Positions 1 through 44,791 of a stretch of DNA of 44,791 nt are shown here, in pieces. The stretch covers positions 1 to 44,791 of the forward strand of contig CAYUKX010000002.1 of NCBI GenBank assembly GCA_964445405.1. Reading direction: 5' to 3'. The position numbers were made by a program, and so were the translations under genes. This stretch comes from an uncultured Candidatus Saccharibacteria bacterium. GTDB lineage: Bacteria; Patescibacteriota; Dojkabacteria; J137. How positions within the stretch are numbered: position 1 is the stretch's first letter; the number at the start of each line of letters is the position of its first letter. The notes under the pieces are model-generated. The model made no database searches and was not told the DNA's origin. It worked only from the letters and a program-made list of their open reading frames with translations.

Positions 1-2
1 CT

Positions 3-641
3 GAGCACGTAAGAAATTTATTTGATATTTATGCAGCAAGGATAATAGTAGATTCTATCGAGGAATGCTATATGGTACTTGGACTTGTTCAGTCCAAATA
101 TGGAATTAAACCCGAAGAATTTAACGATTATATTTCTATGCCAAAGTCGAATGGATATAAATCTATACATTTGCTTTTAAACTACATGGGTACAACTCTT
201 GAGTTGCAAATTAGAACTAAAGAGATGCACGAATATAATGAATACGGACCAGCAAGCCACATTCTATACAAACTTAAGGCGAAAGGTGAAAACGGCAACT
301 TTACACTTACTGAAGATTTATTAAAGTGGCAAGAAAAAGGTAGCGAAAAATATAGAATAAAGTTATTTGCAGACAGCGTATTTGTATTTACGCCCAAAGG
401 GTTGGTAATTAGATTAGATAAAGGTTCTACTCCTATAGACTTTGCCTTTAGAATACATACCGATATAGGCTATAAGTATGTTGGAGCAAAGGTAAATGCC
501 AAAATGGTGAGTATGGACTATAAATTACAAACCGGTGATGTAGTAGAGATTATCATTCAAAAAAAGGACAATGTAACACTTGACTGGCTAAAGCATGCAT
601 TTATGACGGAAACTAAGGCTAGAATTCGAAGAAGAGTGTAG
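3..641 (+). CDS. RelA/SpoT-family (p)ppGpp synthetase, C-terminal part (5' end lies outside the window)
   Basis: The frame of ORF 72..641 stays open back to nt 3 (..DIYAARIIVDSIEECY..). Synthetase motifs YKSIHLL and ELQIRT are followed by a TGS-like segment (VFVFTPKG..IDFAFRIHTDIG..GAKVN). Confidence 0.85.
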   Translation, partial: EHVRNLFDIYAARIIVDSIEECYMVLGLVQSKYGIKPEEFNDYISMPKSNGYKSIHLLLNYMGTTLELQIRTKEMHEYNEYGPASHILYKLKAKGENGNFTLTEDLLKWQEKGSEKYRIKLFADSVFVFTPKGLVIRLDKGSTPIDFAFRIHTDIGYKYVGAKVNAKMVSMDYKLQTGDVVEIIIQKKDNVTLDWLKHAFMTETKARIRRRV

Positions 642-683
642 TAAAGTTAGGCATTCCTTACCTGTTAATAGTATAATGCTGCT

Positions 684-1604
684 ATGGAAATAAAAGCAGC
701 AAACCTAAGAAAAAGAACAAGATTAGATTCCTATATTGGTATTGTATACCCCACATTATCTAGGTCTACCGTTAAAAAACTGATTTTGAGTAGTGTAGTC
801 AAGGTTAATGGTGTTTTGCCAAAGTTCAATAAAATATTAGTTGAAGGGGATATCATTGATTTTGATGAAGAAGCCTTAAAAGAATATATAAAACAGACAA
901 GCATAACCGAAATTGAACCTGTAAAGCTAAACCTAGATATTTTGTTTGAAGATGAAGATATTATAGTATTGAATAAAGATGAAGGTGTTGTAGTACACCC
1001 ATCCTATAACCATTTAAATGATACTTTAATGAATGGTCTAGTTTATCATATTCAAAATAGTGGTAACCCATTCTCAAGAATTCGACCTGTTAATAGACTA
1101 GATAAGGAAACATCTGGAATTATACTTTTTAGTAAAAACCTAGAAAGTCATAACTTTTATTCCCGACAGTTTAAAAAAAGAGAGGTAACAAAGGAATATT
1201 GGGCTGTAGTAAAAGGTGATTTTAAGTATGAGCTAGGTGGACGGAGTTCAATTAAAATTAGTGGTTTTATAGGTAAAAGCCCAGAAGGCTTTAGATATAG
1301 AGTGGCTACAGATTCTTTGAAAAATGAATATGCCGAAACTGATATTTTTTTCCAAAAAAATCTTGAGAAAGATGAGTATGAATACAGCCAATTAAGAGTA
1401 ATTCCTCATACTGGTAGAACCCACCAAATTAGAGTTCACTTAGCTAGTTTAGGTTACCCTATTGTAGGTGATACTTTATATAATGGTATGCCATATTCAA
1501 GAGTTCTACTGCATTCACATACACTAAAGATTAAAAATCAAGAGGGGATTGAACAAGTCTTTAGCGCTCTTCCGAAAAATTGGTTTGAACAAAAAGAAGT
1601 TTAA
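684..1604 (+). CDS. rluD: RluA/RluD-family 23S rRNA pseudouridine synthase with N-terminal S4-like domain
   Basis: Catalytic motif VNRLDKETSGIILFSK and C-terminal GRTHQIRVHLASLGYPIVGD are present, with an S4-like N-terminus (LDSYI..LSRSTVKKLI..VKVNG). Confidence 0.85.
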   Translation: MEIKAANLRKRTRLDSYIGIVYPTLSRSTVKKLILSSVVKVNGVLPKFNKILVEGDIIDFDEEALKEYIKQTSITEIEPVKLNLDILFEDEDIIVLNKDEGVVVHPSYNHLNDTLMNGLVYHIQNSGNPFSRIRPVNRLDKETSGIILFSKNLESHNFYSRQFKKREVTKEYWAVVKGDFKYELGGRSSIKISGFIGKSPEGFRYRVATDSLKNEYAETDIFFQKNLEKDEYEYSQLRVIPHTGRTHQIRVHLASLGYPIVGDTLYNGMPYSRVLLHSHTLKIKNQEGIEQVFSALPKNWFEQKEV

Positions 1605-1606
1605 GC

Positions 1607-2872
1607 TTATTTTTGCTTAAGCTGATCTATTTCTTTTTTTAGTTCCATCATTCTGATTTCTCTATCCACCATTAATTTATTGAGTTTTTCGTATTCTGAG
1701 ATTTTTTCTGATAACTGGGAATTACGTTTTACAATATCTGTAATTTCAAATTCGGTAGCGATATAACCTATTAACTTTCCATCTTCGCTTAATGGTGAAA
1801 TATTCACACGAGCAATATATATTTCTCCGTTTTTTCTTCTGTTAACTATCTCTGATGTAAAAGATTTTTTATCATTTTTTATAGTATTCCACATCTCAAT
1901 ATAAAATTCTTTGGTCATAAGTCCGCCCCAAAGTCTAGGTGTGTAGCCAAGCATTTCTTTCAATTTAAATCCTGTTGCTTTTTCAGCAGCTGCATTTGCG
2001 TATAATATTCTACCTTCAGTATCCGTTAATGCTATGTGTGAAGAAAACATATCCGCAGCAAGTTTAAATAACGATTTATCATTTTGCTCATTTAGCAAAT
2101 TTATACGATCAATAAAAATTTGCTTGTGGGCTTTAAATTCATCCATCTGTATTTTATCTGGATTAATATTCTGTTTCTCAAGAATTGAATATACAGAATC
2201 AATCATATCTTCTGGTCCAGATAAATACCAAAGCGCATCGTTAATAGATATATCAAATTCCTCAAGGTTTTTTTCTATAAATCCCCAGTTAAGTTTTTCA
2301 CCTATTAGTTCGTATACTCTATGATTGGGATTTGACTTGACCATCTCTTGAATTTCGTCAGAGTAAACTCTTCGATCATTTGATGCATTGTTAACAAAAA
2401 GTAAGAACTTTCTTTGATTATTTGTATTTGCAGATTCTCTTAACATTGAGATGAATGGAGCAATGCCAACACCGCCTGCTATTAATACAGTTGGGACCAT
2501 AACTTCGGGTAATATAAAAAAGCCTCTTGGTCCGAAAATCGAAAGTTCATCATCCACTTTTAAACTCAAGAGAGTTTTTTTATATCCACTATCTGATTTT
2601 CTAAATACTATTGAAATATTCTTTTTATTATTTTCTCTAGATATAATTGAAAATGCTCTTAAATTGCCCCGCGGATCTTCTTCTATTAAATTCTCAAGTT
2701 CAACCCATAAATATTGGCCTGCTACAAATTCCATTTCTTGATCTAATTCAAGGTCATATTCAAATGTGTTTGGTACTATCTCCTTTATCTTTGTAATTTT
2801 CCCCTTAAAAGAAAGTAGAGCACTTTTATTTACATATTCAAAAACATCTAATTCTCTTAAATAGCTTTCCAT
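1607..2872 (-). CDS. Fusion protein: FNR-like FAD/NAD(P)-binding oxidoreductase module + PAS domain + C-terminal coiled coil
   Basis: The N-terminal half has the ferredoxin-reductase-type pattern (RAFSIIS = RxYS-like FAD motif; LIAGGVGIAPFISMLRE = NAD-binding GGxGxxP). Residues ~265-385 are PAS-like (TDTEGRILYANAAAEKATGFKLKEMLG..NRRKNGEIYIARVNISPL). The tail is K/E-rich and heptad-like. There is a 5-nt gap to the upstream kinase gene. Confidence 0.7.
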   Translation of the reverse strand: MESYLRELDVFEYVNKSALLSFKGKITKIKEIVPNTFEYDLELDQEMEFVAGQYLWVELENLIEEDPRGNLRAFSIISRENNKKNISIVFRKSDSGYKKTLLSLKVDDELSIFGPRGFFILPEVMVPTVLIAGGVGIAPFISMLRESANTNNQRKFLLFVNNASNDRRVYSDEIQEMVKSNPNHRVYELIGEKLNWGFIEKNLEEFDISINDALWYLSGPEDMIDSVYSILEKQNINPDKIQMDEFKAHKQIFIDRINLLNEQNDKSLFKLAADMFSSHIALTDTEGRILYANAAAEKATGFKLKEMLGYTPRLWGGLMTKEFYIEMWNTIKNDKKSFTSEIVNRRKNGEIYIARVNISPLSEDGKLIGYIATEFEITDIVKRNSQLSEKISEYEKLNKLMVDREIRMMELKKEIDQLKQK

Positions 2873-2877
2873 ATTGT

Positions 2878-4965
2878 TTATTTAATAGGTAACTTAATAG
2901 TAAATGTTGTACCCTTGCCTTCTGTAGAAACAAAAGACAATTCACCAGAATGTGCCTCTATAATAGATTTTGTAATATATAACCCAAGACCTGTCCCTTC
3001 TTGTGTCATTGCATTTTTAGCTCTGTAGAATCTTTCAAATATTCTGCTCTGTTCATTCTTAGGTATTCCAAGACCATCATCTGTAATCTCTATGTAAGCG
3101 TATTCATTATCTTTATGCAATTTTATGTTTACATTTCCACCTTCTTTAGAATATTTAATTGCATTAGTTACAACATTCGAAATAGCTTCGGAGATTTTAA
3201 AGTCATCAACTGGAATTTTGTAACTATCTTTTTTATTATATTCATAATTTACTTTGACTTCATCATTGCTAGCAAGCATCTTAGTACCTTCAATAATTTT
3301 TGCAATAAGTTCTACTAAATCATTTCCTTTCTTTTCAATTGTAAAGTTCCTGCCTGTATCAATTCTTGAAACATCTAAAAGTTCTGCAACCAGGTGTATT
3401 AATCTTTCACTTGCCTCGGAAATAAAATTTACACTTGGCAGTATTTCTTTTGGAAGCTCCTTTTTAAAGTCCTCCATTATTTCTGTATGCCATTTTATTG
3501 TAGTTAGTGGAGTTCTTAACTGATGGGAAGCAATCGAAACAAACTCATCTTTCATTTTTTCTATTTGTTTTGTTCTAGTTACATCTTTTATAACAATTAT
3601 GCACTTTTCAACATTACTGTTTTTATCTAAATACGGTGCGCTAGATATACTTACACTTATTTTTTCGTTTTCTTTAGTAAGTAAATAGTATTTGTTTTCT
3701 GAAACTACTACTTCACCTTTATATGTTTCGTCTAAATACTGGGTATAAGGTACTTCCTTTTTCTCCTCTATGATTTTTATTTTGGATGAATAAGCTTTTT
3801 CAAGCAGATCCTCTTGCTTATACTTTGTTAATTTAAGAGCAGCTTTATTAACAATTTTTATATGTTGATGCTTATCTAAAACAATAACTGCATCTGCAAT
3901 GTTTTCAAGTATTGTCTTTGTTTCTTCCTCGCCCTTAGTGGCAATCTTTTTTTGAATATCGATATCTTCAAGCATATTTACCATTGCTCGCTGGTTTAAT
4001 TCCATGTTTTCTTGTTGTTCAGCAAGGTTATTTAATGCCTCTCTAAGCTGGGATTCTGTTTGCTTTATTGGTGAGATATTTTTTGCAGCAAAACTTACTA
4101 ACGTTTGTTCGGATAACTTTATAGGTGAAAGGTTAACAATTACCCAGAATGTTTGGTTGTATGTATCAACTAGTTGCAGTTCCCTTTCTACTTCTACATT
4201 ATTATTAATTACTCTTTCAATATCATTAATAAAAACATTCCTGAACTCCTTGGAGATATACTTAATTATTGACTTTTCGACCAGATCTTTTAGGTATCCT
4301 TCGCCCCAAAAAGCAATTGCATAAGAATTACTAGCTTTAATCTGTAGTCTATTATCCAGCAGAAAATATATATCTTTTCCGGAATTTGCTATGGATATTA
4401 AATAATTTTGTAAAGATTCTAGATACTTGGATTGTTGAATTTGCCTGACTTGAATATAGTAAAGTAAGGCACAAGCAGATATATAAAAAATAACATTAAT
4501 TACTTGTGGTGCAGGTGTTAAAAGGAATGTAATTAAGTAAGTAAGTAAAGCGGTAATAATTATTGCAGCTATCCCTCTTTTTTTTCTAATAGGTAAAATT
4601 AAGAAAATAATAGCTACTAGGTTAATAAATGGTGCTTCAGTATTTTTAAATGAAGTATAAGATATTAATATCAAATTACTAAGGTAAATAAATGCTACAA
4701 GAATATAAAGAAAAGTCTTGAGCATGCTCGCAAAAAACTTATTCAGTAACGACGTAGTAAATACCGCAATGCCGAAAATTAATACAACATTCGCAAGTTT
4801 TAGAAAAACTTGATTAACTTCTGAAGGTTCAATAATTAGTGCCGATATAGCTACATACTGAAGTAAACATACAATTATTACTCCAATTCGAGTGTTGGAT
4901 ACTTCAGATTTAGTCGAAATTTTATAGCTCTTTTCTAAAAAGAAATTCTTTAAGTTATTATTCAT
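2878..4965 (-). CDS. Membrane sensor histidine kinase (multi-TM N-terminus, two PAS-like domains, HisKA, HATPase_c)
   Basis: The first ~175 aa hold about 6 hydrophobic helices. H-box is FVSIASHQLRTPLT. N/G boxes are NAIKYS, DDGLGIP and GTGLGLYITKSIIEAHSG. Confidence 0.85.
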   Translation of the reverse strand: MNNNLKNFFLEKSYKISTKSEVSNTRIGVIIVCLLQYVAISALIIEPSEVNQVFLKLANVVLIFGIAVFTTSLLNKFFASMLKTFLYILVAFIYLSNLILISYTSFKNTEAPFINLVAIIFLILPIRKKRGIAAIIITALLTYLITFLLTPAPQVINVIFYISACALLYYIQVRQIQQSKYLESLQNYLISIANSGKDIYFLLDNRLQIKASNSYAIAFWGEGYLKDLVEKSIIKYISKEFRNVFINDIERVINNNVEVERELQLVDTYNQTFWVIVNLSPIKLSEQTLVSFAAKNISPIKQTESQLREALNNLAEQQENMELNQRAMVNMLEDIDIQKKIATKGEEETKTILENIADAVIVLDKHQHIKIVNKAALKLTKYKQEDLLEKAYSSKIKIIEEKKEVPYTQYLDETYKGEVVVSENKYYLLTKENEKISVSISSAPYLDKNSNVEKCIIVIKDVTRTKQIEKMKDEFVSIASHQLRTPLTTIKWHTEIMEDFKKELPKEILPSVNFISEASERLIHLVAELLDVSRIDTGRNFTIEKKGNDLVELIAKIIEGTKMLASNDEVKVNYEYNKKDSYKIPVDDFKISEAISNVVTNAIKYSKEGGNVNIKLHKDNEYAYIEITDDGLGIPKNEQSRIFERFYRAKNAMTQEGTGLGLYITKSIIEAHSGELSFVSTEGKGTTFTIKLPIK

Positions 4966-5022
4966 ATGTTCGTACTATATCAATATAGAGTGTTTTTCAA
5001 CGAATTGGAATATTAATCTATG

Positions 5023-6135
5023 TTACTGACATTGAATTCCGTTAAGAGTAAAGTTGGAACTCAGTAATGGATTATTTGCTCCAGAATAACTCCCTTGGAA
5101 CCCGAAGGCTTGTGTTCCACCATTTGCCAGAATAATCTGGTTGTATACGGCATCATTTGCCGTTACTGCTGTTCCAGTTTGCGACCAAAGTGTATTCCAG
5201 GCATTAGTTATTACTTGGTTCCCAGTAAAATTCCATAATAAACTCCATGTACTAATATTATTTGCAGATATATTTGTAATTACAACATCGGCATTAAACC
5301 CATTCGCCCATTGACTAGTTATTGTGTAGTTAACTTGACAGTAATTTGAGTTTGGAACCCCTGGGTCTTCAATTACACCATCCAATATTGCGTCACAAGG
5401 GGAGCCATTAACTAAAATTATTGAATCCACAGGTGCATAATTATATCCTGTATAACTTGCTTCAAACCCAAACGTCTGAGACCCACCATCGGCAGCAATT
5501 AATGAATTATAGCCAAGATTAGTACCTGTAAATAAATTACCTGATTGTGACCAACCTGTATTCCATGCGTTCAATATTGTTTGATTCCCTGGAAAATTCC
5601 AAGTTATTGTCCAGCCATTAATATCAGTTGGAGTGTTGTTGGTAATAGTTACATCGGCTGTAAAGCCGTTTAAATATGCATTTGTAATTTTATATAACGC
5701 TGAACAATTCCCAGCTGTCATAATCTCAGGAACTTCGTCCCAAAGTGTGACTATCGTGGAGGGATTCACTGTTGAAATATGAGTATGAACTTTTCTAGTA
5801 ACATTTCTAACAGTGGAGGATGTGTTTATTTCCCGGTTAGTATTACCTGTACCAGTTATATTGTAAATAGTGCAGCTTTCTCCGCTAAAAGATAGAGTTT
5901 CGTTTCCTGTATAAGCAGTATTAAGTTTAAGTTTGTTTATGGCAATTTCGGCACAGCTATGTGCAAGGCTTCTGGCCTCTATAGAAGATAGTGAATTAAA
6001 GCTTGTTGTAAATGAATCATTCGAAACTAATATCGTAGAAGTAATAATCATTGCTGTAGCAATCATCAGTATTAAAACACTAGTTATAGTTGTAAAGCCT
6101 TTCTTTAATTTTTTATCTGAGTGTTGCTGTTGCAT
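5023..6135 (-). CDS. PilX/GspK-like minor pilin carrying two C-terminal CBM2 carbohydrate-binding modules
   Basis: The N-terminus KKGFTTITSVLILMIATAMIITS is a pilin-like hydrophobic helix without Glu5. Residues C144-C247 and C266-C369 each fit the CBM family 2 pattern (C..Y.I...W.NGF.ADV.ITN....I..W...WNF.GNQ.I.NAWN..WSQ.G..........YN..I...GG.Q.FGF..SY.G.N........NG..C). It is the last gene of the pilus operon and overlaps the preceding gene by 23 nt. Confidence 0.8.
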   Translation of the reverse strand: MQQQHSDKKLKKGFTTITSVLILMIATAMIITSTILVSNDSFTTSFNSLSSIEARSLAHSCAEIAINKLKLNTAYTGNETLSFSGESCTIYNITGTGNTNREINTSSTVRNVTRKVHTHISTVNPSTIVTLWDEVPEIMTAGNCSALYKITNAYLNGFTADVTITNNTPTDINGWTITWNFPGNQTILNAWNTGWSQSGNLFTGTNLGYNSLIAADGGSQTFGFEASYTGYNYAPVDSIILVNGSPCDAILDGVIEDPGVPNSNYCQVNYTITSQWANGFNADVVITNISANNISTWSLLWNFTGNQVITNAWNTLWSQTGTAVTANDAVYNQIILANGGTQAFGFQGSYSGANNPLLSSNFTLNGIQCQ

Positions 6136-6625
6136 AAAATGTTTGAGAATAATCCAGAGCTGGTTTCCCGGTTGTATTAATGTATGTTACTGTAATTTCT
6201 ATTCTTACTGACCCTACAGCAAAGTTTTCTGTTACATTTCTGAACGTAAGAGACGAAATAGTTACCCTATTAGAATTTAAAGTATTTGCAGGATTACTAC
6301 CTTCGGTAATGGTTATATTGCCTCCACTTAAAGCTATTCCTGTTGGACTGTTAGCCGCGCTAGCCATGACTAGTGATAGAGTACTTCCGCTATTCCCAAT
6401 TGTAGGTGTATTTACTGCACTTGCATTTCTAATGGTTTGAGTTAGTTTAGAAATTATAGATGTGGCTTCTGAACTAACAATCGACATAGCTTCGCCACGG
6501 TCTCGAGTATCGCTTGCTGTAACCCAAAGCATTGCAATCATTAATACTAGTACAGAAGTCAGTGACATATAAAGCAGAACTTCTATTAGTGTAAATGCTT
6601 TTTTTGTATTTATATTAGTTTTCAT
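6113..6625 (-). CDS. Minor (pseudo)pilin, PulJ/PilW-like, prepilin-type N-terminus
   Basis: N-terminus is MKTNINTKKAFTLIEVLLYMSLTSVLVLMIA (class III signal, Glu at +5). It has a 1-nt overlap with the upstream gene. Confidence 0.8.
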   Translation of the reverse strand: MKTNINTKKAFTLIEVLLYMSLTSVLVLMIAMLWVTASDTRDRGEAMSIVSSEATSIISKLTQTIRNASAVNTPTIGNSGSTLSLVMASAANSPTGIALSGGNITITEGSNPANTLNSNRVTISSLTFRNVTENFAVGSVRIEITVTYINTTGKPALDYSQTFYATATLR

Positions 6626-8022
6626 TAGTTTGGTTTGTAAATCATTACTTCTTGAGTATTATTGCTACCAACACCAAATACTCTGTCTAATAGAGGATTA
6701 TAGAAAACATCATTTAGGTTTCCGGTATAGGCCAAACTTCCAAATACTGTCGGGCTTGCAGCGTTCGTTGCATCATAAATTGTAAGTTGGGTAGAAGTAG
6801 CGTCTGCTTGAAAAATATATGGTAAAGAAACATCACCAGTTATTGATAAGCTTGTTGCTCCCACCGCAAATCCGGCACTATTTAATGCAGTTGGTGCAAG
6901 TGGATTAGTTATACTAGCTAAAGATATTGTTGTTCCCCTTTGCAATGCCACACCTAGAGAGTATCTAGCAATGTCCGCGGCATCTGTGTTCCCGGATAAA
7001 TCTAATCCACTTGCAAAAGCAGGTAGGGCGGGGTTAGATATATCGTATATGGTTAACTCAGCATTATTAGCCGAACTTGCAAGATACGCGTAGTTACCTT
7101 CAACCAAGAGTTTAAATATGTTTGCTGCTATTTGTGCGGATCCAAGCAGTGCAGGCGATGCAGGGTTTGTTAAATCGTAAATATATAATTCTGGATCTGT
7201 ACTTGTAGACCTTGTTAAATAGAGCCTATTGTTAAGAACAAAAACACCATTTGCATTGGCTGTTCCTGGCATGTTCACAGTTACAAGTGTTGGCGCAGTT
7301 GGAACAGTCACATCAACAATGTTTAGTTCATTCGTATTACTAGAAGATGCCAAATACACATAATTACCATAAGCTGCAATATCCGCTAAGGTCCCAGTTA
7401 TGCTTATTGTTCCTTGAATAACAGGTGCTGCTAAATTGCTAACATCAACAACAGTAAAATTACTTGCACTACCTGTTCTTGCAACAAATATTTTGTTCCC
7501 GAATTGAAGAACTTCAACAGCATCGGTTGTTCCTGAAAGGTCAATACCACTTTGCAAAGATACACTAGCCCAAGTTTCGTTTGTGGCTGTAGGTCGTTCC
7601 CAACTTGTAAGTTGAACAGTTGCATCTATTGCCCTAGAACTACTACTATTTTGCCAAGATACTGTAACGGTCACTTGTTTTGTATAGGCATCGATTGTCG
7701 ATATTTGTACCGCACGTGTAAAACCATCAACGGAGTCAGATGTTCCTACAAATGCCCAGGAACCAGCAGATAAACCTAAACCATATGTTCCATTAGTTAA
7801 ATTCGAATATGAATTATCTTTTATACTTGTAACTGCTTCTATTCCTTCCTCTAATAGAAAGTTGGCTTTGTTTTCTAAGTTCGCTTGTGATTGTGCAAAA
7901 ATACCATAAGAAAGTGAACCTGCAAGTGTAACAGCAATAATACTTATTAATGCCAATGCTAAAACTACTTCAACAGTAGAAAATCCTCTTAAGTTTTTAG
8001 AATGTAATTTGACCTTTAGCAT
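6625..8022 (-). CDS. Modular minor pilin: prepilin N-terminus fused to an LVIVD-repeat beta-propeller-like domain
   Basis: N-terminus LRGFSTVEVVLALALISIIAV has Gly -1, Phe +1 and Glu +5. The C-terminal ~315 aa contain repeated GNY(V/A)YLASS..NELNIVDV..P.AP / ELYIYDLTNPASP / ELTIYDISNPALP / QLTIYDATNAASP units, typical of LVIVD repeats (PF08309). Confidence 0.8.
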   Translation of the reverse strand: MLKVKLHSKNLRGFSTVEVVLALALISIIAVTLAGSLSYGIFAQSQANLENKANFLLEEGIEAVTSIKDNSYSNLTNGTYGLGLSAGSWAFVGTSDSVDGFTRAVQISTIDAYTKQVTVTVSWQNSSSSRAIDATVQLTSWERPTATNETWASVSLQSGIDLSGTTDAVEVLQFGNKIFVARTGSASNFTVVDVSNLAAPVIQGTISITGTLADIAAYGNYVYLASSSNTNELNIVDVTVPTAPTLVTVNMPGTANANGVFVLNNRLYLTRSTSTDPELYIYDLTNPASPALLGSAQIAANIFKLLVEGNYAYLASSANNAELTIYDISNPALPAFASGLDLSGNTDAADIARYSLGVALQRGTTISLASITNPLAPTALNSAGFAVGATSLSITGDVSLPYIFQADATSTQLTIYDATNAASPTVFGSLAYTGNLNDVFYNPLLDRVFGVGSNNTQEVMIYKPN

Positions 8023-8449
8023 TTACTGTTATTGTTTTTGTAATACCATTATTAGTTATATTTATAGCTCCAGTTGTATTTGGAGTACCGTGTAGTTTAT
8101 TAAAAACAACTTCAGTAACTCCTGTGACTGTAAAACGATTTCCAATACTCCATGCCCTATCAAATGTTGCATTTCGACCCGTAAAGCTACTGCCAGAAAA
8201 TACAATTACTTCATAGTTTGAAAAAGCTACACCCCAACTAGTATCATAAAACCCATCTTCAGAATAACTCTGTGCCATTTTTAAGCTTTTGTAGTAAATG
8301 TTTACTGCATCATCAATCTCACTTCTGTATAGAAAATTCTGGTACAAAGGGACACTCATGACGAATATTATCGCAATCAAAGACATTGACAATAATAATT
8401 CAAATAAGGTGAATGCTTTCTTTTTATTACTCAATCGGTTCATCATCAA
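7997..8449 (-). CDS. Minor pilin, GspH/FimT-like, prepilin-type N-terminus
   Basis: N-terminus is NKKKAFTLFELLLSMSLIAIIFVMSVPLY. It lies between pilC and the other minor pilins. Confidence 0.8.
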   Translation of the reverse strand: MMMNRLSNKKKAFTLFELLLSMSLIAIIFVMSVPLYQNFLYRSEIDDAVNIYYKSLKMAQSYSEDGFYDTSWGVAFSNYEVIVFSGSSFTGRNATFDRAWSIGNRFTVTGVTEVVFNKLHGTPNTTGAINITNNGITKTITVNAKGQITF

Positions 8450-9659
8450 TTATGATTAAATCTTGTTCAACTGTGGATGGAGTATCCTCAATTAAGTCAG
8501 GGTTATTTATAACATTTTCAGTTGGCGGCTGTTCTATAGATGCTGGTTGAATACCATCTGTCGTTAATGATGATATGTTACCTACAATATTATATAAAGG
8601 TAAAATAACTGCTACTGCAACAAATGCAATTCCCGCCCAAATTATAATTATTAGTATTGGTTCAAATATAACACCAGCGTCTTTCAAACTAACTTCATTT
8701 CTTTTTTCAAAGGTTTCACCTATCAATAAAAAGTTTTCTGGTAGTTTTCCAGTTTTTTCACCAACTATAACCATTTCTCTTGCATATAAAGGAAGCATTC
8801 TTCTAACTCGTTTATCGTTATAGAAGATCTCTGAGAATTTATAACCTTTATCTATTAAAATACCCATATCGGTATATAATTTTTTGTAGCTCCTAAAACT
8901 TGTAGCATTCGCAAGTAATAACAAAGACTCTGATGGCGAAATTCCCGTTTCAAACAAATTATTTAATAAATAACCAAATCTAGTAATTTCTGTTTCCATT
9001 AATACATTCTTCAGAATTGGAACTCTAAATAATATTGAATCACCTATATGTTTAGTTTTCTTATTTATGAATAGTGTATAAATTGTGAATAACAACAAGA
9101 ATATAAATAGTGGAACGGCAATAACGCCATACTTGTCAAAGAAATCGCCTACAGCAATCAATATTTTTGTGATGGTAGGTAATTCAACGTTTAAGCTTTT
9201 ATAAATTGTGGTTAATCTTGGTAATACAAAGCCAACCATTACCATAACTACAATTATTAGTAGAGTTAGTACAAAGCTAGGATACAAACTTGCAGATTTT
9301 ATTTTGTTAGAAAACTCATTATCCCTTTGCAGGTATTTAACAACGGTTTTTAAGTTCTTAGGTAGATTGCCGGTCTGTTCACCAATTTGAATTAATGCTA
9401 TTAAGTGATCACCAATATATTTTTCCTCTTTAAATATTTTCCATAATTGCTCTCCGTTTTCGACTCTAAGCCTTAACTTATTAATTAGTTTTTGAACGTT
9501 GGCAGATTTGGTTTCATGTTCAAGAGATTCAAGTATTGTATCTATATCAATACCTGCTGCAAGCATGTTTGCAATGTTTTCGAATAGGTAATTCTTATAC
9601 TTATTTACATTCAGCTCAATTGTAAAAAGCGAGTTTATTTTTTTTATTAATGAGTTCAT
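8427..9659 (-). CDS. pilC: Type IV pilus platform protein PilC (GspF family)
   Basis: It has two GspF-type half-domains, each with the conserved E.TG.LP motif (IGEQTGNLPKNL; VGEKTGKLPENF), and three hydrophobic helices. It shares an ATGA overlap with pilB. Confidence 0.9.
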   Translation of the reverse strand: MNSLIKKINSLFTIELNVNKYKNYLFENIANMLAAGIDIDTILESLEHETKSANVQKLINKLRLRVENGEQLWKIFKEEKYIGDHLIALIQIGEQTGNLPKNLKTVVKYLQRDNEFSNKIKSASLYPSFVLTLLIIVVMVMVGFVLPRLTTIYKSLNVELPTITKILIAVGDFFDKYGVIAVPLFIFLLLFTIYTLFINKKTKHIGDSILFRVPILKNVLMETEITRFGYLLNNLFETGISPSESLLLLANATSFRSYKKLYTDMGILIDKGYKFSEIFYNDKRVRRMLPLYAREMVIVGEKTGKLPENFLLIGETFEKRNEVSLKDAGVIFEPILIIIIWAGIAFVAVAVILPLYNIVGNISSLTTDGIQPASIEQPPTENVINNPDLIEDTPSTVEQDLIIIDDEPIE

Positions 9660-11347
9660 TTCTTATTTAACTTTCGTAAATTTTTATAAATCATCTTTTT
9701 TTCTATTGCTGGTGCAACTCTAAGTACTTCTTCAATTGTAGTTAGTCCCGCTCTAACTTTATCTAATCCGTCTTCAAAAAAAGATATTGCTCCATTTTCT
9801 TTTGCGACATTCCAAATTTCAGAACTTGAGCTTTTTGTTAGTATCAAACTTTGTAATTCGTCATTAATTTCAATTAATTCAAAGATTCCTATTCTTCCTC
9901 TATATCCTGTAAAATTACATTTCTGACACCCTTTACCAGAGTAAAGTCTTATCTTTTCATCTTTAAAATATTCTTTGCTGTACGGCATTAGCTCTTCTAG
10001 GTCATCATGAGTATATTCATGACTTACTTTACATGAATCGCATATTTTTCTAATAAGTCTTTGAGCAACAATTAGGTTTAAAGTTGATGCCAATAAAAAT
10101 GGCTCAATGCCCATATCAACAAGCCTTGGGATTGCGGTTGCCGCATCGTTAGCATGAAAAGTTGATAGTAATAAGTGTCCAGTTAACGCCGCGTTTACAG
10201 CTATTTCTGCTGTTTCTACATCTCGGATTTCTCCAACTAACATTACATTAGGGTCCTGTCTGACAATTGATCTTAGACCTCTTGCAAAAGTAATTTCGTT
10301 TTCTGCATTTACTTGTATCTGATTAATTCCTGGAATTCTAAACTCAACAGGATCTTCGATTGTAGTTATATTTATTTGGGGGTTTAAAAGAATTTTTATT
10401 ATAGAGTAGAGCGTTGTTGTTTTACCAGAACCTGTTGGGCCGGTTGTTAATATCATTCCGAAAGGTTTTTTATAAGCTTTTTCAAGTTTACTAAAGTTTG
10501 CTTCAGAGAACCCTAAATCCTTAATATTTAGGTTCTTTGTATAATTTGTCAGTATTCTAATTACAATTTTTTGTCCATCTAATACAGGAACAATAGATAC
10601 TCTTAAATCTACAGCGAATTTATCGTTTGAAAATCTAATAGCACCGTCCTGAGTTCTGTACCTTTGGTCAATTCTAATATTAGACATTACTTTTATTCTA
10701 TTTAGAATATTTTCGTAAAGCTGCACCGGAACTTCGCCAACTTCTCTAAGTAATCCATCAACTCTTATACGTAGTAATACTGTTTCTGATTGTGGTTCAA
10801 AATGAATATCTGAAGCTTTTAAATCGTATGCTTCACTAAATAATTCATCTAAAAATTTATTAGTAAAATCTGTCCCACTTTCAAAAATGGTATTAATTCT
10901 ATCCTGAAATGGATCTTTGAATCTTAATAAAATTTCATCAATATCTTCGGTTAGTGAGTAGAAAATTTCAACTTTATATTTTGGTATAACCGTTTCTAAT
11001 AGATCTTTTATTTCCTCAATCTGTTCAACTCTATCTGTGGTAACGCTTATTGAATAGTTATCGACTTTAAATGCTAAAACTCGATTTTCGTTAACTATAT
11101 CTTTTGGAATAATATTCAAAGTATCTTCTTTAATTTCACTTTTTTGAAGATTAAAGTAACCAACTTTAAATGTTTCTGCAATTGAATGCCCAATTATTTC
11201 TTTGCTGAAGAACCTTGCTCCAATTAAGTTATCAATGACTGTGCCTCTAGGGTAATCTGCCAGTGCCTTATTAGTATCTTCTTCGGAAATGTAATTATTA
11301 TCAAGTAGGGACTTAAGAATTTCTGTCTCTGATAGCGTACTTCTCAT
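9656..11347 (-). CDS. pilB: Type IV pilus assembly ATPase PilB (GspE family)
   Basis: Walker A is GPTGSGKTTTLYS. Asp/His boxes are VMLVGEIRD and LLLSTFHANDA. The tetracysteine motif is CDSC...CQKC. A GspE_N-like N-terminal domain is present. Confidence 0.93.
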   Translation of the reverse strand: MRSTLSETEILKSLLDNNYISEEDTNKALADYPRGTVIDNLIGARFFSKEIIGHSIAETFKVGYFNLQKSEIKEDTLNIIPKDIVNENRVLAFKVDNYSISVTTDRVEQIEEIKDLLETVIPKYKVEIFYSLTEDIDEILLRFKDPFQDRINTIFESGTDFTNKFLDELFSEAYDLKASDIHFEPQSETVLLRIRVDGLLREVGEVPVQLYENILNRIKVMSNIRIDQRYRTQDGAIRFSNDKFAVDLRVSIVPVLDGQKIVIRILTNYTKNLNIKDLGFSEANFSKLEKAYKKPFGMILTTGPTGSGKTTTLYSIIKILLNPQINITTIEDPVEFRIPGINQIQVNAENEITFARGLRSIVRQDPNVMLVGEIRDVETAEIAVNAALTGHLLLSTFHANDAATAIPRLVDMGIEPFLLASTLNLIVAQRLIRKICDSCKVSHEYTHDDLEELMPYSKEYFKDEKIRLYSGKGCQKCNFTGYRGRIGIFELIEINDELQSLILTKSSSSEIWNVAKENGAISFFEDGLDKVRAGLTTIEEVLRVAPAIEKKMIYKNLRKLNKK

Positions 11348-11871
11348 TTTTTATCAAAGTAATCTTTTAAAAATTCAACAATTTGTGAAAGTTGAAAATT
11401 TGATTTAATCCAGAAATCTATTGCACCTAAATCTTTTGTTTTTTCGATATCCTCTTCTTGGCTTAAATTAGAAAGTACAATTACTTCTGGAGGGTTCTTT
11501 AGTAGTTTTAGCTCTTTTAGGACTTCAAAACCATCTTTATTAGGCATTAAAAGATCTAATAGGATTAAATCATACTTATTCTCTTTAATCATTTTAATAA
11601 CCTCGTTGCCATCTCTAGCAATATCTATCTGAAACCCAGCGGCCCTTAGCTTTATGCTAAAAGCATTCGTAAGGGATTCTTCGTCTTCTGCAACAAGAAT
11701 TCTATAGGATTTCTTTAATGATTCTTCTTTCTTTTCATCATCTTTTATTTCCTTTTTTACTACAGGTTTCTCGTCAACTTCCACTTCCGGTTCGTTTTCA
11801 AGCATCTCTTTTATGCTTTTTCTAGGCTCTTCTTGTTTCTTTTTATTCTTCCCTAAGTCAGTGAATATCAT
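11344..11871 (-). CDS. Stand-alone CheY-like response-regulator receiver with K/E-rich N-terminal extension
   Basis: Sequence RILVAEDEE ... DLILLDLLMPNKDGFEVLKELK ... VIVLSN ... fits a receiver domain. There is no output domain. It is translationally coupled (ATGA) to pilB. Confidence 0.85.
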   Translation of the reverse strand: MIFTDLGKNKKKQEEPRKSIKEMLENEPEVEVDEKPVVKKEIKDDEKKEESLKKSYRILVAEDEESLTNAFSIKLRAAGFQIDIARDGNEVIKMIKENKYDLILLDLLMPNKDGFEVLKELKLLKNPPEVIVLSNLSQEEDIEKTKDLGAIDFWIKSNFQLSQIVEFLKDYFDKK

Positions 11872-11887
11872 CTTATTTATGTTGAAA

Positions 11888-11909
11888 GTCCTTTACGAAT
11901 GTAAAGGAC
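11888..11909 (-). terminator. Hairpin between major pilin genes and pilus assembly genes (likely partial terminator/attenuator)
   Basis: GTCCTTTAC-gaat-GTAAAGGAC forms a 9-bp perfect stem. It starts 24 nt after the pilin stop and is followed on the minus strand by TTTC. Confidence 0.6.
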
Positions 11910-11932
11910 AAACGTTCATTTATTATTTAAAA

Positions 11933-12388
11933 CTATCTACTAACACTTATTGTTGCTGACTCTGCGTTTGGTGCAGCTACTGTAACTCTGTTAGATGCCG
12001 CTAAACAAATAGTATATCCAGTGTTTGCAGCAGTCCCACCGGTTGGGTCTTTAGGTATTCCTACTACATAGGTTGGTACAAGCAGTGTTGATAAATCAAT
12101 ATAGTCAGGATCCACTGTCGTTCCAATAATTAGTACATCAGTTGTGCAGTTAGGAATTGTTCCAAAATCACCAATAAGGTTCCCTGATTGTGATGTATAT
12201 TGAGTAACCGCATTTAGAATTTGGGTTACATCAGATCTTCTTTGTGTATTTCTAGCATCCTGAAAATTCTTTGCAGGGTTAATTGCAATAATGGTAATGG
12301 CAGCTAAAAATCCAATTAAAGCAATTACTACAAGAACTTCGATTAATGTGAATGCTTTTTTTGTTTTGTTTGGTTTGTATTCCTTCAT
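11933..12388 (-). CDS. Type IV major pilin, paralog 2
   Basis: N-terminus is KTKKAFTLIEVLVVIALIGFLAAITIIAINP. It is 59 aa identical to the neighbouring paralog and shares the C-terminal ESATISVSR. Confidence 0.9.
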   Translation of the reverse strand: MKEYKPNKTKKAFTLIEVLVVIALIGFLAAITIIAINPAKNFQDARNTQRRSDVTQILNAVTQYTSQSGNLIGDFGTIPNCTTDVLIIGTTVDPDYIDLSTLLVPTYVVGIPKDPTGGTAANTGYTICLAASNRVTVAAPNAESATISVSR

Positions 12389-12406
12389 AATATATTAATA
12401 AATTAA

Positions 12407-12847
12407 TTATCTACTTACTGAAATTGTCGCACTTTCTCCACCAGGAGCCGATACAGTTACTCTTCCTCCAGTAGTTAAACATATATCGTAACCAGTATCT
12501 GTTACAGTACTTATACTTGGATCGTTAGGTATTGCAACAACATATGTTGGTACAAGGTTTGTTCCTAGATTCACCATACCGACTGCAGTTCCAATGTTTG
12601 TAGTCGTAGGGCAAGTTGCAATGGTTCCTAATCCCGATAGGGTGTTGCCTTGTTGAGTTGTATATTGAGTAACCGCATTTAGAATTTGGGTAACATCAGA
12701 TCTTCTTTGAGTATTTCTAGCATCCTGAAAGTTCTTCGCAGGGTTAATAGCAATAATAGTAATAGCAGCTAAAAATCCAATTAAAGCGATTACTACCAGA
12801 ACTTCGATCAGTGTAAATGCTTTTTTCGTTTTATTTCTGTTGTTCAC
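12407..12847 (-). CDS. Type IV major pilin, paralog 1 (GTG start)
   Basis: It has the same prepilin N-terminus and is the first gene of the pilus operon. The start codon at 12845-12847 reads GTG on the minus strand. Confidence 0.9.
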   Translation of the reverse strand: MNNRNKTKKAFTLIEVLVVIALIGFLAAITIIAINPAKNFQDARNTQRRSDVTQILNAVTQYTTQQGNTLSGLGTIATCPTTTNIGTAVGMVNLGTNLVPTYVVAIPNDPSISTVTDTGYDICLTTGGRVTVSAPGGESATISVSR

Positions 12848-12970
12848 ATTCTATATTTAAAATTTAATAATTCAATATTAGTCTATTCTTTTTAAAAATT
12901 CATTTCAAGTCTTGTGTGGTGTAAAAAAATAAGCTAATTTTGGTAGTTAATTTAATACTCAGTTTTAGCC

Positions 12971-14443
12971 ATGTTGCAAAAATTAATAATGTCTGATCCA
13001 AAATTTGCTACAAAATTATTAAATAGCAAAGGAAGGAGTGCTGCTTTAAAAGCGTTTAAAGATGCTGCAAAATTACCAGCTTACTTGGAACTTTTGAAAA
13101 CACATAATGTAAGTATTAATGATATTCATTCAGTAGCGGATTTTGTTAAATTACCAATTCTTGATAAAAAAAACTATATTAATGCGTTTCCATTGGAAGA
13201 TCGAATAAAGTTTAAGATGTATAAAAACTATACAATTGAGCGAAGTAGCGGGTATTCAGGTGAGCCAAACTATTGGGTAAGATTTAGCGGACAAGATGAC
13301 GCTACTGAAAAACGAATAGTTGAATTAATAGATAAGATTTTTGAAATAAAAACTAAAAAAACCTTAATGATTAATACTTTTGCAATGGGAACTTGGATTG
13401 CTGGCATTAAGTCGGCTAGATGGTTTTTGAATGCAGCAAACAATAAAGATTTAGATTTAACAGTTGTAAATGTTGGAATCAACCTCGAGGAATCCATTGA
13501 GATTTTCAAAAAGTTCTACAAGCACTACGATCAAACTATATTTATGGGCTACAATCCCTTTTTAAAACAAATTGTAGATAAGATCTCAGGACAATACGAC
13601 CAATCACATGTTGTACATCTTTTAATGGGTGGCGAAGGCTTTTCAGAAGATTGGCGAGACTATATTGCTAATAAATTAGGCTATAGAATTGAAGATTTTA
13701 AGGGGAAAGTAATATCAGGTTATGGTGCAGCGGATATGGGCAATGATATAGGAGTAGAGCAACCGTTTTCTATTATGTTGCGAAGGGCATTTACAAAGAA
13801 GCCTGAGTTAATGAAGAAATATATAGGAGAAGTTGGGGATTTTGTCCCACTAATGTTTCAATATTCTCCTACTAAAGTATTTGTGGAGACAAATGATGCA
13901 CAAGAGCTAATTTTTACTGCAAATAGTGGAGCACCTCTTGTCCGCTATAATTTGCACGATAAAGGCGGTACAATTAGTTATCTTGATGCTTTAAGTATTG
14001 TTGAGGAAGTTTATGGTAAGGATTATGTTAAAAATGTACTTAAGCCTATGCCACTTCCAGTTATCTTCTTGTACGGAAGATCAGACTCAACTATTCATGT
14101 AACTGGCGTTAATATTTATATGGAGCATATTAAGCAGTCAGTCAATAATAGAGATATTAGTGAATATACCACAGGACGATTCTATTGTTTTGTTGAAGAC
14201 GATGAAAATTATAATCAGAGATTTAATATGGTTATAGAAGCAAGAGACGTAAAATTAGCTGAAAACAAAAAATCTGTTATTCAAAAAAATATAACTACAA
14301 CAATAGCAAATCTAAACCAAGAATATAAACATTTATTAGAAACTAACTTCGAGTTGGCAAACCCAGTAATCAACTTCGTTTCAGAAGAGGAATTTGAAAA
14401 ATATAGTAGAAAAAGTATTAAAATAGTTTATAAAAAGAATTGA
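12971..14443 (+). CDS. Adenylate-forming enzyme, PaaK / coenzyme F390 synthetase-like (ANL superfamily)
   Basis: The N-terminal pattern (..DIHSVADFVKLPILDKKNYINAFPLEDR..) and the P-loop-like ERSSGYSGEPNYW at ~residue 90 resemble phenylacetate-CoA-ligase-family proteins (SSG[ST]TG.P). Size is ~490 aa. Confidence 0.55.
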   Translation: MLQKLIMSDPKFATKLLNSKGRSAALKAFKDAAKLPAYLELLKTHNVSINDIHSVADFVKLPILDKKNYINAFPLEDRIKFKMYKNYTIERSSGYSGEPNYWVRFSGQDDATEKRIVELIDKIFEIKTKKTLMINTFAMGTWIAGIKSARWFLNAANNKDLDLTVVNVGINLEESIEIFKKFYKHYDQTIFMGYNPFLKQIVDKISGQYDQSHVVHLLMGGEGFSEDWRDYIANKLGYRIEDFKGKVISGYGAADMGNDIGVEQPFSIMLRRAFTKKPELMKKYIGEVGDFVPLMFQYSPTKVFVETNDAQELIFTANSGAPLVRYNLHDKGGTISYLDALSIVEEVYGKDYVKNVLKPMPLPVIFLYGRSDSTIHVTGVNIYMEHIKQSVNNRDISEYTTGRFYCFVEDDENYNQRFNMVIEARDVKLAENKKSVIQKNITTTIANLNQEYKHLLETNFELANPVINFVSEEEFEKYSRKSIKIVYKKN

Positions 14444-14447
14444 AAAT

Positions 14448-15128
14448 ATGTGGAATATATACGCAAAAAACTACGATAGCGCTACTTTAAGTTTTACGGC
14501 ATATAAAGAACTAATGCAACTCGTTATTGAAAACCTTAAAGTTACAAATAAAGATTCAATATTAGACATGGGTTGTGGCACAGGAAATCTAGAGGATATA
14601 TTAGCAGAATCAGATACAGATTTTAGTTTAGTGGGACTTGATATTTCTAATGAAATGCTAAGAGTTGCCCAAAGAAAAGTCCGTGACGATACAAGATTCA
14701 ATTTTAAGAATTTTGATCTGAATATGGAACTTACATTTGAGAGTAATTCATTTAATAAGGTTGTAATGATTCATTCACTTTATACATTAAATAATTTAGA
14801 TTCAGTTTTACAGAATGTAAAAGGAGTTTTGGTAAATGGAGGTGAACTGCACATTGTTAATCCATTAAAAGATGCACAAATCAACAAGATGGTAAGTTAT
14901 GAGTTAAAAAAATCCGGAGTATTTGTATTTATAATTAAATTGCTACTTACAATACCCGCAAATATAATAAATAGACTAATCGCTAAAAAAGCAGATGCTA
15001 ATGAGTTTCATTTTTTAACGAACGAGGAATACATTCTGCTTTTAGAAAAAAATGGTTTTAGCGTAGTAGAAACATCCCTTGTGTATGCGAATCAATCAAC
15101 TTATATAATTTCTAAGATTACAAAATGA
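14448..15128 (+). CDS. Class I SAM-dependent methyltransferase
   Basis: Motif I is ILDMGCGTGNL, with post-I VGLDIS and a later VLVNGGEL. It overlaps the next gene by ATGA. Confidence 0.85.
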   Translation: MWNIYAKNYDSATLSFTAYKELMQLVIENLKVTNKDSILDMGCGTGNLEDILAESDTDFSLVGLDISNEMLRVAQRKVRDDTRFNFKNFDLNMELTFESNSFNKVVMIHSLYTLNNLDSVLQNVKGVLVNGGELHIVNPLKDAQINKMVSYELKKSGVFVFIIKLLLTIPANIINRLIAKKADANEFHFLTNEEYILLLEKNGFSVVETSLVYANQSTYIISKITK

Positions 15129-16771
15129 ACCCAACTTCCTATGAGTTTGTAAATTACTTTGTAGCAGTTACCTCGGCAGGAATTAGCTTTGCAATAGCTA
15201 TACTTTTCTTTATGGCTTTTAGAAGGCATAAAACTGAACATACAATCTTTAGAGCACTTGGTTTTGCTTTTATAGGTGAAGCATTTGGGTTTCACTTATT
15301 TGAAAGATCATTTCCAGAGCTTACAGTAGTTGCCTATGTATTTGAGTTAATAGGGTTGCTATTTTTATATTATTCACTGCTATTAAATAACGAAGAAGGT
15401 CAGGTATTTTTTACTGAAATTGTATTTGAAAATCGTCCAAAACCACTAAGAAAGTTACCTGAATTTTTAAGATTTATTGCAACTGCTTTTGTAATCTGTT
15501 GTGCATTTGCACTAATAATGAACCAGACAACTGGTAGTATAAACTTATTTACTCCTTCGCTTGCAATGTTCCTAGCTATACTTAGTTTCGAAGTTGCGTA
15601 TCTTAAATATAGTGAATTTAAAAATAAAACATTAAGCTCTAAATTAACTATCTTTGTAATATTAGGATTTATATTTTTTGGAATTAGGCATCTACTGAAT
15701 GTAATCTTCACTCTCCCAGCGGATGTTGATATTCCAAATAAAATCGAGCTTACATCGCTAATTGGACCAATGTGGCTTGCTATAAATATTATTACACTAA
15801 TGTCTTTTCTATTTTTAGCGATCTGGCAATGGGGATTCGTTAGAAAAAGATTTTTTATACGGGTTGTCGAAGTGTTACTTTCTGTGACAATACTTTTAGC
15901 AATTAGTAGTTCTGCCATAATTGGTGTACTTGGCAGTAACATTATTAAGGATACTAACCTTACGTTGGTTAAAAGAAACTCTGATTTGATTAAACTATTT
16001 TTTACTGAGAAGCTCGAACTGACAGCTAATATTGCAGATGCAGTGACTTCTAGACCAACACTGGTACAATCCATTGAAGATAGAGAAGGAGAATTAATTA
16101 AGATATTCCTAGCATTTTTTTCGGAACATTTAGATAATGCATCAAACTTTAGAATTTACGATAGATCCGAAACCGTAATCTTTAACCCTTATTTCCCAAG
16201 TGAACAAGGTCTTCAAGTTAAAGATAAATTCATTGAAAAAGTATTTGAAACAAAAAAGACAATTAATACGTTCGGAATTGTCCCAGGTACTAATATAATG
16301 GCGGGACGAAGTTTAAGTCCGTATATTGTAAATGGTGAAGTTGAGTTTGTTTGTGCAATTAATTTTTATTTTGACGATAATTTCTTAAAAGAAATTAAGA
16401 ATAATACTGATATAGATATTATTGTATATAAGCAAAATCAAATTAGCGCTTCTACAATCAATTCTAAAGATATCGAAAATACTTTGTCTGATACAGAAGT
16501 TATAGACACAGTACTTTCTCAGGGAAACCAAGTAGATAAAATTTCGCTTTTAGGAACAACAGAATATTTTACTGACTATAGTCCTATTAAAGACGTTAAT
16601 GGCGAAGTTACAGGAATTCTTGCTAGTCTAAGAAATCGAGATACGATCACTGACTATATTAGAAAGCAATTAAATATTACATTCGTTGTTATTACTAACA
16701 TTGCTTTCGGTGTTACAGTAATAGCGTATATAATTTTAAAGAGAGGTTATAAAAAGGATGTAGAAGAGTAG
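15125..16771 (+). CDS. Polytopic membrane protein with Cache-like extracytoplasmic domain and no cytoplasmic output domain
   Basis: About 8 N-terminal hydrophobic helices are followed by a ~245-aa soluble stretch and then one final helix (ITFVVITNIAFGVTVIAYIIL). Only ~12 residues follow that helix. The Cache assignment rests on overall pattern only. Confidence 0.45.
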   Translation: MNPTSYEFVNYFVAVTSAGISFAIAILFFMAFRRHKTEHTIFRALGFAFIGEAFGFHLFERSFPELTVVAYVFELIGLLFLYYSLLLNNEEGQVFFTEIVFENRPKPLRKLPEFLRFIATAFVICCAFALIMNQTTGSINLFTPSLAMFLAILSFEVAYLKYSEFKNKTLSSKLTIFVILGFIFFGIRHLLNVIFTLPADVDIPNKIELTSLIGPMWLAINIITLMSFLFLAIWQWGFVRKRFFIRVVEVLLSVTILLAISSSAIIGVLGSNIIKDTNLTLVKRNSDLIKLFFTEKLELTANIADAVTSRPTLVQSIEDREGELIKIFLAFFSEHLDNASNFRIYDRSETVIFNPYFPSEQGLQVKDKFIEKVFETKKTINTFGIVPGTNIMAGRSLSPYIVNGEVEFVCAINFYFDDNFLKEIKNNTDIDIIVYKQNQISASTINSKDIENTLSDTEVIDTVLSQGNQVDKISLLGTTEYFTDYSPIKDVNGEVTGILASLRNRDTITDYIRKQLNITFVVITNIAFGVTVIAYIILKRGYKKDVEE

Positions 16772-16774
16772 TAA

Positions 16775-17938
16775 TTACGAATCAATAATATTAACCAATT
16801 CTAAATCAACTATTGTTTCTAGGTCTTGGCCTTTATCTGTAAGCCAAATATTATTACTATTCATTTTAATTAGTTTCGCATCTCTAAGTTTATTAATATT
16901 TGTTCTAAAATTTTCAACAAAATTAATCGAGAAGTCATTATTCATTTTTACCAAATCAATTCCTTTTGTAGTTCTTAAATTCAGTAAGATTCTTTCGTTT
17001 AATAAATCATTAGAGGATAGCTGGCTTACGTTTTCTTTTACATCTTTGTTTGAACTAATTAATTCAATGTATTTTTCAAGGTTATTAATATTGTTGTATC
17101 TAATGCTTCCAAACCTAGAATGCGAAGATGCCCCAAATCCTATGTAATCTTGACCACTCCAGATATTTAAATTATGTTTGCATTCTTTTCCTTGCTTAGC
17201 AAAGTTTGAAATTTCGTATTGATTATATTTATTCGCTTTTAAAATCCTTTTTGCAACCTTATACATTTTCCTATCTAAATTTTCTTCCATTTTTTTAAAT
17301 CGACCACGTTTTTCTAGGTACCCAAATATAGAATCGGGATCTACTTCCAGTGAGTAAGTCGAAATATGTGCGGGTTCTAAATCAATTGTTTTCTGTAGAG
17401 TATCTTGCCATGTATTTAAAGTAAGGCCAGGAATTCCAAATATTAAATCTAAATTTATATTTTGAATTTCGGAAGATTTTACAATAGAGTATTTTTCTTT
17501 AAATTCACTAAAGGTATATAAGCGACCCATGAATTTAAGAATATTATCGTCGGTAGATTGTAATCCTATACTAATTCTATTTACCCCAACTTCTATGTAA
17601 TCATTTATTTTTTCTGATGATATTGTTTCTGGATTTGTTTCAATTGAAATTTCGCAATCTGAATCAACTGTGTAGTTTTCTTTAATAAGGTTTATAACTT
17701 CCACAATATAGGGCGAATCCACAAGCGATGGCGTCCCTCCGCCTACGTATATTGTTTTTACATTATAATTTTTAAGTTCTTCTTTGTAGTTTAAAATTTC
17801 TTTTTGAAGAGATTTAAAGTATTCTTCTAAACGCGATTTTCTACCTGGAATTACATAGAAACTGCAAAATCTACACTTAGCTTTGCAATAAGGAATGTGG
17901 AAGTATATGTTTAGGTCTTTCATGCTTGAATTATACAA
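16775..17938 (-). CDS. hemW: Radical SAM heme chaperone HemW / oxygen-independent coproporphyrinogen-III oxidase-like protein
   Basis: YFHIPYCKAKCRFCSF contains the CX3CX2C radical-SAM motif. YVGGGTPS and the HemN_C-like tail are also present. Confidence 0.85.
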   Translation of the reverse strand: MYNSSMKDLNIYFHIPYCKAKCRFCSFYVIPGRKSRLEEYFKSLQKEILNYKEELKNYNVKTIYVGGGTPSLVDSPYIVEVINLIKENYTVDSDCEISIETNPETISSEKINDYIEVGVNRISIGLQSTDDNILKFMGRLYTFSEFKEKYSIVKSSEIQNINLDLIFGIPGLTLNTWQDTLQKTIDLEPAHISTYSLEVDPDSIFGYLEKRGRFKKMEENLDRKMYKVAKRILKANKYNQYEISNFAKQGKECKHNLNIWSGQDYIGFGASSHSRFGSIRYNNINNLEKYIELISSNKDVKENVSQLSSNDLLNERILLNLRTTKGIDLVKMNNDFSINFVENFRTNINKLRDAKLIKMNSNNIWLTDKGQDLETIVDLELVNIIDS

Positions 17939-17985
17939 CTAAGGTTATAGATGTATAATGAATTTATAATTCTTAATTTTATATT

Positions 17986-18384
17986 ATGTCTAGAACTATA
18001 GATAACTTGATGAAGGCCGCGCAAGGTGAAGCATTTGCAAGATTAAAGTACATGGCATTTGCACAAAAAGCTATGCAAGATGGTCATCCTGAAGTGGCTC
18101 AATTATTCGAAGAAGCTGCCGGTGCCGAAACTATACATGGAATAAACCACCTATTTGCAATGGATTTTGTAAAACCCACTAAAGAAAACTTAGGTGCAGC
18201 AGCAGCGGGAGAGCAAGATGAAATTGATGAGATGTACCCTAGAATGGTAGAAGAAGCAAAGAACGATACAGAAATAACAGAAGAACAAAGAGTAAAAGCT
18301 ATTAAAGCTTTCGAGACAGCAATGCAAAGAGAGAAGGCTCACGATGCGATGTTTAAAGATGCTATGCAAAACTTTACTGAATAG
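17986..18384 (+). CDS. Rubrerythrin-family diiron protein (ferritin-like domain only, no rubredoxin domain)
   Basis: It has two E...EXXH half-sites (GEAFARLKY / GAETIHGINH; GEQDEIDEMYP / REKAHDAMF). At 132 aa it lacks the CxxC pairs. Confidence 0.8.
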   Translation: MSRTIDNLMKAAQGEAFARLKYMAFAQKAMQDGHPEVAQLFEEAAGAETIHGINHLFAMDFVKPTKENLGAAAAGEQDEIDEMYPRMVEEAKNDTEITEEQRVKAIKAFETAMQREKAHDAMFKDAMQNFTE

Positions 18385-18396
18385 TATTTAAGGTTT

Positions 18397-18413
18397 GGGG
18401 GCATTCTGCCCCC
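18397..18413. terminator. GC-rich hairpin between convergent rubrerythrin and island-1 ORF
   Basis: GGGGGCA-ttc-TGCCCCC lies 13 nt after the rubrerythrin stop and 6 nt before the minus-strand ORF stop. Confidence 0.65.
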
Positions 18414-18418
18414 ACCTA

Positions 18419-18685
18419 CTAATCTCGAGCGTCCCATTTTTGCCGTGCCCGCTCATTGGCTTTACGGACTGCGTTGTCCGCAATCATGAGGGGGCGGATC
18501 ATCAGCCACAATGCTGCGGCCCACCCATCAAACACTAAAAGGGTCAACTCGACACTTCCCCCTACAAAATTGTTTACAATCACGTAGGGGCCCATTGTAA
18601 GTAGCATTAGTTGTGGCAGGCTCGCGTAGAACCAACCTAGCACCACAGCTAATACGATCAAGAGCTTTACAGTTCTGCCAAGCAT
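18419..18685 (-). CDS. Small (88 aa) two-helix membrane protein encoded in G+C-rich island 1
   Basis: AGGAG sits 5 nt upstream of the ATG. Hydrophobic segments are KLLIVLAVVLGWFYASLPQLMLL and VELTLLVFDGWAAALWLMIRPLMI, with a charged tail. Codon usage (GCG, CGC, CTG, CCC) is unlike the neighbours. Confidence 0.55.
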   Translation of the reverse strand: MLGRTVKLLIVLAVVLGWFYASLPQLMLLTMGPYVIVNNFVGGSVELTLLVFDGWAAALWLMIRPLMIADNAVRKANERARQKWDARD

Positions 18686-18713
18686 TTTAGCTCCTAGACC
18701 TTTGCTTGCTTGA

Positions 18714-18722
18714 ATTATAACA
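18714..18722 (-). promoter_or_regulatory. Extended -10 promoter element for island-1 ORF
   Basis: The minus strand reads TGTTATAAT (TGnTATAAT), ~29 nt upstream of the ATG. There is no good -35. Confidence 0.4.
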
Positions 18723-18816
18723 TCTCTTATTCGATTGGCAGATATAGCTATTCTTTATTGACTTGAATAAGAATTAGTTTTAAACTCAGAATAACTTAAA
18801 TTATTAACTATAAAAC

Positions 18817-19323
18817 ATGAACGATGTAAAATCCTCAGAGCTTTTCCCAAAGCCTGTAGTTAAAACAGGATTCGTTTTTGGAGCAGCGTCAGCTGTATTG
18901 AGCCTATTAGGAGTAATTCCTATTTTAGGTATTTTCTTTGGCTTACTAAATTGGATTGTTGGCCTAGCTTCAGGTTATGTTGTAATAACTACTGTAGGTG
19001 GCAGTAAAGAAAAGCTACCAGAAGTACTAAAACATACTGTTGTCACAGGAGTAATTTCTGGATTAGTATCTGGATTTGGTGGAGGAGTAGCATCTGTTTT
19101 AAATGGATTGCTATTTGCTAGAGTAAGCTTCTTTGGAGTTTATTATACTCCTGGATTAGCTGATTTTATTAGTTGGTTTATAGGGGCATTTATATGGGGA
19201 GTAATTGGAATGGTAATCTGGAACTCAATCGGAGGTATTATTCAAGTTTACTACACACCAGATAAATTACCTGCATCTATAAGAACTCAATTAGATAAAG
19301 TTGTAGCATTCTTAAAAAAGTAA
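18817..19323 (+). CDS. Glycine-rich integral membrane protein, unknown function
   Basis: The 168-aa ORF has about 4 hydrophobic, Gly-rich helices. I recognise no motif. Confidence 0.6.
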   Translation: MNDVKSSELFPKPVVKTGFVFGAASAVLSLLGVIPILGIFFGLLNWIVGLASGYVVITTVGGSKEKLPEVLKHTVVTGVISGLVSGFGGGVASVLNGLLFARVSFFGVYYTPGLADFISWFIGAFIWGVIGMVIWNSIGGIIQVYYTPDKLPASIRTQLDKVVAFLKK

Positions 19324-19382
19324 GGTAAAAGTTTTGTAAGATTTTAAAGGTAGCATTAGTAAAGTAATTATTAAAAAACTTT

Positions 19383-21383
19383 ATGAAAGCTACCTTTCTT
19401 TTTGTCTTTATTGTTTTATTGTTTGGCTACAGTTCAAAAATACAAGCTGATACTAATTTAATAGTAAATGAGATTCTTCCTGATGCCACAGGTGCAGATT
19501 CGGGCAAGGAATATGTAGAACTGTATAATATTAGTGATACTGACATTAATCTAAATAATGCATATCTCATAAATACATCCCAGTCAGGTACATCTAAAAA
19601 AATACTATTACCATCAAGTAAAATATCCGCAAAATCTTATTTCGTTTTTTCTGAGGATCTAAGCTTATTACAAATTAGTAATGGGTTATCACTTGGTAGT
19701 GGAAAAATAGCTTTATACAACGACTTTGCAAAACTTGAACTTTATAATGAAAATGTAATTCTACATGCAGTTAATTACGGAGATTCTAAAGAGGGTATTT
19801 CGTGGGAACTTGATGGCCCAGTCTGTAATAATTTACAATATTCGCAACAAAACAGCGCTGGAGTTTTTAATTCGGTAGGTGCTCAAAATTGCTTTGAAGT
19901 TGTCGAATCTGTTGTTTCTTATCCTGAAGTAAGTATTGCACAACCACTCATAAAATTTTCTTTAGATGGAGTAGTCTGGAGTGATACTATTTCCACATTT
20001 ATTAATAGGGATGTTTATTTTAAATATATAACAGATACAAATTCAGTGCCAAATTCAGTTATATGGTCAGATGCTTATGGAAACGTTATTACATCCCCTT
20101 ATAAATTTAGTTCCGTTTATAACAAAGGGCTAAGTGTAGAAATTGACTACAATAGTCAGTCTGTACAAGCCAAGAGTTTTGATATAAATATTGAAAATAA
20201 TATTTCTAATAAAGTTTTAATAACTGAAGCTTATCCTAGTCCTGATACCGGAGATAGTGAATGGATAGAATTGTACAATAATGATGTTATGACAGTTGAT
20301 TTAGCAAACTATATTCTTGAAGAAAAAAGTTCTAGTGGAGTTACAAATAGACGAATACCAATTGGAAGTTTTTTGCTGGCACCGAAGTCCTATTATGTAA
20401 TTTATGAAGAGGATTTTAATATTAGCCTAAACAATTCAGGAGATGAAATTTACTTAATTGATATTAATAATAATCAAATTGATAAATTCATTTACAAGCA
20501 AGTTCCTAATTCACAATCAGTAGGGCGGAAACTTAACGAAGAGTCTTTCAGTAATGAAACATTTGAATCATTCAGTCCTACACCAAATAAGCCAAATGTA
20601 TTTGGTGAATCTTCAAAACCTGTTTTGACGTATCAATCCCTAGGCAACATTAGCTCGCTTGAAGTAGGGAGTGAGTTCTTATTTAATGTAAATATTGTTA
20701 GCTTTATTGATAGGTATATTTTTATTCAAGATAGTAGTGCAACAATTAAGGCTAAACTTACTGTTCCACTTGAGAGTGATCTTATAAACACATACGTACA
20801 GTTAACTGCAAAAGTAATTAACTTAAACGGTTCAATCAACTTAGAAATTAACCCAGAGAATATTAAGGTGCTTGATTACCTTAACCTTACTCCGTCAATT
20901 ATTTCTGAATTATTACCAACTACTGATTCAATTGGAAGATTAGTGAGTTTTACAGGTGTTATAGACCAAGTATACGACAATCGTGTTAAGGTAAAACTAC
21001 AAGACCAATTGTTTAATGTTTACTTTAATACTCCTGTAAATACTCTTATCATTAAAAAAGGTTCTACAATAAATGTTACAGGCGTTATTGATTACTACAG
21101 AGCATCATACAGAATCATTGCAAATGAATACACTATTCCTGAAGTATTATCAGAATCAATTAGTGTAAGTTATCCAGTATCGTATTTAACTAAAGCAAGC
21201 TCATTAATACCGCAAAGTTACCCTGAAGATAATTCTCGTATTTATTTAGTAGCCTTTGGATATGTTGCACTGCTCTTTATTTTTGTTATTGAAATAGTAA
21301 ATAATAGAAAGTATTTAATTAAAAGATTCAACAAGATAAAAAGTAAAATAAAAATATTTAACAGACCCATGATAAAATATTAG
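19383..21383 (+). CDS. Secreted protein with two lamin-tail domains (LTD), OB-fold-like C-terminal repeats and a C-terminal anchor
   Basis: Signal peptide is MKATFLFVFIVLLFGYSSKIQA. LTD signatures are LIVNEILPDATGADSGKEYVELYNISDTDINL and VLITEAYPSPDTGDSEWIELYNNDVMTVDL. The C-terminus reads IPQSYPEDN + TM + K/R tail. Confidence 0.75.
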   Translation: MKATFLFVFIVLLFGYSSKIQADTNLIVNEILPDATGADSGKEYVELYNISDTDINLNNAYLINTSQSGTSKKILLPSSKISAKSYFVFSEDLSLLQISNGLSLGSGKIALYNDFAKLELYNENVILHAVNYGDSKEGISWELDGPVCNNLQYSQQNSAGVFNSVGAQNCFEVVESVVSYPEVSIAQPLIKFSLDGVVWSDTISTFINRDVYFKYITDTNSVPNSVIWSDAYGNVITSPYKFSSVYNKGLSVEIDYNSQSVQAKSFDINIENNISNKVLITEAYPSPDTGDSEWIELYNNDVMTVDLANYILEEKSSSGVTNRRIPIGSFLLAPKSYYVIYEEDFNISLNNSGDEIYLIDINNNQIDKFIYKQVPNSQSVGRKLNEESFSNETFESFSPTPNKPNVFGESSKPVLTYQSLGNISSLEVGSEFLFNVNIVSFIDRYIFIQDSSATIKAKLTVPLESDLINTYVQLTAKVINLNGSINLEINPENIKVLDYLNLTPSIISELLPTTDSIGRLVSFTGVIDQVYDNRVKVKLQDQLFNVYFNTPVNTLIIKKGSTINVTGVIDYYRASYRIIANEYTIPEVLSESISVSYPVSYLTKASSLIPQSYPEDNSRIYLVAFGYVALLFIFVIEIVNNRKYLIKRFNKIKSKIKIFNRPMIKY

Positions 21384-21385
21384 CC

Positions 21386-21859
21386 ATGCAAGTATATATT
21401 CAATCAAAACAATTCGAAGTTGTAGTTTCACCAAAAAGGTTTGTAAAGGATAAGGTAGTAATGGGTACTTCAACAATAACTATTTTTCAAGCAGAAGATA
21501 GTAAAAAACATCCACGTACAATTTTAGAAGATTGGCTTAAAGAATATGCAAGAAAAGTAATCTCAGATCGTACAAAATTAATTGCTAAGGATCACGGCTT
21601 TGAATATAAAAAAATAAGTATTAGGGAACAGAGTACCCGTTGGGGAAGTTGTTCTAGTGAAAAGAATCTGAATTTTAATTGGAAGCTAATTCTTGCTCCA
21701 TCTAATATTTTAGATTATGTAATAATACACGAGCTTTCACATACAGTAGAAATGAACCATTCAAGATCATTCTGGAATGTAGTACAAAGAGTTATGCCAG
21801 ATTACTTGCAACATAGAAATTGGCTTAGAACAAATGGCGGCTCTCTTAAATTAGAGTAA
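21386..21859 (+). CDS. YgjP-like (DUF45 / M48-related) metal-dependent hydrolase
   Basis: RWGSCSSEKNLNFNWKL and the HEXXH motif in VIIHELSHTVEMNHS are present. Confidence 0.8.
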   Translation: MQVYIQSKQFEVVVSPKRFVKDKVVMGTSTITIFQAEDSKKHPRTILEDWLKEYARKVISDRTKLIAKDHGFEYKKISIREQSTRWGSCSSEKNLNFNWKLILAPSNILDYVIIHELSHTVEMNHSRSFWNVVQRVMPDYLQHRNWLRTNGGSLKLE

Positions 21860-21862
21860 AAA

Positions 21863-21886
21863 AAAGCCCTCCTTTCGGAGGGCTTT
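21863..21886. terminator. Bidirectional intrinsic terminator
   Basis: AAAGCCCTCC-tttc-GGAGGGCTTT is flanked by an A-run and a T-run. It lies between convergent genes. Confidence 0.8.
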
Positions 21887-21890
21887 AAAT

Positions 21891-24221
21891 TTATTTCTCA
21901 GCTTTTTCCTTTAACTTTTTCTCAGCTTTGTTTTCGTAGCTTGAAGTAAAGTTACTATACATATTAGTTAGGAAATTAGTTTTGCTACCTAATCCAAATT
22001 TCATTGAAAGGTAACCCCCTAATATAAACAATGTTCCTATTATTAGTAATCTTGCGTCATCTTCTAATGCTGTTTGTGGAATTACTGGAATTACACTACA
22101 ACCATTTGTACATGTTGATGCTGTACATCCATTCAAAATACACTTGTTTGCTGAACAACTATGATTATTAGGACATTCACTGTTTGTAGTACATGGTCCT
22201 CCACATAATGGAACACAACCGTTTGTACATGTAGAACCTGTACATCCATTTAGTACACACTTGTTACTTACACAACTATGGTTGTTAGGACACTGTGAAT
22301 TTGTTGTACAACTTGATCCGCAAACTGGAACTGTTGGTGTACATGTATTGTCTGAACAATTACCTGGTGTTAAGCAAGTATTCAATTTACACACATTTGC
22401 ATCACAAGTATGACCTTGTGGACATAAGTTATTAGTTGAATTACATGATGCTCCACAGGCAACTTCTACAGGACAAGCTCCACCAGATGCTGCAGCTTCG
22501 CAGTTAGAATTTGACGTCCAACCACTTGGGCAAGATGTTCCATTAAACTGTTGATTTTCACAAGCATTTGCATCTGTAGTGCCAACTGTACATCTGTAAC
22601 ACTGTATTGTTGGTTCAGTACAAGTTAATGTGTTTACAGTTAACGTATTAGTATATAAATTTGGTATTCCTAAGAATGCAACTCTAACGTAATAAGTTTT
22701 TGCAGGATCAATTGTATAAGGTGAACCGTTCATTGTAAATCCAGTAGGTGCTACAGTTTGGTTAGTTCCTAGTGCAATGAATTTTGTACCTCTGCTAGCT
22801 ACTGCAAAGTCATTTCTGTCACTTATATCAACTGCATAAGCATGTCCTGATGCATTATTTGCGTTTCCAGTTACAGTATTCCAGTTGATAGTTATTTGAT
22901 TACTATTTGCTACACATGCTGCAGCTCCACTTACTGTTGGGGTTTCAACTGGACAAACTCCACCTGTTGCAGCCGTTTCGCAACTTGAGTTATTAGTCCA
23001 ACCTGTTGGGCAAGATGTACCATCAAATTGTTGATTTTCACAAGCATTGCCATCTAGTGTTCCAGTAGTACATCTATAACAAGTTATCTTTGGTATTTCT
23101 ACTGCACAGGCACCACCAGTTGCAGCAGTTGAACATACAGAGTTTGTAGTCCAACCAGTTGGGCAAGACGTACCACTTACAGTTTGGCTAGTACATGTAT
23201 TACCATCGTTTGTTACATCAGTACATTTATAACAAGTTGTTTGTACAGTTAAATTACATAATTGTTGAAGTTGTGCTGGTGTAGGATTTTGACCATTTAG
23301 TAAAACATAACTATTGTATTGATCTCTATCAACGCACTTAGCAGTTGTTAATTGTGCAGCTCCTGCACCTGTAATTGGTGCACAGTATGTTGTATCACTT
23401 ACATTTGGTCTTGAGTTTGTACATGCTGGACCAACAATATATCTACATTCAGATTTACCATCAGCACATAAGCCTACACTTGCATTACATGTTTGACCGC
23501 AAGTTCTACCTGCTGAACAGTCGCAATTTGCACCAAAAATAGTTTTTCCAACAGGACAAAATACATTTGCACATTTCTTAACTCCACCACCTTCATCTCT
23601 ACAAACTACTGTTCCTCCGTTTGCAGCACCTTTACAATCAGCATCGCTATTACATGTTTCCCCGCATACTCTTTGAGTTGGTGCACATTGATTATTACAG
23701 TTTGAGCTTGTATAAGTTCCATTTGTATCATCTCTTACACAAGAATTACTACTACATTTATATTTAGGTGTTGCTTGGTTACAATCCCCAGTATAGTAAA
23801 CAATATAGTCTATTAGTCCACTATTATAGTCATTGCTATTGAATACGTCTATTTGAACAGTAACTCCACACTCACCTGTAGGAACGGATTCAGAAGTTGT
23901 GAATCCATTGTTTTCCCAGAATGGTGTAGCACCACCGCCTCCGCACTCATCATGTCTTCCAGTACACTTAAACATTTTTACAGAAGCTACACTATTACTA
24001 CAAGATGTTCCTGTACATTTACGAGCAGGACAAGTAGACCCACCACCCGAACAACCAATTCCTGTACCACAGCAGTTAGTAAATGCTGATCCAGTAAATG
24101 CACCTGTTTCTGTAGGCGCTTGGCTTTCTTGAAGCTTTACAGTTACGTAAATACTTACACCCGCAAGTATTACCGTAAGGAAAATTAATATTGCTAGGGT
24201 GATCTTTTTTCGGTTTGACAT
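21891..24221 (-). CDS. Large cysteine-rich modular surface protein (N-terminal signal-anchor, three 6-Cys modules, FN3-like insert, knottin-like C-terminal repeats, C-terminal anchor)
   Basis: N-terminal helix is ITLAILIFLTVILAGVSIYV. Three ~48-aa modules read TCY(K/R)CT....D.N.C..Q...GTSCP(T/S)GWT.NS.C..AA.GG.CPVE. The repeats CG.(S/P)CTTNS(Q/E)CPNNHSC..NKC(V/I)LNGCT.STCTNGC follow. The C-terminus is IPQTALEDD + TM. Confidence 0.85.
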   Translation of the reverse strand: MSNRKKITLAILIFLTVILAGVSIYVTVKLQESQAPTETGAFTGSAFTNCCGTGIGCSGGGSTCPARKCTGTSCSNSVASVKMFKCTGRHDECGGGGATPFWENNGFTTSESVPTGECGVTVQIDVFNSNDYNSGLIDYIVYYTGDCNQATPKYKCSSNSCVRDDTNGTYTSSNCNNQCAPTQRVCGETCNSDADCKGAANGGTVVCRDEGGGVKKCANVFCPVGKTIFGANCDCSAGRTCGQTCNASVGLCADGKSECRYIVGPACTNSRPNVSDTTYCAPITGAGAAQLTTAKCVDRDQYNSYVLLNGQNPTPAQLQQLCNLTVQTTCYKCTDVTNDGNTCTSQTVSGTSCPTGWTTNSVCSTAATGGACAVEIPKITCYRCTTGTLDGNACENQQFDGTSCPTGWTNNSSCETAATGGVCPVETPTVSGAAACVANSNQITINWNTVTGNANNASGHAYAVDISDRNDFAVASRGTKFIALGTNQTVAPTGFTMNGSPYTIDPAKTYYVRVAFLGIPNLYTNTLTVNTLTCTEPTIQCYRCTVGTTDANACENQQFNGTSCPSGWTSNSNCEAAASGGACPVEVACGASCNSTNNLCPQGHTCDANVCKLNTCLTPGNCSDNTCTPTVPVCGSSCTTNSQCPNNHSCVSNKCVLNGCTGSTCTNGCVPLCGGPCTTNSECPNNHSCSANKCILNGCTASTCTNGCSVIPVIPQTALEDDARLLIIGTLFILGGYLSMKFGLGSKTNFLTNMYSNFTSSYENKAEKKLKEKAEK
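22092..22322 (-). repeat. Two tandem ~38-aa eight-cysteine (knottin/EGF-like) units
   Basis: The units are CGSSCTTNSQCPNNHSCVSNKCVLNGCTGSTCTNGC and CGGPCTTNSECPNNHSCSANKCILNGCTASTCTNGC. Confidence 0.85.
22461..22604 (-). repeat. Third copy of the six-cysteine module, after the FN3-like insert
   Basis: Residues 540-587 read QCYRCTVGTTDANACENQQFNGTSCPSGWTSNSNCEAAASGGACPVE. Confidence 0.85.
22938..23237 (-). repeat. Two tandem ~50-aa six-cysteine modules (coding repeat)
   Basis: Residues 329-378 and 380-428 of the 776-aa protein align position for position. Confidence 0.85.
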
Positions 24222-24290
24222 ATATTAGTCCACTGTAAAGTAATTTATAGTTAGTATTTCAAAATTTGATGTACATGTCAATTTTATAGG

Positions 24291-25457
24291 TTAGTTTTTT
24301 CGTCGGTATTTAGTTCCTATTAAATTTGCGACTATATCTTCTCCTATTTGAAATCTAAAAGTGATTATTGCAATTAAAATAAATATAAATCCTATAAATA
24401 CCAACCCTATACCATCGCCTAACGCTGTGTTTGGTAGAGCGTTGTTATTAGTAGAATTTGCTGTATTTGATGTTGGTATTGCACAAGAGTGTTTTGATAA
24501 TAATGCAAATGTGTTGGTGTTGCCTGTGGTGTTGCTTGTATTATAAGTTACAGTTGTACTAGAATTTGTTCCATTCTGAAATGTAGATAATTTTTCTTTA
24601 GGAATTTTAAGTTCATAAGTAACTGTTTTAGTTTGATTCGCAGTATAAGTTCTAGCAGCCGAACTTTCTGCCCACGTAATTTTATTACCAGCAGTAGTAC
24701 CAGTGTTGCTTACATTTAAAGGGGTAATTCCATTCGTAACTAATGTATTGTCAAATGTTTCTTCAACTTTTGTTATAGTTCCACTAACGGTGCTTATATT
24801 TGTAATACTAATTGTATACTTTATTAATGCATCACCTGAAGTTTCGCATGTGGCTGCGTAAGAGTTAGTAATTCTAAATTGTGGCTCAGCTAGCTGAGTT
24901 GTACCATTATTCGTATTATTATTTGTCCCAGTATTATTACCGGTATTCGAGTTTGTGTTTCCAGTCTGTGGAAATGAAGCAGGGAATGAGGCAGGAAAAG
25001 ATACTGGCGCAGTTGTTCCTGTGCAAGCAGTATTAAATTTTTTTATTGTAGTTCCGCATGCTCCTAGGGAATTTACACCAGATGTTTCAAGCTCTAAATA
25101 CATTTGAACCGTACCGCAAGTGACACCACCTAAATAGCTATTAAGGTTAACTGATCCACCTGAAGCAACTGGACTAATTGGAATTTCGATTGGATTACTT
25201 GAAATACATTTTTCATTGTCACGCTTTAATTCATTACAAAAGTGAATGTAAACTTTTGATGGATTACATACCCCTGACGGTATTGTACATGTGTTAGTAG
25301 TATTATTGCAGTTTGCAAGTATTGGATTTGTTTGTGCTCCTGTTTGACTTTGTAGGTTATTGTTATTAATCACTGAGCTGATTAATATACTTACCCCAGC
25401 CAATACTACAGTGGCAATAATAAGAATTGCGATTAGCAGTTTTCTATTCTTAGTCAT
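24291..25457 (-). CDS. Surface protein paralogous at both termini to the 776-aa protein; N/T-rich linker and DUF11-like domain
   Basis: I prefer the start at Met15 of the tracked ORF because MTKNRKLLIAILIIATVVLAGVSI parallels MSNRKKITLAILIFLTVILAGVSI next door. A DUF11-like pattern is present (GDALIKYTISITN.S..SGTITKVEETFD...KITW). The C-terminus is LPNTALGDG + TM + basic tail. Confidence 0.75.
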   Translation of the reverse strand: MTKNRKLLIAILIIATVVLAGVSILISSVINNNNLQSQTGAQTNPILANCNNTTNTCTIPSGVCNPSKVYIHFCNELKRDNEKCISSNPIEIPISPVASGGSVNLNSYLGGVTCGTVQMYLELETSGVNSLGACGTTIKKFNTACTGTTAPVSFPASFPASFPQTGNTNSNTGNNTGTNNNTNNGTTQLAEPQFRITNSYAATCETSGDALIKYTISITNISTVSGTITKVEETFDNTLVTNGITPLNVSNTGTTAGNKITWAESSAARTYTANQTKTVTYELKIPKEKLSTFQNGTNSSTTVTYNTSNTTGNTNTFALLSKHSCAIPTSNTANSTNNNALPNTALGDGIGLVFIGFIFILIAIITFRFQIGEDIVANLIGTKYRRKN

Positions 25458-25619
25458 TATTTTATGTTTAAACTCAACATAGTATTGCAGAAATTGCATT
25501 GAGTGTCAAAGCTCATTAAATACTGCTACAAAGGATTACACAGCCTATTTCAAATCAAAATTTGTAAATTGGGCTAAAACCGTATTTATTGTTAAAATTA
25601 CTTAATTTAAGTAATCAAA

Positions 25620-26375
25620 ATGTTAAAAATAGAAAATTTAAAAGTAACTTTGGCAGATGGTAACAAAGAAATTATCCATGGATTAAACCTTGAAATTAAC
25701 CCGGGACAAGTTCATTTACTTAATGGTAATAACGGATCAGGTAAAAGTACCTTGGTTAATACTTTAATGGGGAATCCAATGTTTAATATAACTGCAGGCC
25801 AAATCTCCATAAGAGATGAAGTTTATACTGATTTTATATTGAGTAAAATTGATCCTGAATTTATTATGGGTAACGGATTTAATTTAACAGATATGGATGC
25901 TGATCAAAGATCATTATTAGGTATCTTTTTAGCAAACCAATATCCTGTAGAAATACCTGGAGTGGCTTTAACTAACTATTTAAGGTTAATTTTTAACTCT
26001 AGGTTGCCTAAGGAAGAGCAGATAAGTGTATTTAGATTTAAAAAACTACTAGAAGAAAAAGCCAACCTAATTAATTATCCTGTGCATTTACTTTCCAGAA
26101 ATTTAAATGAAGGATTTTCAGGTGGAGAAAAAAAGAAAACAGAAATATTACAAATGCTGTTATTAGAACCAAGGTACGTGCTTTTGGACGAAATTGACTC
26201 AGGTTTAGATAAGAATTCTGTAAAAGAGGTCTTTGAAGGTATTGCTAAATTTAAGCTAGCTAACCCTAAAAGTGCATTGGTAATTATTACGCATTACGAT
26301 AAAGTATTGGATTATTTATCTCCAGACTTTACTCACGAAATGCAGGGCGGGAACTTAATTAAATCAAATACTTGA
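25620..26375 (+). CDS. sufC: Fe-S cluster assembly ATPase SufC
   Basis: It has GNNGSGKSTL (Walker A), FLANQYPVEIPGV, NEGFSGGEKKKTEILQMLLLEP, LLDEIDSGLD and IITHY, which together make a typical SufC layout. Confidence 0.85.
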   Translation: MLKIENLKVTLADGNKEIIHGLNLEINPGQVHLLNGNNGSGKSTLVNTLMGNPMFNITAGQISIRDEVYTDFILSKIDPEFIMGNGFNLTDMDADQRSLLGIFLANQYPVEIPGVALTNYLRLIFNSRLPKEEQISVFRFKKLLEEKANLINYPVHLLSRNLNEGFSGGEKKKTEILQMLLLEPRYVLLDEIDSGLDKNSVKEVFEGIAKFKLANPKSALVIITHYDKVLDYLSPDFTHEMQGGNLIKSNT

Positions 26376-26469
26376 TTTGAGTATTAATGGACTCTATACT
26401 ATTTTTAGCACTTTAAGCTAAATGCTTACCCATAAAAATGGGAAATATTAATTTTTTTACTGTTTCTAT

Positions 26470-27786
26470 ATGATGGCACCTCGAAAGAAAGAAATGCCAA
26501 CCGGAGACTCTATGATAGAGGAGTCACCATTACTGGCATCAAGACCAGTACGATCAAGTACTGTAGACCCTGCAAAACTAGATAGGACTAGATTTACCGA
26601 AATCAGAGATATGGAAAATGAAGGTAACTCTCTAAGGATTATAATCTTTATTGCAGTTATTATTGTAATCGGAGTAGCAGCTGCATTGGTAGTTCGTAAT
26701 TCAGTTATGAATTCGAATTCAACTAGCAACGATACTGATACAACAGCCAATACAACTACAGAAACTAAGCCAAGCGCTTATGTAGTTTCGGTTGCTCCAT
26801 TATCAGATTCTTCAGCAGTTAATGTTGTAAAGAATGCTGATTACGTTGATTCAGCCATTGTTACATTGGGAGATTCAACTGCAACTGCAGAACAAACCTC
26901 CTTGGATAAGATCTCTTATTTAAGATATGCAACTTTTGCTAGATTAACATTTGATTTAAATACTTCAGATAAAAAATTACCTAAAACAACTGTTAATTTT
27001 GATTCTGTTGGAAACAAATTAACTGTAGCTTTCGAAACTTTAGGTAGTGTTGCTGATTCTTTAAAAGAAGATAAAACAATAGGAGATATTGTTTCAGAAG
27101 TTAGATATGTAAGTACAAATAATAGTTACGTTGTAATGTTTAAAGATGGAGTTAAGTATTCAGTTAAAAAAGATGGTGATAATTTAGTTTTTGACTTTAA
27201 AACAAATACTGAATTAGCTAAACCAGAAACAACTACTACTACCACCACACCAACAACAACTACTACAACTACACCAACAACAACTACTACAACTACAACA
27301 TCAACAGCTGATAAGCCAAAGGCTCCTCACTTTGATAATGAATTCTCACAGAATAAACAATATGTTGTAAGTTCAGTAACAGATAATAAACTTGCGCATA
27401 ATGTTTACTACTTTGATAACTACGGTAGCTCATATGAATTTTCATGGGCACAAACTGGAGTAATTGGAGATACTAATGTTCCAAACGCAGTAGCTTATTA
27501 CGATACAGCAACAGCAGGCAAAACATACTTAATTGTTGAAGTTTCTAACTTAACTCAAGAAGTTATGACTGCAAATAATAAAACTAGTCTTACACTAGAT
27601 GATATTGCTGCAAAAACTGGAGCAACAACAGCTGGTTCAACACTTGTTAAGATTGAGTTGCTATCATTTGAAAATGGCACAGCAAAATATAAGTTAGAGC
27701 TAAGCAAAAAAACAGATTATAAATTATGGGTTGATAAAACTCCTGATAATGCTACAGGTACAGTAAGTGTAACTATAAAGAACTAA
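26470..27786 (+). CDS. Membrane-anchored extracytoplasmic protein with Thr/Pro linker, unknown function
   Basis: A cytoplasmic N-terminus is followed by one TM (IIIFIAVIIVIGVAAALVV) and two soluble regions. The regions are joined by ETTTTTTTPTTTTTTTPTTTTTTTTST. Confidence 0.65.
   Translation: MMAPRKKEMPTGDSMIEESPLLASRPVRSSTVDPAKLDRTRFTEIRDMENEGNSLRIIIFIAVIIVIGVAAALVVRNSVMNSNSTSNDTDTTANTTTETKPSAYVVSVAPLSDSSAVNVVKNADYVDSAIVTLGDSTATAEQTSLDKISYLRYATFARLTFDLNTSDKKLPKTTVNFDSVGNKLTVAFETLGSVADSLKEDKTIGDIVSEVRYVSTNNSYVVMFKDGVKYSVKKDGDNLVFDFKTNTELAKPETTTTTTTPTTTTTTTPTTTTTTTTSTADKPKAPHFDNEFSQNKQYVVSSVTDNKLAHNVYYFDNYGSSYEFSWAQTGVIGDTNVPNAVAYYDTATAGKTYLIVEVSNLTQEVMTANNKTSLTLDDIAAKTGATTAGSTLVKIELLSFENGTAKYKLELSKKTDYKLWVDKTPDNATGTVSVTIKN
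27250..27297 (+). repeat. Perfect 24-nt tandem duplication inside the Thr/Pro linker
   Basis: CCAACAACAACTACTACAACTACA occurs twice back to back (27250-27273 and 27274-27297). Each copy encodes PTTTTTTT. Confidence 0.9.
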
Positions 27787-27802
27787 ACTTTATACAGATA
27801 TT

Positions 27803-27829
27803 AAAAAGGGGATCAATTGATCCCCTTTT
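27803..27829. terminator. Bidirectional intrinsic terminator (perfect palindrome)
   Basis: AAAAAGGGGATCAATTGATCCCCTTTT lies between convergent genes. Confidence 0.8.
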
Positions 27830-27847
27830 CTATATTAAGGTTTTGTA

Positions 27848-29794
27848 TTAATCGAATAACTTTGCGTGAAGTTCTTTAGCTTGAGTGTCGTTTAAATTTA
27901 CATAACTAACTCTTACCGTGTATTTAATATTAGTATCTGATTTAAACTGGTCAATTAAACTCCAAGCCCATAGGTTTAATCCAACTGGTTCAAGTTTATT
28001 AATTATAAAAGAATTAATATCTGCATTCTGATCCACAACTATATTTGAATCTAAAGTTACAATTTTTTGAGTTACCTCCATTGTAGAAGTTTTGACTTTA
28101 TTGTTTACAATTGAATCAATTAAATCAATATTTAATTCTGCAACTGAAGCTTCGGAGAACTCATTTGTATTAGTAATATAAATAACTCCTGCAATTGTAT
28201 TTTCAATTCTAATTTGCCAGCAAGTTAATGGGTGTGCCGATTTAGGAGCATCGCCATCTTTTACATACTCAATTTTGTCTATACCTAAATGTCTTAACAG
28301 GCTTTCGACTTTAGATTTAATGTAGTTAATATCTTTGTTGGCAATTAACATTCCTAATGAGTTTATTTCTGTGTACTGTTCTTCTTTTTTTCCAAAGATT
28401 TTCCCTATTTCAAATAATTCAATCGGATTTATATTATTTTTAATATATGTTTGTACTTGACCTAAAAGGCTTACTGCAATTGATTGTCTTAAGTAAGGTA
28501 CTTCTTCGTTTATTGAATTGGTAACCTTAACAGGTTGCCAGTTTATAAATCTAGTTAAATCATTACTTTTTTCGTCTACAAGTACCCACGATCTAACTTC
28601 GTCTAAGCCATTTGCTGCTAAGTATTCGGTAATATCTTCCATTAAGTAAATTCTTGATGGAGTTATGTCTTTAACTACTTGTGTAGTTAAATAATTTGAA
28701 GGAATATTATTAAAGCCCTTCATTCTTATAATTTCTTCAAATACATCTTGTTGAGATTCAATATCTAGTCTATTAATTGGTCTTAATACTGTAACCGAAT
28801 TATTTTGATCTTGTTTAATAACAAAACCTAAGTTTGTTAAATATTCTTTAGATTCTGTATAAGTTATTGGTATTCCAGCAACTTGTTGAACTTTATCAAG
28901 GTCAACATTAATTTCAATCTCTGGAGTAATTTGAATATATTCATCGAATAGTTCAGATTCAACAGTTCCACCACAGTTTTCCAGAATTAGGCTTACTAAC
29001 CATTCAAAAGCCTGAGGTAGAGAATTAGGATCCATGAATTTTTCTAATCTAGTTCCAGCTTCTGTAACTATTTTTAAGTCTCTAGAATTTCTTCTAACAA
29101 CTGTTCCATTGTAAACAGCCATTTCTAGTACAACCTTTTTTGTTGTGTTACTTACAGCGTCATCTTTACCACCTATAAAGCTTAAAGAAAGGGGTTTATG
29201 ACCGTCAGTAATTAGTAAGCTATCTTTTTTAAGCACAACTTCTTCCCCATTTAGGGTAGTCAGTTTTCTATATTTATCATTTGCTAACTCCCATACCAAA
29301 TTGTCACCAACCAATTCAGAATCAAATACATGAGATGCATGTCCAGTTTCTAGCATTACGTAGTTTGTTAAATCTACAATATTATTAATTGTGTTAATTC
29401 CGTATAACTCTAAATATTTTTTTAGCCATTCTGGAGATTCCTTGATTTCAAGGTCAATCATTTTAATTGCTTGAACGCGTTTTACAGCTTCTTTTGCTTG
29501 TATTGTAATTGGTAATTTATAAGTGTTGCCAACAAACTTAATATTATATTCTGGATACTTTAAAGGGATTTTGTAATAAGCCGATAGCTCTCTTGCCAAG
29601 CCTAATACGCCTAAAGAATCAGCTCTGTTTTGCCTTACTTCTAGGTCTAAAAAGTAATCTTTTTGTCCGTTATATTCAACCTCTATAAATTTATCCAACA
29701 TGAATCCAGTTAATGTAAATACATCAGCAACTTCTTTTGCTGTAGCTGTTAAACCTGGCAGGTACTTTCTTAACTGGGAGTAGAGAACTTTCAT
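27848..29794 (-). CDS. pheT: Phenylalanine--tRNA ligase beta subunit (short form lacking the N-terminal OB-fold tRNA-binding domain)
   Basis: MKVLYSQLRKYLPGL..AKEVADVFTLTGFMLD (B1) runs directly into DLEVRQNRADSLGVLGLARE. B3/4, B5 and FDX-ACB-like regions follow. The protein is 648 aa. Confidence 0.85.
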   Translation of the reverse strand: MKVLYSQLRKYLPGLTATAKEVADVFTLTGFMLDKFIEVEYNGQKDYFLDLEVRQNRADSLGVLGLARELSAYYKIPLKYPEYNIKFVGNTYKLPITIQAKEAVKRVQAIKMIDLEIKESPEWLKKYLELYGINTINNIVDLTNYVMLETGHASHVFDSELVGDNLVWELANDKYRKLTTLNGEEVVLKKDSLLITDGHKPLSLSFIGGKDDAVSNTTKKVVLEMAVYNGTVVRRNSRDLKIVTEAGTRLEKFMDPNSLPQAFEWLVSLILENCGGTVESELFDEYIQITPEIEINVDLDKVQQVAGIPITYTESKEYLTNLGFVIKQDQNNSVTVLRPINRLDIESQQDVFEEIIRMKGFNNIPSNYLTTQVVKDITPSRIYLMEDITEYLAANGLDEVRSWVLVDEKSNDLTRFINWQPVKVTNSINEEVPYLRQSIAVSLLGQVQTYIKNNINPIELFEIGKIFGKKEEQYTEINSLGMLIANKDINYIKSKVESLLRHLGIDKIEYVKDGDAPKSAHPLTCWQIRIENTIAGVIYITNTNEFSEASVAELNIDLIDSIVNNKVKTSTMEVTQKIVTLDSNIVVDQNADINSFIINKLEPVGLNLWAWSLIDQFKSDTNIKYTVRVSYVNLNDTQAKELHAKLFD

Positions 29795-29796
29795 AT

Positions 29797-30555
29797 TTAT
29801 TTATGTAATTTGCCAACTAAACTTAATATTATACCTTTTGATTTTAACCTTTGTTCAGTAATAATTTCAAACCAATCAAGGTTTATTTGTAACATTTTAA
29901 GTAATTCTTGGGTCTCCATTACAATATTGTTGCTACTTTGAATAGGATTTTCAATCAAATATTTTTGTCCCTTTGCAATCTTTGCCGATACTACTTCGCC
30001 AACAAGTTCAATATTTCGTGCAAGGTCTTCTTTTGCAATATAGCCAGCTAACTGATTACAGTAATAAATATTATCAGGGGTTAAAGGCTGACTAGTAAGG
30101 GCATTCGTATTGATTGATCCAATACTCCCTGTATGCCAAATCGCTTTTAAAAGGAATGCGTTTGTAGTTAGTAGTATATTTTCACTAAAATTACTTAGCG
30201 AATCAAAGAATATTGAATATAAATCTTTATCTTTATTATTTTCGTAGCAAAGTTTATCTATTACTTCACAAAATAACTGAATAATTAACATTCCCAAATT
30301 ATCTTTCTTCCATGGGATAAACTCGTTTATGGCTTTTATTTCGGTAATTATAGGTAACTGGTAGCCTTCAACAGCATTAATAAAAACCTGATTACATAGT
30401 TCAATTGAATGGGATTTTCGGCTGGTGCTTTTTTTAGCACCTTTAGCCAAAAATGTATTCTTTGAGCCCTCTAAATCAATAAGGTTAATGATTTTATCCG
30501 ATTGCCCAGAACTATAAATTCTATAGATTATTCCTTTAGTGTTATTTGAACGCAT
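29797..30555 (-). CDS. recO: DNA repair protein RecO
   Basis: The N-terminal OB-fold pattern is GIIYRIYSSGQSDKIINLIDLEGSKNTFLAKGAKKSTSRKS. Size and operon position are consistent. Sequence is divergent. Confidence 0.6.
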   Translation of the reverse strand: MRSNNTKGIIYRIYSSGQSDKIINLIDLEGSKNTFLAKGAKKSTSRKSHSIELCNQVFINAVEGYQLPIITEIKAINEFIPWKKDNLGMLIIQLFCEVIDKLCYENNKDKDLYSIFFDSLSNFSENILLTTNAFLLKAIWHTGSIGSINTNALTSQPLTPDNIYYCNQLAGYIAKEDLARNIELVGEVVSAKIAKGQKYLIENPIQSSNNIVMETQELLKMLQINLDWFEIITEQRLKSKGIILSLVGKLHK

Positions 30556-30649
30556 ATGCTTTTGATTCTAGCACCGATACTTAATTTTATAATGATTTAC
30601 TTTTTTGATAGATTAAATAATAATGTAATGTAATAAAGTTTTCAAAGTT

Positions 30650-31447
30650 ATGGATCAATTGCCTAGAAATATAGAAACCAAAACAAGTCCTTTTGCCTTG
30701 CCTAAATCGACGACAAATTCAATTCAGAATAAACGGGTTAAAACAATGGTTTATTCTACTAACAGGGAAAGTAACTTCTTTTATATTGCTGTAGGTATTT
30801 TTGTAATAGCGGCTACGGGAGCAATTATTTACGTTCTTATATCGCTTTCTCAGTTACAAAAGCAATCCAATGTTACAAATAATAATACAACTACACCTAT
30901 AGTGTCTTATCCTACAACTGTCGAAGTTAAAGATACAGAAACTATTCAAACGCCATGGGCTTTAAGGGAGGTTAAGATTAATAACAATGTTGCATGGAGT
31001 CTGCAACTTCCGTCTTCATTTATAGAAACTACAGCAGGTGTGGCTGATGGTGTAACTGAGTACTCTGGTTCCGAATCTGGTGCAGAATATAAATTACAAT
31101 TATCATTTCCATTATTCACTAATTACCCAGCAGGAGAGCCAGTAGATCTTAAGGCTTGGATTCAAAAAGAACTGGAATTTTTAAAACCTGAGGATTCACT
31201 AAATGTAAAATCCGAAAGCTTTACTTTAAGTAATAATGTTCAGGCAACTTTGCTTTTAAATATGAACGAAGTTACTGCAGATAGTGGTAATGCAAGGATC
31301 TTTGGGAGTAAGAAAAGTTTAGTGCTTTATATAAGTAAAACAAAAACAAGAAACTTTAGTAAGATAACACTTATTCCACAAGGCACTTACAGCGAAGAAA
31401 CTGCAATGGCAATAATGGAAAGAATTGCTTCGACAATTAAATTCTAG
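30650..31447 (+). CDS. Membrane-anchored hypothetical protein
   Basis: It has a single TM (FFYIAVGIFVIAATGAIIYVLISL) followed by a ~190-aa ectodomain. I recognise no motif. Confidence 0.55.
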   Translation: MDQLPRNIETKTSPFALPKSTTNSIQNKRVKTMVYSTNRESNFFYIAVGIFVIAATGAIIYVLISLSQLQKQSNVTNNNTTTPIVSYPTTVEVKDTETIQTPWALREVKINNNVAWSLQLPSSFIETTAGVADGVTEYSGSESGAEYKLQLSFPLFTNYPAGEPVDLKAWIQKELEFLKPEDSLNVKSESFTLSNNVQATLLLNMNEVTADSGNARIFGSKKSLVLYISKTKTRNFSKITLIPQGTYSEETAMAIMERIASTIKF

Positions 31448-31467
31448 GCAGTTTTTAAGCTGCCTAG
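31444..31467. terminator. Hairpin between convergent genes
   Basis: CTAGGCAG-(8 nt)-CTGCCTAG overlaps the TAG stop of the plus-strand gene. Confidence 0.55.
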
Positions 31468-31474
31468 AACAAAT

Positions 31475-31780
31475 TTAAACTTTAGGCATTACGTAAAAGT
31501 CTTCGGCATCTTCAATTTTATGAATTAGCTCAATACCTACTTTTGAATCAATTAAGCCATTTTTAATTTTATCTTCCACGATTTCTATTCGTGCTCTTCT
31601 AAAAGCATCAAGTAGTTCTGTTGATTCCACACCTAAATAGTCGGCTGCTTTTTCGATTGTATTTGTAGGGTTCTCTTGAGCCGCTACTGCGTAAAGTGGT
31701 AAAACTGATGATACTGCTGCAGTTGCTGCAACGGCTGTTGTTACGATAATTTGTCTTTTTCTCATATATTTAAAGTTCAA
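31475..31780 (-). CDS. Small secreted hypothetical protein
   Basis: A signal-peptide-like N-terminus (IIVTTAVAATAAVSSVLPLYAVAAQ) is present in a 101-aa protein. Confidence 0.5.
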   Translation of the reverse strand: MNFKYMRKRQIIVTTAVAATAAVSSVLPLYAVAAQENPTNTIEKAADYLGVESTELLDAFRRARIEIVEDKIKNGLIDSKVGIELIHKIEDAEDFYVMPKV

Positions 31781-31914
31781 AAATAAACTTTTTGGAAGGT
31801 AGCCTTTGTATTTTTACATTTAAGTAATTCCTGATAGTCTCAGGTAGAATAAAGTTACATTCTTCCATTAATTAAATATTAGGGAATTTCTGTGAAGAAT
31901 ATATGAAGATTCTA

Positions 31915-33021
31915 TTAAATTTCAAGAATAAAACTGACGCCTTTATGAGGATTATTTTTTGCTTCAATTTCCCCACCCAGAACTTCTACGATCTCCTTTA
32001 CAATAGCTAAACCCAAACCTAGCCCACCTGTTGTCCTGTTCCTTGATTTTTCAACTCTATAAAATCGCTCAAAAATCTTTTTTATATCTGCTTCGGGAAT
32101 GCCTACACCATTATCACTGATTGTTATTCGGTTATTATGATTGCTTACTAATATTTGGTTCCCTTTTGAGTATTTAATTGCATTGTCAATTATATTTATA
32201 AAAACCCTTTGTAATAAGTACTTATCGGTACTAATGGTTAATTGTTTATCTACGTTATTACTTAGTTTTATATTATTCTTAAAAGACTTTTGTTCCATGC
32301 TTTTAGTCACTTCTTCAATTAAATTATAAATATTTACATCTTCTATTTTTTTATCAGGCAGTTTGGTTCTTAATTTTGTATATTCATATAGCATATCTAT
32401 TAAGCTATTTAGTCTTTGAACCTCCTCAAGTGTACTATTTAGTCTTTTTTCATCTGCGTCAAACACACCGTCTATCATGCCTTGAATTTGCCCGTTTATT
32501 GATGTAATTGGTGTTTTAAGCTCATGTGCTACATCAGAAATTAAATCTTTACGTAATGTTTCTTGGTATTCCAATTCACCAGCTAGATCGTTAAATTCTT
32601 CGATTACTTGGTCAAATTCACTTTCTCCGGTTTTAATTAACTTATTTTTAAATTTGCTTCGCTTTAGATTTGCTATGCCTAATCTAAGTTCTCGTAAGGG
32701 TTGTGTAATAATTATAGAGAAAATGACTCCTGCAATTAAGGACATTAGTAGGCCTAAAGCTCCGGCAAAGAATAGAGTATTAAACAAAGAATCATTAAAT
32801 TGTTTTCTTATAACTTCTACCGGCGCAACTGGGGACTGTTTTACCAAAAAAAGATTTCCATCAATAAACCTTATTGTTGCGCTCTGAAACTCGCTCTGAG
32901 CGGTGGTAATTGCAAAAATGCTAATATAGGCAAGCACTATGCCAGTAATTAAAAAAATACCTGCAAATATTTTAACTGAGGTTTTAGAAGTAAATTTTTT
33001 AATACTTGATTTTATGTTCAT
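31915..33021 (-). CDS. Sensor histidine kinase (TM-ectoloop-TM, HAMP, HisKA, HATPase_c)
   Basis: H-box is SDVAHELKTPIT. N/G boxes are DNAIKYS, DNGVGIP and GGLGLGLAIVKEIVE. It overlaps the regulator gene by 4 nt. Confidence 0.88.
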   Translation of the reverse strand: MNIKSSIKKFTSKTSVKIFAGIFLITGIVLAYISIFAITTAQSEFQSATIRFIDGNLFLVKQSPVAPVEVIRKQFNDSLFNTLFFAGALGLLMSLIAGVIFSIIITQPLRELRLGIANLKRSKFKNKLIKTGESEFDQVIEEFNDLAGELEYQETLRKDLISDVAHELKTPITSINGQIQGMIDGVFDADEKRLNSTLEEVQRLNSLIDMLYEYTKLRTKLPDKKIEDVNIYNLIEEVTKSMEQKSFKNNIKLSNNVDKQLTISTDKYLLQRVFINIIDNAIKYSKGNQILVSNHNNRITISDNGVGIPEADIKKIFERFYRVEKSRNRTTGGLGLGLAIVKEIVEVLGGEIEAKNNPHKGVSFILEI

Positions 33022-33689
33022 AGGCTATCGTTGAATTTGTAACCTTTACCTATAACAGTAAGTATAAATTCAGGTAATTCATTATTGATTTTTAATTTCT
33101 TTCGAATATTTTTAATATGAACATCAACAGTTCTATCTAAAATATCTGAACTACCAAAGTCATTGTAAGCTTTTAAAATGATATTTTCTCTATCAAAAAC
33201 TTTCCCGGGATTTTTAAATAGTGTTACTAGTATATTAAATTCAGTTGTAGTTAACTCAATTGGTTTATCTAACACTTTTACTTGTTGTTTTTCTTCATCT
33301 ATTTGCATGTACTCATTAGAAAGTAATGCGCTATTTGTTCGTTTTATTAGTGCTTTAACTCTTGCAACCAATATTGCAGGATTAAATGGTTTTTTTAGAT
33401 AATCATCAGCACCACATTCAAGGCCAATCAGCTCATCTTGGTCTTCAATTCTTGCTGTTACCATTATTATTGGGATATTTGATTTTGCGCGAATCCTTTT
33501 GCAGACTGTAATTCCATCTATGTTTGGAATGTTAATATCTAGAACGACTAACTCAATATTGAGCTTTTCAAATAAGCTTAAAGCTTTTGCACCTGTTTCT
33601 GCTTCAAATATTGTAAATCCAGCTTTTTTTAAATAAGCTGTTTCTATTTCTCTGATTGAGTTTTCGTCTTCGACAACTAATATATTCAT
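33018..33689 (-). CDS. OmpR/PhoB-family response regulator
   Basis: The receiver reads MNILVVEDE..VVLDINIPNIDG..MVTA. The winged-helix output reads LTTTEFNILVTLFKNPGKVF..VDVHIKNIRKK..TVIGKGYKF. Confidence 0.92.
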   Translation of the reverse strand: MNILVVEDENSIREIETAYLKKAGFTIFEAETGAKALSLFEKLNIELVVLDINIPNIDGITVCKRIRAKSNIPIIMVTARIEDQDELIGLECGADDYLKKPFNPAILVARVKALIKRTNSALLSNEYMQIDEEKQQVKVLDKPIELTTTEFNILVTLFKNPGKVFDRENIILKAYNDFGSSDILDRTVDVHIKNIRKKLKINNELPEFILTVIGKGYKFNDSL

Positions 33690-33940
33690 TCAGAAATTGC
33701 CCCCATCTTTTGTTCAATAAGATTATTTAACAGTTTTATAAGATGCTTCATGCCATCTAGACTTTCTGGATCAAGCTCTAATTTATTTATTCCTGCTTCA
33801 AATTCATTTAGGGCAGTTTTTGCAAGAAATTGGTTTGTTGAACCTTGATTATCGTTAGTTTCTTCGGCTAACGCTTTGCCTACGGCACTCAAATTTTTAA
33901 TTCTTTTTTTTGTTTCCTCATCGGGATGAATTTGTGGCAT
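33686..33940 (-). CDS. Small hypothetical protein, first gene of the two-component operon
   Basis: The 84-aa ORF has a 4-nt overlap with the regulator gene. It looks helical and charged, with no recognisable motif. Confidence 0.45.
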   Translation of the reverse strand: MPQIHPDEETKKRIKNLSAVGKALAEETNDNQGSTNQFLAKTALNEFEAGINKLELDPESLDGMKHLIKLLNNLIEQKMGAISE

Positions 33941-33996
33941 AATCTTTTGTTAAAATTTATTTGTATTAATTGAGTATATCATTAAGGATTTGATTA

Positions 33997-34290
33997 ATGA
34001 AAAAGACTAACTTAAACCTAAAAATAGTGAACGACTTTTTGCCTCAGGCTACTTTTGACTATCATAATCTAGGCATATTAAATTCGTATGAAATTGAGAA
34101 ATATTTAAATGAATTTATTCAGGATTGTAGGTTTTTGGGTTATATACAAGTTCTTATTATAACTGGTAAAGGCCAAGTAGTAAGACCATTGGTAGGTAAG
34201 TTATTAAAGCAATCTAAAGAGGTATCAGAATATAAAACTGCTGGTTACTTTAATGGTCAAGAAGGGGCAATCGAAGTTACTTTAAAATAA
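33997..34290 (+). CDS. Smr-domain protein
   Basis: The pattern DYHNLG ... VLIITGKGQVVRPLVGKLLK fits an Smr domain in a 97-aa protein. Confidence 0.6.
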   Translation: MKKTNLNLKIVNDFLPQATFDYHNLGILNSYEIEKYLNEFIQDCRFLGYIQVLIITGKGQVVRPLVGKLLKQSKEVSEYKTAGYFNGQEGAIEVTLK

Positions 34291-34291
34291 A

Positions 34292-34315
34292 AAAGCTCCG
34301 GTTTCCCGGAGCTTT
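34292..34315. terminator. Bidirectional intrinsic terminator
   Basis: AAAGCTCCGG-tttc-CCGGAGCTTT lies between smr (+) and typA (-). Confidence 0.8.
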
Positions 34316-34333
34316 AAATTCTTTTGTGAGCTT

Positions 34334-36232
34334 TTAAGCTAATCCCATTTCTCGTTTAGCTACATCGTTTAGATTCTTTCTCTTGGACCAATCTCTTTGT
34401 GTTTTAGTTAAGAATTGTTTTCTTAGTCTTAAACTTTCTGGTGTTACTTCTAGTAATTCATCGTCGTTTAAGAATAGTAGAGCATATTCTAGTGTAATTT
34501 CTTTAATTGCTTTTAAAGAAGTTTGTGTAATTTCATCGTGCTTCATTCTAACTGCAGATTTTTGTCTTTCCTTAATTGGATTAACTTCTAAGTCTTGATC
34601 GAATTTATTTAAACCTAAAATCATACCTTCGTAAACTTTAGTACCAGGACCAACAAATAAGTCACCTCTTTCTTGTACTGTGTTTAATGAATAACCCATT
34701 GCAACACCATTTTCCATGGAAATTAACACACCTCTTCTATAGTTTGGCTCCATTTTCTGTACTGGAACATAATCTATTAAGTAGTTATTCATTACAATAT
34801 TTCCTTTTGTTTGGGTTAAAAGAGTGTTTCTTAAGCCTAATAGTTTTCTTGTAAGGATTTTGTAAGTGAACTTTACTTGTCCATTTTCCATTTCCATATC
34901 AACTAATTCAGCTTTTCTTTCACTTAAAGCAGACTGAACAGTTCCCTGGAATTCTGAAGGAACATCGATTGTTACTTCTTCTAGTGGTTCCATTTTTTGT
35001 CCATCTTTTTCAATAAAAATTACTTCTGGTTTTCTAATTTGAAATTCGTAACCTTCTCTTCGCATTGTCTCGATTAAAATAGCCAATTGAAGTTCTCCTC
35101 TTCCAGCAACGTAGTAACTACCTGCGTCTCCTTTTGTAATCTTTAAAGAGATATTAATTTCTGCTTCTTTTTCGATTCTTGATTGTAATTGTTTAGCTGT
35201 AACAAATTTGCCTTCTTTACCCATGAATGGAGAGGTATTTGCTTCGAATTTAATTTGAACAGATGGATTTGTAATTTTTATAGATGGTAAGCTTTCTACA
35301 TGGTTAGCAATGCATAATGTTCCACCAATCGCTGTAGATTCAACACCTGAAATTGCAACAATTTCGCCAGCGGAAGCACTTCTAATGTCTTCGTAAGCTA
35401 AGCCTTCTTTTACTTTTAAGCTCTTAACTCTTCCTGTGTCTTTGCCTGCATCAGCTGCATCACTGTGTAGAATCACTATTTGATCATCAATGTTTACTGT
35501 ACCTCTTTTGATTTTACCTACTAGTAATCTACCTAAATGAGCATCGTAGTCTAAACTTGTAACCAACATCTGTAACGGTTGGGTTTCGTCACCCTTAGGT
35601 GAAGGAATATAGTCTAAAATTGCATCTAAAATTGGAGCCATATCGCCGTCAATTGAATTTGCAACTGTTAAATCGCCTTCTGGTAATTGTTTAAATACTT
35701 TACCTTCTCTTCCGATTGCGTAAAATACAGGAAATTCTAATTGGCTATCATCTGTTGCTAAAAGTAAGAATAAATCTTGAACTTTATCTAGGACTTTTTG
35801 AGGATTTGAGAACTTCTTGTCAATTTTATTAATAATTAACATTGGCTTTAAACCCATTTCTAAAGCTTTTTTCAGTACAAATTTAGTTTGGGGTTTTGGT
35901 CCTTCTTGAGCATCCACTAATAAAATACAACCATCAGCCATATTTAGTGTTCTTTCAACTTCTCCTCCAAAATCGGCATGGCCTGGTGTATCAATAATGT
36001 TAATTTTATGACCTTTGTATCTTATAGAAATGTTTTTAGCTTTAATTGTAATACCTTTTTCTCTTTCTAAATCTCCTGAGTCTAAGATCATTTCTTGAGC
36101 CATTTCGTCTTGGTTATCTCTAAAAACATGAGTTTGTTTTAGAAATGCGTCTACTAGGGTAGTTTTACCGTGGTCAACATGTGCAATTATTGCTATGTTT
36201 CTTATCTTTGATTGTTCAGGCTTGGTATACAT
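34334..36232 (-). CDS. typA: Translational GTPase TypA/BipA
   Basis: IRNIAIIAHVDHGKTTLVD, DTPGHADFGGEVER and NKID are present, with EF-G-like domains throughout. I prefer the start at Met16 (MYTKPEQSKIRN); the tracked ORF extends to a TTG at 36277. Confidence 0.93.
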   Translation of the reverse strand: MYTKPEQSKIRNIAIIAHVDHGKTTLVDAFLKQTHVFRDNQDEMAQEMILDSGDLEREKGITIKAKNISIRYKGHKINIIDTPGHADFGGEVERTLNMADGCILLVDAQEGPKPQTKFVLKKALEMGLKPMLIINKIDKKFSNPQKVLDKVQDLFLLLATDDSQLEFPVFYAIGREGKVFKQLPEGDLTVANSIDGDMAPILDAILDYIPSPKGDETQPLQMLVTSLDYDAHLGRLLVGKIKRGTVNIDDQIVILHSDAADAGKDTGRVKSLKVKEGLAYEDIRSASAGEIVAISGVESTAIGGTLCIANHVESLPSIKITNPSVQIKFEANTSPFMGKEGKFVTAKQLQSRIEKEAEINISLKITKGDAGSYYVAGRGELQLAILIETMRREGYEFQIRKPEVIFIEKDGQKMEPLEEVTIDVPSEFQGTVQSALSERKAELVDMEMENGQVKFTYKILTRKLLGLRNTLLTQTKGNIVMNNYLIDYVPVQKMEPNYRRGVLISMENGVAMGYSLNTVQERGDLFVGPGTKVYEGMILGLNKFDQDLEVNPIKERQKSAVRMKHDEITQTSLKAIKEITLEYALLFLNDDELLEVTPESLRLRKQFLTKTQRDWSKRKNLNDVAKREMGLA

Positions 36233-36332
36233 AAAACTGTGTTTAAAAATGACTTGGAATTTTACCACAAAAAGCAAGTAATTTCTAATGTAGATAATTA
36301 AATTAGGTGATTAGTCAGTTGAACACTACGTG

Positions 36333-36361
36333 TTGAGAATTATATACTAATAATATATAAT
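36333..36361 (+). promoter_or_regulatory. Sigma-70-like promoter for island-2 ORF
   Basis: TTGAGA, a 17-nt spacer and TATAAT (perfect -10) lie ~27 nt upstream of the ATG. Confidence 0.5.
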
Positions 36362-36387
36362 CCAGTGTGCATATACGGAGGTGTTGG

Positions 36388-36807
36388 ATGAAAACCCGAG
36401 CTTTTAATTTGGTGGTTGCGGCAATTGCTGTTGACTTGCTACTAATATTAGTCGTAGTGGCAACGTCACCTTTGGTGAGTTCGGGCAGTTCGGACTGCGA
36501 TGTAGTGCGTCAGGCGGGGCCAATGATTTGGTCTCGCAACCTGGACGGGTTGACAGGACTGTTGGATGGTCAGGATGTCGACCATCTGCGCTCGGTCGCA
36601 CCTGATTGTGGATATCCGCAGTCGATGTGGCTTAGTACGCCGACTTACGGTCCGACGCCCACATTCAGCTGGAATTGCAGTGCCGAATCTGAGAGGATTA
36701 CGCGGAATCAGAGAAATCCGCGGGAGCTCGGCACAGCAGTCCGCAGGCTAAACCAATGTCGCGCGCAGCTCGCGGCGACTGCTACGGCAACATACCGTAG
36801 CCCCTAA
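36388..36807 (+). CDS. Small (139 aa) signal-anchored, 4-Cys protein encoded in G+C-rich island 2
   Basis: GGAGG at 36377-36381 lies 6 nt before ATG 36388. The N-terminal helix is FNLVVAAIAVDLLLILVVVATSPLV. A hairpin terminator follows directly. Coding status is uncertain because G+C-rich DNA yields spurious ORFs. Confidence 0.45.
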   Translation: MKTRAFNLVVAAIAVDLLLILVVVATSPLVSSGSSDCDVVRQAGPMIWSRNLDGLTGLLDGQDVDHLRSVAPDCGYPQSMWLSTPTYGPTPTFSWNCSAESERITRNQRNPRELGTAVRRLNQCRAQLAATATATYRSP

Positions 36808-36814
36808 CGTGCAA

Positions 36815-36837
36815 AGCGCCACCCAAAAGGTGGCGCT
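36815..36837. terminator. GC-rich hairpin after island-2 ORF
   Basis: AGCGCCACC-caaaa-GGTGGCGCT starts 8 nt after the stop codon. Confidence 0.7.
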
Positions 36838-36873
36838 AAAGTTTCTACTATATATTGTCAATCTTGAATCCTT

Positions 36874-37428
36874 CTATTTTATATATCTTGAAATATCTCT
36901 TTGGTGCTCTGGGTGCTTTTTTATATAAGCTAACGATACTGGATCTAAATAGTATCTGTTGTGTGCGACTTCTTCTTGAACCATTTTTGCAAAATATGCT
37001 ACAACAAAGGAGATTGTAATAAACGTGGTATCGTTTGCAAAAACTGTTTGAGATATTATGTATAAAGGAAAGAAGAACTCTAATAGATTTGGATAATATA
37101 TTAAATATTTTGAGTTTTTAGTCACTTCAAAAAATATACTGCCAATAATTCTTAGAACAAAATAAGCTACAAATAACCATAATAATTGGTAGTTTGTATA
37201 CCATACTGCAAGCACCATGTAGAAAACAAATAATAGATCTAGTACTTTATCTATCATCTGATAGGTTATATATCTAGCACCACTTCTGAGCGCGAACGAA
37301 TAATCAAAGGCATCTAAAACAAAAGTTATAAGCCATGCTAATAATGGTTGAGTTAAAAAAAGTGGGAAAATAAAAATTCGTATAAGTATTATTACTGAGT
37401 AAGCAAGTTTAAAGAACAATTTATACAT
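36874..37428 (-). CDS. Polytopic membrane protein, unknown function
   Basis: The 184-aa protein has about 5 hydrophobic helices and native AT-rich composition. It shows only a weak DxxD....DxxxD resemblance (LDAFDYSFALR..IDKVLD) to CDP-alcohol phosphatidyltransferases, which is not enough for a call. Confidence 0.55.
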   Translation of the reverse strand: MYKLFFKLAYSVIILIRIFIFPLFLTQPLLAWLITFVLDAFDYSFALRSGARYITYQMIDKVLDLLFVFYMVLAVWYTNYQLLWLFVAYFVLRIIGSIFFEVTKNSKYLIYYPNLLEFFFPLYIISQTVFANDTTFITISFVVAYFAKMVQEEVAHNRYYLDPVSLAYIKKHPEHQRDISRYIK

Positions 37429-37511
37429 ATATTTATTAGATTTGCTAATTAATTGTATATACTTTAGGTAAATCCAGCAGAGAAGTCAAATACAAGGAAA
37501 ACAGGTGAATA

Positions 37512-37540
37512 TTGACAAAAGTATATATTGGATATATACT
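37512..37540 (+). promoter_or_regulatory. Near-consensus sigma-70-like promoter for island-3 ORF
   Basis: TTGACA (perfect -35), a 17-nt spacer and TATACT lie ~40 nt upstream of the GTG start. Confidence 0.55.
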
Positions 37541-37579
37541 ATATATGTATTTAACAATCGAATTGATGGGGGTGTCAAG

Positions 37580-37912
37580 GTGTTGAAGTCATGGTATTTG
37601 CTGGGGTTGCTCACGTTCCTGGTTTCAGGAGCGATTGCCTCGGTTAATCCGCAGGCAGCGGCTATTTGGAGCGGTTTCGTGAGCATTCTCGCAATTTCTG
37701 CGGGATTAGGGTTTTCCTTAGGGGTAACCATCGTTTTTGCTGTGGCAAAGGGGATCGCCAATGGGTTTACTTTGTTTTTTAACCCGTTCGCGCGGATCGA
37801 CAACCGTGAAACGGACGAAAAAGTCCGTTACATCAACGTAGTCAACATCCTCTGCCTGTGCGCGCTTCTTTGCGTGCATGGGTACATCATCATTGCCGTC
37901 GCGCTCAAGTAG
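37580..37912 (+). CDS. Small (110 aa) membrane/secreted protein encoded in G+C-rich island 3
   Basis: GGGGG at 37568-37572 lies 7 nt before an in-frame GTG at 37580. A signal-like N-terminus (SWYLLGLLTFLVSGAIASVNPQAAA) is followed by two further hydrophobic segments. A strong terminator follows. The tracked ORF start at 37505 lies inside the promoter. Confidence 0.5.
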   Translation: MLKSWYLLGLLTFLVSGAIASVNPQAAAIWSGFVSILAISAGLGFSLGVTIVFAVAKGIANGFTLFFNPFARIDNRETDEKVRYINVVNILCLCALLCVHGYIIIAVALK

Positions 37913-37926
37913 CGTACGGCAAATAC

Positions 37927-37959
37927 AAAAAGGGCGGAATCTTCGGAAACCGCCCTTTT
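37927..37959 (+). terminator. Intrinsic terminator after island-3 ORF
   Basis: AAAAAGGGCGG ... CCGCCCTTTT has an inner TC/GA pair closing a TTCG loop and is followed by a T-run. Confidence 0.8.
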
Positions 37960-38047
37960 GCAGGTCTATTCGACAAACTCCATTTTTTTGCTTGCTCAAA
38001 ATCAACTTTCAAATTATTATATTCTAACTATTTCAAAGTAAATTTTT

Positions 38048-38503
38048 ATGGAAAACAAATCAATTGTAGCAGCGTTAATTGTAATAGTATTTTTAGTAGG
38101 TATATTATTTTTTACAAGCAAACCAGTGGAAAATTCACGAACACAAACAGCAACAGATACTCAATCTAATGCACAACTAACAGAATTAAAAAAGGAAACC
38201 CTAAAAGAGGGAACAGGTGACAGACAAGTTCAAACAGGTGATTTAATAAGCGTACATTACGTAGGTACACTGTTAAATGGTACAAAGTTTGATAGTTCAA
38301 GAGATAGAGGAACACCTTTTGAATTTACAGTAGGTAGCGGAGTCATTGAAGGTTGGAGTGAAGGTGTTGTAGGCATGAAGCAAGGCGAAACAATTAAACT
38401 TTCTATTCCTGCGGAATTAGGTTACGGTGCTCAGGCCGTTGGTTCTATTCCTGCAAATTCAGATCTATACTTTGAAATTGAATTAATGGAATTCAAAAAC
38501 TAA
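38048..38503 (+). CDS. Membrane-anchored FKBP-type peptidyl-prolyl cis-trans isomerase
   Basis: An N-terminal TM is followed by VHYVGTLLNGTKFDSSRDRGTPFEFTVGSGVIEGWSEGVVGMKQGE..IPAELGYG. Confidence 0.92.
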   Translation: MENKSIVAALIVIVFLVGILFFTSKPVENSRTQTATDTQSNAQLTELKKETLKEGTGDRQVQTGDLISVHYVGTLLNGTKFDSSRDRGTPFEFTVGSGVIEGWSEGVVGMKQGETIKLSIPAELGYGAQAVGSIPANSDLYFEIELMEFKN

Positions 38504-38521
38504 AATTTTTTAACGAAATTT

Positions 38522-38547
38522 AAGAGCACCACCAGGTGCTCTTTTTT
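38522..38547 (+). terminator. Intrinsic terminator after FKBP gene
   Basis: AAGAGCACC-acca-GGTGCTCTT is followed by TTTT. Confidence 0.8.
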
Positions 38548-38643
38548 GTTTACTACAAATTCATAATGCAGTAGTAATGTTGTATAGAATTGTAGAAATC
38601 TTTGTGATATTGTAAATAGATTAGCACTTTTAACCACTATTAA

Positions 38644-39258
38644 ATGGATGGGAATCCTTTCTTTGAAAAACCTGCATCTAAGCCACAAAATTGGTTTATT
38701 ATCATATTACAAACGCTTGTAATATTCACTTCTATAGGGATTATTATGTACCTTTTTGTAATATCACCTAACGAAGTTGACGGTCCATCAATGGAGCCAA
38801 ATTTTTACACTCATCAAATATATTTTGCGAATAGAGTAGTTCAGTGGCTAAATGGTACAGAGTTTGGTAAGGTCACAGGCTTTCAATATCAAAGAGGAGA
38901 CGTTGTTGTTTTACAAATTCCTAACTATCCATCTTTTATAAAAAGAATAGTTGCATTGCCAGGCGACAAGATCGCAATTCGCGATGGGAATGTATATATA
39001 AATGATAAGCAAATTTCTGAAGACTATTTGCCACCTGCATTGTATACTAAAGGCGGTGATTTTTTAGAAGACGGTGGTGAATCCCAAATTGTACCGCCTG
39101 GAGCAGTATTTGTTATGGGTGATAACAGAGCAGTTAGCTACGATTCAAGGTATTTAGGCTTTATTCGTAATGACTGGCTAAAAGGAAAAGTCTTCTTAAG
39201 AGTCTTTCCACTAGATGTATTTGGCCTAATTCCTACGGGAACAATAAATTACAATTGA
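38644..39258 (+). CDS. lepB: Signal peptidase I, paralog 1
   Basis: VDGPSMEPNF (catalytic Ser), IKRIVALPGD (Lys box) and GDNRAVSYDSRYLGFI are present. Confidence 0.92.
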   Translation: MDGNPFFEKPASKPQNWFIIILQTLVIFTSIGIIMYLFVISPNEVDGPSMEPNFYTHQIYFANRVVQWLNGTEFGKVTGFQYQRGDVVVLQIPNYPSFIKRIVALPGDKIAIRDGNVYINDKQISEDYLPPALYTKGGDFLEDGGESQIVPPGAVFVMGDNRAVSYDSRYLGFIRNDWLKGKVFLRVFPLDVFGLIPTGTINYN

Positions 39259-39923
39259 AAATGAAGAATCCATTTAAAAGAAATAACACTGAAACTAATT
39301 TCAGTGAAAAAAAAGAGAAGTCCGTCTTAATAGATTTTTTACAATCTGTTACTCTTGCAATTATTTTTTCGTTTATTATATTCAGCATAATTACTCCTAG
39401 CGAAGTAGATGGACCATCAATGGAACCAACCTTCTATAATACCGAAAGAGTTTACACAAACAGATTACCACAATGGTTTAGCACCACAGATATTGGTAAA
39501 GCTTTAGGTTTAGGCTATAACAGAGGTGATGTAATTGTCTTTTTTAAGCCAACAATGGGTAGTTCATTAATTAAAAGAATAGTGGGGTTACCGGGTGACA
39601 CAATTAAAATCGAAGAAGGTAAAGTATATGTAAACGGTCAATTAATTGTGGAAAATTATTTACCTGAAGACATTTATACAAAGCCTGGCAATTTAAGAGA
39701 AGGTCAGGAATATAAGGTACAACTTGAAGAAACAGATACGAATGGCAACCAGATTATTGATCAAGATGTATTTTTTGTAATGGGGGACAATCGAGCTGTA
39801 AGCAACGATTCAAGATACATTGGCTTTGTTAAAAGAGAGTGGATGCAAGGTAAAGTTATTTTTAGACTTTGGCCTTTAAATAAATTCGGAATAATTAATC
39901 CTGGTGACTACGAGTTAAAGTAA
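39255..39923 (+). CDS. lepB: Signal peptidase I, paralog 2
   Basis: VDGPSMEPTF, IKRIVGLPGD and GDNRAVSNDSRYIGFV are present. It has a 4-nt overlap with paralog 1. Confidence 0.92.
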   Translation: MKMKNPFKRNNTETNFSEKKEKSVLIDFLQSVTLAIIFSFIIFSIITPSEVDGPSMEPTFYNTERVYTNRLPQWFSTTDIGKALGLGYNRGDVIVFFKPTMGSSLIKRIVGLPGDTIKIEEGKVYVNGQLIVENYLPEDIYTKPGNLREGQEYKVQLEETDTNGNQIIDQDVFFVMGDNRAVSNDSRYIGFVKREWMQGKVIFRLWPLNKFGIINPGDYELK

Positions 39924-40006
39924 GGTAGGATAAGTAAATAAATTTCTTGGACAATAGTTCAACTTTCGAATAAACTTCTATAAGATTTAAATTTTAAAAC
40001 TAAGTT

Positions 40007-40696
40007 ATGAAGAGAATCCTTATTTTTGGTTGTATTGGTGCTCTGTTTTTGGCAGGAATCGTATCTACTACTATATTTGCCGTGCTTTACCTTAATTCTC
40101 AGAACGAAATAAAAGTAAAGAACGTAGAATTAGCTGCATGTTTGGCAAAACCAACAGAGAGTACAACAACTTGTCCCGATCTGACAGCTCCTACAACTGG
40201 ACCTACTGAATTGACATTTAAAGATGAGGGACAATCCATTGAAGTAGTTTACCCAAGCACATGGACTGGAACACTTAACACTAAACTAAGTGAAGACTTT
40301 GCTTACGAACCTGAATATGGAAAAGTGATTTCTAAATATGAATTTTTAGTAAAAAAAGGTGGAGCTACACTTAAATTTACTAGAATATTGGGTGGTGTAG
40401 ATGGCTTTGCTGATGGACTTAAAACTTCCACACACGATTGGAGCATTATAGCTGGGACAGATTTAATAAGAATATCTCAAAAAGGAGAGAATGATTGGAA
40501 GTATACACATACAGTTGATTGTTCAACTTTAGGTGATCCATTCTTTACTCCATCTGAAGTTGCTAGCTTTGATATTTGTGTAGGGTCTTTCTTTCCAGGT
40601 TTTGGAATTACAGGGGCTAGTACTGCAAATATAAAGACAGGAGATGCAACACTACTTGAAGAAGCTGATCAAATTGTAAAATCAACAATGAATTAA
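40007..40696 (+). CDS. Membrane-anchored/secreted hypothetical protein
   Basis: It has an N-terminal TM or signal (ILIFGCIGALFLAGIVSTTIFAVL) and a ~190-aa ectodomain with 4 Cys. Confidence 0.55.
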   Translation: MKRILIFGCIGALFLAGIVSTTIFAVLYLNSQNEIKVKNVELAACLAKPTESTTTCPDLTAPTTGPTELTFKDEGQSIEVVYPSTWTGTLNTKLSEDFAYEPEYGKVISKYEFLVKKGGATLKFTRILGGVDGFADGLKTSTHDWSIIAGTDLIRISQKGENDWKYTHTVDCSTLGDPFFTPSEVASFDICVGSFFPGFGITGASTANIKTGDATLLEEADQIVKSTMN

Positions 40697-40714
40697 GAAC
40701 AAACTATGTAAATT

Positions 40715-40739
40715 AAACCCTCCTTTCGGAGGGTTTTTT
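40715..40739. terminator. Bidirectional intrinsic terminator
   Basis: AAACCCTCC-tttc-GGAGGGTTT is followed by TTT. It lies between convergent genes and has nearly the same core as the 21863 terminator. Confidence 0.8.
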
Positions 40740-40740
40740 A

Positions 40741-41298
40741 TTATAATGGATTACTGTTCAAATGTTGTTGTAATAAGGCTAATGCTTTAGAACGCATTGA
40801 ATAGCTGTCCTTTTCGGAATCCTGCATTTCAGCAAATGTTTTATCTTGTCCTAAAGGAATAAATATTGTGTCCCAGCCAAAGCCATTCGTGCCTTTCTCT
40901 TCTGTAGATATATCACCTTCAACTTTTCCTTCGAACGTATGGATAGTATTTTCGTCTATAATTAAACAGAATGTTACTTGGGCCACAGCTCTTCTATTAT
41001 CAACTGCGGCTAGTAAATTTATTAACCCTTTATTGCCAAGCGCTTTTGCAAAGTCGTTAATATATGGTCCTGGCAGTCCATTTAAACCATTAAAACCTAA
41101 TGCAGTATCTTCAACAATTAGCGGTGTTTTCAATTCTCTAAAGTAAGCCTTCGCTTTTTCTTCAGCGACTTTTACAGGATTTAAAGACTGAATTTCATCA
41201 ATTTCTACAGAAGTTCCTTCAATTTCAAAACTATTGCCAAGCATTCTACTAACTTCGTTAATCTTATTCTGATTAGAAGTTGCAAAAATTAATTTCAT
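40741..41298 (-). CDS. rdgB: RdgB/HAM1-family non-canonical purine NTP pyrophosphatase
   Basis: MKLIFATSNQNKINE, EDTALGFNGLNGLPGPY, GFGWDTIF and SMRSKA are present. Confidence 0.88.
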   Translation of the reverse strand: MKLIFATSNQNKINEVSRMLGNSFEIEGTSVEIDEIQSLNPVKVAEEKAKAYFRELKTPLIVEDTALGFNGLNGLPGPYINDFAKALGNKGLINLLAAVDNRRAVAQVTFCLIIDENTIHTFEGKVEGDISTEEKGTNGFGWDTIFIPLGQDKTFAEMQDSEKDSYSMRSKALALLQQHLNSNPL

Positions 41299-41398
41299 TT
41301 TTTAAAAATAACAAATTAACATAATTAAAATACCATAGAATTTTGCATACACAAAGCAGACACTTGTACTTACCAAATTTTGTTCTATAATTAAGCAT

Positions 41399-42292
41399 AT
41401 GGCAAATACAGTAATTTCAATTAAAAGTTTTTATAAAGCATTCGGAACCAAAAAAGTAATTGAAGATTTATCCTTTGATGTATTTGAAGGTGAAATATTC
41501 GCATTCTTAGGTGCAAATGGTAGCGGAAAAACTACAACAATTAGAACACTACTCAATATTTATAAAGCTGATAAAGGAGAGCTAACAATTAATGGTAAAG
41601 TATACGACTCTACAATGGCATCATATTTAGGTTATTTACCTGAAGAACGAGGATTGTACTTAACTTCTAGAGTTTTAGAAACTCTAGTTTATTTTGGCCA
41701 GCTAAAAGGCTTAAGTAAATCAGAATCAACAAATAATGCCCAGGCTTACTTAGCAAAAGTTGGATTAGAAGATAAGGAAAAATCAGAATTAAAAAAATTG
41801 TCTTCAGGGCAACAACAAAAAATACAACTAGGAATAACTGTAATAAATAATCCCAAATTATTAATATTAGATGAACCGACCAAAGGATTAGATCCAGTTA
41901 ATCGAGAACTACTACTTTCTATACTAATGGATTTAAATAATTCAGGATCAACTATTATTTTTAGTACTCATCAAATGGAGGAAGTCGAAAAGATAGCTGA
42001 TCGATTACTAATGATTAAAGATGGTAAACGAGCTTTATATGGAACATTATCTGAAGTTAAGGCAAACTACAGCGATAACTCTATTAAATTAAGCTTTGAA
42101 GGTAGTTTGCCTAGTGAAACAGAGTTATTTACAGCAAATATTAATAAGAACATAGCAACAATATTGTTAAAGCCAGGTATAGCACAAAGTGATGTTATAA
42201 AGTATTTAGCAGATAAGGTAAAAATTAATAGACTCGAAGAAAATTCACCATCACTAAACGATATATTCATTAAAGTTATGAACAGCAAATGA
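41399..42292 (+). CDS. ABC transporter ATP-binding protein (ABC-2/NatA-like)
   Basis: Walker A is GANGSGKTTT, the signature is LSSGQQQK and Walker B is LLILDEPTKGLD. Confidence 0.9.
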   Translation: MANTVISIKSFYKAFGTKKVIEDLSFDVFEGEIFAFLGANGSGKTTTIRTLLNIYKADKGELTINGKVYDSTMASYLGYLPEERGLYLTSRVLETLVYFGQLKGLSKSESTNNAQAYLAKVGLEDKEKSELKKLSSGQQQKIQLGITVINNPKLLILDEPTKGLDPVNRELLLSILMDLNNSGSTIIFSTHQMEEVEKIADRLLMIKDGKRALYGTLSEVKANYSDNSIKLSFEGSLPSETELFTANINKNIATILLKPGIAQSDVIKYLADKVKINRLEENSPSLNDIFIKVMNSK

Positions 42293-43545
42293 AAAAAAGT
42301 TTTATTGTAGCAAAAAGAGAATATATAAAAGTTGTAAGAAAGCCTACATTTTGGTTATCGACTTTATTCCTTCCATTGTTTTTAGTTGTTATATCGTTTA
42401 TCTCGGGGTATTCATCAATGCAACTTGAAGAAAAGTTAAAAAGTGAAGCAGAAAATGCGAATAAAGTTTTAATAGTTGATAGTACAGGCTACATAAAACC
42501 AGAGATTTATTCTGAAAAAATTGTAAGCGCAACAGATGTAAATGCAGGTATTCAAGAAGTTATAAATGGTACAGCAGACGCACTTATATATTACCCTGCT
42601 GACATTGCCCAGAATAAAAAAATAGAGATATATTCACAAGATAAAGGTCTTTTGTTAAATGAATCCTACAATAACCTTGCATCTAACCTATTAAAGCAGA
42701 GCATAATTGTAGATTTAAACGATGCAAATAAAATTACTGTCTACAATGCTGATTTTGATTATCAGGTAAAAACATATAAAGAAGGCAAGGAAACTAACTT
42801 TAGTTTATCTGATTTATTGGTTCCAGGAATATCTTTAGTAATTTATTTTATGTTAACTACATTTGCAGTTAACTACTTGCTTTTAAGTGTTTCAGAAGAA
42901 AAAGAAAATAGAGTAATGGAGATTGTTTTATCTAGTATTTCATCAAAAGATTTAATTTTAGGCAAAATTGTAGGTTTAATTGGAGTAATCTTTACTCAGG
43001 TGTTGTTACTTACCGTATTGTCACTCGTCGGGTTAGTGGTCACATCGGCACTATTAGGTGGTTCAGGCTCAATGTTTGATTTAGGCTCGCTGTTAGGTTC
43101 ATTGAATATTTCAACAGGGCAACTAATTGGGCAAATTGTACTTGGTGTGGTATTTACATTCTCTGGATTCTTTATTCTAGCTTGCACAATGGTTGGTGTA
43201 GGAGCGGCAAGTCCAACGTATAAAGAAGCACAAAGCTTATCATCTATATTTGTATTGCTATCTATTTTCCCGATTTACTTTATTACTATAATAATATCTG
43301 ATCCATCAGGAGATCTAGCAAAGATATTTAGTTTTATACCTTTTACAGCAAGTTTTGTTTTATTGTTTAGAAATGCCTTAGGTGCATTAACGTTACCAGA
43401 AATTATTTTAGGCGTTGTTACACTATTGTTATATTGTGTCATCTTTGTTGTAATTGCTTTTAAACTGTTTGAGTATGGCGCATTAGAATATAGTAAAAGA
43501 ATTTCATTCAAAGAATTCTTCTCAACTTTCTACAGAAAATCTTGA
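42289..43545 (+). CDS. ABC-2 family permease (NatB-like, large extracytoplasmic loop after TM1)
   Basis: It has a 4-nt overlap with the ATPase gene. One N-terminal TM, a ~150-aa loop and about 5 C-terminal TMs make up the protein. Confidence 0.8.
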   Translation: MKKSFIVAKREYIKVVRKPTFWLSTLFLPLFLVVISFISGYSSMQLEEKLKSEAENANKVLIVDSTGYIKPEIYSEKIVSATDVNAGIQEVINGTADALIYYPADIAQNKKIEIYSQDKGLLLNESYNNLASNLLKQSIIVDLNDANKITVYNADFDYQVKTYKEGKETNFSLSDLLVPGISLVIYFMLTTFAVNYLLLSVSEEKENRVMEIVLSSISSKDLILGKIVGLIGVIFTQVLLLTVLSLVGLVVTSALLGGSGSMFDLGSLLGSLNISTGQLIGQIVLGVVFTFSGFFILACTMVGVGAASPTYKEAQSLSSIFVLLSIFPIYFITIIISDPSGDLAKIFSFIPFTASFVLLFRNALGALTLPEIILGVVTLLLYCVIFVVIAFKLFEYGALEYSKRISFKEFFSTFYRKS

Positions 43546-43600
43546 TATTTAGTCTTGTGCTGGTATACTATTAATTGTCACCAACTTTTAGAAATTTAAA

Positions 43601-44053
43601 ATGTTACCTAAAAAGAAAAGAAAGTTTGCCCTCAAAAGTTTTGCCATTGTAAGTGCTATTAGTTTATTTGTTGTTGCAGTATCTTTAGCTACTGGCATAT
43701 TAAGAATAGATATTGTTGCTTCTTCTGTATCAAAAGAAATTCCTGCTAATTATCAAAAACTTGAAGGTAATATTATGGATAAAATCCAAAACGGAAAAAA
43801 CTTTATATTCTTTACATCGAGCTGGTGTGGCCCTTGTCAAACAATGTCTAATATCTATAAATTATCTGCAGAAAAATATTCTGATATAAATTTTTACGAA
43901 GCAGACATAGAGGTAAATAGAGAATTAGCAAATAGTGTATCTGCTGCAAATGCTCCTGTAGTTTTGTTTATGCAAGATGGTAAAGTAATTGGCAATACCG
44001 AAGTAAACTTAAACGAAATTGAAAAGACAGTAGATAAATACGCATCACTTTAG
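43601..44053 (+). CDS. Membrane-anchored thioredoxin-like protein
   Basis: An N-terminal TM is followed by the WCGPCQ active site. Confidence 0.85.
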   Translation: MLPKKKRKFALKSFAIVSAISLFVVAVSLATGILRIDIVASSVSKEIPANYQKLEGNIMDKIQNGKNFIFFTSSWCGPCQTMSNIYKLSAEKYSDINFYEADIEVNRELANSVSAANAPVVLFMQDGKVIGNTEVNLNEIEKTVDKYASL

Positions 44054-44093
44054 TCCTCCAAATTCTGATAAAATGATTTGATTAGATAACTTT

Positions 44094-44738
44094 ATGTATC
44101 TGTTTCTTGCCATATTTATATTTCTTGTCATTACCCAAATTTTCATGGGTATATTTGCATCTTCCGTTAAACGTGGATTGAAAAAGAAGTACAGCTATTA
44201 CCTAGGTGAGCAAATTGAATTTAACAAGATATTGCAGACCTACCAAGAAGAACATCCAAACCTGAGTATATTAGCATCTGACGAAATAAACGACGTTTGT
44301 ATTGCAGAAAATAACTTAATAATTATTAGTAAAAAATCAATTTATGCAAAGGATTTATACAGTAATTTTTTGTTACTTTTCCATTTAAAATTAACAAATC
44401 CCTCACTTAAAGAAGTTCGAAATATATATAACTATCAATCAATTGTTTTTTTAGCGCAGTTATTTAGTCTTGCACTTTTTTTTATACTTAATGTAATTGC
44501 TGGAATTGTACTTGCTTTAGCTTATATATTATTGGCACTCAATATCTTTTTAGTGGTTTATGGTGTTCTTGCTTATTCCAAACTACTTAAGGAAGTTTTA
44601 ATAGACGCTAAGCCCATACTAAAATTAGATAAAGTAGAGGAAGCAAGAGCCGAAACACTAATGAACGAAATTAAATACGAAGTATTAACCTACCCTCTAG
44701 AAATACCTTGGCGATTGACAAGGTTTTGGAGTATATAA
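44094..44738 (+). CDS. Hypothetical membrane protein
   Basis: The 214-aa protein has one N-terminal and about two central hydrophobic helices. I recognise no motif. Confidence 0.5.
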   Translation: MYLFLAIFIFLVITQIFMGIFASSVKRGLKKKYSYYLGEQIEFNKILQTYQEEHPNLSILASDEINDVCIAENNLIIISKKSIYAKDLYSNFLLLFHLKLTNPSLKEVRNIYNYQSIVFLAQLFSLALFFILNVIAGIVLALAYILLALNIFLVVYGVLAYSKLLKEVLIDAKPILKLDKVEEARAETLMNEIKYEVLTYPLEIPWRLTRFWSI

Positions 44739-44791
44739 AACGGGGGTCCATCCATAAGCCGGATTCTGTTTAAAGAATCATTTATCTATTG

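Follow-up and report, generated by a model that had tools for sequence, protein, structure and literature searches.

A pilB-adjacent receiver in an accessory type IV pilus locus of a Dojkabacteria-like bacterium: a candidate phospho-switch at the pilus motor

Control of type IV pilus motors by single-domain receivers has been described in Xanthomonas. In Xanthomonas oryzae pv. oryzicola, the single-domain receiver EmvR binds the extension ATPase PilB and lowers its ATPase activity, and ColS is the kinase that interacts with EmvR (PMC11973254). In X. campestris, DrdR binds both PilB and PilT (PMC13507683). A paired arrangement of pilus loci is known from TM7x, which harbours a complete PilT/PilD locus (T4P-1) and a second PilB2/PilC2 locus (T4P-2) devoid of retraction ATPase and peptidase; this second system produces adhesive, host-binding pili (PMC11623550). 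The terms 'response regulator', 'histidine kinase', 'two-component' and 'receiver' are all absent from the text of that study, and a literature search found no published description of the pilus-receiver module presented here.

The locus under investigation comes from an ultra-small, Dojkabacteria-like bacterium of the CPR (Patescibacteria), in which it forms a second, accessory gene cluster for type IV pili. It is contained in a DNA stretch of 44,791 nucleotides, hereafter the window, and consists of 11 co-oriented minus-strand ORFs that encode two pilins, a receiver-only regulator, PilB, PilC, four pilin-like proteins, a PAS kinase and an FNR-PAS protein. The reading that we favour, with some reserve, is that the PAS kinase would phosphorylate the receiver and that the receiver would act directly on PilB2, by analogy with EmvR and DrdR. 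Recurrent across the phylum, the receiver-motor layout probably makes it possible to switch an adhesive pilus through its motor.

Organization of the locus and its genomic context

The ORFs are all present where the initial annotation had placed them, and its account of the junctions was accurate: 4-nt ATGA overlaps occur at 11344–11347 and 9656–9659, the minor-pilin genes overlap by 23, 26, 1 and 23 nt (8427–8449, 7997–8022, 6625 and 6113–6135), and gaps of 5 nt (2873–2877), 57 nt (4966–5022) and 61 nt (11872–11932) separate other genes. All features described below lie on the minus strand, and their domain assignments are those of Pfam unless another source is given. A divergent intergenic region (12848–12970) probably contains the promoter of the pilin/pilus operon. 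Two sigma-70-like sites (12908–12880 and 12875–12848) closely precede the start of the first pilin gene, but provide a positional hint only, as the whole scan was not above chance. Two major-pilin paralogs follow, which share 73% identity: the first (12407–12847; 146 aa; N_methyl E 6e-7) has a GTG start and the class III signal KKA/FTLIEV, and the second (11933–12388; 151 aa; N_methyl E 3e-7) has homologous pilins in related CPR loci. The hairpin reported ahead of the receiver gene is real (11888–11909; 9-bp stem, 4-nt loop) and separates the pilin genes from the machinery genes. Its MFE is −12.4 kcal/mol (z −2.0; 6 of 200 shuffles were as stable) and its U tract is weak, with just UUUC after the stem. 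It is a candidate leaky terminator or attenuator.

Downstream of PilB2 is the platform protein PilC2 (8427–9659; 410 aa; two T2SSF domains, E 6e-39), which is 24% identical to PilC1 from another contig of this genome, C3. Then come four pilin-like genes. A minor pilin with a TTG start (7997–8449; 150 aa; N_methyl E 3e-5) has a conserved position after PilC in related loci. The next protein (6625–8022; 465 aa) combines a pilin-like N-terminus with an LVIVD-repeat beta-propeller (LVIVD E 1e-20, Beta_propel E 4e-9); its pilin part is kept at the same operon position across CPR, and full-length orthologs occur in the loci L017, L019 and L057. These three loci also conserve the following minor pilin (6113–6625; 170 aa; N_methyl E 9e-5). 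The last member of the set is a PilX/GspK-like minor pilin without Glu5 (5023–6135; 370 aa), which carries two CBM2 modules (E 9e-50) and is likely to be a tip adhesin. Only its residues 1–135 are conserved in L017 and L019, and the L057 ortholog is a protein of 136 aa with no CBM2.

PilD, PilM-O and PilT are missing from the window, as had been observed, but this lack is not a trait of the organism. The genome search for pilD, pilT and pilM that had been recommended located all three on contig C3, in a complete locus with the order PilB1-PilT-PilC1-pilin-PilD-four minor pilins-PilM-N-O, in which PilT scores 415 bits against a PilT-family cut-off of 319. As the missing parts reside on C3, the window encodes a PilT-less accessory system. 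No secretin was found. GGDEF, PilZ, CheW and Hpt genes were not found either, absences that are provisional because the genome is 85% complete, and the c-di-GMP motif of the MshEN domain is absent from PilB2; searches at the sequence level thus disclosed no alternative input to the motor.

The receiver, its motor and its kinase

The receiver (11344–11871; 175 aa) contains Response_reg as its only domain (residues 58–166; E 4e-21). Disordered, K/E-rich residues 1–55 precede a canonical receiver domain spanning residues 56–175. E62, D63, D106, S134 and K156 are invariant in the receiver alignment (A1), and F153 stays aromatic (F/Y). An AlphaFold2 model displays the (beta-alpha)5 fold with pLDDT >95, and the tail scores ∼55. 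With all switch residues intact and a confident fold, the protein is predicted to be competent as a phospho-switch. A clade signature, SNLxQxxD, maps to the output face. The label 'CheY-like' suits the architecture but not the sequence, which resembles WalR/PhoP of the OmpR family; a search of the genome detected no CheW. The K/E-rich tail, described as unusual, does exist; it is predicted to be disordered and is confined to this lineage, being conserved only among close relatives. The locus has no other receiver, but the window does: a separate OmpR-type two-component pair is present at 31915–33689.

PilB2 (9656–11347; 563 aa; T2SSE E 3e-120, MshEN E 1e-6) is the extension ATPase of the accessory pilus, and its start overlaps the receiver stop in the ATGA motif. 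The top NCBIfam model is PilB TIGR02538, with 498 bits, a score under the cut-off of the model. PilB2 falls in a PilB clade of 50 members (SH-aLRT 100), all of which have a receiver upstream, whereas PilB1 belongs to a separate, PilT-linked clade of the tree. In 60 of 79 named CPR species loci pilB follows directly on the receiver gene, in the order receiver-PilB-PilC-minor pilins. The receiver is directly upstream in seven of ten PilB2 relatives, and among 151 CPR genomes sampled evenly, 18 of the best 29 receiver hits occupy this position. Over 74 pairs the median distance from receiver stop to pilB start is 4 nt, and 11 pairs show the exact 4-nt overlap. Gene order and sequence comparison indicate that the link between receiver and PilB is a phylum-wide CPR design. 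The arrangement is not special to the window: an ancient type of CPR pilus has it as its standard layout. Specific to this lineage are the 3'-terminal position of the kinase, the added FNR-PAS gene, the CBM2 modules and the disordered K/E tail. Six long PilBs were inspected for a natural fusion with a receiver, and none had one.

Variations on the receiver complement are also encountered. In some CPR loci pilB is preceded by two to four receivers in tandem, for instance in the order kinase-receiver-receiver-PilB, reminiscent of PilG/PilH source-and-sink pairs, and type I CPR loci contain a related receiver between PilB and PilT.

The kinase (2878–4965; 695 aa) is a membrane PAS-PAS-HisKA-HATPase sensor histidine kinase (HATPase_c E 3e-30, HisKA E 9e-14, PAS_9 E 1e-14) with ∼6 hydrophobic segments within residues 22–174 and PAS in two stretches. 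It is of the WalK/PhoR/PnpS class, which belongs together with the WalR/PhoP-like class of the receiver. It is also this genome's top match for every tested pilus-locus kinase from other CPR (for example, 200 versus 132 bits), as the receiver is for every tested PilB-adjacent receiver, and the two are reciprocal best hits, by clear margins, of side-by-side kinase-receiver-PilB pairs in other lineages; this order is found in Shapirobacteria and many other lineages. Kinase homologs lie within or beside the pilus locus in eight of ten close loci. In L057, a related species, the order is RR-PilB-PilC-four pilins-HK-FNR/PAS, with the same flanking genes and only 18 nt before the kinase. The 57-nt gap in the window has no stable or terminator-like structure, and a readable TTGAAA-15 nt-TATAGT motif makes a weak internal promoter possible. 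No kinase was seen within 4 kb in 45 of 79 loci, where detection is a lower bound because the window's own kinase, 6.4 kb from the receiver, is also missed at that range. Four other kinase-type HATPase hits (two on C24, one on C5 and one at 31915 in the window) exist in the genome, and orphan receivers on C63 (151 aa), C78, C25 and C1 are possible alternative partners of the kinase at the pilus locus. From these comparisons, the kinase at 2878–4965 is proposed to be cognate to the receiver. The suggestion in the initial annotation of a pair dedicated to the pilus motor and not to transcription is sustained by the intact switch residues and missing output domain of the receiver, by its adjacency to pilB and by the reciprocal best hits.

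Directly after the kinase, here as in L057, is the gene for the FNR-PAS protein (1607–2872; 421 aa), an FNR-like flavin reductase module (FAD_binding_6, NAD_binding_1) with PAS (PAS_9) and a coiled-coil tail. Its PAS domain is 42–50% identical (E ∼1e-30) to the kinase-proximal PAS of pilus-locus kinases from six other CPR loci; no such similarity to its own neighbouring kinase was detected. The protein is proposed, on account of this resemblance, to be an accessory (split) sensor for the kinase.

Proposed mechanism and rival explanations

The 'type II' accessory system would bring its own major pilins, PilB2, PilC2 and a set of four tip or priming proteins, of which the propeller-pilin and the CBM2-bearing PilX-like pilin probably mediate adhesion to a polysaccharide surface. 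If sharing is assumed, the complete 'type I' locus of C3 would supply the prepilin peptidase, and probably also PilM/N/O and the retraction ATPase. Pilus control would be post-translational. The membrane PAS kinase would autophosphorylate on its signal, which is probably modulated by the FNR-PAS protein as a detached redox/flavin sensor module, and would then phosphorylate the receiver on Asp106. The ATGA overlap would fix the receiver to PilB2 ratio. The phosphorylated receiver would bind PilB2 through its alpha4-beta5 face and alter ATPase activity or recruitment to the platform; pilus extension would thus be switched on or off.

A pilus-dedicated pair may have a different direct target, namely PilC2, PilM or the shared PilT, or the receiver may be a phosphate sink by which another receiver is tuned. 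This alternative, unlikely but of appreciable probability, is consistent with the tandem receivers and the type I receiver described above and with the binding of both motors by DrdR (PMC13507683), but the invariant neighbour of the receiver is PilB, not PilC, PilT or PilM, the locus has one receiver only, and the search for an Hpt relay protein found none. It is improbable that the receiver controls pilus expression indirectly, for instance via a transcription factor, RNA polymerase or the attenuator of the pilin operon, with pilB adjacency reflecting co-expression only: the protein has no DNA-binding or other output domain, its tail is disordered and unconserved beyond close relatives, and receiver stop and pilB start remain closely coupled phylum-wide. 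The OmpR-family-like receiver domain, the hairpin directly upstream as a potential regulated attenuator and the classical model of PilS-PilR beside pilin genes would nevertheless suit such a scheme.

The readable promoter motif in the 57-nt gap and the four other HATPase hits could also mean that the kinase and the FNR-PAS protein are unrelated neighbours with their own promoter, and that another kinase or acetyl phosphate phosphorylates the receiver. The homologs at the pilus locus in close relatives and, in many lineages, immediately ahead of the receiver, the orthology confirmed by reciprocal best hits, the 18-nt junction in L057 and the gap free of terminator-like structure render this very improbable. 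There is, finally, a slim chance that the product of the locus is a short pseudopilus for competence or secretion (Com/T2SS-like) and not an adhesive surface pilus. Alanine occupies position −1 in four of the six prepilins, as in streptococcal ComGC, the locus has no PilT of its own, and the NCBIfam scores for GspE/GspF/ComGA/ComGB are near those for PilB/PilC. The beta-propeller and the two CBM2 modules of the tip set are typical adhesin parts, no secretin was found, and the PilT-less second system of Saccharibacteria makes thin host-binding pili (PMC11623550), all of which speak for a surface pilus.

Comparison with known systems

The locus shares with ColS-EmvR-PilB and DrdR-PilB/PilT an output-less receiver with an intact phospho-Asp, for which action on the motor is proposed here, and with the former also a classical (non-CheA) histidine kinase as the putative partner. 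The genes for EmvR and DrdR are orphans located apart from the pilus genes, whereas here the receiver gene overlaps pilB and shares an operon with the kinase; ColS, in addition, is paired with a DNA-binding partner of its own. The receiver-pilB design is conserved phylum-wide in CPR. As in TM7x, one locus is complete and the second has its own PilB2/PilC2 but is without retraction ATPase or peptidase; PilM2/N2/O2 and RecA/X, however, are present in TM7x locus 2 and absent from the locus here.

PilG/PilH of the Pseudomonas Pil-Chp system and the PixG/TaxP-type regulators of Synechocystis are likewise single-domain or receiver-headed proteins that bias extension and retraction at the motor. They depend on a CheA-type kinase, CheW and an MCP, in contrast with the PAS-HisKA kinase and WalR/PhoP-like receiver of a genome in which no CheW was found. 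PilS-PilR, next to pilA in Pseudomonas, Geobacter and Myxococcus, also place a kinase and a response regulator inside the pilus cluster; PilR, however, belongs to the NtrC-type sigma-54 activators, has AAA+ and HTH domains and regulates the transcription of pilin genes, whereas the receiver here has no output domain. Direct post-translational control of PilB, through its N-terminal region or an adaptor, is equally the principle of the FimX/PilZ/MshEN c-di-GMP systems. With no GGDEF or PilZ gene found and no MshEN c-di-GMP motif, the phospho-receiver may fill the regulatory niche that c-di-GMP control of PilB occupies elsewhere.

Gene content of the locus and its counterpart on contig C3

The window is the full length of contig C2 in a 1.04-Mb genome of 114 contigs that is 85% complete; its own G+C content is ∼32%, and among named organisms Candidatus Dojkabacteria and other CPR/Patescibacteria are closest. 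The eleven minus-strand open reading frames (ORFs) that the initial annotation described at 1607–12847 agree exactly with the ORF map, overlaps and gaps included, and Pfam and NCBIfam domains bear out the gene set. The two leading pilins are 73% identical to each other. PilB2, the copy of PilB in the window, is by its domains (T2SSE, E 3e-120, and MshEN; Pfam) a hexameric extension ATPase of the PilB/GspE family; its top NCBIfam model, PilB TIGR02538, scores 498 bits against an equivalog cut-off of 675, which marks it as a divergent PilB member. PilC2 is a polytopic platform protein of the PilC/GspF kind with two T2SSF stretches (E 6e-39). Of the four pilin-like genes that follow, two encode plain minor pilins according to Pfam, and the product of a third (6625–8022) combines a pilin-like part with an LVIVD beta-propeller; the fourth (5023–6135), by Pfam and a reading of its N-terminus, is a PilX/GspK-like pilin that bears two CBM2 modules and lacks Glu5. 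The class III prepilin signal, G/A↓F-x-x-x-E with a hydrophobic helix, was identified through N_methyl matches in four genes and by reading the N-termini. The locus is completed by a membrane kinase of PAS-PAS-HisKA-HATPase architecture (2878–4965; Pfam/NCBIfam) and an FNR-like reductase fused to a PAS domain (1607–2872; Pfam), termed FNR-PAS hereafter.

The hairpin at 11888–11909 noticed earlier is real, albeit modest, with 9 bp, a z-score of −2.0 and a weak U tract. Folding of the 57-nt gap ahead of the kinase (4966–5022) gives no stable structure, a promoter and terminator scan of 1400–13200 yields no more sites than the shuffled expectation, and Rfam and tRNA scans of the window return no match. 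A compact set of three genes (12971–16771) diverges from the pilin promoter region. It encodes a 490-aa protein without a Pfam match, a SAM methyltransferase and a membrane protein that has a Cache domain but no output domain, and may represent a further sensor input.

The reported absence of PilD, PilM–O and PilT is correct for the window but not for the genome, since all of these genes sit on another contig, C3. Here they are arranged in one direction in the order PilB1, PilT, PilC1, pilin, PilD, four minor pilins, PilM, a PilN-sized gene and PilO. PilT passes the curated cut-off of its family model (415 bits against 319), PilD (C3:25172–25543) matches Peptidase_A24 with 40.5 bits against a cut-off of 26.5, PilM is recognized with E 5e-41 and PilO more weakly (E 5e-4). 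Within this genome PilM, PilN, PilO and PilT are encoded only on C3. PilB1 and PilB2 share 39% identity, PilC1 and PilC2 24%. The presence of the missing genes on C3 and the divergence of the PilB and PilC copies indicate that the window locus is a second, accessory pilus system. Motor, platform, pilins and tip set are its own; the peptidase, at least, has to be shared with the C3 system, and the alignment proteins and retraction motor encoded on C3 are probably used as well. In four of the six pilin-like proteins (6113–12847) the residue at the prepilin cleavage site is Ala and not Gly (KKA↓FTLIE). The C3 major pilin has Gly, as do the propeller pilin and the CBM2 pilin; both kinds would need cleavage by the single PilD. 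No secretin was detected in the genome search, as expected for such cells. A comparable situation is known from Saccharibacteria TM7x, in which two pilus systems have been shown experimentally and locus 2 is without PilT and PilD (PMC11623550).

The receiver and its association with PilB

The receiver (11344–11871) has Response_reg as its sole Pfam domain and is thus an output-less regulator. The earlier designation of this protein as CheY-like holds for its architecture only: by sequence the nearest families are WalR/YycF and PhoP, not CheY. Across nine PilB-adjacent receivers (alignment A1) E62, D63, D106, S134 and K156 are invariant and position 153 stays aromatic (F/Y; F in the window), so that the protein keeps every residue needed for phosphorylation-driven switching. 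A clade-specific motif, SNLxQxxD, maps to beta4-alpha4 on the usual output face; it is lacking in this genome's other receivers and in nine of ten receivers located between PilB and PilT in PilT-type loci. AlphaFold2 models residues 56–175 as a canonical (beta-alpha)5 receiver with pLDDT >95 and residues 1–55 without structure, which is read as disorder. This K/E-rich tail is complete only in close relatives; the related species represented by locus L057 has a shorter version, and most lineages have none.

The neighbourhood of receiver and PilB recurs well beyond this genome. Ten loci retrieved with PilB2 were mapped with all their proteins: the receiver lies immediately ahead of PilB in seven, an eighth has only an inverted pilin gene in between, and a PAS kinase homolog is present in eight. 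The order in Shapirobacteria is kinase, receiver (in some cases a second receiver), PilB, PilC, minor pilins and pilin. In a search with the A1 profile across 151 CPR genomes, sampled evenly, PilB directly followed the receiver in 18 of the best 29 foreign matches, each from a different genome; seven of these 18 loci have a kinase just upstream, and one more locus reads PilB, receiver, PilC. Cross-matching the coordinates of the receiver and PilB-type searches places the pair in at least 21 of the 151 genomes. A scan of a species-representative genome collection with the clade motif uncovered at least 585 relatives. Among the best 79 named loci of this set, 60 show the receiver–PilB order and at least 28 have a kinase within 4 kb, the window kinase itself being 6.4 kb away. 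The loci usually continue with PilC, a minor pilin and a homolog of the propeller pilin. The distance from receiver stop to PilB start has a median of 4 nt over 74 pairs, a figure for which start-codon choice favours short gaps, and 11 pairs exhibit the 4-nt overlap seen in the window. The module extends over Gottesman-, Woese-, Davies-, Levy-, Shapiro-, Dojka-, Falkow-, Uhr-, Jackson-, Komeili-, Staskawicz-, Moran-, Doudna-, Peri-/Peregrini- and Gracilibacteria, WWE3 and MAGs labelled 'Saccharibacteria'.

Eleven records labelled Gammaproteobacteria/Pseudomonadales or Methylomirabilota (L060, L072, L084, L090, L092, L105, L112, L119, L120, L122 and L138) carry the CPR receiver–PilB operon. Their PilBs fall within CPR PilB clades, that of L122 adjoining a Shapirobacteria locus, and these bins are probably mislabelled. 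The 20 genomes listed without a receiver-profile match, out of the 151, average ∼1.6 T2SSE matches versus ∼3 per genome overall, only a hint, related genomes not being independent, that the receiver tends to be missing where a lineage has one pilus ATPase.

Forty PilB genes taken from multi-copy genomes show three recurrent layouts. Type I comprises (PilM), PilB, an optional receiver, PilT, PilC and pilin; type II consists of an optional kinase, receiver, PilB, PilC and minor pilins without PilT; the third is a plain PilB–PilC pair. In a tree of 111 PilB sequences (IQ-TREE quick search, SH-aLRT support only) PilB2 falls inside a 50-member clade with support 100, of which 46 have the receiver upstream by a distance threshold and the other four according to their locus maps. 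PilB1 belongs to a separate 21-member clade (support 99) in which 19 members adjoin PilT, ten of the 21 with a receiver between the two. Membership of PilB2 in a clade with an upstream receiver means that the pairing is old and inherited, not a chance neighbourhood. Receiver-only genes wedged between PilB and PilT occur in the type I loci of many CPR genomes (L136, L150, L154, L161, L163, L169, L170, L173, L175 and L177); the C3 locus has no such insert. No receiver–PilB fusion was found among six unusually long PilBs (700–970 aa) from the phylum sample. These proteins carry extra MshEN domains, two MshEN in some cases, and one carries an HU-like domain: this 940-aa protein (L139:600–3422, on contig C4 of genome G145) has an N-terminal Bac_DNA_binding domain (E 2e-13) ahead of MshEN and T2SSE.

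The kinase, the FNR-PAS protein and the CBM2 pilin

The kinase contains HisKA (E 9e-14) with the H-box motif SHQLRTP and HATPase_c (E 3e-30), and is nearest to the PnpS/WalK/PhoR models of NCBIfam. With a WalR/PhoP-like receiver, the two proteins are therefore of matching classes. In L057, whose receiver is 64% identical, the same operon stands between the same flanks (RluD-like and RelA/SpoT genes) and includes a 695-aa kinase and an FNR-PAS protein; only 18 nt precede this kinase, which argues for co-transcription. The L057 ortholog of the CBM2 pilin (L057:6092–6502) has 136 aa and no CBM2, and the two CBM2 modules are thus a recent lineage-specific addition.

The FNR domain was not found in the more distant pilus loci retrieved with PilB2. 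The PAS domain of FNR-PAS shares 42–50% identity (E about 1e-30) with the kinase-proximal PAS found in the pilus-locus kinases of six other CPR loci (L017, L020, L022, L023, L025 and L026), and no similarity between it and the PAS domains of the neighbouring window kinase could be detected. The Dojkabacteria kinase in L017 harbours both PAS types in tandem. This pattern suggests a split sensor, in which an ancestral sensory PAS would have moved onto a separate flavin-reductase protein, and FNR-PAS probably talks to the kinase. A LOV/NifL-type flavin signature was sought by eye in this PAS domain and proved unconvincing. The FNR-PAS sensor and the CBM2 tip pilin, both lineage-specific, offer a clue to the signal and the surface that are relevant to the organism.

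Proposed control of the pilus motor

The interpretation in the initial annotation is partly supported: the dedicated phospho-switch proposed for the pilus motor finds strong comparative support, a second locus accounts for the missing genes, and the gene design is a CPR-wide standard and not a peculiarity of the window. The best-supported chain runs from the kinase, with FNR-PAS, through the receiver to PilB2: the PAS kinase, modulated by FNR-PAS, would phosphorylate the receiver, which in turn would act directly on PilB2 as EmvR, a receiver-only protein of Xanthomonas, does on PilB.

This chain has several rivals. The kinase might be unrelated to the pilus locus; pairing it with the receiver by elimination fails, as the genome contains several other orphan receivers, and the assignment consequently rests on synteny. 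Receivers elsewhere in the genome include one on C63 (151 aa), one on C78, two on C24 and an OmpR-type one at 33018–33689 in the window. Searched back against this genome, each tested PilB-adjacent receiver best matches the window receiver (97 versus 58 bits, for example) and each tested pilus-locus kinase the window kinase (200 versus 132 bits, for example); kinase–receiver adjacency in relatives and these reciprocal best hits give indirect support to the predicted specific phosphotransfer between the two. Further downstream, the receiver might address another pilus protein, serve as a phosphate sink or exert indirect transcriptional control; from the ATGA coupling and the phylum-wide adjacency, phosphorylation-sensitive binding to PilB2 with an effect on its ATPase activity is predicted. 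The structure itself could be a competence-type pseudopilus instead of a surface pilus, a reading to be set beside the CBM2 modules of the tip pilin.

Other regulatory routes were considered for this genome. CheW, Hpt (the phosphorelay route), GGDEF and PilZ gave no match, absences that are provisional at 85% completeness, and the c-di-GMP motif of MshEN is missing in both PilB1 and PilB2. A c-di-GMP route to the motor, with no GGDEF, PilZ or MshEN binding motif, a chemosensory route, with no CheW and a WalR/PhoP-like receiver, and a phosphorelay route, with no Hpt, were hence rejected on the 85%-complete sequence. Sigma54_activat matches in the genome are weak and generic AAA+ and carry no information, since the model also matches all 14 control genomes. 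CPR bacteria seem to be without c-di-GMP and Che-type control. Two receiver-headed regions elsewhere in the genome are unusual for their giant proteins: a 4658-aa ORF starting with a receiver domain (C1:6271–20247) and a 607-aa ORF with the same beginning (C25:4170–5993), after which comes an ORF of 1630 aa.

CPR/Patescibacteria rely mainly on type IV pili to find, bind and move on their hosts. No published account of pilus regulation in CPR, or of a receiver–PilB module in this group, was found in the literature searched, and a review of PilB cofactors leaves Patescibacteria unmentioned (PMC11656802). A receiver gene joined to pilB and a sensor kinase in many CPR lineages is thus a concrete, testable candidate regulator. 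Rather doubtful as a whole is the fuller proposal of a phylum-wide PAS kinase/WalR-like receiver/PilB switch whose sensor is split here onto an FNR reductase, with NAD(P)H or redox state gating extension of a CBM2-tipped pilus; if true, it would couple the metabolic state of the cell to its adhesion, through a cellulose/chitin-type CBM2 tip, to a host wall or polysaccharide surface.

Among known systems, Che/Pil-Chp employs a CheA-type kinase with CheW and MCP, neither CheW nor Hpt being matched in the 85%-complete genome, and PilS–PilR a sigma-54 AAA+ activator with an HTH, whereas the receiver of the locus is a receiver domain alone. In this it resembles two Xanthomonas proteins: EmvR of Xanthomonas oryzae pv. 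oryzicola, which binds to PilB and reduces its ATPase activity (PMC11973254), and DrdR of X. campestris, which binds PilB and PilT (PMC13507683). PilB binding is known for these two and predicted for the window receiver. Receiver-only regulators of PilB are therefore not new as such; the version outlined here would be operon-encoded, act under a PAS kinase and be conserved phylum-wide, and would extend a mechanism recently described for two Xanthomonas proteins to an ancient design.

Follow-up and report, generated by a model that had tools for sequence, protein, structure and literature searches.

Predicted Modular Minor Pilin with Two CBM2a Modules Encoded in a Pilus Operon of a Probable Relative of Candidatus Dojkabacteria

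Organization of the Pilus Operon

The window, i.e., the whole 44.8-kb stretch of DNA that was analysed, contains a co-directional pilus gene cluster. It starts with two N_methyl pilin genes and continues through genes for REC, PilB (T2SSE) and PilC (T2SSF) to four further pilin genes, which encode proteins of 150 aa, 465 aa and 170 aa and, lastly, the protein considered here, called the CBM2 pilin below. This order of genes bears out the view of the first-pass annotation, which had taken it for the last pilin gene of a pilus operon. The genes concerned are the following:

11933..12847, minus strand: two genes for candidate major pilins of 151 aa and 146 aa (N_methyl 3.1e-7 and 6.2e-7)
9656..11347, minus strand: PilB/GspE-type assembly ATPase (Pfam T2SSE 2.8e-120, MshEN 1.1e-6)
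8427..9659, minus strand: PilC/GspF-type platform protein (Pfam T2SSF 5.6e-39)
7997..8449, minus strand: H-type minor pilin of 150 aa (N_methyl 2.7e-5; weak NCBIfam match to ComGD, 1.8e-4, over aa 10-140)
6625..8022, minus strand: I-type minor pilin of 465 aa with an LVIVD beta-propeller (Pfam LVIVD 1.1e-20, Beta_propel 3.5e-9)
6113..6625, minus strand: J-type minor pilin of 170 aa (Pfam N_methyl 8.5e-5; weak NCBIfam matches to ComGF, 4.8e-4, and GspJ, 0.055)
5023..6135, minus strand: predicted modular minor pilin, a pilin module with two CBM2a modules (ORF, Pfam, AF2)

The ORF of the CBM2 pilin opens with an ATG codon and encodes 370 aa. It shares 23 nt with the preceding 170-aa pilin gene, and this overlap recurs in the related loci L001 and L005. 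The upstream genes match ComGD, ComGE/XpsI and ComGF/GspJ in that order (NCBIfam), with weak scores of 1.4e-5 for ComGE and 6.5e-4 for XpsI in the 465-aa protein. The latter, with its LVIVD propeller, is a second modular pilin in the cassette and is conserved in all related loci. The candidate major pilin genes also gave an NCBIfam IV_pilin_GFxxxE match (1.8e-6). All other pilins encoded in the operon (five) bear the N_methyl signature, which is missing from the CBM2 pilin. No genes for a prepilin peptidase, PilT or PilM/N/O were found within the 44.8-kb window, and PilT and PilMNO were not seen in locus L003 either. A glycoside hydrolase partner was likewise not found among the approximately 40 ORFs of the window. 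The promoter and terminator scan of the operon returned fewer matches than in shuffles and was uninformative.

The architecture is not chimeric, because the same or near-identical proteins are carried by several independent contigs, derived from different samples and assemblers, and because the GC3 of the CBM2 part (0.23-0.28) matches that of the neighbouring genes (0.20-0.25). Together with the conserved 23-nt overlap, this led us to reject an assembly chimera or an artefact of recent horizontal gene transfer. Those relatives that bear a name belong to Ca. Dojkabacteria and Kerfeldbacteria, and a CPR organism is thus likely, in line with the small genome supposed by the first-pass annotation. 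A literature search for habitats, based on the sample and assembly accessions, returned no papers.

Two CBM2a Modules

The 370-aa protein consists of a pilin module of about 135 aa, followed by two Cys-bounded CBM2 modules of 104 aa each. In the AF2 model of the whole protein (pLDDT 85.7) these three units are folded separately. From the N- to the C-terminus, the parts are:

6097..6135, minus strand: predicted class III (prepilin) leader, aa 1-13 (MQQQHSDKKLKKG), with a putative cleavage site between G13, which is invariant, and F14
5731..6096, minus strand: mature pilin module, aa 14-135 (AF2, family alignment)
5707..5730, minus strand: short linker, aa 136-143 (EVPEIMTAGN region), between structured units and with a dip in pLDDT
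5395..5706, minus strand: CBM2a module 1, aa 144-247 (C144 to C247; Pfam CBM_2 E=2.2e-27)
5341..5394, minus strand: inter-module linker, aa 248-265 (DAILDGVIEDPGVPNSNY), with low pLDDT at 257-261
5029..5340, minus strand: CBM2a module 2, aa 266-369 (C266 to C369; Pfam CBM_2 E=1.1e-25; pLDDT >90)

The linker DAILDGVIEDPGVPNSNY is also conserved in the related proteins P0002-P0004. In the alignment, the bare orthologues, i.e., those consisting of the pilin domain alone, stop at about residue 140, within the linker region of aa 136-143.

The assignment of the modules to CBM family 2, as well as their limits at nt 5395-5706 and 5029-5340, had been proposed before, and both proved to be exact. Pfam CBM_2 (PF00553) matches the protein in two stretches with an overall E=9.2e-50; the individual modules score 95.8 and 90.4 bits, compared to a gathering cut-off of 24, and each covers the full profile (positions 1-101 of 101). 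Pfam found no domain other than CBM_2 in the 370-aa protein. Since the three units fill the whole of it, there is no room for a catalytic domain, in agreement with the original statement that the pilin carries no hydrolase.

Among solved structures, the CBM2a modules of EngD and Cex come closest. A phmmer search of PDB sequences with module 1 gave 3NDY (7e-21) and 1EXG (1e-16), and Foldseek aligned the predicted model with 3NDY_E (TM 0.92, rmsd 1.5 A), 6QFS (0.91) and 1EXG (0.82). The chitin-binding CBM2 structure 2RTT also matched the modules in both the PDB sequence and the Foldseek searches. The nearest relatives of the modules are those of cellulases and of GH12, GH6, GH5 and AA10 enzymes.

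The binding face of CBM2a is formed by aromatic residues, W17, W54 and W72 in Cex, and a Gly is found three residues past the first of them, where the xylan-binding 2b type has an Arg (PMC5935602). Residue mapping located the corresponding positions at Y154, W191 and Y209 in module 1 and at W276, W313 and Y331 in module 2, with Gly157 and Gly279 at the diagnostic site. Module 1 therefore has Tyr, not Trp, as its first and third aromatics. The three aromatic positions, the Gly at +3 and the two Cys residues are kept in each of the pilin-borne modules (8/8), although these are only 38-70% identical. The conservation of the three binding-face aromatics, a point that the first-pass annotation had asked to have checked, was thus found on a predicted fold close to that of known CBM2a. 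A xylan-binding CBM2b was ruled out by the presence of three aromatics and the 2a Gly in both modules. The retention of these residues in both modules leads us to predict that they bind crystalline cellulose or chitin. The ligand specificity of CBM2 cannot be read from sequence with certainty.

The N-Terminal Pilin Module

The N-terminal string quoted by the first-pass annotation, KKGFTTITSVLILMIATAMIITS, corresponds to residues 11-33. The leader MQQQHSDKKLKKG is directly followed by the hydrophobic stretch FTTITSVLILMIATAMIITS, which fits the pattern of a short basic leader ending with Gly and then some 20 hydrophobic residues. The position +5 of the mature protein is occupied by Thr18, not Glu. 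The uncharged hydrophobic stretch of about 21 residues behind the Gly-Phe/Tyr motif runs on as one helix of about 60 residues. The mature module is built of the hydrophobic alpha1-N, a long alpha1 reaching to about residue 71 and a five-stranded antiparallel sheet. In the AF2 model of the N-domain, based on a 70-sequence alignment (pLDDT 88.5), a helix at 9-71 and five strands form the lollipop typical of pilins. The alignment also shows that C61 and C88 are conserved.

Direct similarity searches with this region returned little. At E<=10, Pfam detected neither N_methyl (PF07963 / TIGR02532) nor PilX_N in aa 1-143, NCBIfam gave no GspK or ComGG match to the protein's own N-terminus, and the profile of the N-domain family retrieved only noise from the PDB sequences. 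The hmmscan comparison outlined in the first-pass annotation was therefore positive for CBM_2 but negative for N_methyl and PilX_N as far as the protein itself is concerned. With the N-domain model, Foldseek placed the pilins PilA (7O5Y) and EpsI (2RET) among the top matches at E values of about 0.3-0.5; no match was significant (best E=0.3). The sole natural matches with a probability >0.8 were chains of the S. sanguinis minor pilin PilA.

More information came from the family to which the domain belongs. It comprises >1,200 representatives at E<=1e-10 (3,117 at E<=1e-3), proteins of CPR of about 135 aa (median length 138 aa). Among 207 members, Gly precedes the putative cleavage site, Phe or Tyr follows it, and Glu at +5 is found in none (0/207); the leader has a median length of 12 aa and a net positive charge. 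When 70 family members were compared with known HMMs, 13 matched T2SS_GspK (best 2.2e-4), four matched PilX_N (best 3.5e-5) and three matched ComGG_2 (best 0.027), all below the curated cut-offs. Two members carry the label PulK given by JGI.

The genomic position of the family is similarly constant. In L003 and L004, bare orthologues of 136-141 aa fill the same slot, after PilB, PilC, an N_methyl pilin of about 150 aa, the LVIVD pilin and a pilin of about 170 aa, and in L004 a Peptidase_A24 gene adjoins the orthologue. The fourth minor-pilin position (H-I-J-K) is kept in L001, L003, L004 and L005. Pilins of the GspK/PilX type, found at the filament tip, as a rule do not have Glu5. Its absence from the CBM2 pilin thus argues for the K type and not against a pilin. 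The slot behind PilB and PilC, the Glu5-less motif, the lollipop model and the weak family-level HMM matches all point to a K-type tip pilin; the first-pass annotation had read the N-terminal helix as that of a PilX/GspK-type pilin. The pilin assignment itself is supported by synteny, motif statistics, the predicted lollipop fold and the weak family-level HMM matches.

Grafts on the Carrier Pilin

CBM2 is borne by only four protein clusters of the carrier family, which answers the earlier call to look for other fusions of pilins with CBM2. All other CBM2 matches (59/59) have visibly different N-termini of the Sec/Tat type or are fragments; none of these CBM2-only proteins has a pilin-type N-terminus, and hidden pilins among them were rejected. 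The cassette occupies two sites, the C-terminus in the lineage of the window and a beta-hairpin loop of the pilin domain in P0004, which contains the same tandem of CBM2 and is annotated by NCBI only as "cellulose binding domain-containing protein". On the tentative reading of a single origin of the cassette, its two graft sites would imply either mobility of the cassette or convergent selection for the display of CBM2 at the pilus tip. Other members of the family bear a C-type lectin (P0277), Big_5 together with F5/8-C (discoidin) domains (P0246) or a loop insertion (P0195). The carrier pilin is a recurrent graft site.

Proposed Mode of Action and Alternative Readings

The protein is, with high probability, a minor pilin of the modular kind to which two CBM2a modules are joined. 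It is also probable, with somewhat less certainty, that it represents the K-type (GspK/PilX/ComGG-equivalent) pilin of a simple type IV/Com-like pilus in a CPR relative of Ca. Dojkabacteria. A comparable likelihood is attached to its location at the pilus tip, which is suggested by analogy with distant systems: in the model of the Com pilus, ComGG sits at the end of the filament as a cap, with its C-terminal tail projecting outwards from the tip (PMC12153270), and exposure at the tip is predicted for modular pilins (PMC8179133).

The observed domain identity, family membership and synteny allow a sequence of events to be proposed. Prepilin peptidase would cut after Gly13, and the Glu5-less pilin would then join the H-, I- and J-type minor pilins in a four-pilin priming complex that caps the pilus. 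We infer the priming and capping role from the conserved H-I-J-K gene order and the accepted models for T2SS, T4aP and Com pili. In the modelled modular build, the two CBM2a modules may hang off the distal tip on short flexible linkers, each offering a flat strip of three aromatics with the 2a Gly that is predicted to bind crystalline beta-1,4-glycans, cellulose in the first place and chitin in the second, the tandem adding avidity. Such a pilus could tether an enzyme-poor ultra-small cell to particles of lignocellulose or chitin, in the company of partners or hosts that degrade the polymer and within reach of the soluble products released by them.

The same tip pilin could serve another purpose. 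The CBM2 modules may read a glycan on the surface of a host microbe, e.g., a polysaccharide of the cell wall, a biofilm matrix resembling cellulose or chitin, or the walls of fungi or algae, and thereby act as a host-recognition adhesin of an episymbiont. To our knowledge, all cultivated CPR are episymbionts, a lifestyle that speaks for this reading, and C-type lectin and discoidin modules of the kind found in the sister family members are typical of the recognition of cell-surface glycans. Moreover, the 2RTT match is a reminder that chitin is also bound by CBM2 members, and the lectin-like PilX2 of TM7x aids host binding via cell-wall glycans (PMC11623550). However, the canonical type-A CBM2a face, with its planar aromatic strip and Gly, suits flat crystalline surfaces better than heterogeneous wall glycans, and the modules have their nearest relatives in cellulases and in GH12, GH6, GH5 and AA10 enzymes. 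We consider recognition of host glycans rather unlikely, and we lean, if only slightly, towards crystalline cellulose or chitin, bound as a substrate and not as a host-surface glycan, as the physiological ligand.

Two further readings concern the location of the protein. Processing could be pilin-like and the product still remain membrane-bound or part of a short pseudopilus, a T2SS- or Com-like structure that hardly extends beyond the envelope, in which case the CBM2 modules would anchor cellulose at the cell surface and not on a long filament. The locus is indeed a minimal one of Com-like make-up, with a single ATPase and a single platform protein beside the four minor pilins and the major pilins, PilT and PilMNO were not seen in the window or in L003, and the minor-pilin HMM matches fall on ComG and Gsp pseudopilins. 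Nevertheless, Com pili are genuine extended filaments with a cap made of ComGD-GF-GE-GG (PMC12153270), tomography has revealed pili in CPR (PMC11623550), and the cluster contains two major pilin genes, which makes a pseudopilus improbable. Least probable by far is a non-catalytic protein that binds cellulose, is secreted or tethered to the membrane by way of an ordinary Sec signal peptide or anchor, and has no link to a pilus. It would agree with the failure of pilin HMMs to match the protein directly and with the NCBI annotation of P0004, but the N-terminal 135 aa form a conserved folded domain and not a signal peptide, and a separate gene for this domain alone has its fixed place as the fourth minor-pilin gene in pilus operons. 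The Gly-Phe/Tyr motif continuing into one long hydrophobic helix, and the different N-termini of the 59 other CBM2 proteins or fragments, are further arguments against it. On the strength of the folded domain, the standalone gene and the motif, the Sec signal peptide was rejected.

Relation to Known Systems

The best-known modular pilins are those of S. sanguinis, PilB with a vWA module and PilC with a ConA-like lectin module (PMC8179133; PMC9934059), the latter of which binds glycans (PMC9934059). They resemble the CBM2 pilin in combining a small pilin module with a binding module grafted C-terminally via a short linker, in being minor pilins that predictions or models place at the tip of the pilus and, as regards PilC, in the glycan-binding nature of the graft. 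The label "modular pilin", given in the first-pass annotation, is hence appropriate: the CBM2 modules are appended to a pilin module after an 8-residue linker, at the point where bare orthologues end (about residue 140). The differences are that the graft here is a tandem of type-A CBM2a modules with a predicted crystalline polysaccharide target instead of soluble host glycans, and that the carrier is a Glu5-less, putatively K-type pilin of a CPR bacterium. The survey of Raynaud et al. (2021) listed 264 architectures, including IPR012902-IPR001919 (pilin with CBM2) in three proteins (Dataset S1; PMC8179133). Its strict definition is based on the presence of IPR012902, which the CBM2 pilin lacks. 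As its carrier has no detectable IPR012902/N_methyl signature, that survey would have missed it.

Closer in phylogenetic terms is Nanosynbacter lyticus TM7x, whose largest minor pilins, PilX1 and PilX2, have carbohydrate-binding-like C-terminal domains (Grossman et al., PMC11623550). These domains resemble an L-type lectin and a beta-propeller, and it takes a structure search to recognise them. PilX2, whose signal peptide is non-canonical, is needed for efficient host binding, and rhamnose-containing wall glycans are suspected as the ligand (PMC11623550). At the level of architecture the operon described here is similar, with two modular minor pilins, one bearing the LVIVD beta-propeller and the other the CBM2 tandem. 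In contrast to the TM7x pilins, the CBM2 pilin bears CBM modules that are canonical in sequence, and the ligand class of their family is well defined. Lectin-like minor pilins of CPR (PMC11623550) and three proteins joining a pilin and CBM2 (PMC8179133) had thus been described already, and the novelty implied by the first-pass annotation is less than suggested.

With GspK, PilX and ComGG, the CBM2 pilin has in common the fourth place in an H-I-J-K cassette, the class III-type leader, the missing Glu5 and the predicted role of a filament cap, while the HMM similarity is weak and confined to other members of its family (best 2e-4 for GspK and 3.5e-5 for PilX_N). Classical GspK bears a large alpha-helical insertion domain, as seen in the GspK-I-J structure. 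The CBM2 pilin is devoid of it, and its pilin module has about 120 mature residues.

The modules themselves resemble the CBDs of Cex/Xyn10A (C. fimi, 1EXG) and EngD (C. cellulovorans, 3NDY) in the predicted fold (TM 0.82-0.92 over about 100 residues), the terminal disulfide, a set of three surface aromatics predicted to be coplanar, and the diagnostic Gly, the aromatics and the Gly being placed here by residue mapping. They differ from them in their attachment to a pilin and not to a catalytic domain, in Tyr replacing Trp at one or two positions of the strip and in a 2-residue insertion before the last strand, which is common to the pilin-borne modules only.

Type IV pili mediate the attachment of cellulolytic Firmicutes to cellulose or xylan, e.g., through PilA of Caldicellulosiruptor bescii (bioRxiv 10.1101/614800) and in Ruminococcus (PMC3672088), a function akin to that proposed for the CBM2 pilin. 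In those organisms, however, the polymer is bound by the major pilin itself or by separate tapirins, with no CBM grafted on a pilin, and the bacteria themselves are strongly cellulolytic. The CBM2 pilin is a clear but not unprecedented case of sugar-binding modules grafted onto pilins, and does not constitute a new kind of system.

Conclusions and Perspectives

What little experimental evidence there is on how CPR bacteria attach implicates type IV pili together with lectin-like minor pilins. The CBM2 pilin adds a predicted CPR tip pilin whose graft comes from a carbohydrate-binding family that is among the best understood, so that a concrete and cheap ligand test is possible. With its two defined sites, at which different lectin modules are grafted, the carrier of about 135 aa is a natural case for the "tinkering" model of modular pilins and might also be of use as a scaffold when pilus display is engineered.

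In its widest form, the hypothesis holds that a tandem CBM2a cassette of one origin was grafted at two sites onto the K-type tip pilin of distantly related Dojkabacteria, whose pilus serves as a grappling hook for cellulose or chitin. We put this forward tentatively, as a possibility held with limited confidence. The ecological reading suggested by it is that Dojkabacteria attach to polymer particles. If this were true, an enzyme-poor ultra-small bacterium would settle on such particles and feed on what the true degraders release by hydrolysis, or on the degrader cells themselves, and its strategy of attachment would be substrate-directed, not host-directed, within the CPR.

Gene and domain organization of the CBM2 pilin

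The gene of the CBM2 pilin and its two modules occupy the following positions:

5023-6135, minus strand, CBM2 pilin, 370 aa
5395-5706, minus strand, CBM2 module 1, aa 144-247
5029-5340, minus strand, CBM2 module 2, aa 266-369

As the first-pass annotation had anticipated, the Pfam family CBM_2 (PF00553) was matched, twice, with E=9.2e-50 for the whole protein. Scanned alone, module 1 matched with E=2.2e-27 and module 2 with E=1.1e-25, each covering all 101 profile positions, and both are 104 aa long with a Cys at each end. No domain other than CBM_2 was detected in the protein. The AlphaFold2 full-length model (pLDDT 85.7; inter-domain geometry unreliable, pTM 0.49) comprises separate folded units at residues 12-135, 144-252 and 266-370, joined by low-confidence linkers, and since these units and linkers fill the model, no space is left for a catalytic domain. 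The first-pass annotation, made from the sequence alone, had described two Cys-bounded CBM2 modules of ~104 aa at nucleotide positions that convert exactly to the residue ranges listed, no catalytic domain, and an N-terminal helix without Glu5. These observations are borne out in all details; the helix corresponds to residues 11-33, with Thr five positions past Gly13.

Evidence for a K-type minor pilin

The pilin HMM check (N_methyl, PilX_N) proposed with that annotation came out negative: residues 1-143 matched no Pfam family at E≤10. The N-terminal region matched none of the pilin models in NCBIfam, and a 70-sequence profile of its family (the N-domain family) found no match among PDB sequences. 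The pilin assignment is therefore built on convergent indirect evidence. Residues 1-143 as the sole query retrieved proteins of 136-149 aa aligned end to end, indicating that this region is a complete protein in relatives. The N-domain family (median length 138 aa) comprised 69 clusters in a profile search and 3,117 representatives at E≤1e-3 (1,216 at E≤1e-10) in an index-free search; its few named members belong to Ca. Dojkabacteria and Ca. Kerfeldbacteria, and two members are labelled PulK by JGI. Absences in the word-indexed search with residues 1-143 need caution, as it missed clusters P0001-P0003 (the window protein and its closest homologues) despite 65-100% identity, although they contain the query; the index-free search recovered P0002.

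In every retrieved locus (L001, L003, L004, L005/L006), the carrier gene, which encodes the N-terminal module with or without grafts, takes fourth place in a fixed cassette of minor-pilin genes, in the shared order PilB, PilC, ~150-aa N_methyl pilin, ~465-aa LVIVD pilin, ~170-aa pilin and carrier; the very next gene in L004 encodes a Peptidase_A24 protein. The three upstream pilins of the window gave weak NCBIfam matches to ComGD, ComGE/XpsI and ComGF/GspJ, in that order, and because this is the H-I-J order of com/gsp operons, the CBM2 pilin gene falls in the K/ComGG slot. The first 23 nt of this gene (6113-6135, minus strand) are also the last of the upstream pilin gene, and an overlap of exactly this length in two divergent relatives (L001 2095-2117; L005 2386-2408) suggests conserved translational coupling of the two genes.

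Among 207 family members, leaders are positively charged overall, with a median length of 12 residues, and the site has G at -1 in at least 154 (the non-G calls are mostly one-residue mis-registrations of a crude motif finder) and F or Y at +1. Glu at +5 is found in none of the 207. In GspK and PilX, a missing Glu5 is the mark of the tip-most minor pilin. AlphaFold2 modelling on the 70-sequence alignment yielded a lollipop (pLDDT 88.5), with a helix at 9-71 on a five-stranded antiparallel sheet. Foldseek gave no significant match to this model (lowest E-value 0.3); among natural proteins, a probability >0.8 was reached solely by chains of PilA, a minor pilin of S. sanguinis, none significant, and the pseudopilin EpsI was also among the non-significant matches, a likeness lending weak support to a predicted pilin fold. 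When the 70 members were scanned singly, T2SS_GspK (NCBIfam) was matched by 13 (best 2.2e-4), PilX_N (Pfam) by four (best 3.5e-5) and ComGG_2 by three, and no competing family recurred. These data support the N-terminal module being a K-type minor pilin, i.e., the GspK/PilX/ComGG equivalent.

Predicted ligand of the CBM2 modules

Two CBM2a modules were the closest solved structures by sequence, that of EngD from C. cellulovorans (3NDY, E=7e-21) and that of Cex from C. fimi (1EXG, E=1e-16). The CBM2 of Chi18aC from S. coelicolor (2RTT), which binds chitin, was matched more weakly. Foldseek superposition of the model gave TM 0.92 at 1.5 Å with 3NDY and TM 0.91 with the Cex CBD. According to the account in PMC5935602 (citing Nagy 1998 and Simpson 2000), the flat aromatic strip of Cex that binds cellulose consists of W17, W54 and W72, a strictly conserved Gly three residues past W17 holds that Trp coplanar, and its replacement by Arg turns the module into a xylan binder.

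Table. Binding-face residues of the two window modules
Module; range; aromatic 1; Gly at +3; aromatic 2; aromatic 3
Module 1; aa 144-247; Y154; G157; W191; Y209
Module 2; aa 266-369; W276; G279; W313; Y331

Conservation of the three binding-face aromatics, a point raised in the first-pass annotation, extends to all eight recovered pilin-borne modules, which also keep the +3 Gly and the terminal Cys pair and share only 38-70% identity. This conservation makes the window modules type-A and CBM2a-like; their predicted ligand is crystalline cellulose or, as the chief alternative, chitin.

Occurrence and evolution of the pilin-CBM2 fusion

Among 63 CBM2-containing matches to the full protein, a pilin N-terminus occurs in only four clusters, so that the suggested search for further pilin-CBM2 fusions added three to the window protein:

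P0001, the window protein itself, present in NCBI and ENA
P0002, 70% identity to the window protein
P0003, 65% identity to the window protein
P0004, 39% identity, Ca. Dojkabacteria MCA9387245.1, with no annotation beyond 'cellulose binding domain-containing protein'

The remaining matches have N-termini of Sec/Tat type and comprise cellulases, GH12, GH6 and GH5 enzymes, LPMOs and the like. Instead of following the pilin domain, the tandem CBM2 cassette of P0004 (L005 2386-3576; L006 2164-3354) interrupts it: flanked by Gly-rich linkers, the cassette sits in the beta-hairpin loop whose sequence in the window protein is TGTGNTNR, and the domain's final two strands come after the second CBM2. When 67 CBM2 modules were placed in a neighbour-joining tree (without support values), the eight from pilins grouped together to the exclusion of all others; they also have in common a 2-residue insertion absent from enzyme-borne modules. 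Nevertheless, the P0004 carrier ranks only 150th of 212 in distance-based closeness to that of the window within the N-domain family, and the nearest carrier relatives of the window lineage outside its own group are bare. Monophyletic modules on distant carriers suggest either transfer of the cassette among orthologous tip-pilin genes or its repeated loss, a history that stays inference given distance-based trees without support values and the long branch of P0004. The CBM2 modules and the neighbouring genes have equal GC3, which argues for an old fusion that is native to this genome.

Other grafts occur in the same carrier family: a Ser-rich linker with a C-type lectin (P0277), Big_5 with F5/8-type-C (P0246), and, in the loop that holds the cassette in P0004, an insertion of ~290 aa (P0195). 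Modular members constitute ~3% of the best 216 of the family. Lectin-like modules have been grafted repeatedly onto this predicted tip pilin.

Neighbouring genes

In the P0004 loci, the second gene downstream of the CBM2 pilin (L005 4143-4481; L006 3921-4259) belongs to the competence regulator family TfoX_N; the corresponding position in the window has no such gene. By analogy with the chitin-induced competence of Vibrio, the TfoX_N gene hints at a tie between this pilus and DNA uptake. The window itself contains:

1607-2872, minus strand, PAS and NAD-binding protein
2878-4965, minus strand, PAS histidine kinase, 57-nt gap after the CBM2 pilin
11344-11871, minus strand, receiver-only response regulator between the major pilin genes and pilB
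19383-21383, plus strand, 666-aa protein with two lamin-tail domains (LTD)
38644-39923, plus strand, two tandem signal peptidase I genes

Both PAS proteins are conserved in L001, and these regulators may provide dedicated sensory control of the pilus. The window ORFs 21891-24221 (776 aa), 12971-14443 (490 aa) and 24291-25499 (402 aa) had no Pfam match.

Proposed tip display and its alternatives

In the best-supported predicted model, prepilin peptidase would cut the CBM2 pilin at G13|F14, and the Glu5-less module would nucleate a four-pilin priming complex with the upstream-encoded H-, I- and J-type pilins. This complex would cap a filament of major pilins (11933-12388 and/or 12407-12847) built by PilB and PilC, exposing both CBM2a modules at the distal tip on short linkers; their flat aromatic strips predict a hold on crystalline cellulose or chitin, to which the tandem would add avidity. 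In a modelled Com pilus, the filament is capped by ComGG with its C-terminus protruding from the tip (PMC12153270), and tip exposure is generally predicted for modular pilins (PMC8179133). The second cassette gene (6625-8022, minus strand) encodes a further modular pilin, of 465 aa, with weak ComGE/XpsI matches and an LVIVD beta-propeller (Pfam 1e-20), kept in every related locus, so the cap would show two different putative adhesive modules. The LVIVD pilin may be analogous to the TM7x beta-propeller adhesin PilX2 and to the Falkowbacteria IPR013211-repeat pilin mentioned by Raynaud et al. The proposed cap resembles both the S. sanguinis PilA-PilB-PilC cap and the TM7x PilX1/PilX2 pair.

A Sec-secreted cellulose-binding protein is unlikely, as orthologues, family, synteny, leader motif, fold and HMM matches combined make a Sec signal peptide at the N-terminus very unlikely. 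Two rivals retain the pilin: the modules might be displayed at the cell surface on a short pseudopilus, or might recognise a host-surface glycan. For the tip-displayed cellulose or chitin binder, settling on polymer particles is plausible but unproven, given the predicted attachment, the lack of glycoside hydrolase genes in the 44.8-kb window, and the digester literature, in which Dojkabacteria are CPR with some predicted carbohydrate-degrading potential (PMC7038595).

Relation to known modular pilins

Modular pilins comprise >1,200 proteins in 264 architectures, several with carbohydrate-binding modules and with CPR phyla prominent among the examples; the pilin motif-CBM2 combination (IPR012902-IPR001919) is already in Dataset S1 with three proteins (Raynaud et al. 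2021, PMC8179133). The window protein thus joins an established class. S. sanguinis PilC is a lectin pilin by experiment (PMC9934059), and lectin-like minor pilins are involved in host binding in Saccharibacteria (PMC11623550). Caldicellulosiruptor and Ruminococcus are known to adhere to cellulose by pili (bioRxiv 10.1101/614800; PMC3672088), but via the major pilin or separate proteins, unlike the CBM2-grafted minor pilin of the window. Particular to the latter are the sequence-canonical tandem CBM2a in a CPR host and a K-type carrier that N_methyl-based surveys cannot see. The CBM2 pilin is a well-supported, easily testable case, marked at the family level by two graft sites and exchangeable lectin modules on one carrier.

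Follow-up and report, generated by a model that had tools for sequence, protein, structure and literature searches.

Type IV pili are the most conserved surface structure of the ultrasmall CPR/Patescibacteria. A central question for this group is how its members recognise and hold host cells or substrates. The locus described here raises the question of whether a minor pilin in this group carries a beta-propeller as part of its own polypeptide and what such a propeller would do at the cell surface. We analysed a stretch of 44,791 nucleotides (here called the window), most likely from a Dojkabacteria (CPR) bacterium from a bioreactor, in which an earlier reading of the sequence (the original prediction) had proposed a prepilin fused to LVIVD repeats. 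All window features described below lie on the minus strand.

A pilus subunit predicted to carry a seven-bladed propeller

The gene forms one open reading frame (ORF) at exactly positions 6625 to 8022, as originally read, and encodes 465 amino acids from an ATG start. Profile matches and a structural model bear out the proposed fusion: the product is a pilus subunit that ends in an LVIVD beta-propeller with seven predicted blades. The N-terminus reads MLKVKLHSKNLRG↓FSTVEVVLALALISIIAVTLAGSL, where the arrow marks the predicted cleavage site. The basic leader peptide (amino acids 1 to 13, MLKVKLHSKNLRG; positions 7984..8022) ends at the predicted prepilin-peptidase site G↓F and is modelled with a pLDDT of <50 at residues 1 to 12. 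Gly-1, Phe+1, and Glu+5 are all present in the cleavage context MLKVKLHSKNLRG↓FSTVE and are followed by ~21 hydrophobic residues. Two alignments of the family, with 25 and 37 members, show Glu+5 without exception, and conservation of Gly-1 and Phe+1 is ≥90%. The description of this signal as a canonical class III signal (RG↓FSTVE) thus holds for the motif but not for the profile thresholds, since both PF07963 (13.1 bits; cutoff, 21.2) and TIGR02532 (11.2 bits; cutoff, 16.3) fall short. Several orthologues do match PF07963 (for example, P0025, P0033, and P0123), and 17 of 37 pilin modules of relatives match TIGR02532 at an E value of ≤0.01.

The AF2 model of the protein (pLDDT, 88.9) divides it into two blocks. 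The pilin module (amino acids 1 to 142) consists of a 55-residue N-terminal helix (residues 16 to 70) and a small beta-sheet (residues 78 to 139), with a block pLDDT of 83 to 95 for helix and strands, and in the model the long alpha-1 helix packs on an antiparallel sheet in the lollipop fold of type IV pilins. The mature N-terminus and alpha-1 helix (amino acids 14 to 70; positions 7813..7983), comprising FSTVE and then the hydrophobic assembly helix, also match the N-termini of solved pilins (Geopilin and PilA) by profile. The segment after the helix (positions 7597..7812) holds the strands. A short linker, RPTATNE (amino acids 143 to 149; positions 7576..7596), has a pLDDT of <50 at residues 143 to 147 and is flanked in the family alignment by an invariant W141 and a nearly invariant W151. 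The pTM of 0.68 means that the orientation of the pilin module relative to the propeller is not fixed by the model.

Residues 150 to 465 (positions 6628..7575) match LVIVD (PF08309) at an E value of 1.1e-20 (73.2 bits; cutoff, 20.2) and Beta_propel (PF09826) at 3.5e-9. The repeats had been counted as at least five; they are real over this whole span, but the count was too low, as the span divides into seven in-register units of 43 to 47 amino acids each (150 to 196, 197 to 240, 241 to 286, 287 to 330, 331 to 373, 374 to 420, and 421 to 465). Four of these are strong (from G175, G219, N264, and G309) and three are degenerate. In the AF2 model, ~28 strands form seven groups of four, mostly with a pLDDT of >90, and Foldseek matches seven-bladed propellers at an E value of ~4e-10 with a probability of 1.00. 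Profile search and structure prediction for the protein alone, both proposed earlier as checks that could have spoken against a propeller, therefore agree on one. The structural neighbours found by Foldseek, generic WD40 propellers together with a phosphotriesterase, are uninformative on ligand. Sequence searches of the PDB with the whole protein and with the pilin module returned marginal matches alone (pilin N-termini and a phosphotriesterase propeller), none of them to a GspI or PilV structure.

Could a frameshift introduced by sequencing or assembly have merged two separate genes instead? Contigs from metagenome assemblies of three independent runs span the ORF with zero indels and zero substitutions, and the same architecture recurs in hundreds of full-length homologues. 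We therefore rejected the artefact, which we regard as vanishingly improbable; the relatives likewise carry one fused gene, not two. Glycine, alanine, serine, and threonine together make up 40% of the propeller pilin, against 20 to 22% of PilB and PilC, which points to an extracellular composition; this content has served as a criterion for the pilins of TM7x (PMC11623550). No RNA runs were listed as holding the gene.

An operon with four minor pilins

In the window, pilB and pilC precede the propeller-pilin gene, which has other pilin genes on both sides. At the operon head is a response-regulator receiver protein (positions 11344..11871), recognised as an ORF whose homologues at the equivalent position in related loci match it and carry Response_reg. 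It overlaps by 4 nt the gene for a PilB-type assembly ATPase (9656..11347; T2SSE, E = 2.8e-120, with an MshEN domain), which is followed by a PilC-type platform protein (8427..9659; T2SSF, E = 5.6e-39). Four minor pilins come next. An H-type pilin of 150 amino acids (ComGD/GspH/FimT-like; 7997..8449) scores 24 bits for N_methyl, matches ComGD and GspH weakly, and overlaps the start of the propeller-pilin gene by 26 nt. Downstream, a J-type pilin of 170 amino acids (6113..6625), with weak ComGF/GspJ-like matches, begins 1 nt inside the stop of the propeller-pilin gene (TAATG). The fourth, a K-type pilin of 370 amino acids (5023..6135), begins G↓FTTIT without Glu+5 and joins a pilin module to two CBM2 domains (CBM_2, E = 9e-50, two stretches). 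The CBM2 pilin had been placed correctly two genes downstream of the propeller pilin, and it carries two copies of the domain. Gene overlaps in the window measure 1 to 26 nt, and the four minor pilins that follow pilB and pilC (H-like, I-like with the propeller, J-like, and K-like) are translationally coupled.

On either side of these genes are further pilus and signalling genes. Two tandem major-pilin paralogues of 151 and 146 amino acids (11933..12847; KKA↓FTLIE; N_methyl, 30.1 and 29.2 bits) are identical across ~57 N-terminal residues. After the minor pilins comes a block at positions 1607..4965 with a PAS histidine kinase of 695 amino acids (2878 to 4965), which matches HisKA/HATPase_c kinases at the equivalent position in two related loci, L087 and L088, and a FAD/NAD-binding PAS protein identified with Pfam (1607 to 2872). 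The whole gene order is common to the window, L087, and L088. Pfam scans of window ORFs turned up no prepilin peptidase, PilT, or PilMNO.

The type of the pilin module is suggested by gene order and by weak profile matches. The propeller pilin is the second gene of an H-I-J-K set and keeps the Glu+5 that the K-type pilin lacks. ComGE, XpsI/GspI, PilV, and GspI were the most frequent HMM matches for the module in 37 relatives; as sub-threshold NCBIfam matches, ComGE was found in 27, XpsI(GspI) in 18, and PilV in 12 of the 37 family members. XpsI, aligned across 118 of 132 model positions, gives E = 4.7e-5 and ComGE gives 2.3e-6, and both matches lie far below the curated cutoffs. The JGI annotation calls the relatives "PilV." By gene order and these weak matches, the module is probably GspI/PilV/ComGE-like.

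Distribution of the propeller pilin in Patescibacteria

One search for propeller-pilin homologues returned 247 matches and another 897, the latter using a profile of 13 Saccharimonadia orthologues, with the best 120 of the 897 matches inspected. Full-coverage relatives of ~465 to 490 amino acids lead the first list and dominate the second. A GTDB scan found relatives in 294 species-representative genomes, and ~70 of the best 80 among them are single ORFs of 455 to 500 amino acids with G↓FSxxE. Environmental loci of Saccharimonadaceae type also have an LVIVD-pilin orthologue, for example L054 (CP025011.1). A scan of species representatives with the patterns of close relatives found no relative, so that, for those two patterns, the window's own lineage is without a near relative among species representatives. 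LVIVD proteins as a whole form 72,300 representative clusters at an E value of ≤1e-3, mostly giant non-pilin multi-propeller surface proteins; this search is swamped by them and gives no size for the pilin subfamily.

The order response regulator, PilB, PilC, H, propeller pilin, J, and K is conserved in nearly all of the 80 best loci and in the annotated contigs, and in those operons the K-type gene is usually followed by a major pilin and often by a histidine kinase. A homologue of the H-type pilin lies directly upstream in 79 of the 80 loci and one of the J-type pilin directly downstream in 76, and in ~75 of the 80 the propeller pilin is downstream of pilB/pilC and between other pilins, as in the window. 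Comparison with the type IV pilus loci of related genomes thus finds one fused gene, as in the window, and finds it at an unchanged place in the operon. The rarity of a pilin-propeller fusion implied by the original prediction was overstated, because the fusion is the rule in the type IV pilus operons of Patescibacteria. Far from being a one-off, the gene typifies an uncharacterised family. This large, unnamed family, found in many candidate phyla at a fixed operon position, combines the second core minor pilin with a beta-propeller, and the window is one well-resolved Dojkabacteria-like example where, in addition, two CBM2 domains have been acquired by another minor pilin.

Variation within these operons falls on both the propeller pilin and its neighbours. 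Identity of the propeller across loci is 32%, measured over 99% of its length, which is similar to the 35% of PilC. Its rate of evolution does not exceed that of the other machinery, so it would be the conserved part of the tip. Versions of the pilin module of 207 to 234 amino acids that lack the propeller occur in the same operon in four loci (L079, L080, L085, and L086), and two or more propellers occur in P0006 (803 amino acids) and L058 (838 amino acids). The K-type homologues in other loci have a hydrophobic residue at +5 (mostly Ile or Leu), and their pilin module in other CPR loci is ~135 amino acids long. Variable add-ons occur on K-type and J-type pilins (~135 versus 340 to 370 amino acids). 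CBM2 on the K-type pilin is present in the relative L088 and absent in L087, and the CBM2 pair is a recent lineage-specific addition.

Proposed function of the propeller

The explanation that we favour, with a probability of about 0.6, is that the protein is a modular type IV minor pilin whose LVIVD propeller is displayed at the pilus tip for contact with surfaces or host cells. In line with the precedents of S. sanguinis PilB and TM7x PilX2 described below, the propeller probably serves in contact or adhesion close to the tip; we infer its tip location, its processing by PilD, and its ligand alike. A prepilin peptidase encoded elsewhere would cut the protein after Gly13, and on the PilC platform its hydrophobic alpha-1 helix would then dock with the three remaining minor pilins. 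This complex of four minor pilins could prime filament assembly and would finish at the pilus tip. There, the K-type pilin without Glu+5, with two CBM2 domains in the window, would cap the complex, with the Glu+5-bearing propeller pilin directly beneath it. The propeller, corresponding to the PilY1 propeller that diderms encode as a separate protein but built into a pilin, would touch the surface or host cell. Lineage-specific binding would come from K-type add-ons, among them CBM2 with cellulose, chitin, or xylan-type glycans as its targets. The earlier idea that the tip would carry two binding modules agrees with this anatomy (CBM2 on the K-type pilin, propeller on the I-type pilin) to the extent that both pilins do sit at the tip. 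The window locus is a clear example of two different binding modules being predicted for one pilus tip and a candidate for asking whether the conserved propeller or the variable add-on sets pilus binding.

The same architecture and tip complex are also compatible with a propeller that is mainly structural or regulatory and that primes or stabilises assembly and opposes retraction, as has been proposed for PilY1 with the core minor pilins. Conservation favours this reading: between phyla that presumably have different hosts, the propeller has been kept to the same degree as PilC and the other minor pilins, unlike what would be expected of a host-specific adhesin. Its operon slot is fixed in nearly all loci, and it is the K-type and J-type pilins that bear the variable add-ons. 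The TM7x study cites PilY1 and minor pilins of Myxococcus as priming assembly (PMC11623550). However, the propeller-less versions in four loci indicate that the machinery can dispense with the propeller, the proteins with two or more propellers resemble surface display and not a fixed structural role, and TM7x without PilX2 still forms filaments (PMC11623550). We consider a mainly structural role unlikely, though it is the strongest competitor to tip display for contact.

Two further alternatives concern the filament itself. A short Com-like filament or pseudopilus for DNA uptake or secretion across the wall, with the propeller acting at the cell surface, would suit the best, though weak, minor-pilin matches (ComGD, ComGE, and ComGF), the missing PilT and PilMNO among the scanned ORFs, and the Ala-1 site of the major pilins (KKA↓FTLIE). 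Streptococcal ComGC likewise uses an Ala-1 site. GspI and PilV matches are, however, about equally frequent, the operon is accompanied by two dedicated major pilins and a two-component system, the CBM2 domains on the neighbouring minor pilin point to binding of insoluble glycans, and no DNA-binding feature was found; the thin-pilus system of TM7x showed no role in competence (PMC11623550). The balance leaves such a filament quite improbable. It is less credible still that the class III signal simply anchors the propeller in the membrane as a surface protein that never polymerises. LVIVD propellers are indeed very common in large, mostly non-pilin cell-surface proteins, and the prepilin profile scores are below threshold, but the invariance of Glu+5, the complete pilin fold predicted, and the fixed place of the gene between two minor pilins, with translational coupling to both, all speak for a pilus subunit.

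An extension of tip display would make the I-type pilin with its LVIVD propeller an ancestral, Patescibacteria-wide covalent substitute for PilY1. It would be a conserved tip module with which these episymbionts first touch a host cell or surface, and lineage-specific additions to the K-type and J-type pilins, in the window a pair of CBM2 domains, would tune specificity. We put this forward tentatively and think it rather doubtful as a whole. If true, it would provide a single conserved attachment determinant for a radiation that holds a large share of bacterial diversity.

Comparison with known systems

The window locus does not reveal a new kind of system. Modular type IV pilins, in which grafted modules are displayed by filaments, were surveyed by Raynaud et al. 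(2021, PNAS; PMC8179133), with PilB (pilin plus vWA) and PilC (pilin plus lectin) of S. sanguinis as examples, the former a proven adhesin. With a small class III-signal pilin module, a short linker, and a bulky non-pilus domain, the propeller pilin matches their definition. The prepilin-LVIVD architecture was in fact already catalogued there: Dataset S1 lists IPR012902 with IPR013211 (LVIVD, 1 to 13 repeats) for 30 proteins in total, and a Falkowbacteria protein in which this "motif of unknown function" occurs 12 times is named in the main text (PMC8179133). In that survey, the class was counted and not analysed; the fold, the I-type module, the operon slot, and the spread in Patescibacteria were not described. 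Our search of the literature on LVIVD pilins found nothing beyond these IPR013211 entries. The LVIVD cell-surface proteins described earlier (Adindla et al. 2004; PMC2447325) belong to the same PF08309 family, whose gathering score the propeller pilin well exceeds; they are, in contrast, typically large and not pilins, enter the Sec pathway by a signal peptide, and often have several propellers, whereas here one propeller sits on a pilin. Canonical GspI, PilV, and ComGE pilins share with the protein a similar module size (~130 mature residues), Glu+5, the second slot of an H-I-J-K-like order, and recurrent weak HMM matches, all of the latter below curated cutoffs, but they are without an extra C-terminal domain.

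PilY1/PilC of diderm type IVa pili is likewise a seven-bladed propeller that acts with four core minor pilins at the tip and is implicated in adhesion and assembly priming. It differs in not being a pilin: it is a protein in its own right, its propeller forms a family of its own (IPR008707), and it has a Ca-binding site. We found no Pfam match to the PilY1/PilC domain (PF05567/IPR008707) at an E value of ≤1 on the propeller pilin, no PilY1 among the top 50 Foldseek matches to PDB folds, and no D-x-[DN]-x-[DN]-G-x-x-D motif of the EF-hand-like Ca site of PilY1. With a pilin N-terminus present as well, membership in PilY1 was rejected, and the contrast originally drawn between a separate PilY1 and a propeller covalently part of a pilin is a fair one.

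A close parallel is PilX2 of Nanosynbacter lyticus TM7x (Grossman et al. 2024/2025; PMC11623550 and PMC12206443), a minor pilin with a C-terminal seven-bladed propeller that has been proposed as a tip adhesin. Its deletion roughly halved host binding and lowered competitive fitness, with filaments still made (PMC11623550). Both proteins are thus Patescibacteria minor pilins carrying a C-terminal seven-bladed propeller. For PilX2, RCC1 repeats and no predicted PilD signal were reported (PMC11623550), whereas the window protein is of the LVIVD type with a clear G↓FSTVE site and has no Pfam match to RCC1 families at an E value of ≤1. No Nanosynbacter/TM7x protein was among the best 120 of the 897 matches to the Saccharimonadia profile. 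By the TM7x gene order (pilZ2, pilV2, pilW2, pilX2, and pilA2; PMC11623550), PilX2 occupies the K position, that of the CBM2 pilin in the window, while the propeller pilin described here occupies the I position, which argues that PilX2 is probably its analogue and not its orthologue.

Results

The propeller pilin is encoded by a single ORF at exactly positions 6625 to 8022 (minus strand; 465 amino acids [aa]). Its N terminus (MLKVKLHSKNLRG before and FSTVEVVLALALISIIAVTLAGSL after the predicted cleavage site) consists of a basic leader of 13 residues with Gly at −1, followed by Phe at +1, Glu at +5, and a hydrophobic stretch. Prepilin motif models fell below threshold (PF07963, 13.1 versus 21.2 bits; TIGR02532, 11.2 versus 16.3 bits). 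Two alignments, one of 25 full-length relatives and one of 37 pilin modules, nevertheless showed Glu+5 to be invariant and Gly−1 and Phe+1 to be at least 90% conserved. The LVIVD repeats (PF08309) were matched at an E value of 1.1e-20 (73.2 bits; gathering score, 20.2), and Beta_propel, a related Pfam family, matched as well (E = 3.5e-9). The class III signal and LVIVD repeats of the original prediction were thus confirmed, and its nucleotide range for the repeats (6628 to 7575) was exact, but its count of at least five was too low: cutting aa 150 to 465 into units gave seven in-register repeats of 43 to 47 aa, four of them strong and three degenerate.

An AlphaFold2 model built from the 25-sequence alignment (mean pLDDT, 88.9; pTM, 0.68) placed a disordered leader (residues 1 to 12), a 55-residue alpha-1 helix (16 to 70), a small antiparallel sheet (78 to 139), and a low-confidence linker (143 to 147) ahead of seven blades, comprising ∼28 strands in groups of four (154 to 464). 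A Foldseek search of the PDB matched it to seven-bladed propellers, those of beta-TrCP and other WD40 domains (E, ∼4e-10); the Sphingobium phosphotriesterase propeller was also among the matches, and PilY1 was absent from the top 50. The predicted LVIVD propeller fold is therefore upheld by the PF08309 match, the seven modeled blades, and the Foldseek matches. Sequence searches of the PDB returned nothing significant apart from pilin N termini. The structural neighbors were uninformative as to ligand, and a motif check of the protein found neither a PilY1-type Ca site nor an RGD motif.

The window and the comparison contigs come from bioreactor metagenomes. Contigs from three independently assembled runs covered the whole ORF, pilin-propeller junction included, and showed 0 indels and 0 substitutions. 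This identity, together with full-length homologues, rules out a frameshift or assembly artifact as the origin of the fusion. A protein search found 247 homologues, the best of which were 463 to 494 aa long with 97 to 100% coverage; among those with names, the sources were Dojkabacteria, Uhrbacteria, Saccharibacteria, and Paceibacterota, and the labels read "hypothetical," [quoted passage not shown] or "Tfp pilus assembly protein PilV." A further 897 matches came from a profile built on Saccharimonadia members.

In a genome scan, relatives were present in 294 species-representative genomes. The titles of the best 80 span Saccharibacteria, Paceibacteria, Staskawicz-, Colwell-, Morani-, Gracili-, Kaiser-, Komeili-, Peri-, Peregrini-, Jackson-, Uhr-, Dojka-, Kerfeld-, and Nomurabacteria and WWE3, a few of these MAG titles being evidently mislabeled. 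About 70 of the best 80 encode a single ORF of 455 to 500 aa with G↓FSxxE (arrow, cleavage site) and full profile coverage, so that related genomes carry one fused gene, as proposed, rather than two joined by a frameshift. Some lineages have two or more propellers on the pilin (proteins of 803 to 838 aa). Longer forms of 614 to 838 aa, in which the pilin carries a second propeller or additional C-terminal domains, were seen at loci L058, L059, L067, L069, L073, L081, and L083 and in protein P0006, and in the representative library the pilin module heads multipropeller proteins of 1,650 to 1,998 aa (P0246 and P0253). At four loci (L079, L080, L085, and L086), the module occupies the same operon slot without a propeller (207 to 234 aa). 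Scanning 185,579 species-representative genomes with patterns from the window's closest relatives (propeller pilins on metagenome contigs, 54 to 86% identical to its own) detected no relative; the window's lineage may thus be without a close representative there.

At the best 80 loci from the 294 genomes, the locus scan and annotated contigs showed an almost invariant gene neighborhood: response regulator, PilB, PilC, a ∼150-aa pilin, the propeller pilin, pilins of ∼170 and ∼135 aa, usually the major pilin, and often a PAS histidine kinase. The window follows this order with one exception, both major-pilin genes lying upstream of the response regulator. Starting at the response regulator and ending at the fourth minor pilin, all adjoining genes overlap by 1 to 26 nucleotides; the stop of the propeller pilin and the start of the pilin after it form TAATG. 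Median identities to the window's proteins over these 80 loci were 48% for PilB, 35% for PilC, 34% for the first minor pilin, 39% for the pilin module of the propeller pilin, 35% for the third minor pilin, and 33% for the pilin module of the fourth. The propeller stood at 32% over 99% of its length and is thus evolving no faster than the remaining machinery.

The pilus operon is headed by a receiver-domain protein (11344 to 11871, minus strand), and its tail (1607 to 4965, minus strand) encodes a PAS histidine kinase and a FAD/NAD-binding PAS protein. This set is conserved at L087 and L088, two related loci, and hints at redox-linked control of piliation; at L004, a FAD-binding region, PAS domains, and kinase form one 940-aa fusion. 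The tandem major-pilin paralogues (11933 to 12388 and 12407 to 12847, minus strand; predicted cleavage site with Ala at −1) share ∼57 identical N-terminal residues (NKTKKAFTLIE...TQYT) and their last nine residues and differ in the central globular part, suggesting a duplication in which the exposed region diversified or underwent gene conversion. Divergent from them is a 490-aa ORF (12971 to 14443, plus strand) with no Pfam family at E ≤ 0.001.

The 37 pilin modules gave recurrent subthreshold NCBIfam matches to ComGE (27), XpsI, a GspI (18), PilV (12), and GspI (6). The pilin upstream matched ComGD and GspH weakly, and the one downstream ComGF and GspJ, also weakly. The fourth pilin (5023 to 6135, minus strand; 370 aa) is without Glu+5 (G↓FTTIT), and in the ∼135-aa homologues of other loci the corresponding sequence is G↓Y(I/V)TL(I/L)SVL, whose +5 residue is hydrophobic. 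A missing Glu+5 is a hallmark of GspK/PilX/ComGG-type capping subunits. Together, these features point to a probable H-I-J-K quartet in which the I-type subunit bears the propeller.

The fourth pilin also carries two CBM2 domains (E = 9e-50). At L088, whose propeller pilin is 59% identical to the window's, a 374-aa CBM_2 pilin fills the same slot; at L087 (54% identical), the K slot holds a 136-aa version from which CBM2 is absent, and a short pilin (∼135 aa, no extra domain) is likewise found there in most other Patescibacteria lineages. This distribution marks the propeller as the ancestral, conserved module and the CBM2 pair as a recent gain in the window's lineage. The two binding modules envisaged for one tip complex fit that lineage, in which a single operon encodes both pilins. 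K-slot pilins of some Saccharimonadales are 340 to 357 aa long, with other additions. Within the CBM2 pilin gene, at 5749 to 5851 (minus strand; approximately aa 95 to 129, where the pilin module ends, right before the first CBM2 domain), two of the three assemblies carry 20 tightly clustered substitutions, spaced mostly in multiples of three, and the third is identical to the window. The pattern resembles a strain-level allele or a short tract of recombination.

Elsewhere in the window, BipA/TypA had its best named matches (65 to 70% identity) almost exclusively in Candidatus Dojkabacteria, with metagenomic relatives up to 92%; with a GC content of ∼32%, this makes a Dojkabacteria-related Patescibacterium the likely host. 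Two large proteins predicted to be secreted or membrane anchored (21891 to 24221, 776 aa, rich in Cys, Gly, and Thr with many CxxC-like spacings; 24291 to 25499, 402 aa, Asn/Thr rich; both minus strand) had no Pfam family at E ≤ 1e-4 and lie in a higher-GC stretch (0.378 versus ∼0.32). A probable surface protein (19383 to 21383, plus strand; 666 aa) has two Lamin Tail Domain matches (E = 7.9e-26), and two signal peptidase I (Peptidase_S26) genes overlap in tandem (38644 to 39258 and 39255 to 39923, plus strand). The window ORFs that were scanned with Pfam included no prepilin peptidase, PilT, or PilMNO.

Discussion

Computation established the architecture, fold, conservation, and operon position of the propeller pilin; from general knowledge of type IV filaments, we infer how it might act. 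A prepilin peptidase encoded elsewhere would cut after Gly13, and the protein would join the three other minor pilins in a priming complex on PilC. At the top of this complex would be the K-type pilin, with the Glu+5-bearing propeller pilin directly below, and the propeller would end up displayed at the pilus tip. Gly, Ala, Ser, and Thr make up 40% of the propeller pilin versus 20 to 22% of PilB and PilC, a criterion applied to TM7x pilins (PMC11623550), and this composition supports an extracellular location.

We favor a role for the propeller as a tip contact or adhesion module. Its absence in some lineages and its doubling or more in others argue for a displayed module over an indispensable structural part, and its conservation across phyla favors a ligand or partner that is likewise conserved over a strain-specific receptor. 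The main rival is a PilY1-like role in priming or stabilizing; against it, the pilin module and operon are kept at the four loci where the propeller is missing, and at least two propellers occur elsewhere.

The observation of the original prediction, a propeller built into a minor pilin where PilY1 is a separate protein, is confirmed, and its interpretation is supported. Our analysis adds a family-level picture (a probable I-type module in a fixed slot, its breadth, and its seven blades), the contrast of a propeller that is conserved with a K-type add-on that varies, and a candidate two-module tip in the window's lineage. In database terms, IPR013211 is the LVIVD repeat; we take IPR001919 to be CBM2 and IPR000408 to be RCC1. 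Modular pilins were defined by Raynaud et al. (2021; PMC8179133), whose survey of InterPro lists, in Dataset S1, 30 proteins combining IPR012902 and IPR013211, with 1, 2, 4, 5, 6, or 13 repeats and one mixed architecture, 3 combining IPR012902 and IPR001919, a few pilins with IPR000408, and a single one with IPR008707, by their identification the PilY1 propeller; their text names just a Falkowbacteria protein with 12 copies of the LVIVD "motif of unknown function." The literature searched contained no account of LVIVD pilins in their own right. The propeller pilin thus typifies a large class of modular minor pilins, already catalogued and uncharacterized. We treat as its functional analogue PilX2 of TM7x, a minor pilin with a heptabladed propeller of RCC1 repeats and no predicted PilD signal, which Grossman et al. 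(PMC11623550; published version, PMC12206443) showed to promote both binding to the host and fitness in competition. The TM7x locus order (pilA2, pilX2, pilW2, pilV2, pilZ2) puts PilX2 at the K slot, whereas the window's propeller is on a probable I-type pilin. TM7x pilins are reported to be poorly conserved across Patescibacteria (PMC11623550), in contrast to the LVIVD pilin family.

Follow-up and report, generated by a model that had tools for sequence, protein, structure and literature searches.

The G+C-rich island at positions 18385-18725 of the window (the whole stretch of 44,791 nucleotides analyzed in this study) carries a small gene on the minus strand. On balance, this gene is probably native to a Candidatus Dojkabacteria (WS6, Patescibacteria/CPR) sub-clade, passed on by vertical inheritance, monocistronic and dependent on a Shine-Dalgarno (SD) sequence, with its G+C content maintained via a folded mRNA. 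Purifying selection on the encoded protein, conservation of synteny and transcription of one orthologue were all observed, as was an excess of folding in silico, and the gene has kept its high G+C content over time rather than owing it to a recent import. The folding may itself be the selected trait, giving the transcript stability or high output. The original prediction had described the island as a foreign mini-cassette; the segment was inherited at the same spot by the Dojkabacteria group, and it is therefore no recent foreign insert.

Composition and anatomy of the transcription unit

A recount of the line at 18421-18480 reproduced exactly the originally reported 34 G+C in 60 nucleotides, compared with a median of 20 (5-95% range of 13-27) over the 60-nt lines. 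The island as a whole (18385-18725) contains 49.0% G+C, a value reached or exceeded by 24 of 2223 windows of 341 nt, which average 32.8% (sd 4.3%), and it peaks at 53.5% in 200-nt windows. The coding sequence of the small gene has a GC of 0.51 and a GC3 of 0.56, versus a GC3 of 0.16-0.32 in the remaining open reading frames (ORFs) that reach 90 aa and lie outside the three islands of the window. A 5-nt SD core was found ahead of only 3 of the 45 ORFs of at least 90 aa, two of the three being the other two G+C-rich islands, so that the earlier statement that native genes lack an SD holds. As had been proposed, the island stands sharply apart from the remaining genome in its composition, its codon choice and its translation signal. 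The two further G+C-rich, SD-led small genes occupy a gap that varies among sister species, and such genes therefore come and go; when the three island proteins were compared with one another, they were found to be unrelated.

The unit had been described as self-contained, and its own promoter, SD, ORF and terminator were all found. The predicted promoter (18714-18741, minus strand) consists of the extended -10 TGTTATAAT at 18714-18722, which was present as reported and scored as a promoter (10 of 12 matches, with TG preceding the -10), and a weak -35-like CTGCCA at 18736-18741. The same TGTTATAAT was found again upstream of the orthologues in L007, L008, L012, L013 and L020, and TGATATAAT stands at the promoter position in L011. 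From the predicted transcription start, a 5' UTR of about 22 nt (18686-18707, minus strand) leads to the coding sequence of the 88-aa protein (18419-18685, minus strand); the AGGAG described 5 nt ahead of the ATG is in place at 18691-18695. SD-like cores precede all nine of the other orthologues read (AGAGGA, AAGGAGA, AGGAGG, AAGGAG, CAGGAGG, GAGGAG and AGAGAGGAA), with only GGGGG at the SD position in L020.

Downstream, the GGGGGCA/TGCCCCC hairpin of the original prediction was located at 18396-18414 as inverted repeat I6, TGGGGGCA ttc TGCCCCCA, with a perfect 8-bp stem. It occupies the 34-nt gap separating the convergent stop codons of the small gene and the adjacent rubrerythrin gene, and is probably a bidirectional terminator shared by both. 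At the orthologous locus of BroJett037, separate transcript contigs of the rubrerythrin gene and the small gene meet at the hairpin. One contig from an RNA run continues across the terminator. The extended -10, the SD, the GC hairpin and the junctions are conserved among the orthologues. In an integron cassette, an attC imperfect palindrome with RYYYAAC and GTTRRRY cores follows a promoterless ORF. No attC was found here, the downstream palindrome being an ordinary 8-bp GC stem closed by a 3-nt loop, without a GTTRRRY core; unlike a cassette ORF, the small gene has its own conserved promoter.

The rubrerythrin-family gene (17986-18384, plus strand; Pfam PF02915, E = 6e-14) is native, convergent with the small gene and 73-83% identical in sister species. 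The mild G+C elevation previously noted for it was confirmed; however, the gene does not belong to the anomaly, since its GC3 of 0.29 is near native and the excess, which lies at codon position 1 (0.56), reflects amino-acid composition. On the other side, a divergent gene of native composition (18817-19323, plus strand; GC3 of 0.19) encodes a 168-aa multi-pass membrane protein that had no match in Pfam, NCBIfam, PHROG or PADLOC.

A small membrane protein family restricted to Dojkabacteria

The ORF, its hydrophobicity and an AlphaFold model agree on the 88-aa protein with two transmembrane helices and a charged tail that had been proposed. The tail contains six K/R and four D/E residues, and the model places helices at residues 2-40 and 45-87 with a pLDDT of 92. 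An exhaustive phmmer and profile search yielded a family of nine clusters plus the L020 copy, with proteins of 73-94 aa; two further phmmer hits, P0008 and P0009, are repeat proteins that pile up weak scores and were rejected as homologues. Residues W18, P33, L47, G54, A57, L61, D70, V73, R74, N77, A80 and R81 are invariant in the family, with R81 exchanged with its neighbor in P0007, and D53 is present in 9 of 10 members. The family is marked by a near-invariant Asp-Gly within helix 2 and by a conserved basic amphipathic C-terminal extension (D..VR..N..AR).

Orthologues with 35-68% identity occur in at least ten species of a single Candidatus Dojkabacteria sub-clade. The ORF is unbroken in 10 of 11 copies, the remaining copy being frameshifted, and dN/dS is 0.16 for the small gene (L007-L012). 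The evolutionary rate of the small protein is about 2.5 times that of its neighbors (dN of 0.26 vs. 0.09-0.11). An overlapping or antisense ORF was also considered, one antisense frame being long and open in all orthologues; this idea was rejected because stop counts in the alternative frames equal the expectation from synonymous permutation in all frames.

No homologue outside the Dojkabacteria clade was found among 1.84 billion cluster representatives (about 15 billion proteins). The small protein had no match in Pfam, PHROGs, NCBIfam, PADLOC or a sequence profile search of the PDB, and a Foldseek search of the PDB with the pLDDT-92 model likewise returned no match. Judged by sequence, the 88-aa protein founds a new predicted family of small membrane proteins restricted to Dojkabacteria. 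The 168-aa gene adjoins the small gene wherever the locus extends that far (L002-L011, L013, L015, L016, L017 and L020). The 88-aa protein probably works with this divergent membrane protein of about 170 aa, as a partner or small subunit.

Conserved synteny, assembly and transcription

An orthologue lies at the same site in ten species, between the divergent gene of about 170 aa and the convergent rubrerythrin gene, with the membrane-gene side alone visible in the most distant member (L015/L016). The neighbors in all loci encode rubrerythrin, a HemN-like protein, the membrane protein and an LTD protein, and neighboring proteins are 64-86% identical across the at least ten species; the HemN-like protein as a query in GTDB retrieved no related loci. 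By TypA (89% identity), the closest reference genome is BroJett037, a GTDB representative that carries the gene in the same neighborhood, followed by Dojkabacteria MAGs.

The island is not a chimeric join, a point that had been raised for checking at the read and assembly level: depth is even, and six assemblies from ENA, JGI and Logan independently give the island with the same neighbors. A single contig crosses both borders without a joint in two of three bioreactor runs (X1 and X3), and in the third (X2) the borders are tiled by overlapping contigs. In four bioreactor metatranscriptome runs, contigs of the BroJett037 locus were recovered only from the rubrerythrin gene, the small gene and the 168-aa gene. 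Among them, the small-gene contig ranked first by word depth in three of the four runs; this measure of expression is computed by the assembler, comes from libraries labelled 'RNA?' and refers to an orthologue in another strain; the sequence of the present strain was not found among the RNA runs.

Maintained G+C content and mRNA folding

The GC3 values of the ten orthologues are 0.56, 0.55, 0.56, 0.49, 0.44, 0.43, 0.43, 0.42, 0.38 and 0.26; that is, 0.38-0.56 in nine and 0.26 in the tenth, compared with 0.15-0.29 in the neighboring genes. The most distant orthologue (L015) has a GC3 of 0.56, the value found in the window. Identity at four-fold sites of neighboring genes between species is 0.31-0.44, where full saturation would give 0.33-0.37. 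As synonymous sites in the neighbors are saturated and the GC3 excess persists, the composition is maintained and is not the fading scar of a transfer.

The predicted mRNA folds more stably than its composition or protein sequence demands. For the small gene in the window, the folding z-score is -3.4 against both dinucleotide shuffles and synonymous shuffles. Sense-strand minimum free energies (MFE) gave z-scores of -1.6 to -6.7 against dinucleotide shuffles in eight orthologues, and all ten orthologues fold more stably than their synonymous-codon permutations (z of -1.1 to -6.1), these ten scores being partly non-independent through phylogenetic relatedness. Control tiles of coding sequence (n = 29) had a mean z of -0.09 (sd 0.96, minimum -1.9), and per nucleotide the small-gene mRNA is predicted to be about twice as stable as ordinary mRNAs of the genome. 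The most AT-rich orthologue (L017, GC3 of 0.26) still folds strongly, with z-scores of -3.6 and -3.8, which argues that folding is the constant and G+C content the variable.

Helices of the MFE structure of the window are paired in 57% of cells vs. 37-44% in slid controls, with a covariation of 0.19 vs. 0.10-0.12, a weak and partial support for these helices, part of this signal being contributed by the one alignment row from which the structure was derived. Over nine orthologues, RNAalifold gave no consensus structure within the coding sequence, and the only helix it kept was the terminator hairpin, with GC pairs in 7-9 of the 9. Selection would then act on the general degree of folding or on helices particular to each lineage, either of which is more difficult to demonstrate. 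In a neighboring G+C-rich, SD-led small gene (L032), the z-score of 0.05 indicates no folding excess; thus, G+C richness in this gene class sometimes comes without a link to folding.

Combined, these results outline a candidate mechanism in which the extended -10 promoter would drive a transcript of about 330 nt, in which a short leader bearing a canonical SD precedes an ORF of about 90 codons, followed by the GC hairpin terminator shared with rubrerythrin, and the product would be a helical hairpin of two membrane helices. The G/C-ending codons would make the mRNA fold well above the demands of its composition or protein sequence, and the folded message may be compact, nuclease-resistant and long-lived. 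Such a message would then require an SD for ribosome loading, while other genes of the genome start without one.

The E. coli lpp gene offers a precedent, encoding a small abundant envelope protein from a very stable, extensively base-paired monocistronic mRNA. The small gene resembles lpp in its short single-gene transcript with a strong promoter, SD and terminator, in its small envelope protein, in a predicted structure far above background and in the ready recovery of its transcripts. It differs in that the two share no sequence or fold kinship and that the stability of the small-gene mRNA is predicted only; we know of no report for lpp of folding achieved through codon usage foreign to the genome.

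Alternative explanations

An ancient horizontal acquisition by the ancestor of the clade, from a host, phage or plasmid donor and followed by vertical descent, would make the composition a relic and the folding its by-product, and we regard it as unlikely. Horizontally acquired genes reportedly start out compositionally atypical and then ameliorate, in the model of Lawrence and Ochman, and the small gene is like such genes in that its G+C, GC3 and translation signal break sharply with those of the surrounding SD-less genome. The gene is also missing beside rubrerythrin in the more distant Dojkabacteria L022, L023, L027 and L028, the two other SD-led G+C-rich genes sit in a species-variable gap, and the spread of orthologue GC3 from 0.26 to 0.56 is what uneven amelioration would yield. 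Unlike an ameliorating gene, however, the small gene keeps a fixed place in the gene order of at least ten species, and its GC3 has not relaxed despite saturated synonymous sites; a neutral relic would be expected at a GC3 of about 0.2, yet L015 retains its high value. Neither a donor homologue (among the roughly 15 billion proteins, phages and plasmids searched), nor mobility genes among the neighbors, nor insertion scars were found, and the folding excess over composition- and protein-matched controls in all ten orthologues also argues against a by-product.

Still less likely is a membrane peptide that resembles a type I toxin or is tightly gated in some other way: its folded, stable mRNA would keep a potentially harmful small protein translationally silent until processed or induced, and read-through from rubrerythrin could supply antisense control. 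Type I toxin genes are found in Hok/Sok, TisB/IstR-1 and AapA1/IsoA1, and the toxin is usually shorter than 60 aa with one transmembrane helix. Like them, the small gene encodes a small hydrophobic membrane protein, is preceded by its own promoter and has a predicted mRNA that is very stable, with the SD mostly paired (P(unpaired) of 0.01-0.40 in predicted ensembles); 61% of cells retain a helix joining the SD to codons 7-9, which shows compensatory changes. The convergent gene lies 34 nt away, and the contig that crosses the terminator points to no more than a possible read-through; no antisense promoter was predicted on the opposite strand inside the unit. However, SD occlusion did not exceed that of synonymous-permuted controls in 8 of 9 orthologues, and a specific SD-sequestration switch was rejected on this ground. 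The protein, with 84-94 aa (88 aa here), two helices and a conserved soluble charged tail, is bigger than typical type I toxins; the gene is single-copy and strictly syntenic, neither patchy nor multi-copy, and has no PADLOC or PHROG match. Purifying selection and the steady linkage to the membrane partner suggest a housekeeping role instead. Class II holins such as phage 21 S likewise cross the membrane with two helices and end in a charged C-terminal tail, and the small protein is similar in size, helices and highly charged C-terminus; in contrast to holins, it is encoded by a conserved chromosomal gene beside housekeeping genes, has no PHROG match, and lies neither next to an endolysin gene nor in a phage setting.

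A mutational or repair bias acting locally, for example GC-biased gene conversion at a recombination hot spot, would raise G+C without any role for the RNA, and it would fit a G+C excess that is greatest at codon position 3 and the faster evolution of the small protein relative to its neighbors, as in a recombination-prone segment. We consider it very improbable, because the G+C-rich tract coincides with the transcribed unit from SD to terminator, and toward the promoter the G+C content is down to 20-34% in the space of about 30 nt. Composition alone, moreover, cannot give folding beyond dinucleotide- and codon-matched shuffles, and 6 of 8 orthologues have their more extreme folding score on the sense strand.

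The recent insertion of a mobile mini-cassette between rubrerythrin and the membrane gene, as originally proposed from a composition, codon usage and SD sharply unlike the surrounding genome, is refuted by the conserved synteny and is hardly credible. Orthologues occupy the same site in at least ten species, with an elevated GC3 in 9 of 10, so that the island is essentially conserved in relatives with the same composition, an outcome that the original prediction had itself listed as refuting, and the divergence ranks of the small gene and its neighbors are concordant. Flanking repeats at the island did not rise above matches of chance size, no tRNA or tmRNA was found in the window, no integrase or transposase gene was present among the neighbors (rubrerythrin, HemN-like, LTD and membrane genes), tblastn of phage and plasmid collections gave no match, and the many independent assemblies have even depth.

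Equally remote is a structured non-coding RNA gene with an incidental ORF: G+C-rich islands with strongly negative folding z-scores typify RNA genes in AT-rich genomes, and Klein, Misulovin and Eddy are said to have screened for structured RNA genes in this way in 2002, the locus being alike in its G+C contrast and excess folding energy, but the structured RNA here is an mRNA with an SD and an ORF whose length and start are kept in ten species under protein-like conservation and a low dN/dS, Rfam gave only noise (the whole window at the gathering score, the island at E values up to 10), and RNAalifold found no conserved internal helices.

Implications

The small gene of this Dojkabacteria sub-clade is a counter-example to calling transfer from composition, as its G+C content, codon usage and ribosome-binding signal are odd and yet the gene is old and vertically inherited. 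It also defines a new family without a Pfam, NCBIfam, PHROG, PADLOC or PDB relative, confined to an uncultured CPR clade and marked by a conserved intramembrane Asp-Gly and a constant membrane-protein neighbor. The few SD-led genes of this SD-poor genome are exactly the G+C-rich, strongly folded ones, and this coincidence links mRNA folding, codon composition and the mode of translation initiation. That G+C content has been kept up over saturating divergence, in the face of a strong mutational bias toward AT, gives a measurable sign of selection at synonymous sites in organisms where drift is usually taken to dominate.

As a tentative extension, which we hold possible rather than probable, Dojkabacteria might have two translation regimes: an AT-rich, SD-less or leaderless bulk, and a small separate class of hyper-folded, G+C-rich monocistronic messages that depend on an SD and encode small envelope proteins. 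The three islands would belong to this class, in which G+C would be kept by selection on mRNA folding or stability. If this were true, the G+C content of the class would be upheld by such selection beyond the times over which neutral signals are erased, and a long-lived reservoir of transcripts would be possible, for example in dormancy or host attachment. Composition-based calls of horizontal gene transfer in CPR genomes would then systematically mislabel native genes.

Composition, anatomy and translation signals of island 1

The G+C content of the window is 32.8%, whereas the G+C content at 18385-18725 (island 1) is 49.0%, 3.8 standard deviations over the mean of equal-length windows and a level attained by only 24 of 2,223 such windows; the maximum in 200-nt windows is 53.5%. 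The count of 34/60 G+C originally reported for positions 18421-18480 was reproduced, and every feature listed in the original prediction was found in its place: the small-gene ORF (18419..18685, minus strand, 88 aa), a Shine-Dalgarno (SD) sequence AGGAG 5 nt ahead of its ATG, an extended -10 promoter TGTTATAAT called by a promoter scan at 18714-18722, and a perfect 8-bp hairpin at 18396-18414. The G+C-rich tract has the extent of the transcribed unit, with 20-34% G+C reached within ~30 nt on the promoter side. The G+C at third codon positions (GC3) of the small gene is 0.56, compared with 0.16-0.32 for the remaining ORFs of ≥90 aa once the window's three G+C-rich islands are set aside. The mild G+C elevation described for the convergent rubrerythrin gene (17986..18384, plus strand) is a genuine excess located at codon position 1, but it does not form part of the anomaly (GC3 0.29).

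The absence of SD sequences from native genes was also borne out; a 5-nt SD core was found in only 3 of 45 ORFs of at least 90 aa, two of these three being the other G+C-rich islands, and the contrast in translation signals is therefore real. Native genes, such as those starting at 684 (plus), 17923 (minus) and 41399 (plus), almost all lack an SD. Additionally, a TANAAT box ends 5-9 nt ahead of the start codon in 6/43 native genes, a proximity that suggests leaderless mRNAs.

Host organism, family and conserved gene order

The source organism belongs to Candidatus Dojkabacteria (WS6, Patescibacteria). Its TypA and rubrerythrin are 89% and 82% identical to those of 'Patescibacteria group bacterium BroJett037', and MAGs carrying the label Dojkabacteria come next in relatedness. 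A word-indexed search with the 88-aa protein returned a 99% identical variant as its sole match, phmmer run exhaustively over 1.84 billion representatives recovered six true relatives (73-94 aa, 34-68% identity), and a profile search brought the family to nine clusters, one of them bearing no name beyond 'hypothetical protein' from a Patescibacteria bacterium. Two leftover weak matches were rejected as repeat proteins. No relative was found in Pfam, NCBIfam, PHROG, PADLOC or PDB, and phage and plasmid collections gave no match to the small gene; a new family of small membrane proteins is the best-supported reading.

A divergent membrane protein of 167-195 aa (168 aa in the window; 18817..19323, plus strand) adjoins every family member, and in all members except the most distant the convergent rubrerythrin gene follows, then a HemN-like radical-SAM gene. 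BroJett037 carries a tenth intact orthologue in the same place, and the upstream TGTTATAAT, an SD and a GGGGGC/GCCCCC hairpin recur in orthologues. The small gene is absent beside rubrerythrin in more distant Dojkabacteria (loci L022, L023, L027 and L028). The foreign origin originally proposed is thus not upheld, since relatives carry the gene at the same site with promoter, SD and hairpin, the very finding that the proposal had named as speaking against it. The chimeric join that the proposal named as another refuting outcome is set aside, as island 1 is not an assembly artefact: the small gene occurs with the same neighbours in six independent assemblies (ENA, JGI, Logan). Of three bioreactor metagenome runs, two (X1, X3) have one jointless contig that crosses both island borders, and the third (X2) has overlapping contigs that tile them.

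At one relative's locus (L021 7772-8032, MAG binchicken_co23_219), the copy lies in two frames with a break near codon 54 and is still G+C-rich; it has either decayed recently into a pseudogene or been misassembled. Separately, the segment that holds the promoter of the divergent gene for the 168-aa protein (18758-18786, plus strand, and orthologous loci; AAGTCAATAAAGAAT...GAGTTTAAAACTAAT when read on the strand of the small gene) is nearly identical across species that are otherwise saturated at silent sites, a degree of conservation rarely expected between genes.

Persistence of G+C content, protein and mRNA folding

Identity to the window is 0.38-0.66 for the small protein and 0.64-0.86 for its neighbours with concordant ranks, as expected for a faster-evolving gene under vertical descent. 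At four-fold degenerate sites, neighbouring genes are 31-44% identical between species, versus the 33-37% expected from their own base frequencies if fully randomised, so any neutral compositional memory should be gone. The GC3 of the small gene is 0.56 (window), 0.55, 0.56 (most distant orthologue), 0.49, 0.44, 0.43, 0.43, 0.42, 0.38 and 0.26, and that of neighbours in orthologue-bearing genomes is 0.15-0.29. Compared in this way, the composition of the small gene does not appear to be a transfer scar, and an ancient transfer with slow decay, the alternative that survives best, is unlikely.

The small gene codes for a protein: frame, length and start are retained in 10 species, dN/dS is 0.16 (for the single pair with measurable dS), and conserved residues include W18, P33, D53-G54, A57, L61, P65-L66, D70, V73-R74, N77 and A80-R81. 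AlphaFold with the family alignment gave two long helices (2-40 and 45-87, pLDDT 92), and the modelled product would be a hairpin in the membrane, with helix 2 extended by a charged tail that is conserved. A role as a subunit of some small membrane complex may be hinted at by three conserved features, namely the Asp-Gly within the membrane, the basic tail and the 168-aa membrane protein always encoded next door. A gated peptide of the type I toxin kind is considered improbable.

Against dinucleotide shuffles, the sense coding sequences of eight orthologues gave folding z-scores of -3.4, -4.2, -3.7, -1.6, -3.2, -6.7, -3.6 and -3.5, with the antisense strand folding more weakly in 6/8; 29 control tiles, each 267 nt long and drawn from eight native genes, had a mean of -0.09, a standard deviation of 0.96 and a minimum of -1.9. 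Synonymous permutations, which alter neither the encoded protein nor the codon usage of the gene, gave -3.4, -4.1, -2.0, -1.1, -3.2, -6.1, -3.8, -2.4, -2.2 and -4.4 for ten orthologues and +1.1, +0.3, -0.6 and -2.1 for native genes. The minimum free energy of the window small gene is -99.9 kcal/mol for its 267 nt, ~2x that of native tiles. The orthologue at L017 has an almost native GC3 and still shows the folding excess, suggesting that folding is the conserved trait; local GC-biased conversion is a very improbable account of the island.

The fold architecture is not strongly conserved. An RNAalifold consensus across orthologues kept nothing beyond the terminator, and the helices of the window sequence itself persist in 57% of cells versus 37-44% when slid (covariation 0.19 versus 0.10-0.12), an excess partly expected from a structure derived from one row. 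SD pairing was high, yet no higher than in the control. No stop-codon protection of alternative frames was found in the small gene, and a non-coding RNA is scarcely credible. A recent insertion is effectively excluded by the presence of the small gene at the same site in orthologous loci of related species.

Expression

Expression evidence comes from the BroJett037 orthologue, as the window strain was found in no RNA run, and its assembled contigs indicate presence rather than quantity. Across a 4.6-kb BroJett037 stretch, the contigs from four metatranscriptome runs were confined to three genes (rubrerythrin, the small gene and its divergent 168-aa neighbour), and HemN and LTD had none; the small-gene contig (~10431-10716; gene 10428-10706) had the top word depth in 3/4 runs. 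The same three genes were recovered sporadically in other RNA runs. A wastewater RNA-Seq contig (X12; 10297-10537 of the BroJett037 locus L020) runs from the 3' end of rubrerythrin through the shared hairpin and covers 110 nt of the small gene. It could reflect terminator read-through, which would produce RNA antisense to one or other gene, or carried-over DNA.

Islands 2 and 3 and a recurring gene class

Combined, the best-supported reading of island 1 is that of a native gene, monocistronic and SD-dependent, which encodes a small membrane protein. Its G+C-rich codon usage would be maintained for the compact and very stable mRNA that it builds, and the SD may be the price of translation initiation on so folded a message, in a genome where translation would otherwise start on 5' ends that are AT-rich or leaderless.

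Islands 2 and 3 share this design. Island 2 (36300-36850; ORF 36388-36807, plus strand; GC 0.55, GC3 0.56) has a TATAAT promoter, a GGAGG SD and a GGCGCCACC/GGTGGCGC(C) hairpin, folds with z of -3.8 (dinucleotide) and -2.8 (synonymous), and encodes a Cys-rich product of 139 aa, anchored or secreted, which has an anchor at its N-terminus and whose cysteines are conserved. Island 3 (37540-37960; ORF 37580-37912, plus strand; GC3 0.64) has a TATAAT-type promoter, a GGGGG SD-like site ahead of a GTG start, a GGGCGG/CCGCCC hairpin and folding z of -4.9 and -3.8, and encodes a ~110-aa multi-pass membrane protein. Homologues of island 2 (37-41% identity) are found at the corresponding position of L030 and L033, with none in BroJett037 (L031), and island 3 has no homologue in the related loci compared.

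Unlike island 1, both lie in a gap between TypA and an FKBP-type isomerase gene that varies among sister species. In the window (36278-38047) this gap holds islands 2 and 3 as well as a 184-aa membrane gene that is AT-rich; it contains no gene in BroJett037 (L031 5794-6000), holds one island-2-like gene in L030 (492-1151) and L033, and in L032 (4257-6000) holds a 354-aa gene and a different G+C-rich, SD-led 106-aa membrane gene without folding excess. The L030 contig (JACSRR010000189.1), which carries a Dojkabacteria-type TypA (89% identity), FKBP and island-2-like genes, belongs to a MAG labelled Ignavibacteriaceae, probably a binning error. Small envelope genes that are G+C-rich and SD-led are therefore a recurring class in this clade, with both fixed and variable members.

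Follow-up and report, generated by a model that had tools for sequence, protein, structure and literature searches.

A conserved cysteine-rich modular surface protein of Patescibacteria with a rare, apparently undescribed six-cysteine module

The gene at 21891..24221 on the minus strand of the window (the whole 44,791-nt, or 44.8-kb, stretch of DNA analysed) is genuine and well conserved, and it encodes a cell-surface protein of an ultra-small bacterium of the CPR/Patescibacteria. From the architecture of the protein and the biology of the lineage we favour, with moderate confidence, an adhesin-like fibre that is anchored to the envelope of a Candidatus Dojkabacteria cell and lies outside the cytoplasm. 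The open reading frame is complete, begins with ATG and encodes 776 aa, exactly as a first-pass annotation had claimed. The layout proposed there (signal-anchor, head, modules, FN3-like insert, three C-terminal units and C-terminal anchor) was found in full, as was its picture of a Patescibacteria protein that is modular, rich in Cys and extracytoplasmic; the source names give Candidatus Dojkabacteria. Its inventory missed a 16-Cys middle domain, a putative LPxT[AG]-type sorting motif and a conserved partner gene.

Of its 776 residues, 74 are Cys (9.54%), whereas the 40 further ORFs of the window average 0.52%; T, G, C, N and S are all abundant in it. The whole protein has no curated family match. 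Its orthologs share 53–82% identity and are encoded on many independent contigs. Selection on the gene is purifying throughout, with a whole-gene dN/dS of 0.095 against the L004 ortholog. Orthologs with as little as 53% identity still show this architecture and, where they have a given domain, keep all of its Cys, which goes far beyond what chance would give. A promoter-like site (24253..24281, minus strand), with TTGACA and AATACT at 17 nt and an extended -10 TG, ends ~30 nt upstream of the ATG; its 10/12 agreement in a consensus scan is a consensus match only. An intrinsic-terminator-like hairpin (21863..21886, minus strand; terminator scan) with a 10 bp stem, 6 G-C pairs and a T run lies 5 nt past the stop codon and is bidirectional, being common to the convergent YgjP gene.

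All parts of the protein described below are encoded on the minus strand. The N-terminal signal-anchor or signal peptide (aa 1–40; 24102..24221) consists of MSNRKK, a hydrophobic helix of 21–23 aa and a LQESQAPTETGA motif; AF2 models the helix at aa 3–33, and the segment has a column identity of 0.92 among orthologs and a dN/dS of 0.017. It is followed by a beta-rich head domain (aa 41–147; 23781..24101) that contains 10 Cys and ends in CG.TVQIDVF...D.IVYYTGDC. The head is modelled as an AF2 block of pLDDT 77–88 across ~aa 70–140, and a profile built from 9 homologs has no match among PDB sequences at E<=10. A 4-Cys linker segment (aa 148–184; 23670..23780), seen in the sequence and of low pLDDT, is missing from one relative (P0006). 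The 16-Cys middle domain (aa 185–326; 23244..23669) begins with a CG..C.....C unit, and its first ~30 residues resemble the C-terminal 8-Cys unit (hhalign E=4e-4, probability 34%). An iterative HMM search recovered 20 distinct copies of the middle domain, which also occurs in unrelated architectures (P0012-16, P0018, P0063 and others) and has no match among PDB sequences. Domains are exchanged between relatives: in P0008 a beta-sandwich stands where the middle domain would be, and FN3 gives way to an 8-Cys unit and a CGDAVC unit. In P0021 the six-Cys module is accompanied by a DUF11/DUF7927 beta-sandwich; such company, like FN3 in the window protein and the dockerin-like or LPxT[AG]+TM C-termini of other carriers, speaks for an extracellular setting of the module.

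The centre of the protein contains the six-Cys module, in three copies of ~48 aa that lie where the first-pass annotation had placed them and score between 1e-23 and 1e-26 with the module HMM. Copy 1 (about aa 329–378; 23088–23237; TCYKCT...GTSCPTGWTTNS.C..AATGGAC) has a domain E of 2.7e-23, copy 2 (about aa 380–428; 22938–23084) of 7.8e-26 and copy 3 (aa 540–587; 22461–22604) of 1.1e-25. Trimmed to 48 aa, copies 1 and 2 span aa 329–376 (23094..23237) and aa 380–427 (22941..23084). At the DNA level these form a three-copy, 151-nt direct repeat of 66–76% identity (family D1, with copy 3 as the reference). The Cys spacing is C-x2-C-x9-C-x9-C-x9-C-x8-C, and the 48-aa consensus is C-Y-R-C-T...D-G-N-x-C...C-P-x-G-W-x-x-N-S-x-C...G-G-x-C. 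When 1.84 billion representatives were searched exhaustively with a profile, 57 clusters of true carriers emerged, with 1 to 13 copies per protein, and those with a readable source organism are Patescibacteria, mainly Dojkabacteria. The first-pass annotation could not assign the module to a known family, and the module has no match to Pfam, NCBIfam, PDB sequences, or PDB and viral folds. EGF, GCC2_GCC3 and DUF4215, the families named there as those that could overturn this view, match none of 43 six-Cys copies at E<=10 and nowhere in the full protein at E<=1; weak precomputed DUF4215 matches lie only in genes neighbouring the loci of relatives. By these sequence and model searches, the six-Cys module is rare and outside described families and solved folds.

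The AF2 model of copy 2 (mean pLDDT 83.7) shows a beta-hairpin and a short helix, and its nearest PDB geometry is BPTI (3fp7_J; Foldseek TMq 0.49, TMt 0.54, probability 0.10, E=8.1). We rejected a Kunitz/BPTI identity on this probability and on the lack of a Pfam Kunitz match in 43 copies at E<=10; the Kunitz Cys spacing, ~C-x8-C-x15-C-x7-C-x12-C-x3-C, is unlike that of the module. Pacifastin_I is likewise without a match, the Foldseek PDB matches include no pacifastin chain, and both the spacing and the probable pairing differ, so a pacifastin-like identity was rejected as well. The BPTI geometry, together with single weak matches of individual copies to Antistasin, WAP, Cyclotide, Haemadin and cyclotide vhl-1 and with the report of pacifastin-like six-Cys domains in CPR including WS6 (PMC13388995), might suggest a polyprotein precursor or multi-headed inhibitor, whose pacifastin-, Kunitz-, antistasin-, WAP- or cyclotide-like knots act against foreign proteases or are released as peptides. 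However, every such match falls below significance, and a pairing of 1-4, 2-3, 5-6 is unlike the 1-4, 2-6, 3-5 pairing and C-x2-C-x-C core of pacifastin. The WS6 protein of given length is a 103-aa single domain (PMC13388995), whereas the modules here lie between two membrane anchors, and the sequence between them has no dibasic or Asn/Asp processing sites. We consider this reading highly improbable.

The pairing itself is suggested by a small number of degenerate copies from a pair of related proteins. A module copy lacking C1 and C4 is retained in both P0036 and P0037 (45% identical), and one P0036 copy lacks C5 and C6; from these we infer C1-C4, C2-C3 and C5-C6. Likewise, C50 and C57 of the head are lost together in orthologs, and one extra Cys pair has been gained together. 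The number of Cys per domain is even throughout (10, 4, 16, 6, 6, 2, 6, 8, 8 and 8), and all 74 Cys probably form intradomain disulfides. Taken together, the dN/dS of 0.095, the even counts and the paired loss and gain indicate, at the sequence level, a functional, fully disulfide-bonded extracellular protein. There is very little probability that the Cys instead serve as Zn, Fe or Cu thiolate ligands or as a sacrificial thiol sink. Each six-Cys module does contain a CxxC, a few copies have very weak zinc-finger matches (zf-primase E=0.47, zf-CCCH E=0.038–0.45), and membrane thioredoxin and rubrerythrin genes lie in the window. Yet a module has a single CxxC and lacks both a second knuckle and His ligands, its remaining Cys are evenly spaced singletons typical of disulfide ladders, and Cys are lost or gained in pairs, not fours; the extracytoplasmic location and the two-Cys clamp of the FN3 domain also argue against metal or redox buffering.

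Between modules 2 and 3 lies the FN3-like insert (aa 431–535; 22617..22931), with C436 and C534 near its two ends. Its AF2 blocks have pLDDT 83–90, with one block at 64, and the FN3 fold claimed for it was recovered: the best Foldseek matches are the FN3 domains of BOC, CDO, neogenin and DCC (probability 1.00, TMt 0.52–0.67). The Pfam fn3 HMM does not match the insert, whose assignment to FN3 holds for the fold alone. No other domain of the protein varies as much (column identity 0.63, dN/dS 0.30). The three 8-Cys units that follow module 3 (aa 588–630, with the first repeat itself at 588–628, 633–670 and 672–710; 22092..22460; HMM pattern CG..C.....CP..H.C....C.LN.C....C...C) are the most conserved region, with column identity 0.86–0.90; in the DNA, the second and third of them make up a tandem repeat of 117 nt. 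The first-pass annotation had called them knottin/EGF-like. Three units are present, and the label stands as a resemblance only: EB, DUF7107, Dumpy_DPY and Dickkopf_N all score below their Pfam cut-offs. Dumpy_DPY reaches at best 21.9 bits (E=1.7e-4; gathering 27), and EB 16.8 bits on a copy from the window (E=0.0074; gathering 24.3), with a best E over all copies of 0.0038. They match 9/26 and 15/26 8-Cys copies, respectively, covering only the first ~20 residues. The sole EGF match among the 26 copies is one EGF_Tenascin (E=0.99), and the 8-Cys profile finds Dumpy 1oig in the PDB at E=0.0072.

The protein ends in a putative sorting or anchor region (aa 711–776; 21894..22091) made up of IPQTA (aa 714–718; nt 22068–22082), the 6-residue acidic linker LEDDAR, a TM helix (about aa 723–744; helix modelled by AF2 at aa 723–742) and a 32-residue Lys-rich tail ending in SYENKAEKKLKEKAEK. 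Most six-Cys module carriers have a C-terminal layout of the same kind. The recurrent frame around the module has, at the N-terminal end, a TM helix and then QAP[DE][DT]S[SA]A, and at the C-terminal end LPxT[AG], an acidic linker, a TM helix and [FY]E.[KR]. The cytoplasmic tail motif [FY]E.K is conserved and foreign to classical sortase signals. The LPXTG_anchor model TIGR01167 (cut-off 15.9) is passed by 3/10 of the relatives' tails (16.9–17.9 bits) and does not match the tails of the window protein or its partner. The NCBIfam LPxTATN signal NF058670 (cut-off 32 bits) reaches at best 13.9 on relatives' tails and is absent from the window tails. No sortase (PF04203) was found by Pfam among the window ORFs, a TLxTC scan of the window and 9 loci was also empty, and the 20-kb neighbourhoods of four relatives contain no sortase genes. 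Sortases occur in more than half of CPR genomes, and their detection is patchy outside Microgenomates (PMC6744442).

Immediately upstream on the same strand lies a partner gene (24291..25457, minus strand) for a 388-aa surface protein with 10 Cys. The two N-termini are 41% identical, with homologous signal-anchors, and so are the C-terminal signals (BLASTP), the partner ending in LPNTA, a TM helix and RRKN. LPNTA is the motif of class D sortase substrates of Bacillus. The partner gene probably starts at ATG 25457, not 25499; the promoter hexamers of the Cys-rich gene recur upstream of it, in a promoter-like site (25509–25481) that falls within the longer partner ORF. The two-gene cassette is kept in five relatives (L001, L002, L004, L005 and L007). 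A lamin-tail-domain protein is encoded nearby at 19383–21383, and the window also has a type IV pilus cluster of the kind usual in these bacteria.

The first-pass annotation had argued that dense disulfides are unusual in bacteria and call for a special oxidative-folding capacity. The extracellular Cys-rich protein stands, but it is not unusual for the lineage, in which such cases are known (PMC4736985, PMC6509639). CPR genomes are enriched in sortases and in membrane-bound MdbA-like oxidoreductases, often adjoining VKOR (PMC6744442). The thioredoxin-like protein noted at 43601 exists and is membrane-anchored (43601–44053; WCGPC site; Pfam Thioredoxin PF00085, E=3e-12), but it lies 19 kb off among unrelated genes, and its link to the Cys-rich gene is conjecture. 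We rejected a DsbA/MdbA-type oxidase for this gene: the Trx domain spans only ~105 aa, the site is a classical WCGPC, and PF00085 is the sole match. The adjoining gene encodes a 214-aa membrane protein with one Cys and no Pfam match. Genes for DsbA/MdbA, DsbB or VKOR were found neither in the 44.8-kb window nor in 20-kb neighbourhoods around the loci of four relatives.

Among the extracellular domains, dN/dS is lowest in the six-Cys modules (0.035), a strong constraint that fits binding but would fit a purely structural requirement too. Tyr4 and Asn14 are nearly invariant, Asp12 is invariant, and in the main subtype Trp30 and the NS preceding C5 belong to the consensus. Such conservation is compatible with a rather unlikely refinement of the adhesin model, which it would not contradict: the six-Cys modules, perhaps along with the 8-Cys units, would be small carbohydrate-binding modules stabilised by disulfides, like hevein/CBM18, CBM14 or scytovirin, tethering the cell to a polysaccharide (host wall, plant or microbial polymer) and not to a protein receptor. 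Dockerin-like D.NGDGKID C-termini in ~10 module carriers (most others have LPxT[AG]+TM signals) and a protein with two CBM_2 domains encoded inside the window's pilus cluster point the same way, as does a very weak, non-significant match of the 8-Cys profile to scytovirin (E=9.6). However, no CBM or lectin family matches in sequence or fold, and the conserved D-G-N may simply form the hairpin turn in the AF2 model. Furthermore, a large subtype (CP.G[ST]S) has S, T or M in place of Trp30, so an aromatic at this position is not universally required. With rather low probability, we also propose that the module is a new, Patescibacteria-confined disulfide-rich fold serving as a ligand-recognition unit that binds the host or substrate of Dojkabacteria, and that the conserved frame around it marks a surface-display or sorting pathway which is specific to CPR and differs from classical sortase anchoring.

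A passive role appears improbable to us. The protein would then be a building block of the envelope, a wall-associated or S-layer-like spacer or scaffold that binds no particular ligand, and its disulfides would provide only rigidity and protease resistance. A membrane helix at both termini, highly conserved 8-Cys repeats, purifying selection throughout and a housekeeping genomic context are what such a component might show. A core envelope component should nevertheless be widespread across the lineage, and the module is narrow and patchy in distribution (57 clusters in 1.84 billion representatives). Domain swaps and copy-number variation between close lineages, together with the variability of the head and of FN3, are what interaction surfaces typically show.

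The adhesin-like fibre would then be built as follows. Since a Sec-type signal-anchor and a C-terminal [LIV]PxT[AG]-TM-basic tail flank them, ~680 residues are predicted to lie outside the membrane, as a chain of small, independent domains comprising the 10-Cys head, the 16-Cys domain, three six-Cys modules, FN3 and three 8-Cys units. Intradomain disulfides may make this region a semi-rigid rod resistant to protease and shear; the rod-like shape is assumed, because the AF2 model of the full-length protein (mean pLDDT 64, pTM 0.26) is of low quality except in the head, in FN3 and in a portion of the middle domain. The 8-Cys repeats beside the anchor would form a wall-spanning, membrane-proximal stalk, and the variable head and FN3, possibly with the constrained six-Cys modules, would form the distal surface that binds a ligand on a host cell or polymer. 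As to anchoring, the C-terminal TM helix could be retained, or a sortase could cut at IPQT|A and transfer the product to the wall. The protein may act jointly with its co-encoded 388-aa LPNTA-anchored partner, and shuffling of module copy number and domain content between lineages would diversify the surface. Oxidative folding would presumably fall to an MdbA/VKOR-type system of the kind known from CPR, with its genes in another part of the genome.

Every cultivated member of the CPR/Patescibacteria is an episymbiont (PMC11623550), and surface proteins such as this one are obvious candidates for recognising hosts and holding on to them. The six-Cys module, 8-Cys unit, 16-Cys domain and head are now defined as alignable families, as are the conserved two-gene cassette and the recurrent N- and C-terminal display frame, all HMM-ready for catalogues of CPR surface proteins. 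Because it is small, predicted with good confidence and apparently a fold-orphan, the six-Cys module would be an easy target for NMR, crystallography or binding screens.

Among known systems, LPXTG adhesins of Gram-positive bacteria (MSCRAMM-type) share the N-terminal secretion signal, the small repeated domains and the C-terminal [LI]PxT[AG], helix and basic tail. In the window protein, however, disulfides stabilise the domains in place of isopeptide bonds or Ig-like packing, TIGR01167 fails, an acidic linker follows the motif, the long cytoplasmic tail carries [FY]E.[KR], and no sortase gene is found in the DNA searched (window and 9 loci). Animal extracellular-matrix mini-modules offer a second comparison. 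The first half of the 8-Cys unit has a C-x5-C-P-x-(G/N)-x-x-C-x4-C beta-hairpin in common with Dumpy DPY (PF21164), EB (PF01683), Dickkopf_N and EGF-like domains, and both occur as tandem arrays in extracellular fibres, but the 8-Cys unit has four extra Cys in another pattern. This likeness is likely convergence, because the phyletic distributions are disjoint; the six-Cys module bears no resemblance whatever to these mini-modules.

Closer to the lineage, a 2026 paper described pacifastin-like six-Cys domains, recognised by structure only, in CPR including WS6, with the pattern C1-x(9-12 or longer)-C2-x2-C3-x-C4...C5-x4-C6 and pairs C1-C4, C2-C6 and C3-C5 (PMC13388995); of the WS6 proteins, only one has its length stated there. 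These and Kunitz/BPTI domains share with our module the six Cys, a size of ~35–58 aa, an N-terminal beta-hairpin and multidomain extracellular proteins, and differ in Cys spacing and in the inferred disulfide map.

The nearest counterparts, compared by description only, are the large Cys-rich extracellular proteins already known in CPR (PMC4736985), with a proposed attachment role in Peregrinibacteria (Anantharaman et al. 2016; PMC4736985), and a "secreted cysteine-rich protein" of Roizmanbacteria encoded next to a lamin-tail-domain protein (PMC6509639). The reported proteins are larger (~1655 aa on average), are described solely through their composition and a weak likeness to Cys-rich repeats of Myxococcus, and come without a module definition, sorting signal or partner gene in those reports. 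The window protein belongs to this descriptive class, a membership by description and not homology. Like the reported proteins, it comes from a CPR organism, has a signal peptide and a high Cys content (7.2 +/- 2.4% reported; 9.5% here) and is predicted to be extracellular; like them, it has no functional annotation, shows strain-level variation and is a proposed attachment factor. It shares the lamin-tail-domain neighbour (19383–21383 here) with the Roizmanbacteria protein. That CPR make disulfide-rich secreted proteins and are able to fold them is already known.

The gene at 21891..24221 on the reverse strand starts with an ATG and encodes 776 residues, as the first-pass annotation had proposed. 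Seventy-four of these residues are cysteines (9.54%), and T, G, C, N and S dominate the composition; cysteine averages 0.52% in the remaining 40 ORFs of the window, many of which have none. A promoter-like element (TTGACA, 17 nt, TG, AATACT; nt 24253-24281, reverse strand) ends about 30 nt before the ATG, and the stop codon is followed after 5 nt by a G+C-rich hairpin of 10 bp with a T run.

Domain boundaries were taken from HMM searches, alignments and AF2 models, and the layout first read from the sequence is borne out along the length of the protein. A basic N-terminus leads into a hydrophobic helix, and this signal-anchor (aa 1-40) ends in LQESQAPTETGA. It is followed by the Cys/Gly-rich head, a beta-rich domain with 10 cysteines (aa 41-147; block pLDDT 77-88 across approximately aa 70-140); "CG..C" units are present too. 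Next come a 4-Cys linker (aa 148-184) and a 16-Cys domain (aa 185-326), the latter also occurring alone in the otherwise unrelated proteins P0012-16, P0018 and P0063. Three copies of a 48-aa six-Cys module lie exactly where the annotation had placed them (aa 329-378, 380-428 and 540-587; HMM boundaries of the first two, aa 329-376 and 380-427). An HMM made from the modules recovers each copy with domain E values of 1e-23 to 1e-26, and in the DNA they form a 151-nt direct repeat of three copies with 66-76% identity. The insert of about 105 aa between modules 2 and 3 (aa 431-535) carries a single cysteine close to either end. Three 8-Cys units (aa 588-710) follow, the second and third being a 117-nt tandem DNA repeat of 74% identity, and the C-terminal anchor region (aa 711-776) comprises IPQTA, an acidic linker, the predicted hydrophobic TM helix and a 32-residue Lys-rich tail.

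The AF2 model of the insert (block pLDDT 83-90, with one block at 64) confirms at the fold level that it is an FN3 domain, the top Foldseek matches being the FN3 domains of BOC, CDO, neogenin and DCC (probability 1.00, target TM 0.52-0.67). Matches of the full-length model are dominated by FN3, so that this search is uninformative on the head and middle domains.

The six-Cys module had been described as unassignable, and this description stands across Pfam, NCBIfam, PDB sequence and PDB and BFVD fold searches, none of which returned a significant match. Neither the full protein nor ten relatives gave anything above cut-off in Pfam or NCBIfam. Among 43 distinct six-Cys copies searched against Pfam at E<=10, there were no matches to EGF, GCC2_GCC3, DUF4215, TSP1, Kunitz or pacifastin, and the sole recurring match was a partial one to NPCBM_assoc in 7 of the 43. 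PDB sequences were searched with the full protein and four domain profiles, which produced two motif matches and nothing else. With the six-Cys profile, the single match was a motif of 13-15 residues ("SQT..CP.GW") from the collagen IV NC1 domain; no individual stretch was significant, and homology to NC1 was dropped. The AF2 model of the module (mean pLDDT 83.7) consists of a beta-hairpin (residues 2-6 and 16-20) and a short helix. Foldseek returned best E values of 4 against PDB and 0.66 against BFVD, with no match in either above a probability of 0.25; the nearest PDB geometry was that of BPTI (TM ~0.5), which was rejected at a probability of 0.10. A 2026 paper describes pacifastin-like six-Cys domains in CPR, WS6 included, that are recognised from structure only, with the topology C1-C4/C2-C6/C3-C5; the sole WS6 protein of stated length is a single-domain protein of 103 aa (PMC13388995). 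This identity was also rejected, as the published Cys spacing and connectivity fit neither the six-Cys nor the 8-Cys module. An inhibitor or peptide precursor is a highly improbable reading of the 776-aa protein.

By hhalign, the six-Cys module is unrelated to the 8-Cys one (probability 10%). The first ~20 residues of the 8-Cys unit follow C-x5-C-P-x-[GN]-H-x-C-x4-C and show recurrent sub-threshold Pfam matches (E<=10) to EB (15 of 26 copies), DUF7107 (11 of 26) and Dickkopf_N (7 of 26). Nine of the 26 copies also match Dumpy DPY, at best with 21.9 bits and thus below the cut-off of 27. The 8-Cys profile likewise reached the Dumpy peptide 1oig among PDB sequences (E=0.0072), a motif match that we did not accept as homology. 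The earlier "EGF/knottin-like" label therefore holds as a resemblance but not as family membership, all matches being sub-threshold. The 16-Cys domain opens with an 8-Cys-like "CG..C.....C" unit (hhalign E=4e-4, probability 34%), and neither its profile nor that of the head found a relative among PDB sequences at E<=10.

The pattern of cysteine conservation points to disulfides. From the N-terminus, the domains contain 10, 4, 16, 6, 6, 2, 6, 8, 8 and 8 cysteines, all even numbers, and every cysteine is kept across eight full-length orthologs wherever its domain exists. Head residues C50 and C57 are absent jointly in the same four of the eight orthologs, and an extra "NC...W.C" pair is gained together in three of nine aligned head sequences. 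A degenerate six-Cys copy kept in the relatives P0036 and P0037 (45% identical) lacks exactly C1 and C4, and P0036 has one copy from which just C5 and C6 are missing. From these few pairwise losses we infer a C1-C4, C2-C3, C5-C6 pairing; the modelled hairpin is compatible with C2-C3, C2 (residue 6) lying opposite C3 (residue 16) at the loop end. Binding of a metal cluster is unlikely given one CxxC per module, the lack of histidine, the extracytoplasmic location and the pairwise loss, and for the whole protein we regard a metal or redox function as very unlikely.

The first-pass annotation had also linked an oxidative-folding capacity to a membrane-anchored thioredoxin-like protein at 43601. 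The gene there (43601-44053) does encode one TM helix and a classical thioredoxin domain of ~105 aa with WCGPC (Pfam E=3e-12), but the product is not DsbA/MdbA-like. Its N-terminus is Lys-rich, and by the positive-inside rule the thioredoxin domain would face outward. Extracytoplasmic WCGPC thioredoxins are usually reductants or isomerases. The thioredoxin gene has neither VKOR nor DsbB next to it, and unrelated genes separate it from the Cys-rich gene, which is 19 kb away. MdbA-like membrane oxidoreductases are enriched in CPR genomes, where they often adjoin VKOR (PMC6744442), so the capacity itself is expected in this lineage but is not attributable to the gene at 43601.

The gene directly upstream (24291..25457), also on the reverse strand, codes for another surface protein, of 388 aa. 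All that this protein shares with the Cys-rich one is the signal-anchor and the C-terminal LPNTA and TM signal, at 41% identity in each case. An identical promoter-like element precedes the gene at 25481-25509 on the reverse strand; since this element falls inside the mechanically longest ORF, the true start is probably the ATG at 25457. The two-gene cassette is also present at five ortholog loci (L001, L002, L004, L005 and L007), and the YgjP and lamin-tail-domain (LTD) neighbours likewise at L001 and L002. In the window, the LTD gene (19383-21383, forward strand) encodes 666 aa with a signal peptide and two stretches matching Pfam LTD (E=7.9e-26); "IPQSYPEDN" ahead of its C-terminal TM helix resembles IPQTALEDD of the Cys-rich protein. 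In Roizmanbacteria, a secreted Cys-rich protein is also reported to adjoin an LTD protein (PMC6509639), which raises the possibility that the neighbourhood is conserved across CPR phyla.

The wider window (G+C ~31%) holds housekeeping genes (PheT, RecO, BipA, Ham1 and an FKBP-type isomerase), two-component systems, ABC transporters and a type IV pilus cluster. The latter (5023-12847, reverse strand) encodes a PilB-like ATPase, PilC, four pilin-like N_methyl proteins and a response regulator. The cluster also encodes an LVIVD beta-propeller protein (6625-8022) and, at 5023-6135, a protein bearing two CBM_2 cellulose-binding domains; the position of both suggests pilus-associated substrate or host binding. 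Two signal peptidase I (Peptidase_S26) genes overlap in tandem at 38644-39923 on the forward strand. Two GC-rich gaps (18385-18816 and 36278-36873; 0.41-0.42 against a background of ~0.31) look non-coding, and the mechanical ORF 36367-36807 (forward strand) in the second is unlikely to be a real gene. Neither gap holds a tRNA or tmRNA, and Rfam searches at E<=1 yielded no credible family; both gaps fold far better than shuffled controls (z = -3.50, + strand; z = -4.10, - strand) and may be unannotated structured RNAs.

A word-indexed search of 5.8 billion proteins found only 22 relatives of the Cys-rich protein. When 1.84 billion representatives (50% identity) were searched exhaustively with the six-Cys HMM, 59 proteins reached E<=1e-3, from which P0072 and P0078 were excluded as spurious partial matches to eukaryote-type tandem repeats. 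Genome matches to the module are in Dojkabacteria MAGs, one unclassified Patescibacteria genome and one Saccharibacteria-labelled MAG, and one cluster member is labelled "hypothetical protein [Candidatus Dojkabacteria bacterium]" at NCBI. Carriers have 1 to 13 copies (maximum in P0036, 1977 aa) and fall into three classes, all bearing extracellular signatures. The first resembles the window protein, with a TM helix and a "QAP[DE][DT]S[SA]A"-like motif at the N-terminus, and [LIV]PxT[AGS], an acidic linker, a TM helix and a basic tail often ending [FY]E.[KR] at the C-terminus. The second consists of small proteins terminating in dockerin-like D.NGDGKID repeats. About ten carriers have such paired "D.NGDGKID..D...F" C-termini in place of LPxTA (P0040, P0043, P0044, P0046, P0059, P0063, P0064, P0070, P0073 and P0079), which hints at cohesin-dockerin-type assembly in these Patescibacteria. 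Carriers of the third class are very long, and their C-terminal domain, distinct and conserved, ends in ...Y.KYSIRE. P0012, P0013, P0015, P0016, P0036, P0037 and P0048 (930-1980 aa), which contain either as many as 13 six-Cys modules or the 16-Cys domain, have in common an unannotated, conserved C-terminal domain ending approximately "...P.H.F..D.RY..I......Y.KYS.RE..." and have no membrane anchor.

The C-terminal family [LIV]PxT[AGS] looks like a sortase signal, and LPNTA, present in the upstream gene's product, is the motif of class D sortase in Bacillus anthracis. When tails were scored in isolation, those of three relatives exceeded the cut-off of the LPXTG_anchor model TIGR01167 (16.9-17.9 bits, cut-off 15.9); the two window tails do not match it, and tails scored far below the cut-off of NF058670 (LPxTATN). 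No sortase was found in the window (Pfam on essentially all ORFs of at least 100 aa and a TLxTC motif scan), at nine further loci (TLxTC scan), or beside P0006, P0010, P0014 and P0021. Méheust et al. report that over half of CPR genomes encode a sortase, although outside Microgenomates its detection is patchy (PMC6744442). Sortase anchoring is thus a plausible candidate mechanism for the Cys-rich protein. The extreme C-termini of most carriers contain a conserved cytoplasmic "[FY]-E-x-[KR]" in a Lys-rich helix 20-45 residues past the TM helix (SYENKAEKK in the window, aa 763-776, nt 21894-21935; FEKK, FEKR or YEHR elsewhere). Compared with classical LPXTG sortase signals, this long tail and its motif are atypical, and no NCBIfam sorting-signal model matches the motif. 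With such a tail, the protein might instead be anchored simply by its TM helix or through a pathway specific to the lineage. At the other end, many carriers that otherwise differ have a conserved "Q-A-P-[DE/T]-[DT]-[SG]-[SA]-A" immediately after the N-terminal TM helix (window aa 30-41, nt 24099-24134; P0001-P0011, P0019, P0021, P0047, P0050, P0054, P0062, P0065, P0067, P0068, P0076 and others). The motif may serve in processing or recognition; with proline at +1, signal peptidase I would be unable to cleave directly after QA.

The gene was compared with the closest available ortholog, at L004 (82% aa identity, dS ~1.1). The whole-gene dN/dS of 0.095 indicates strong purifying selection. Values rise from the signal-anchor (0.017) through the six-Cys modules (0.035), 16-Cys domain (0.065) and 8-Cys units (0.108) to the head (0.149) and FN3 (0.30), the last two being least constrained. 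L001 and L007 were left out, as synonymous sites are saturated and non-homologous domains have been swapped. Whole domains are exchanged in the more distant orthologs: at the same locus, the L007 protein P0008 has a beta-sandwich instead of the 16-Cys domain (window aa 185-326), and FN3 (window aa 431-535) is replaced by an 8-Cys unit and a "CGDAVC" Myxococcus-repeat-like unit, CGDAVCNVGELCE. These swaps represent cassette-like diversification of a surface protein. A passive structural role for this protein is unlikely.

Taken together, we lean towards the Cys-rich protein being an envelope-anchored, disulfide-stapled, adhesin-like fibre. The conserved 8-Cys units would form a stalk adjoining the anchor, the six-Cys modules and FN3 would occupy the middle, and the variable head would lie at the distal end. 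A lectin-type refinement of this adhesin reading is possible but doubtful. The fibre would be co-encoded with a second anchored surface protein and diversified through module shuffling. Very Cys-rich secreted proteins of CPR, thought to mediate attachment, have already been described as a class (PMC4736985), as has the Cys-rich/LTD neighbourhood (PMC6509639). To these known systems, our analysis adds defined building blocks, foremost a rare six-Cys module that stands apart from known sequences and folds, together with a conserved two-gene cassette and a display frame of N-terminal TM helix and QAP-type motif and C-terminal LPxT[AG], acidic linker, TM helix and [FY]E.[KR].
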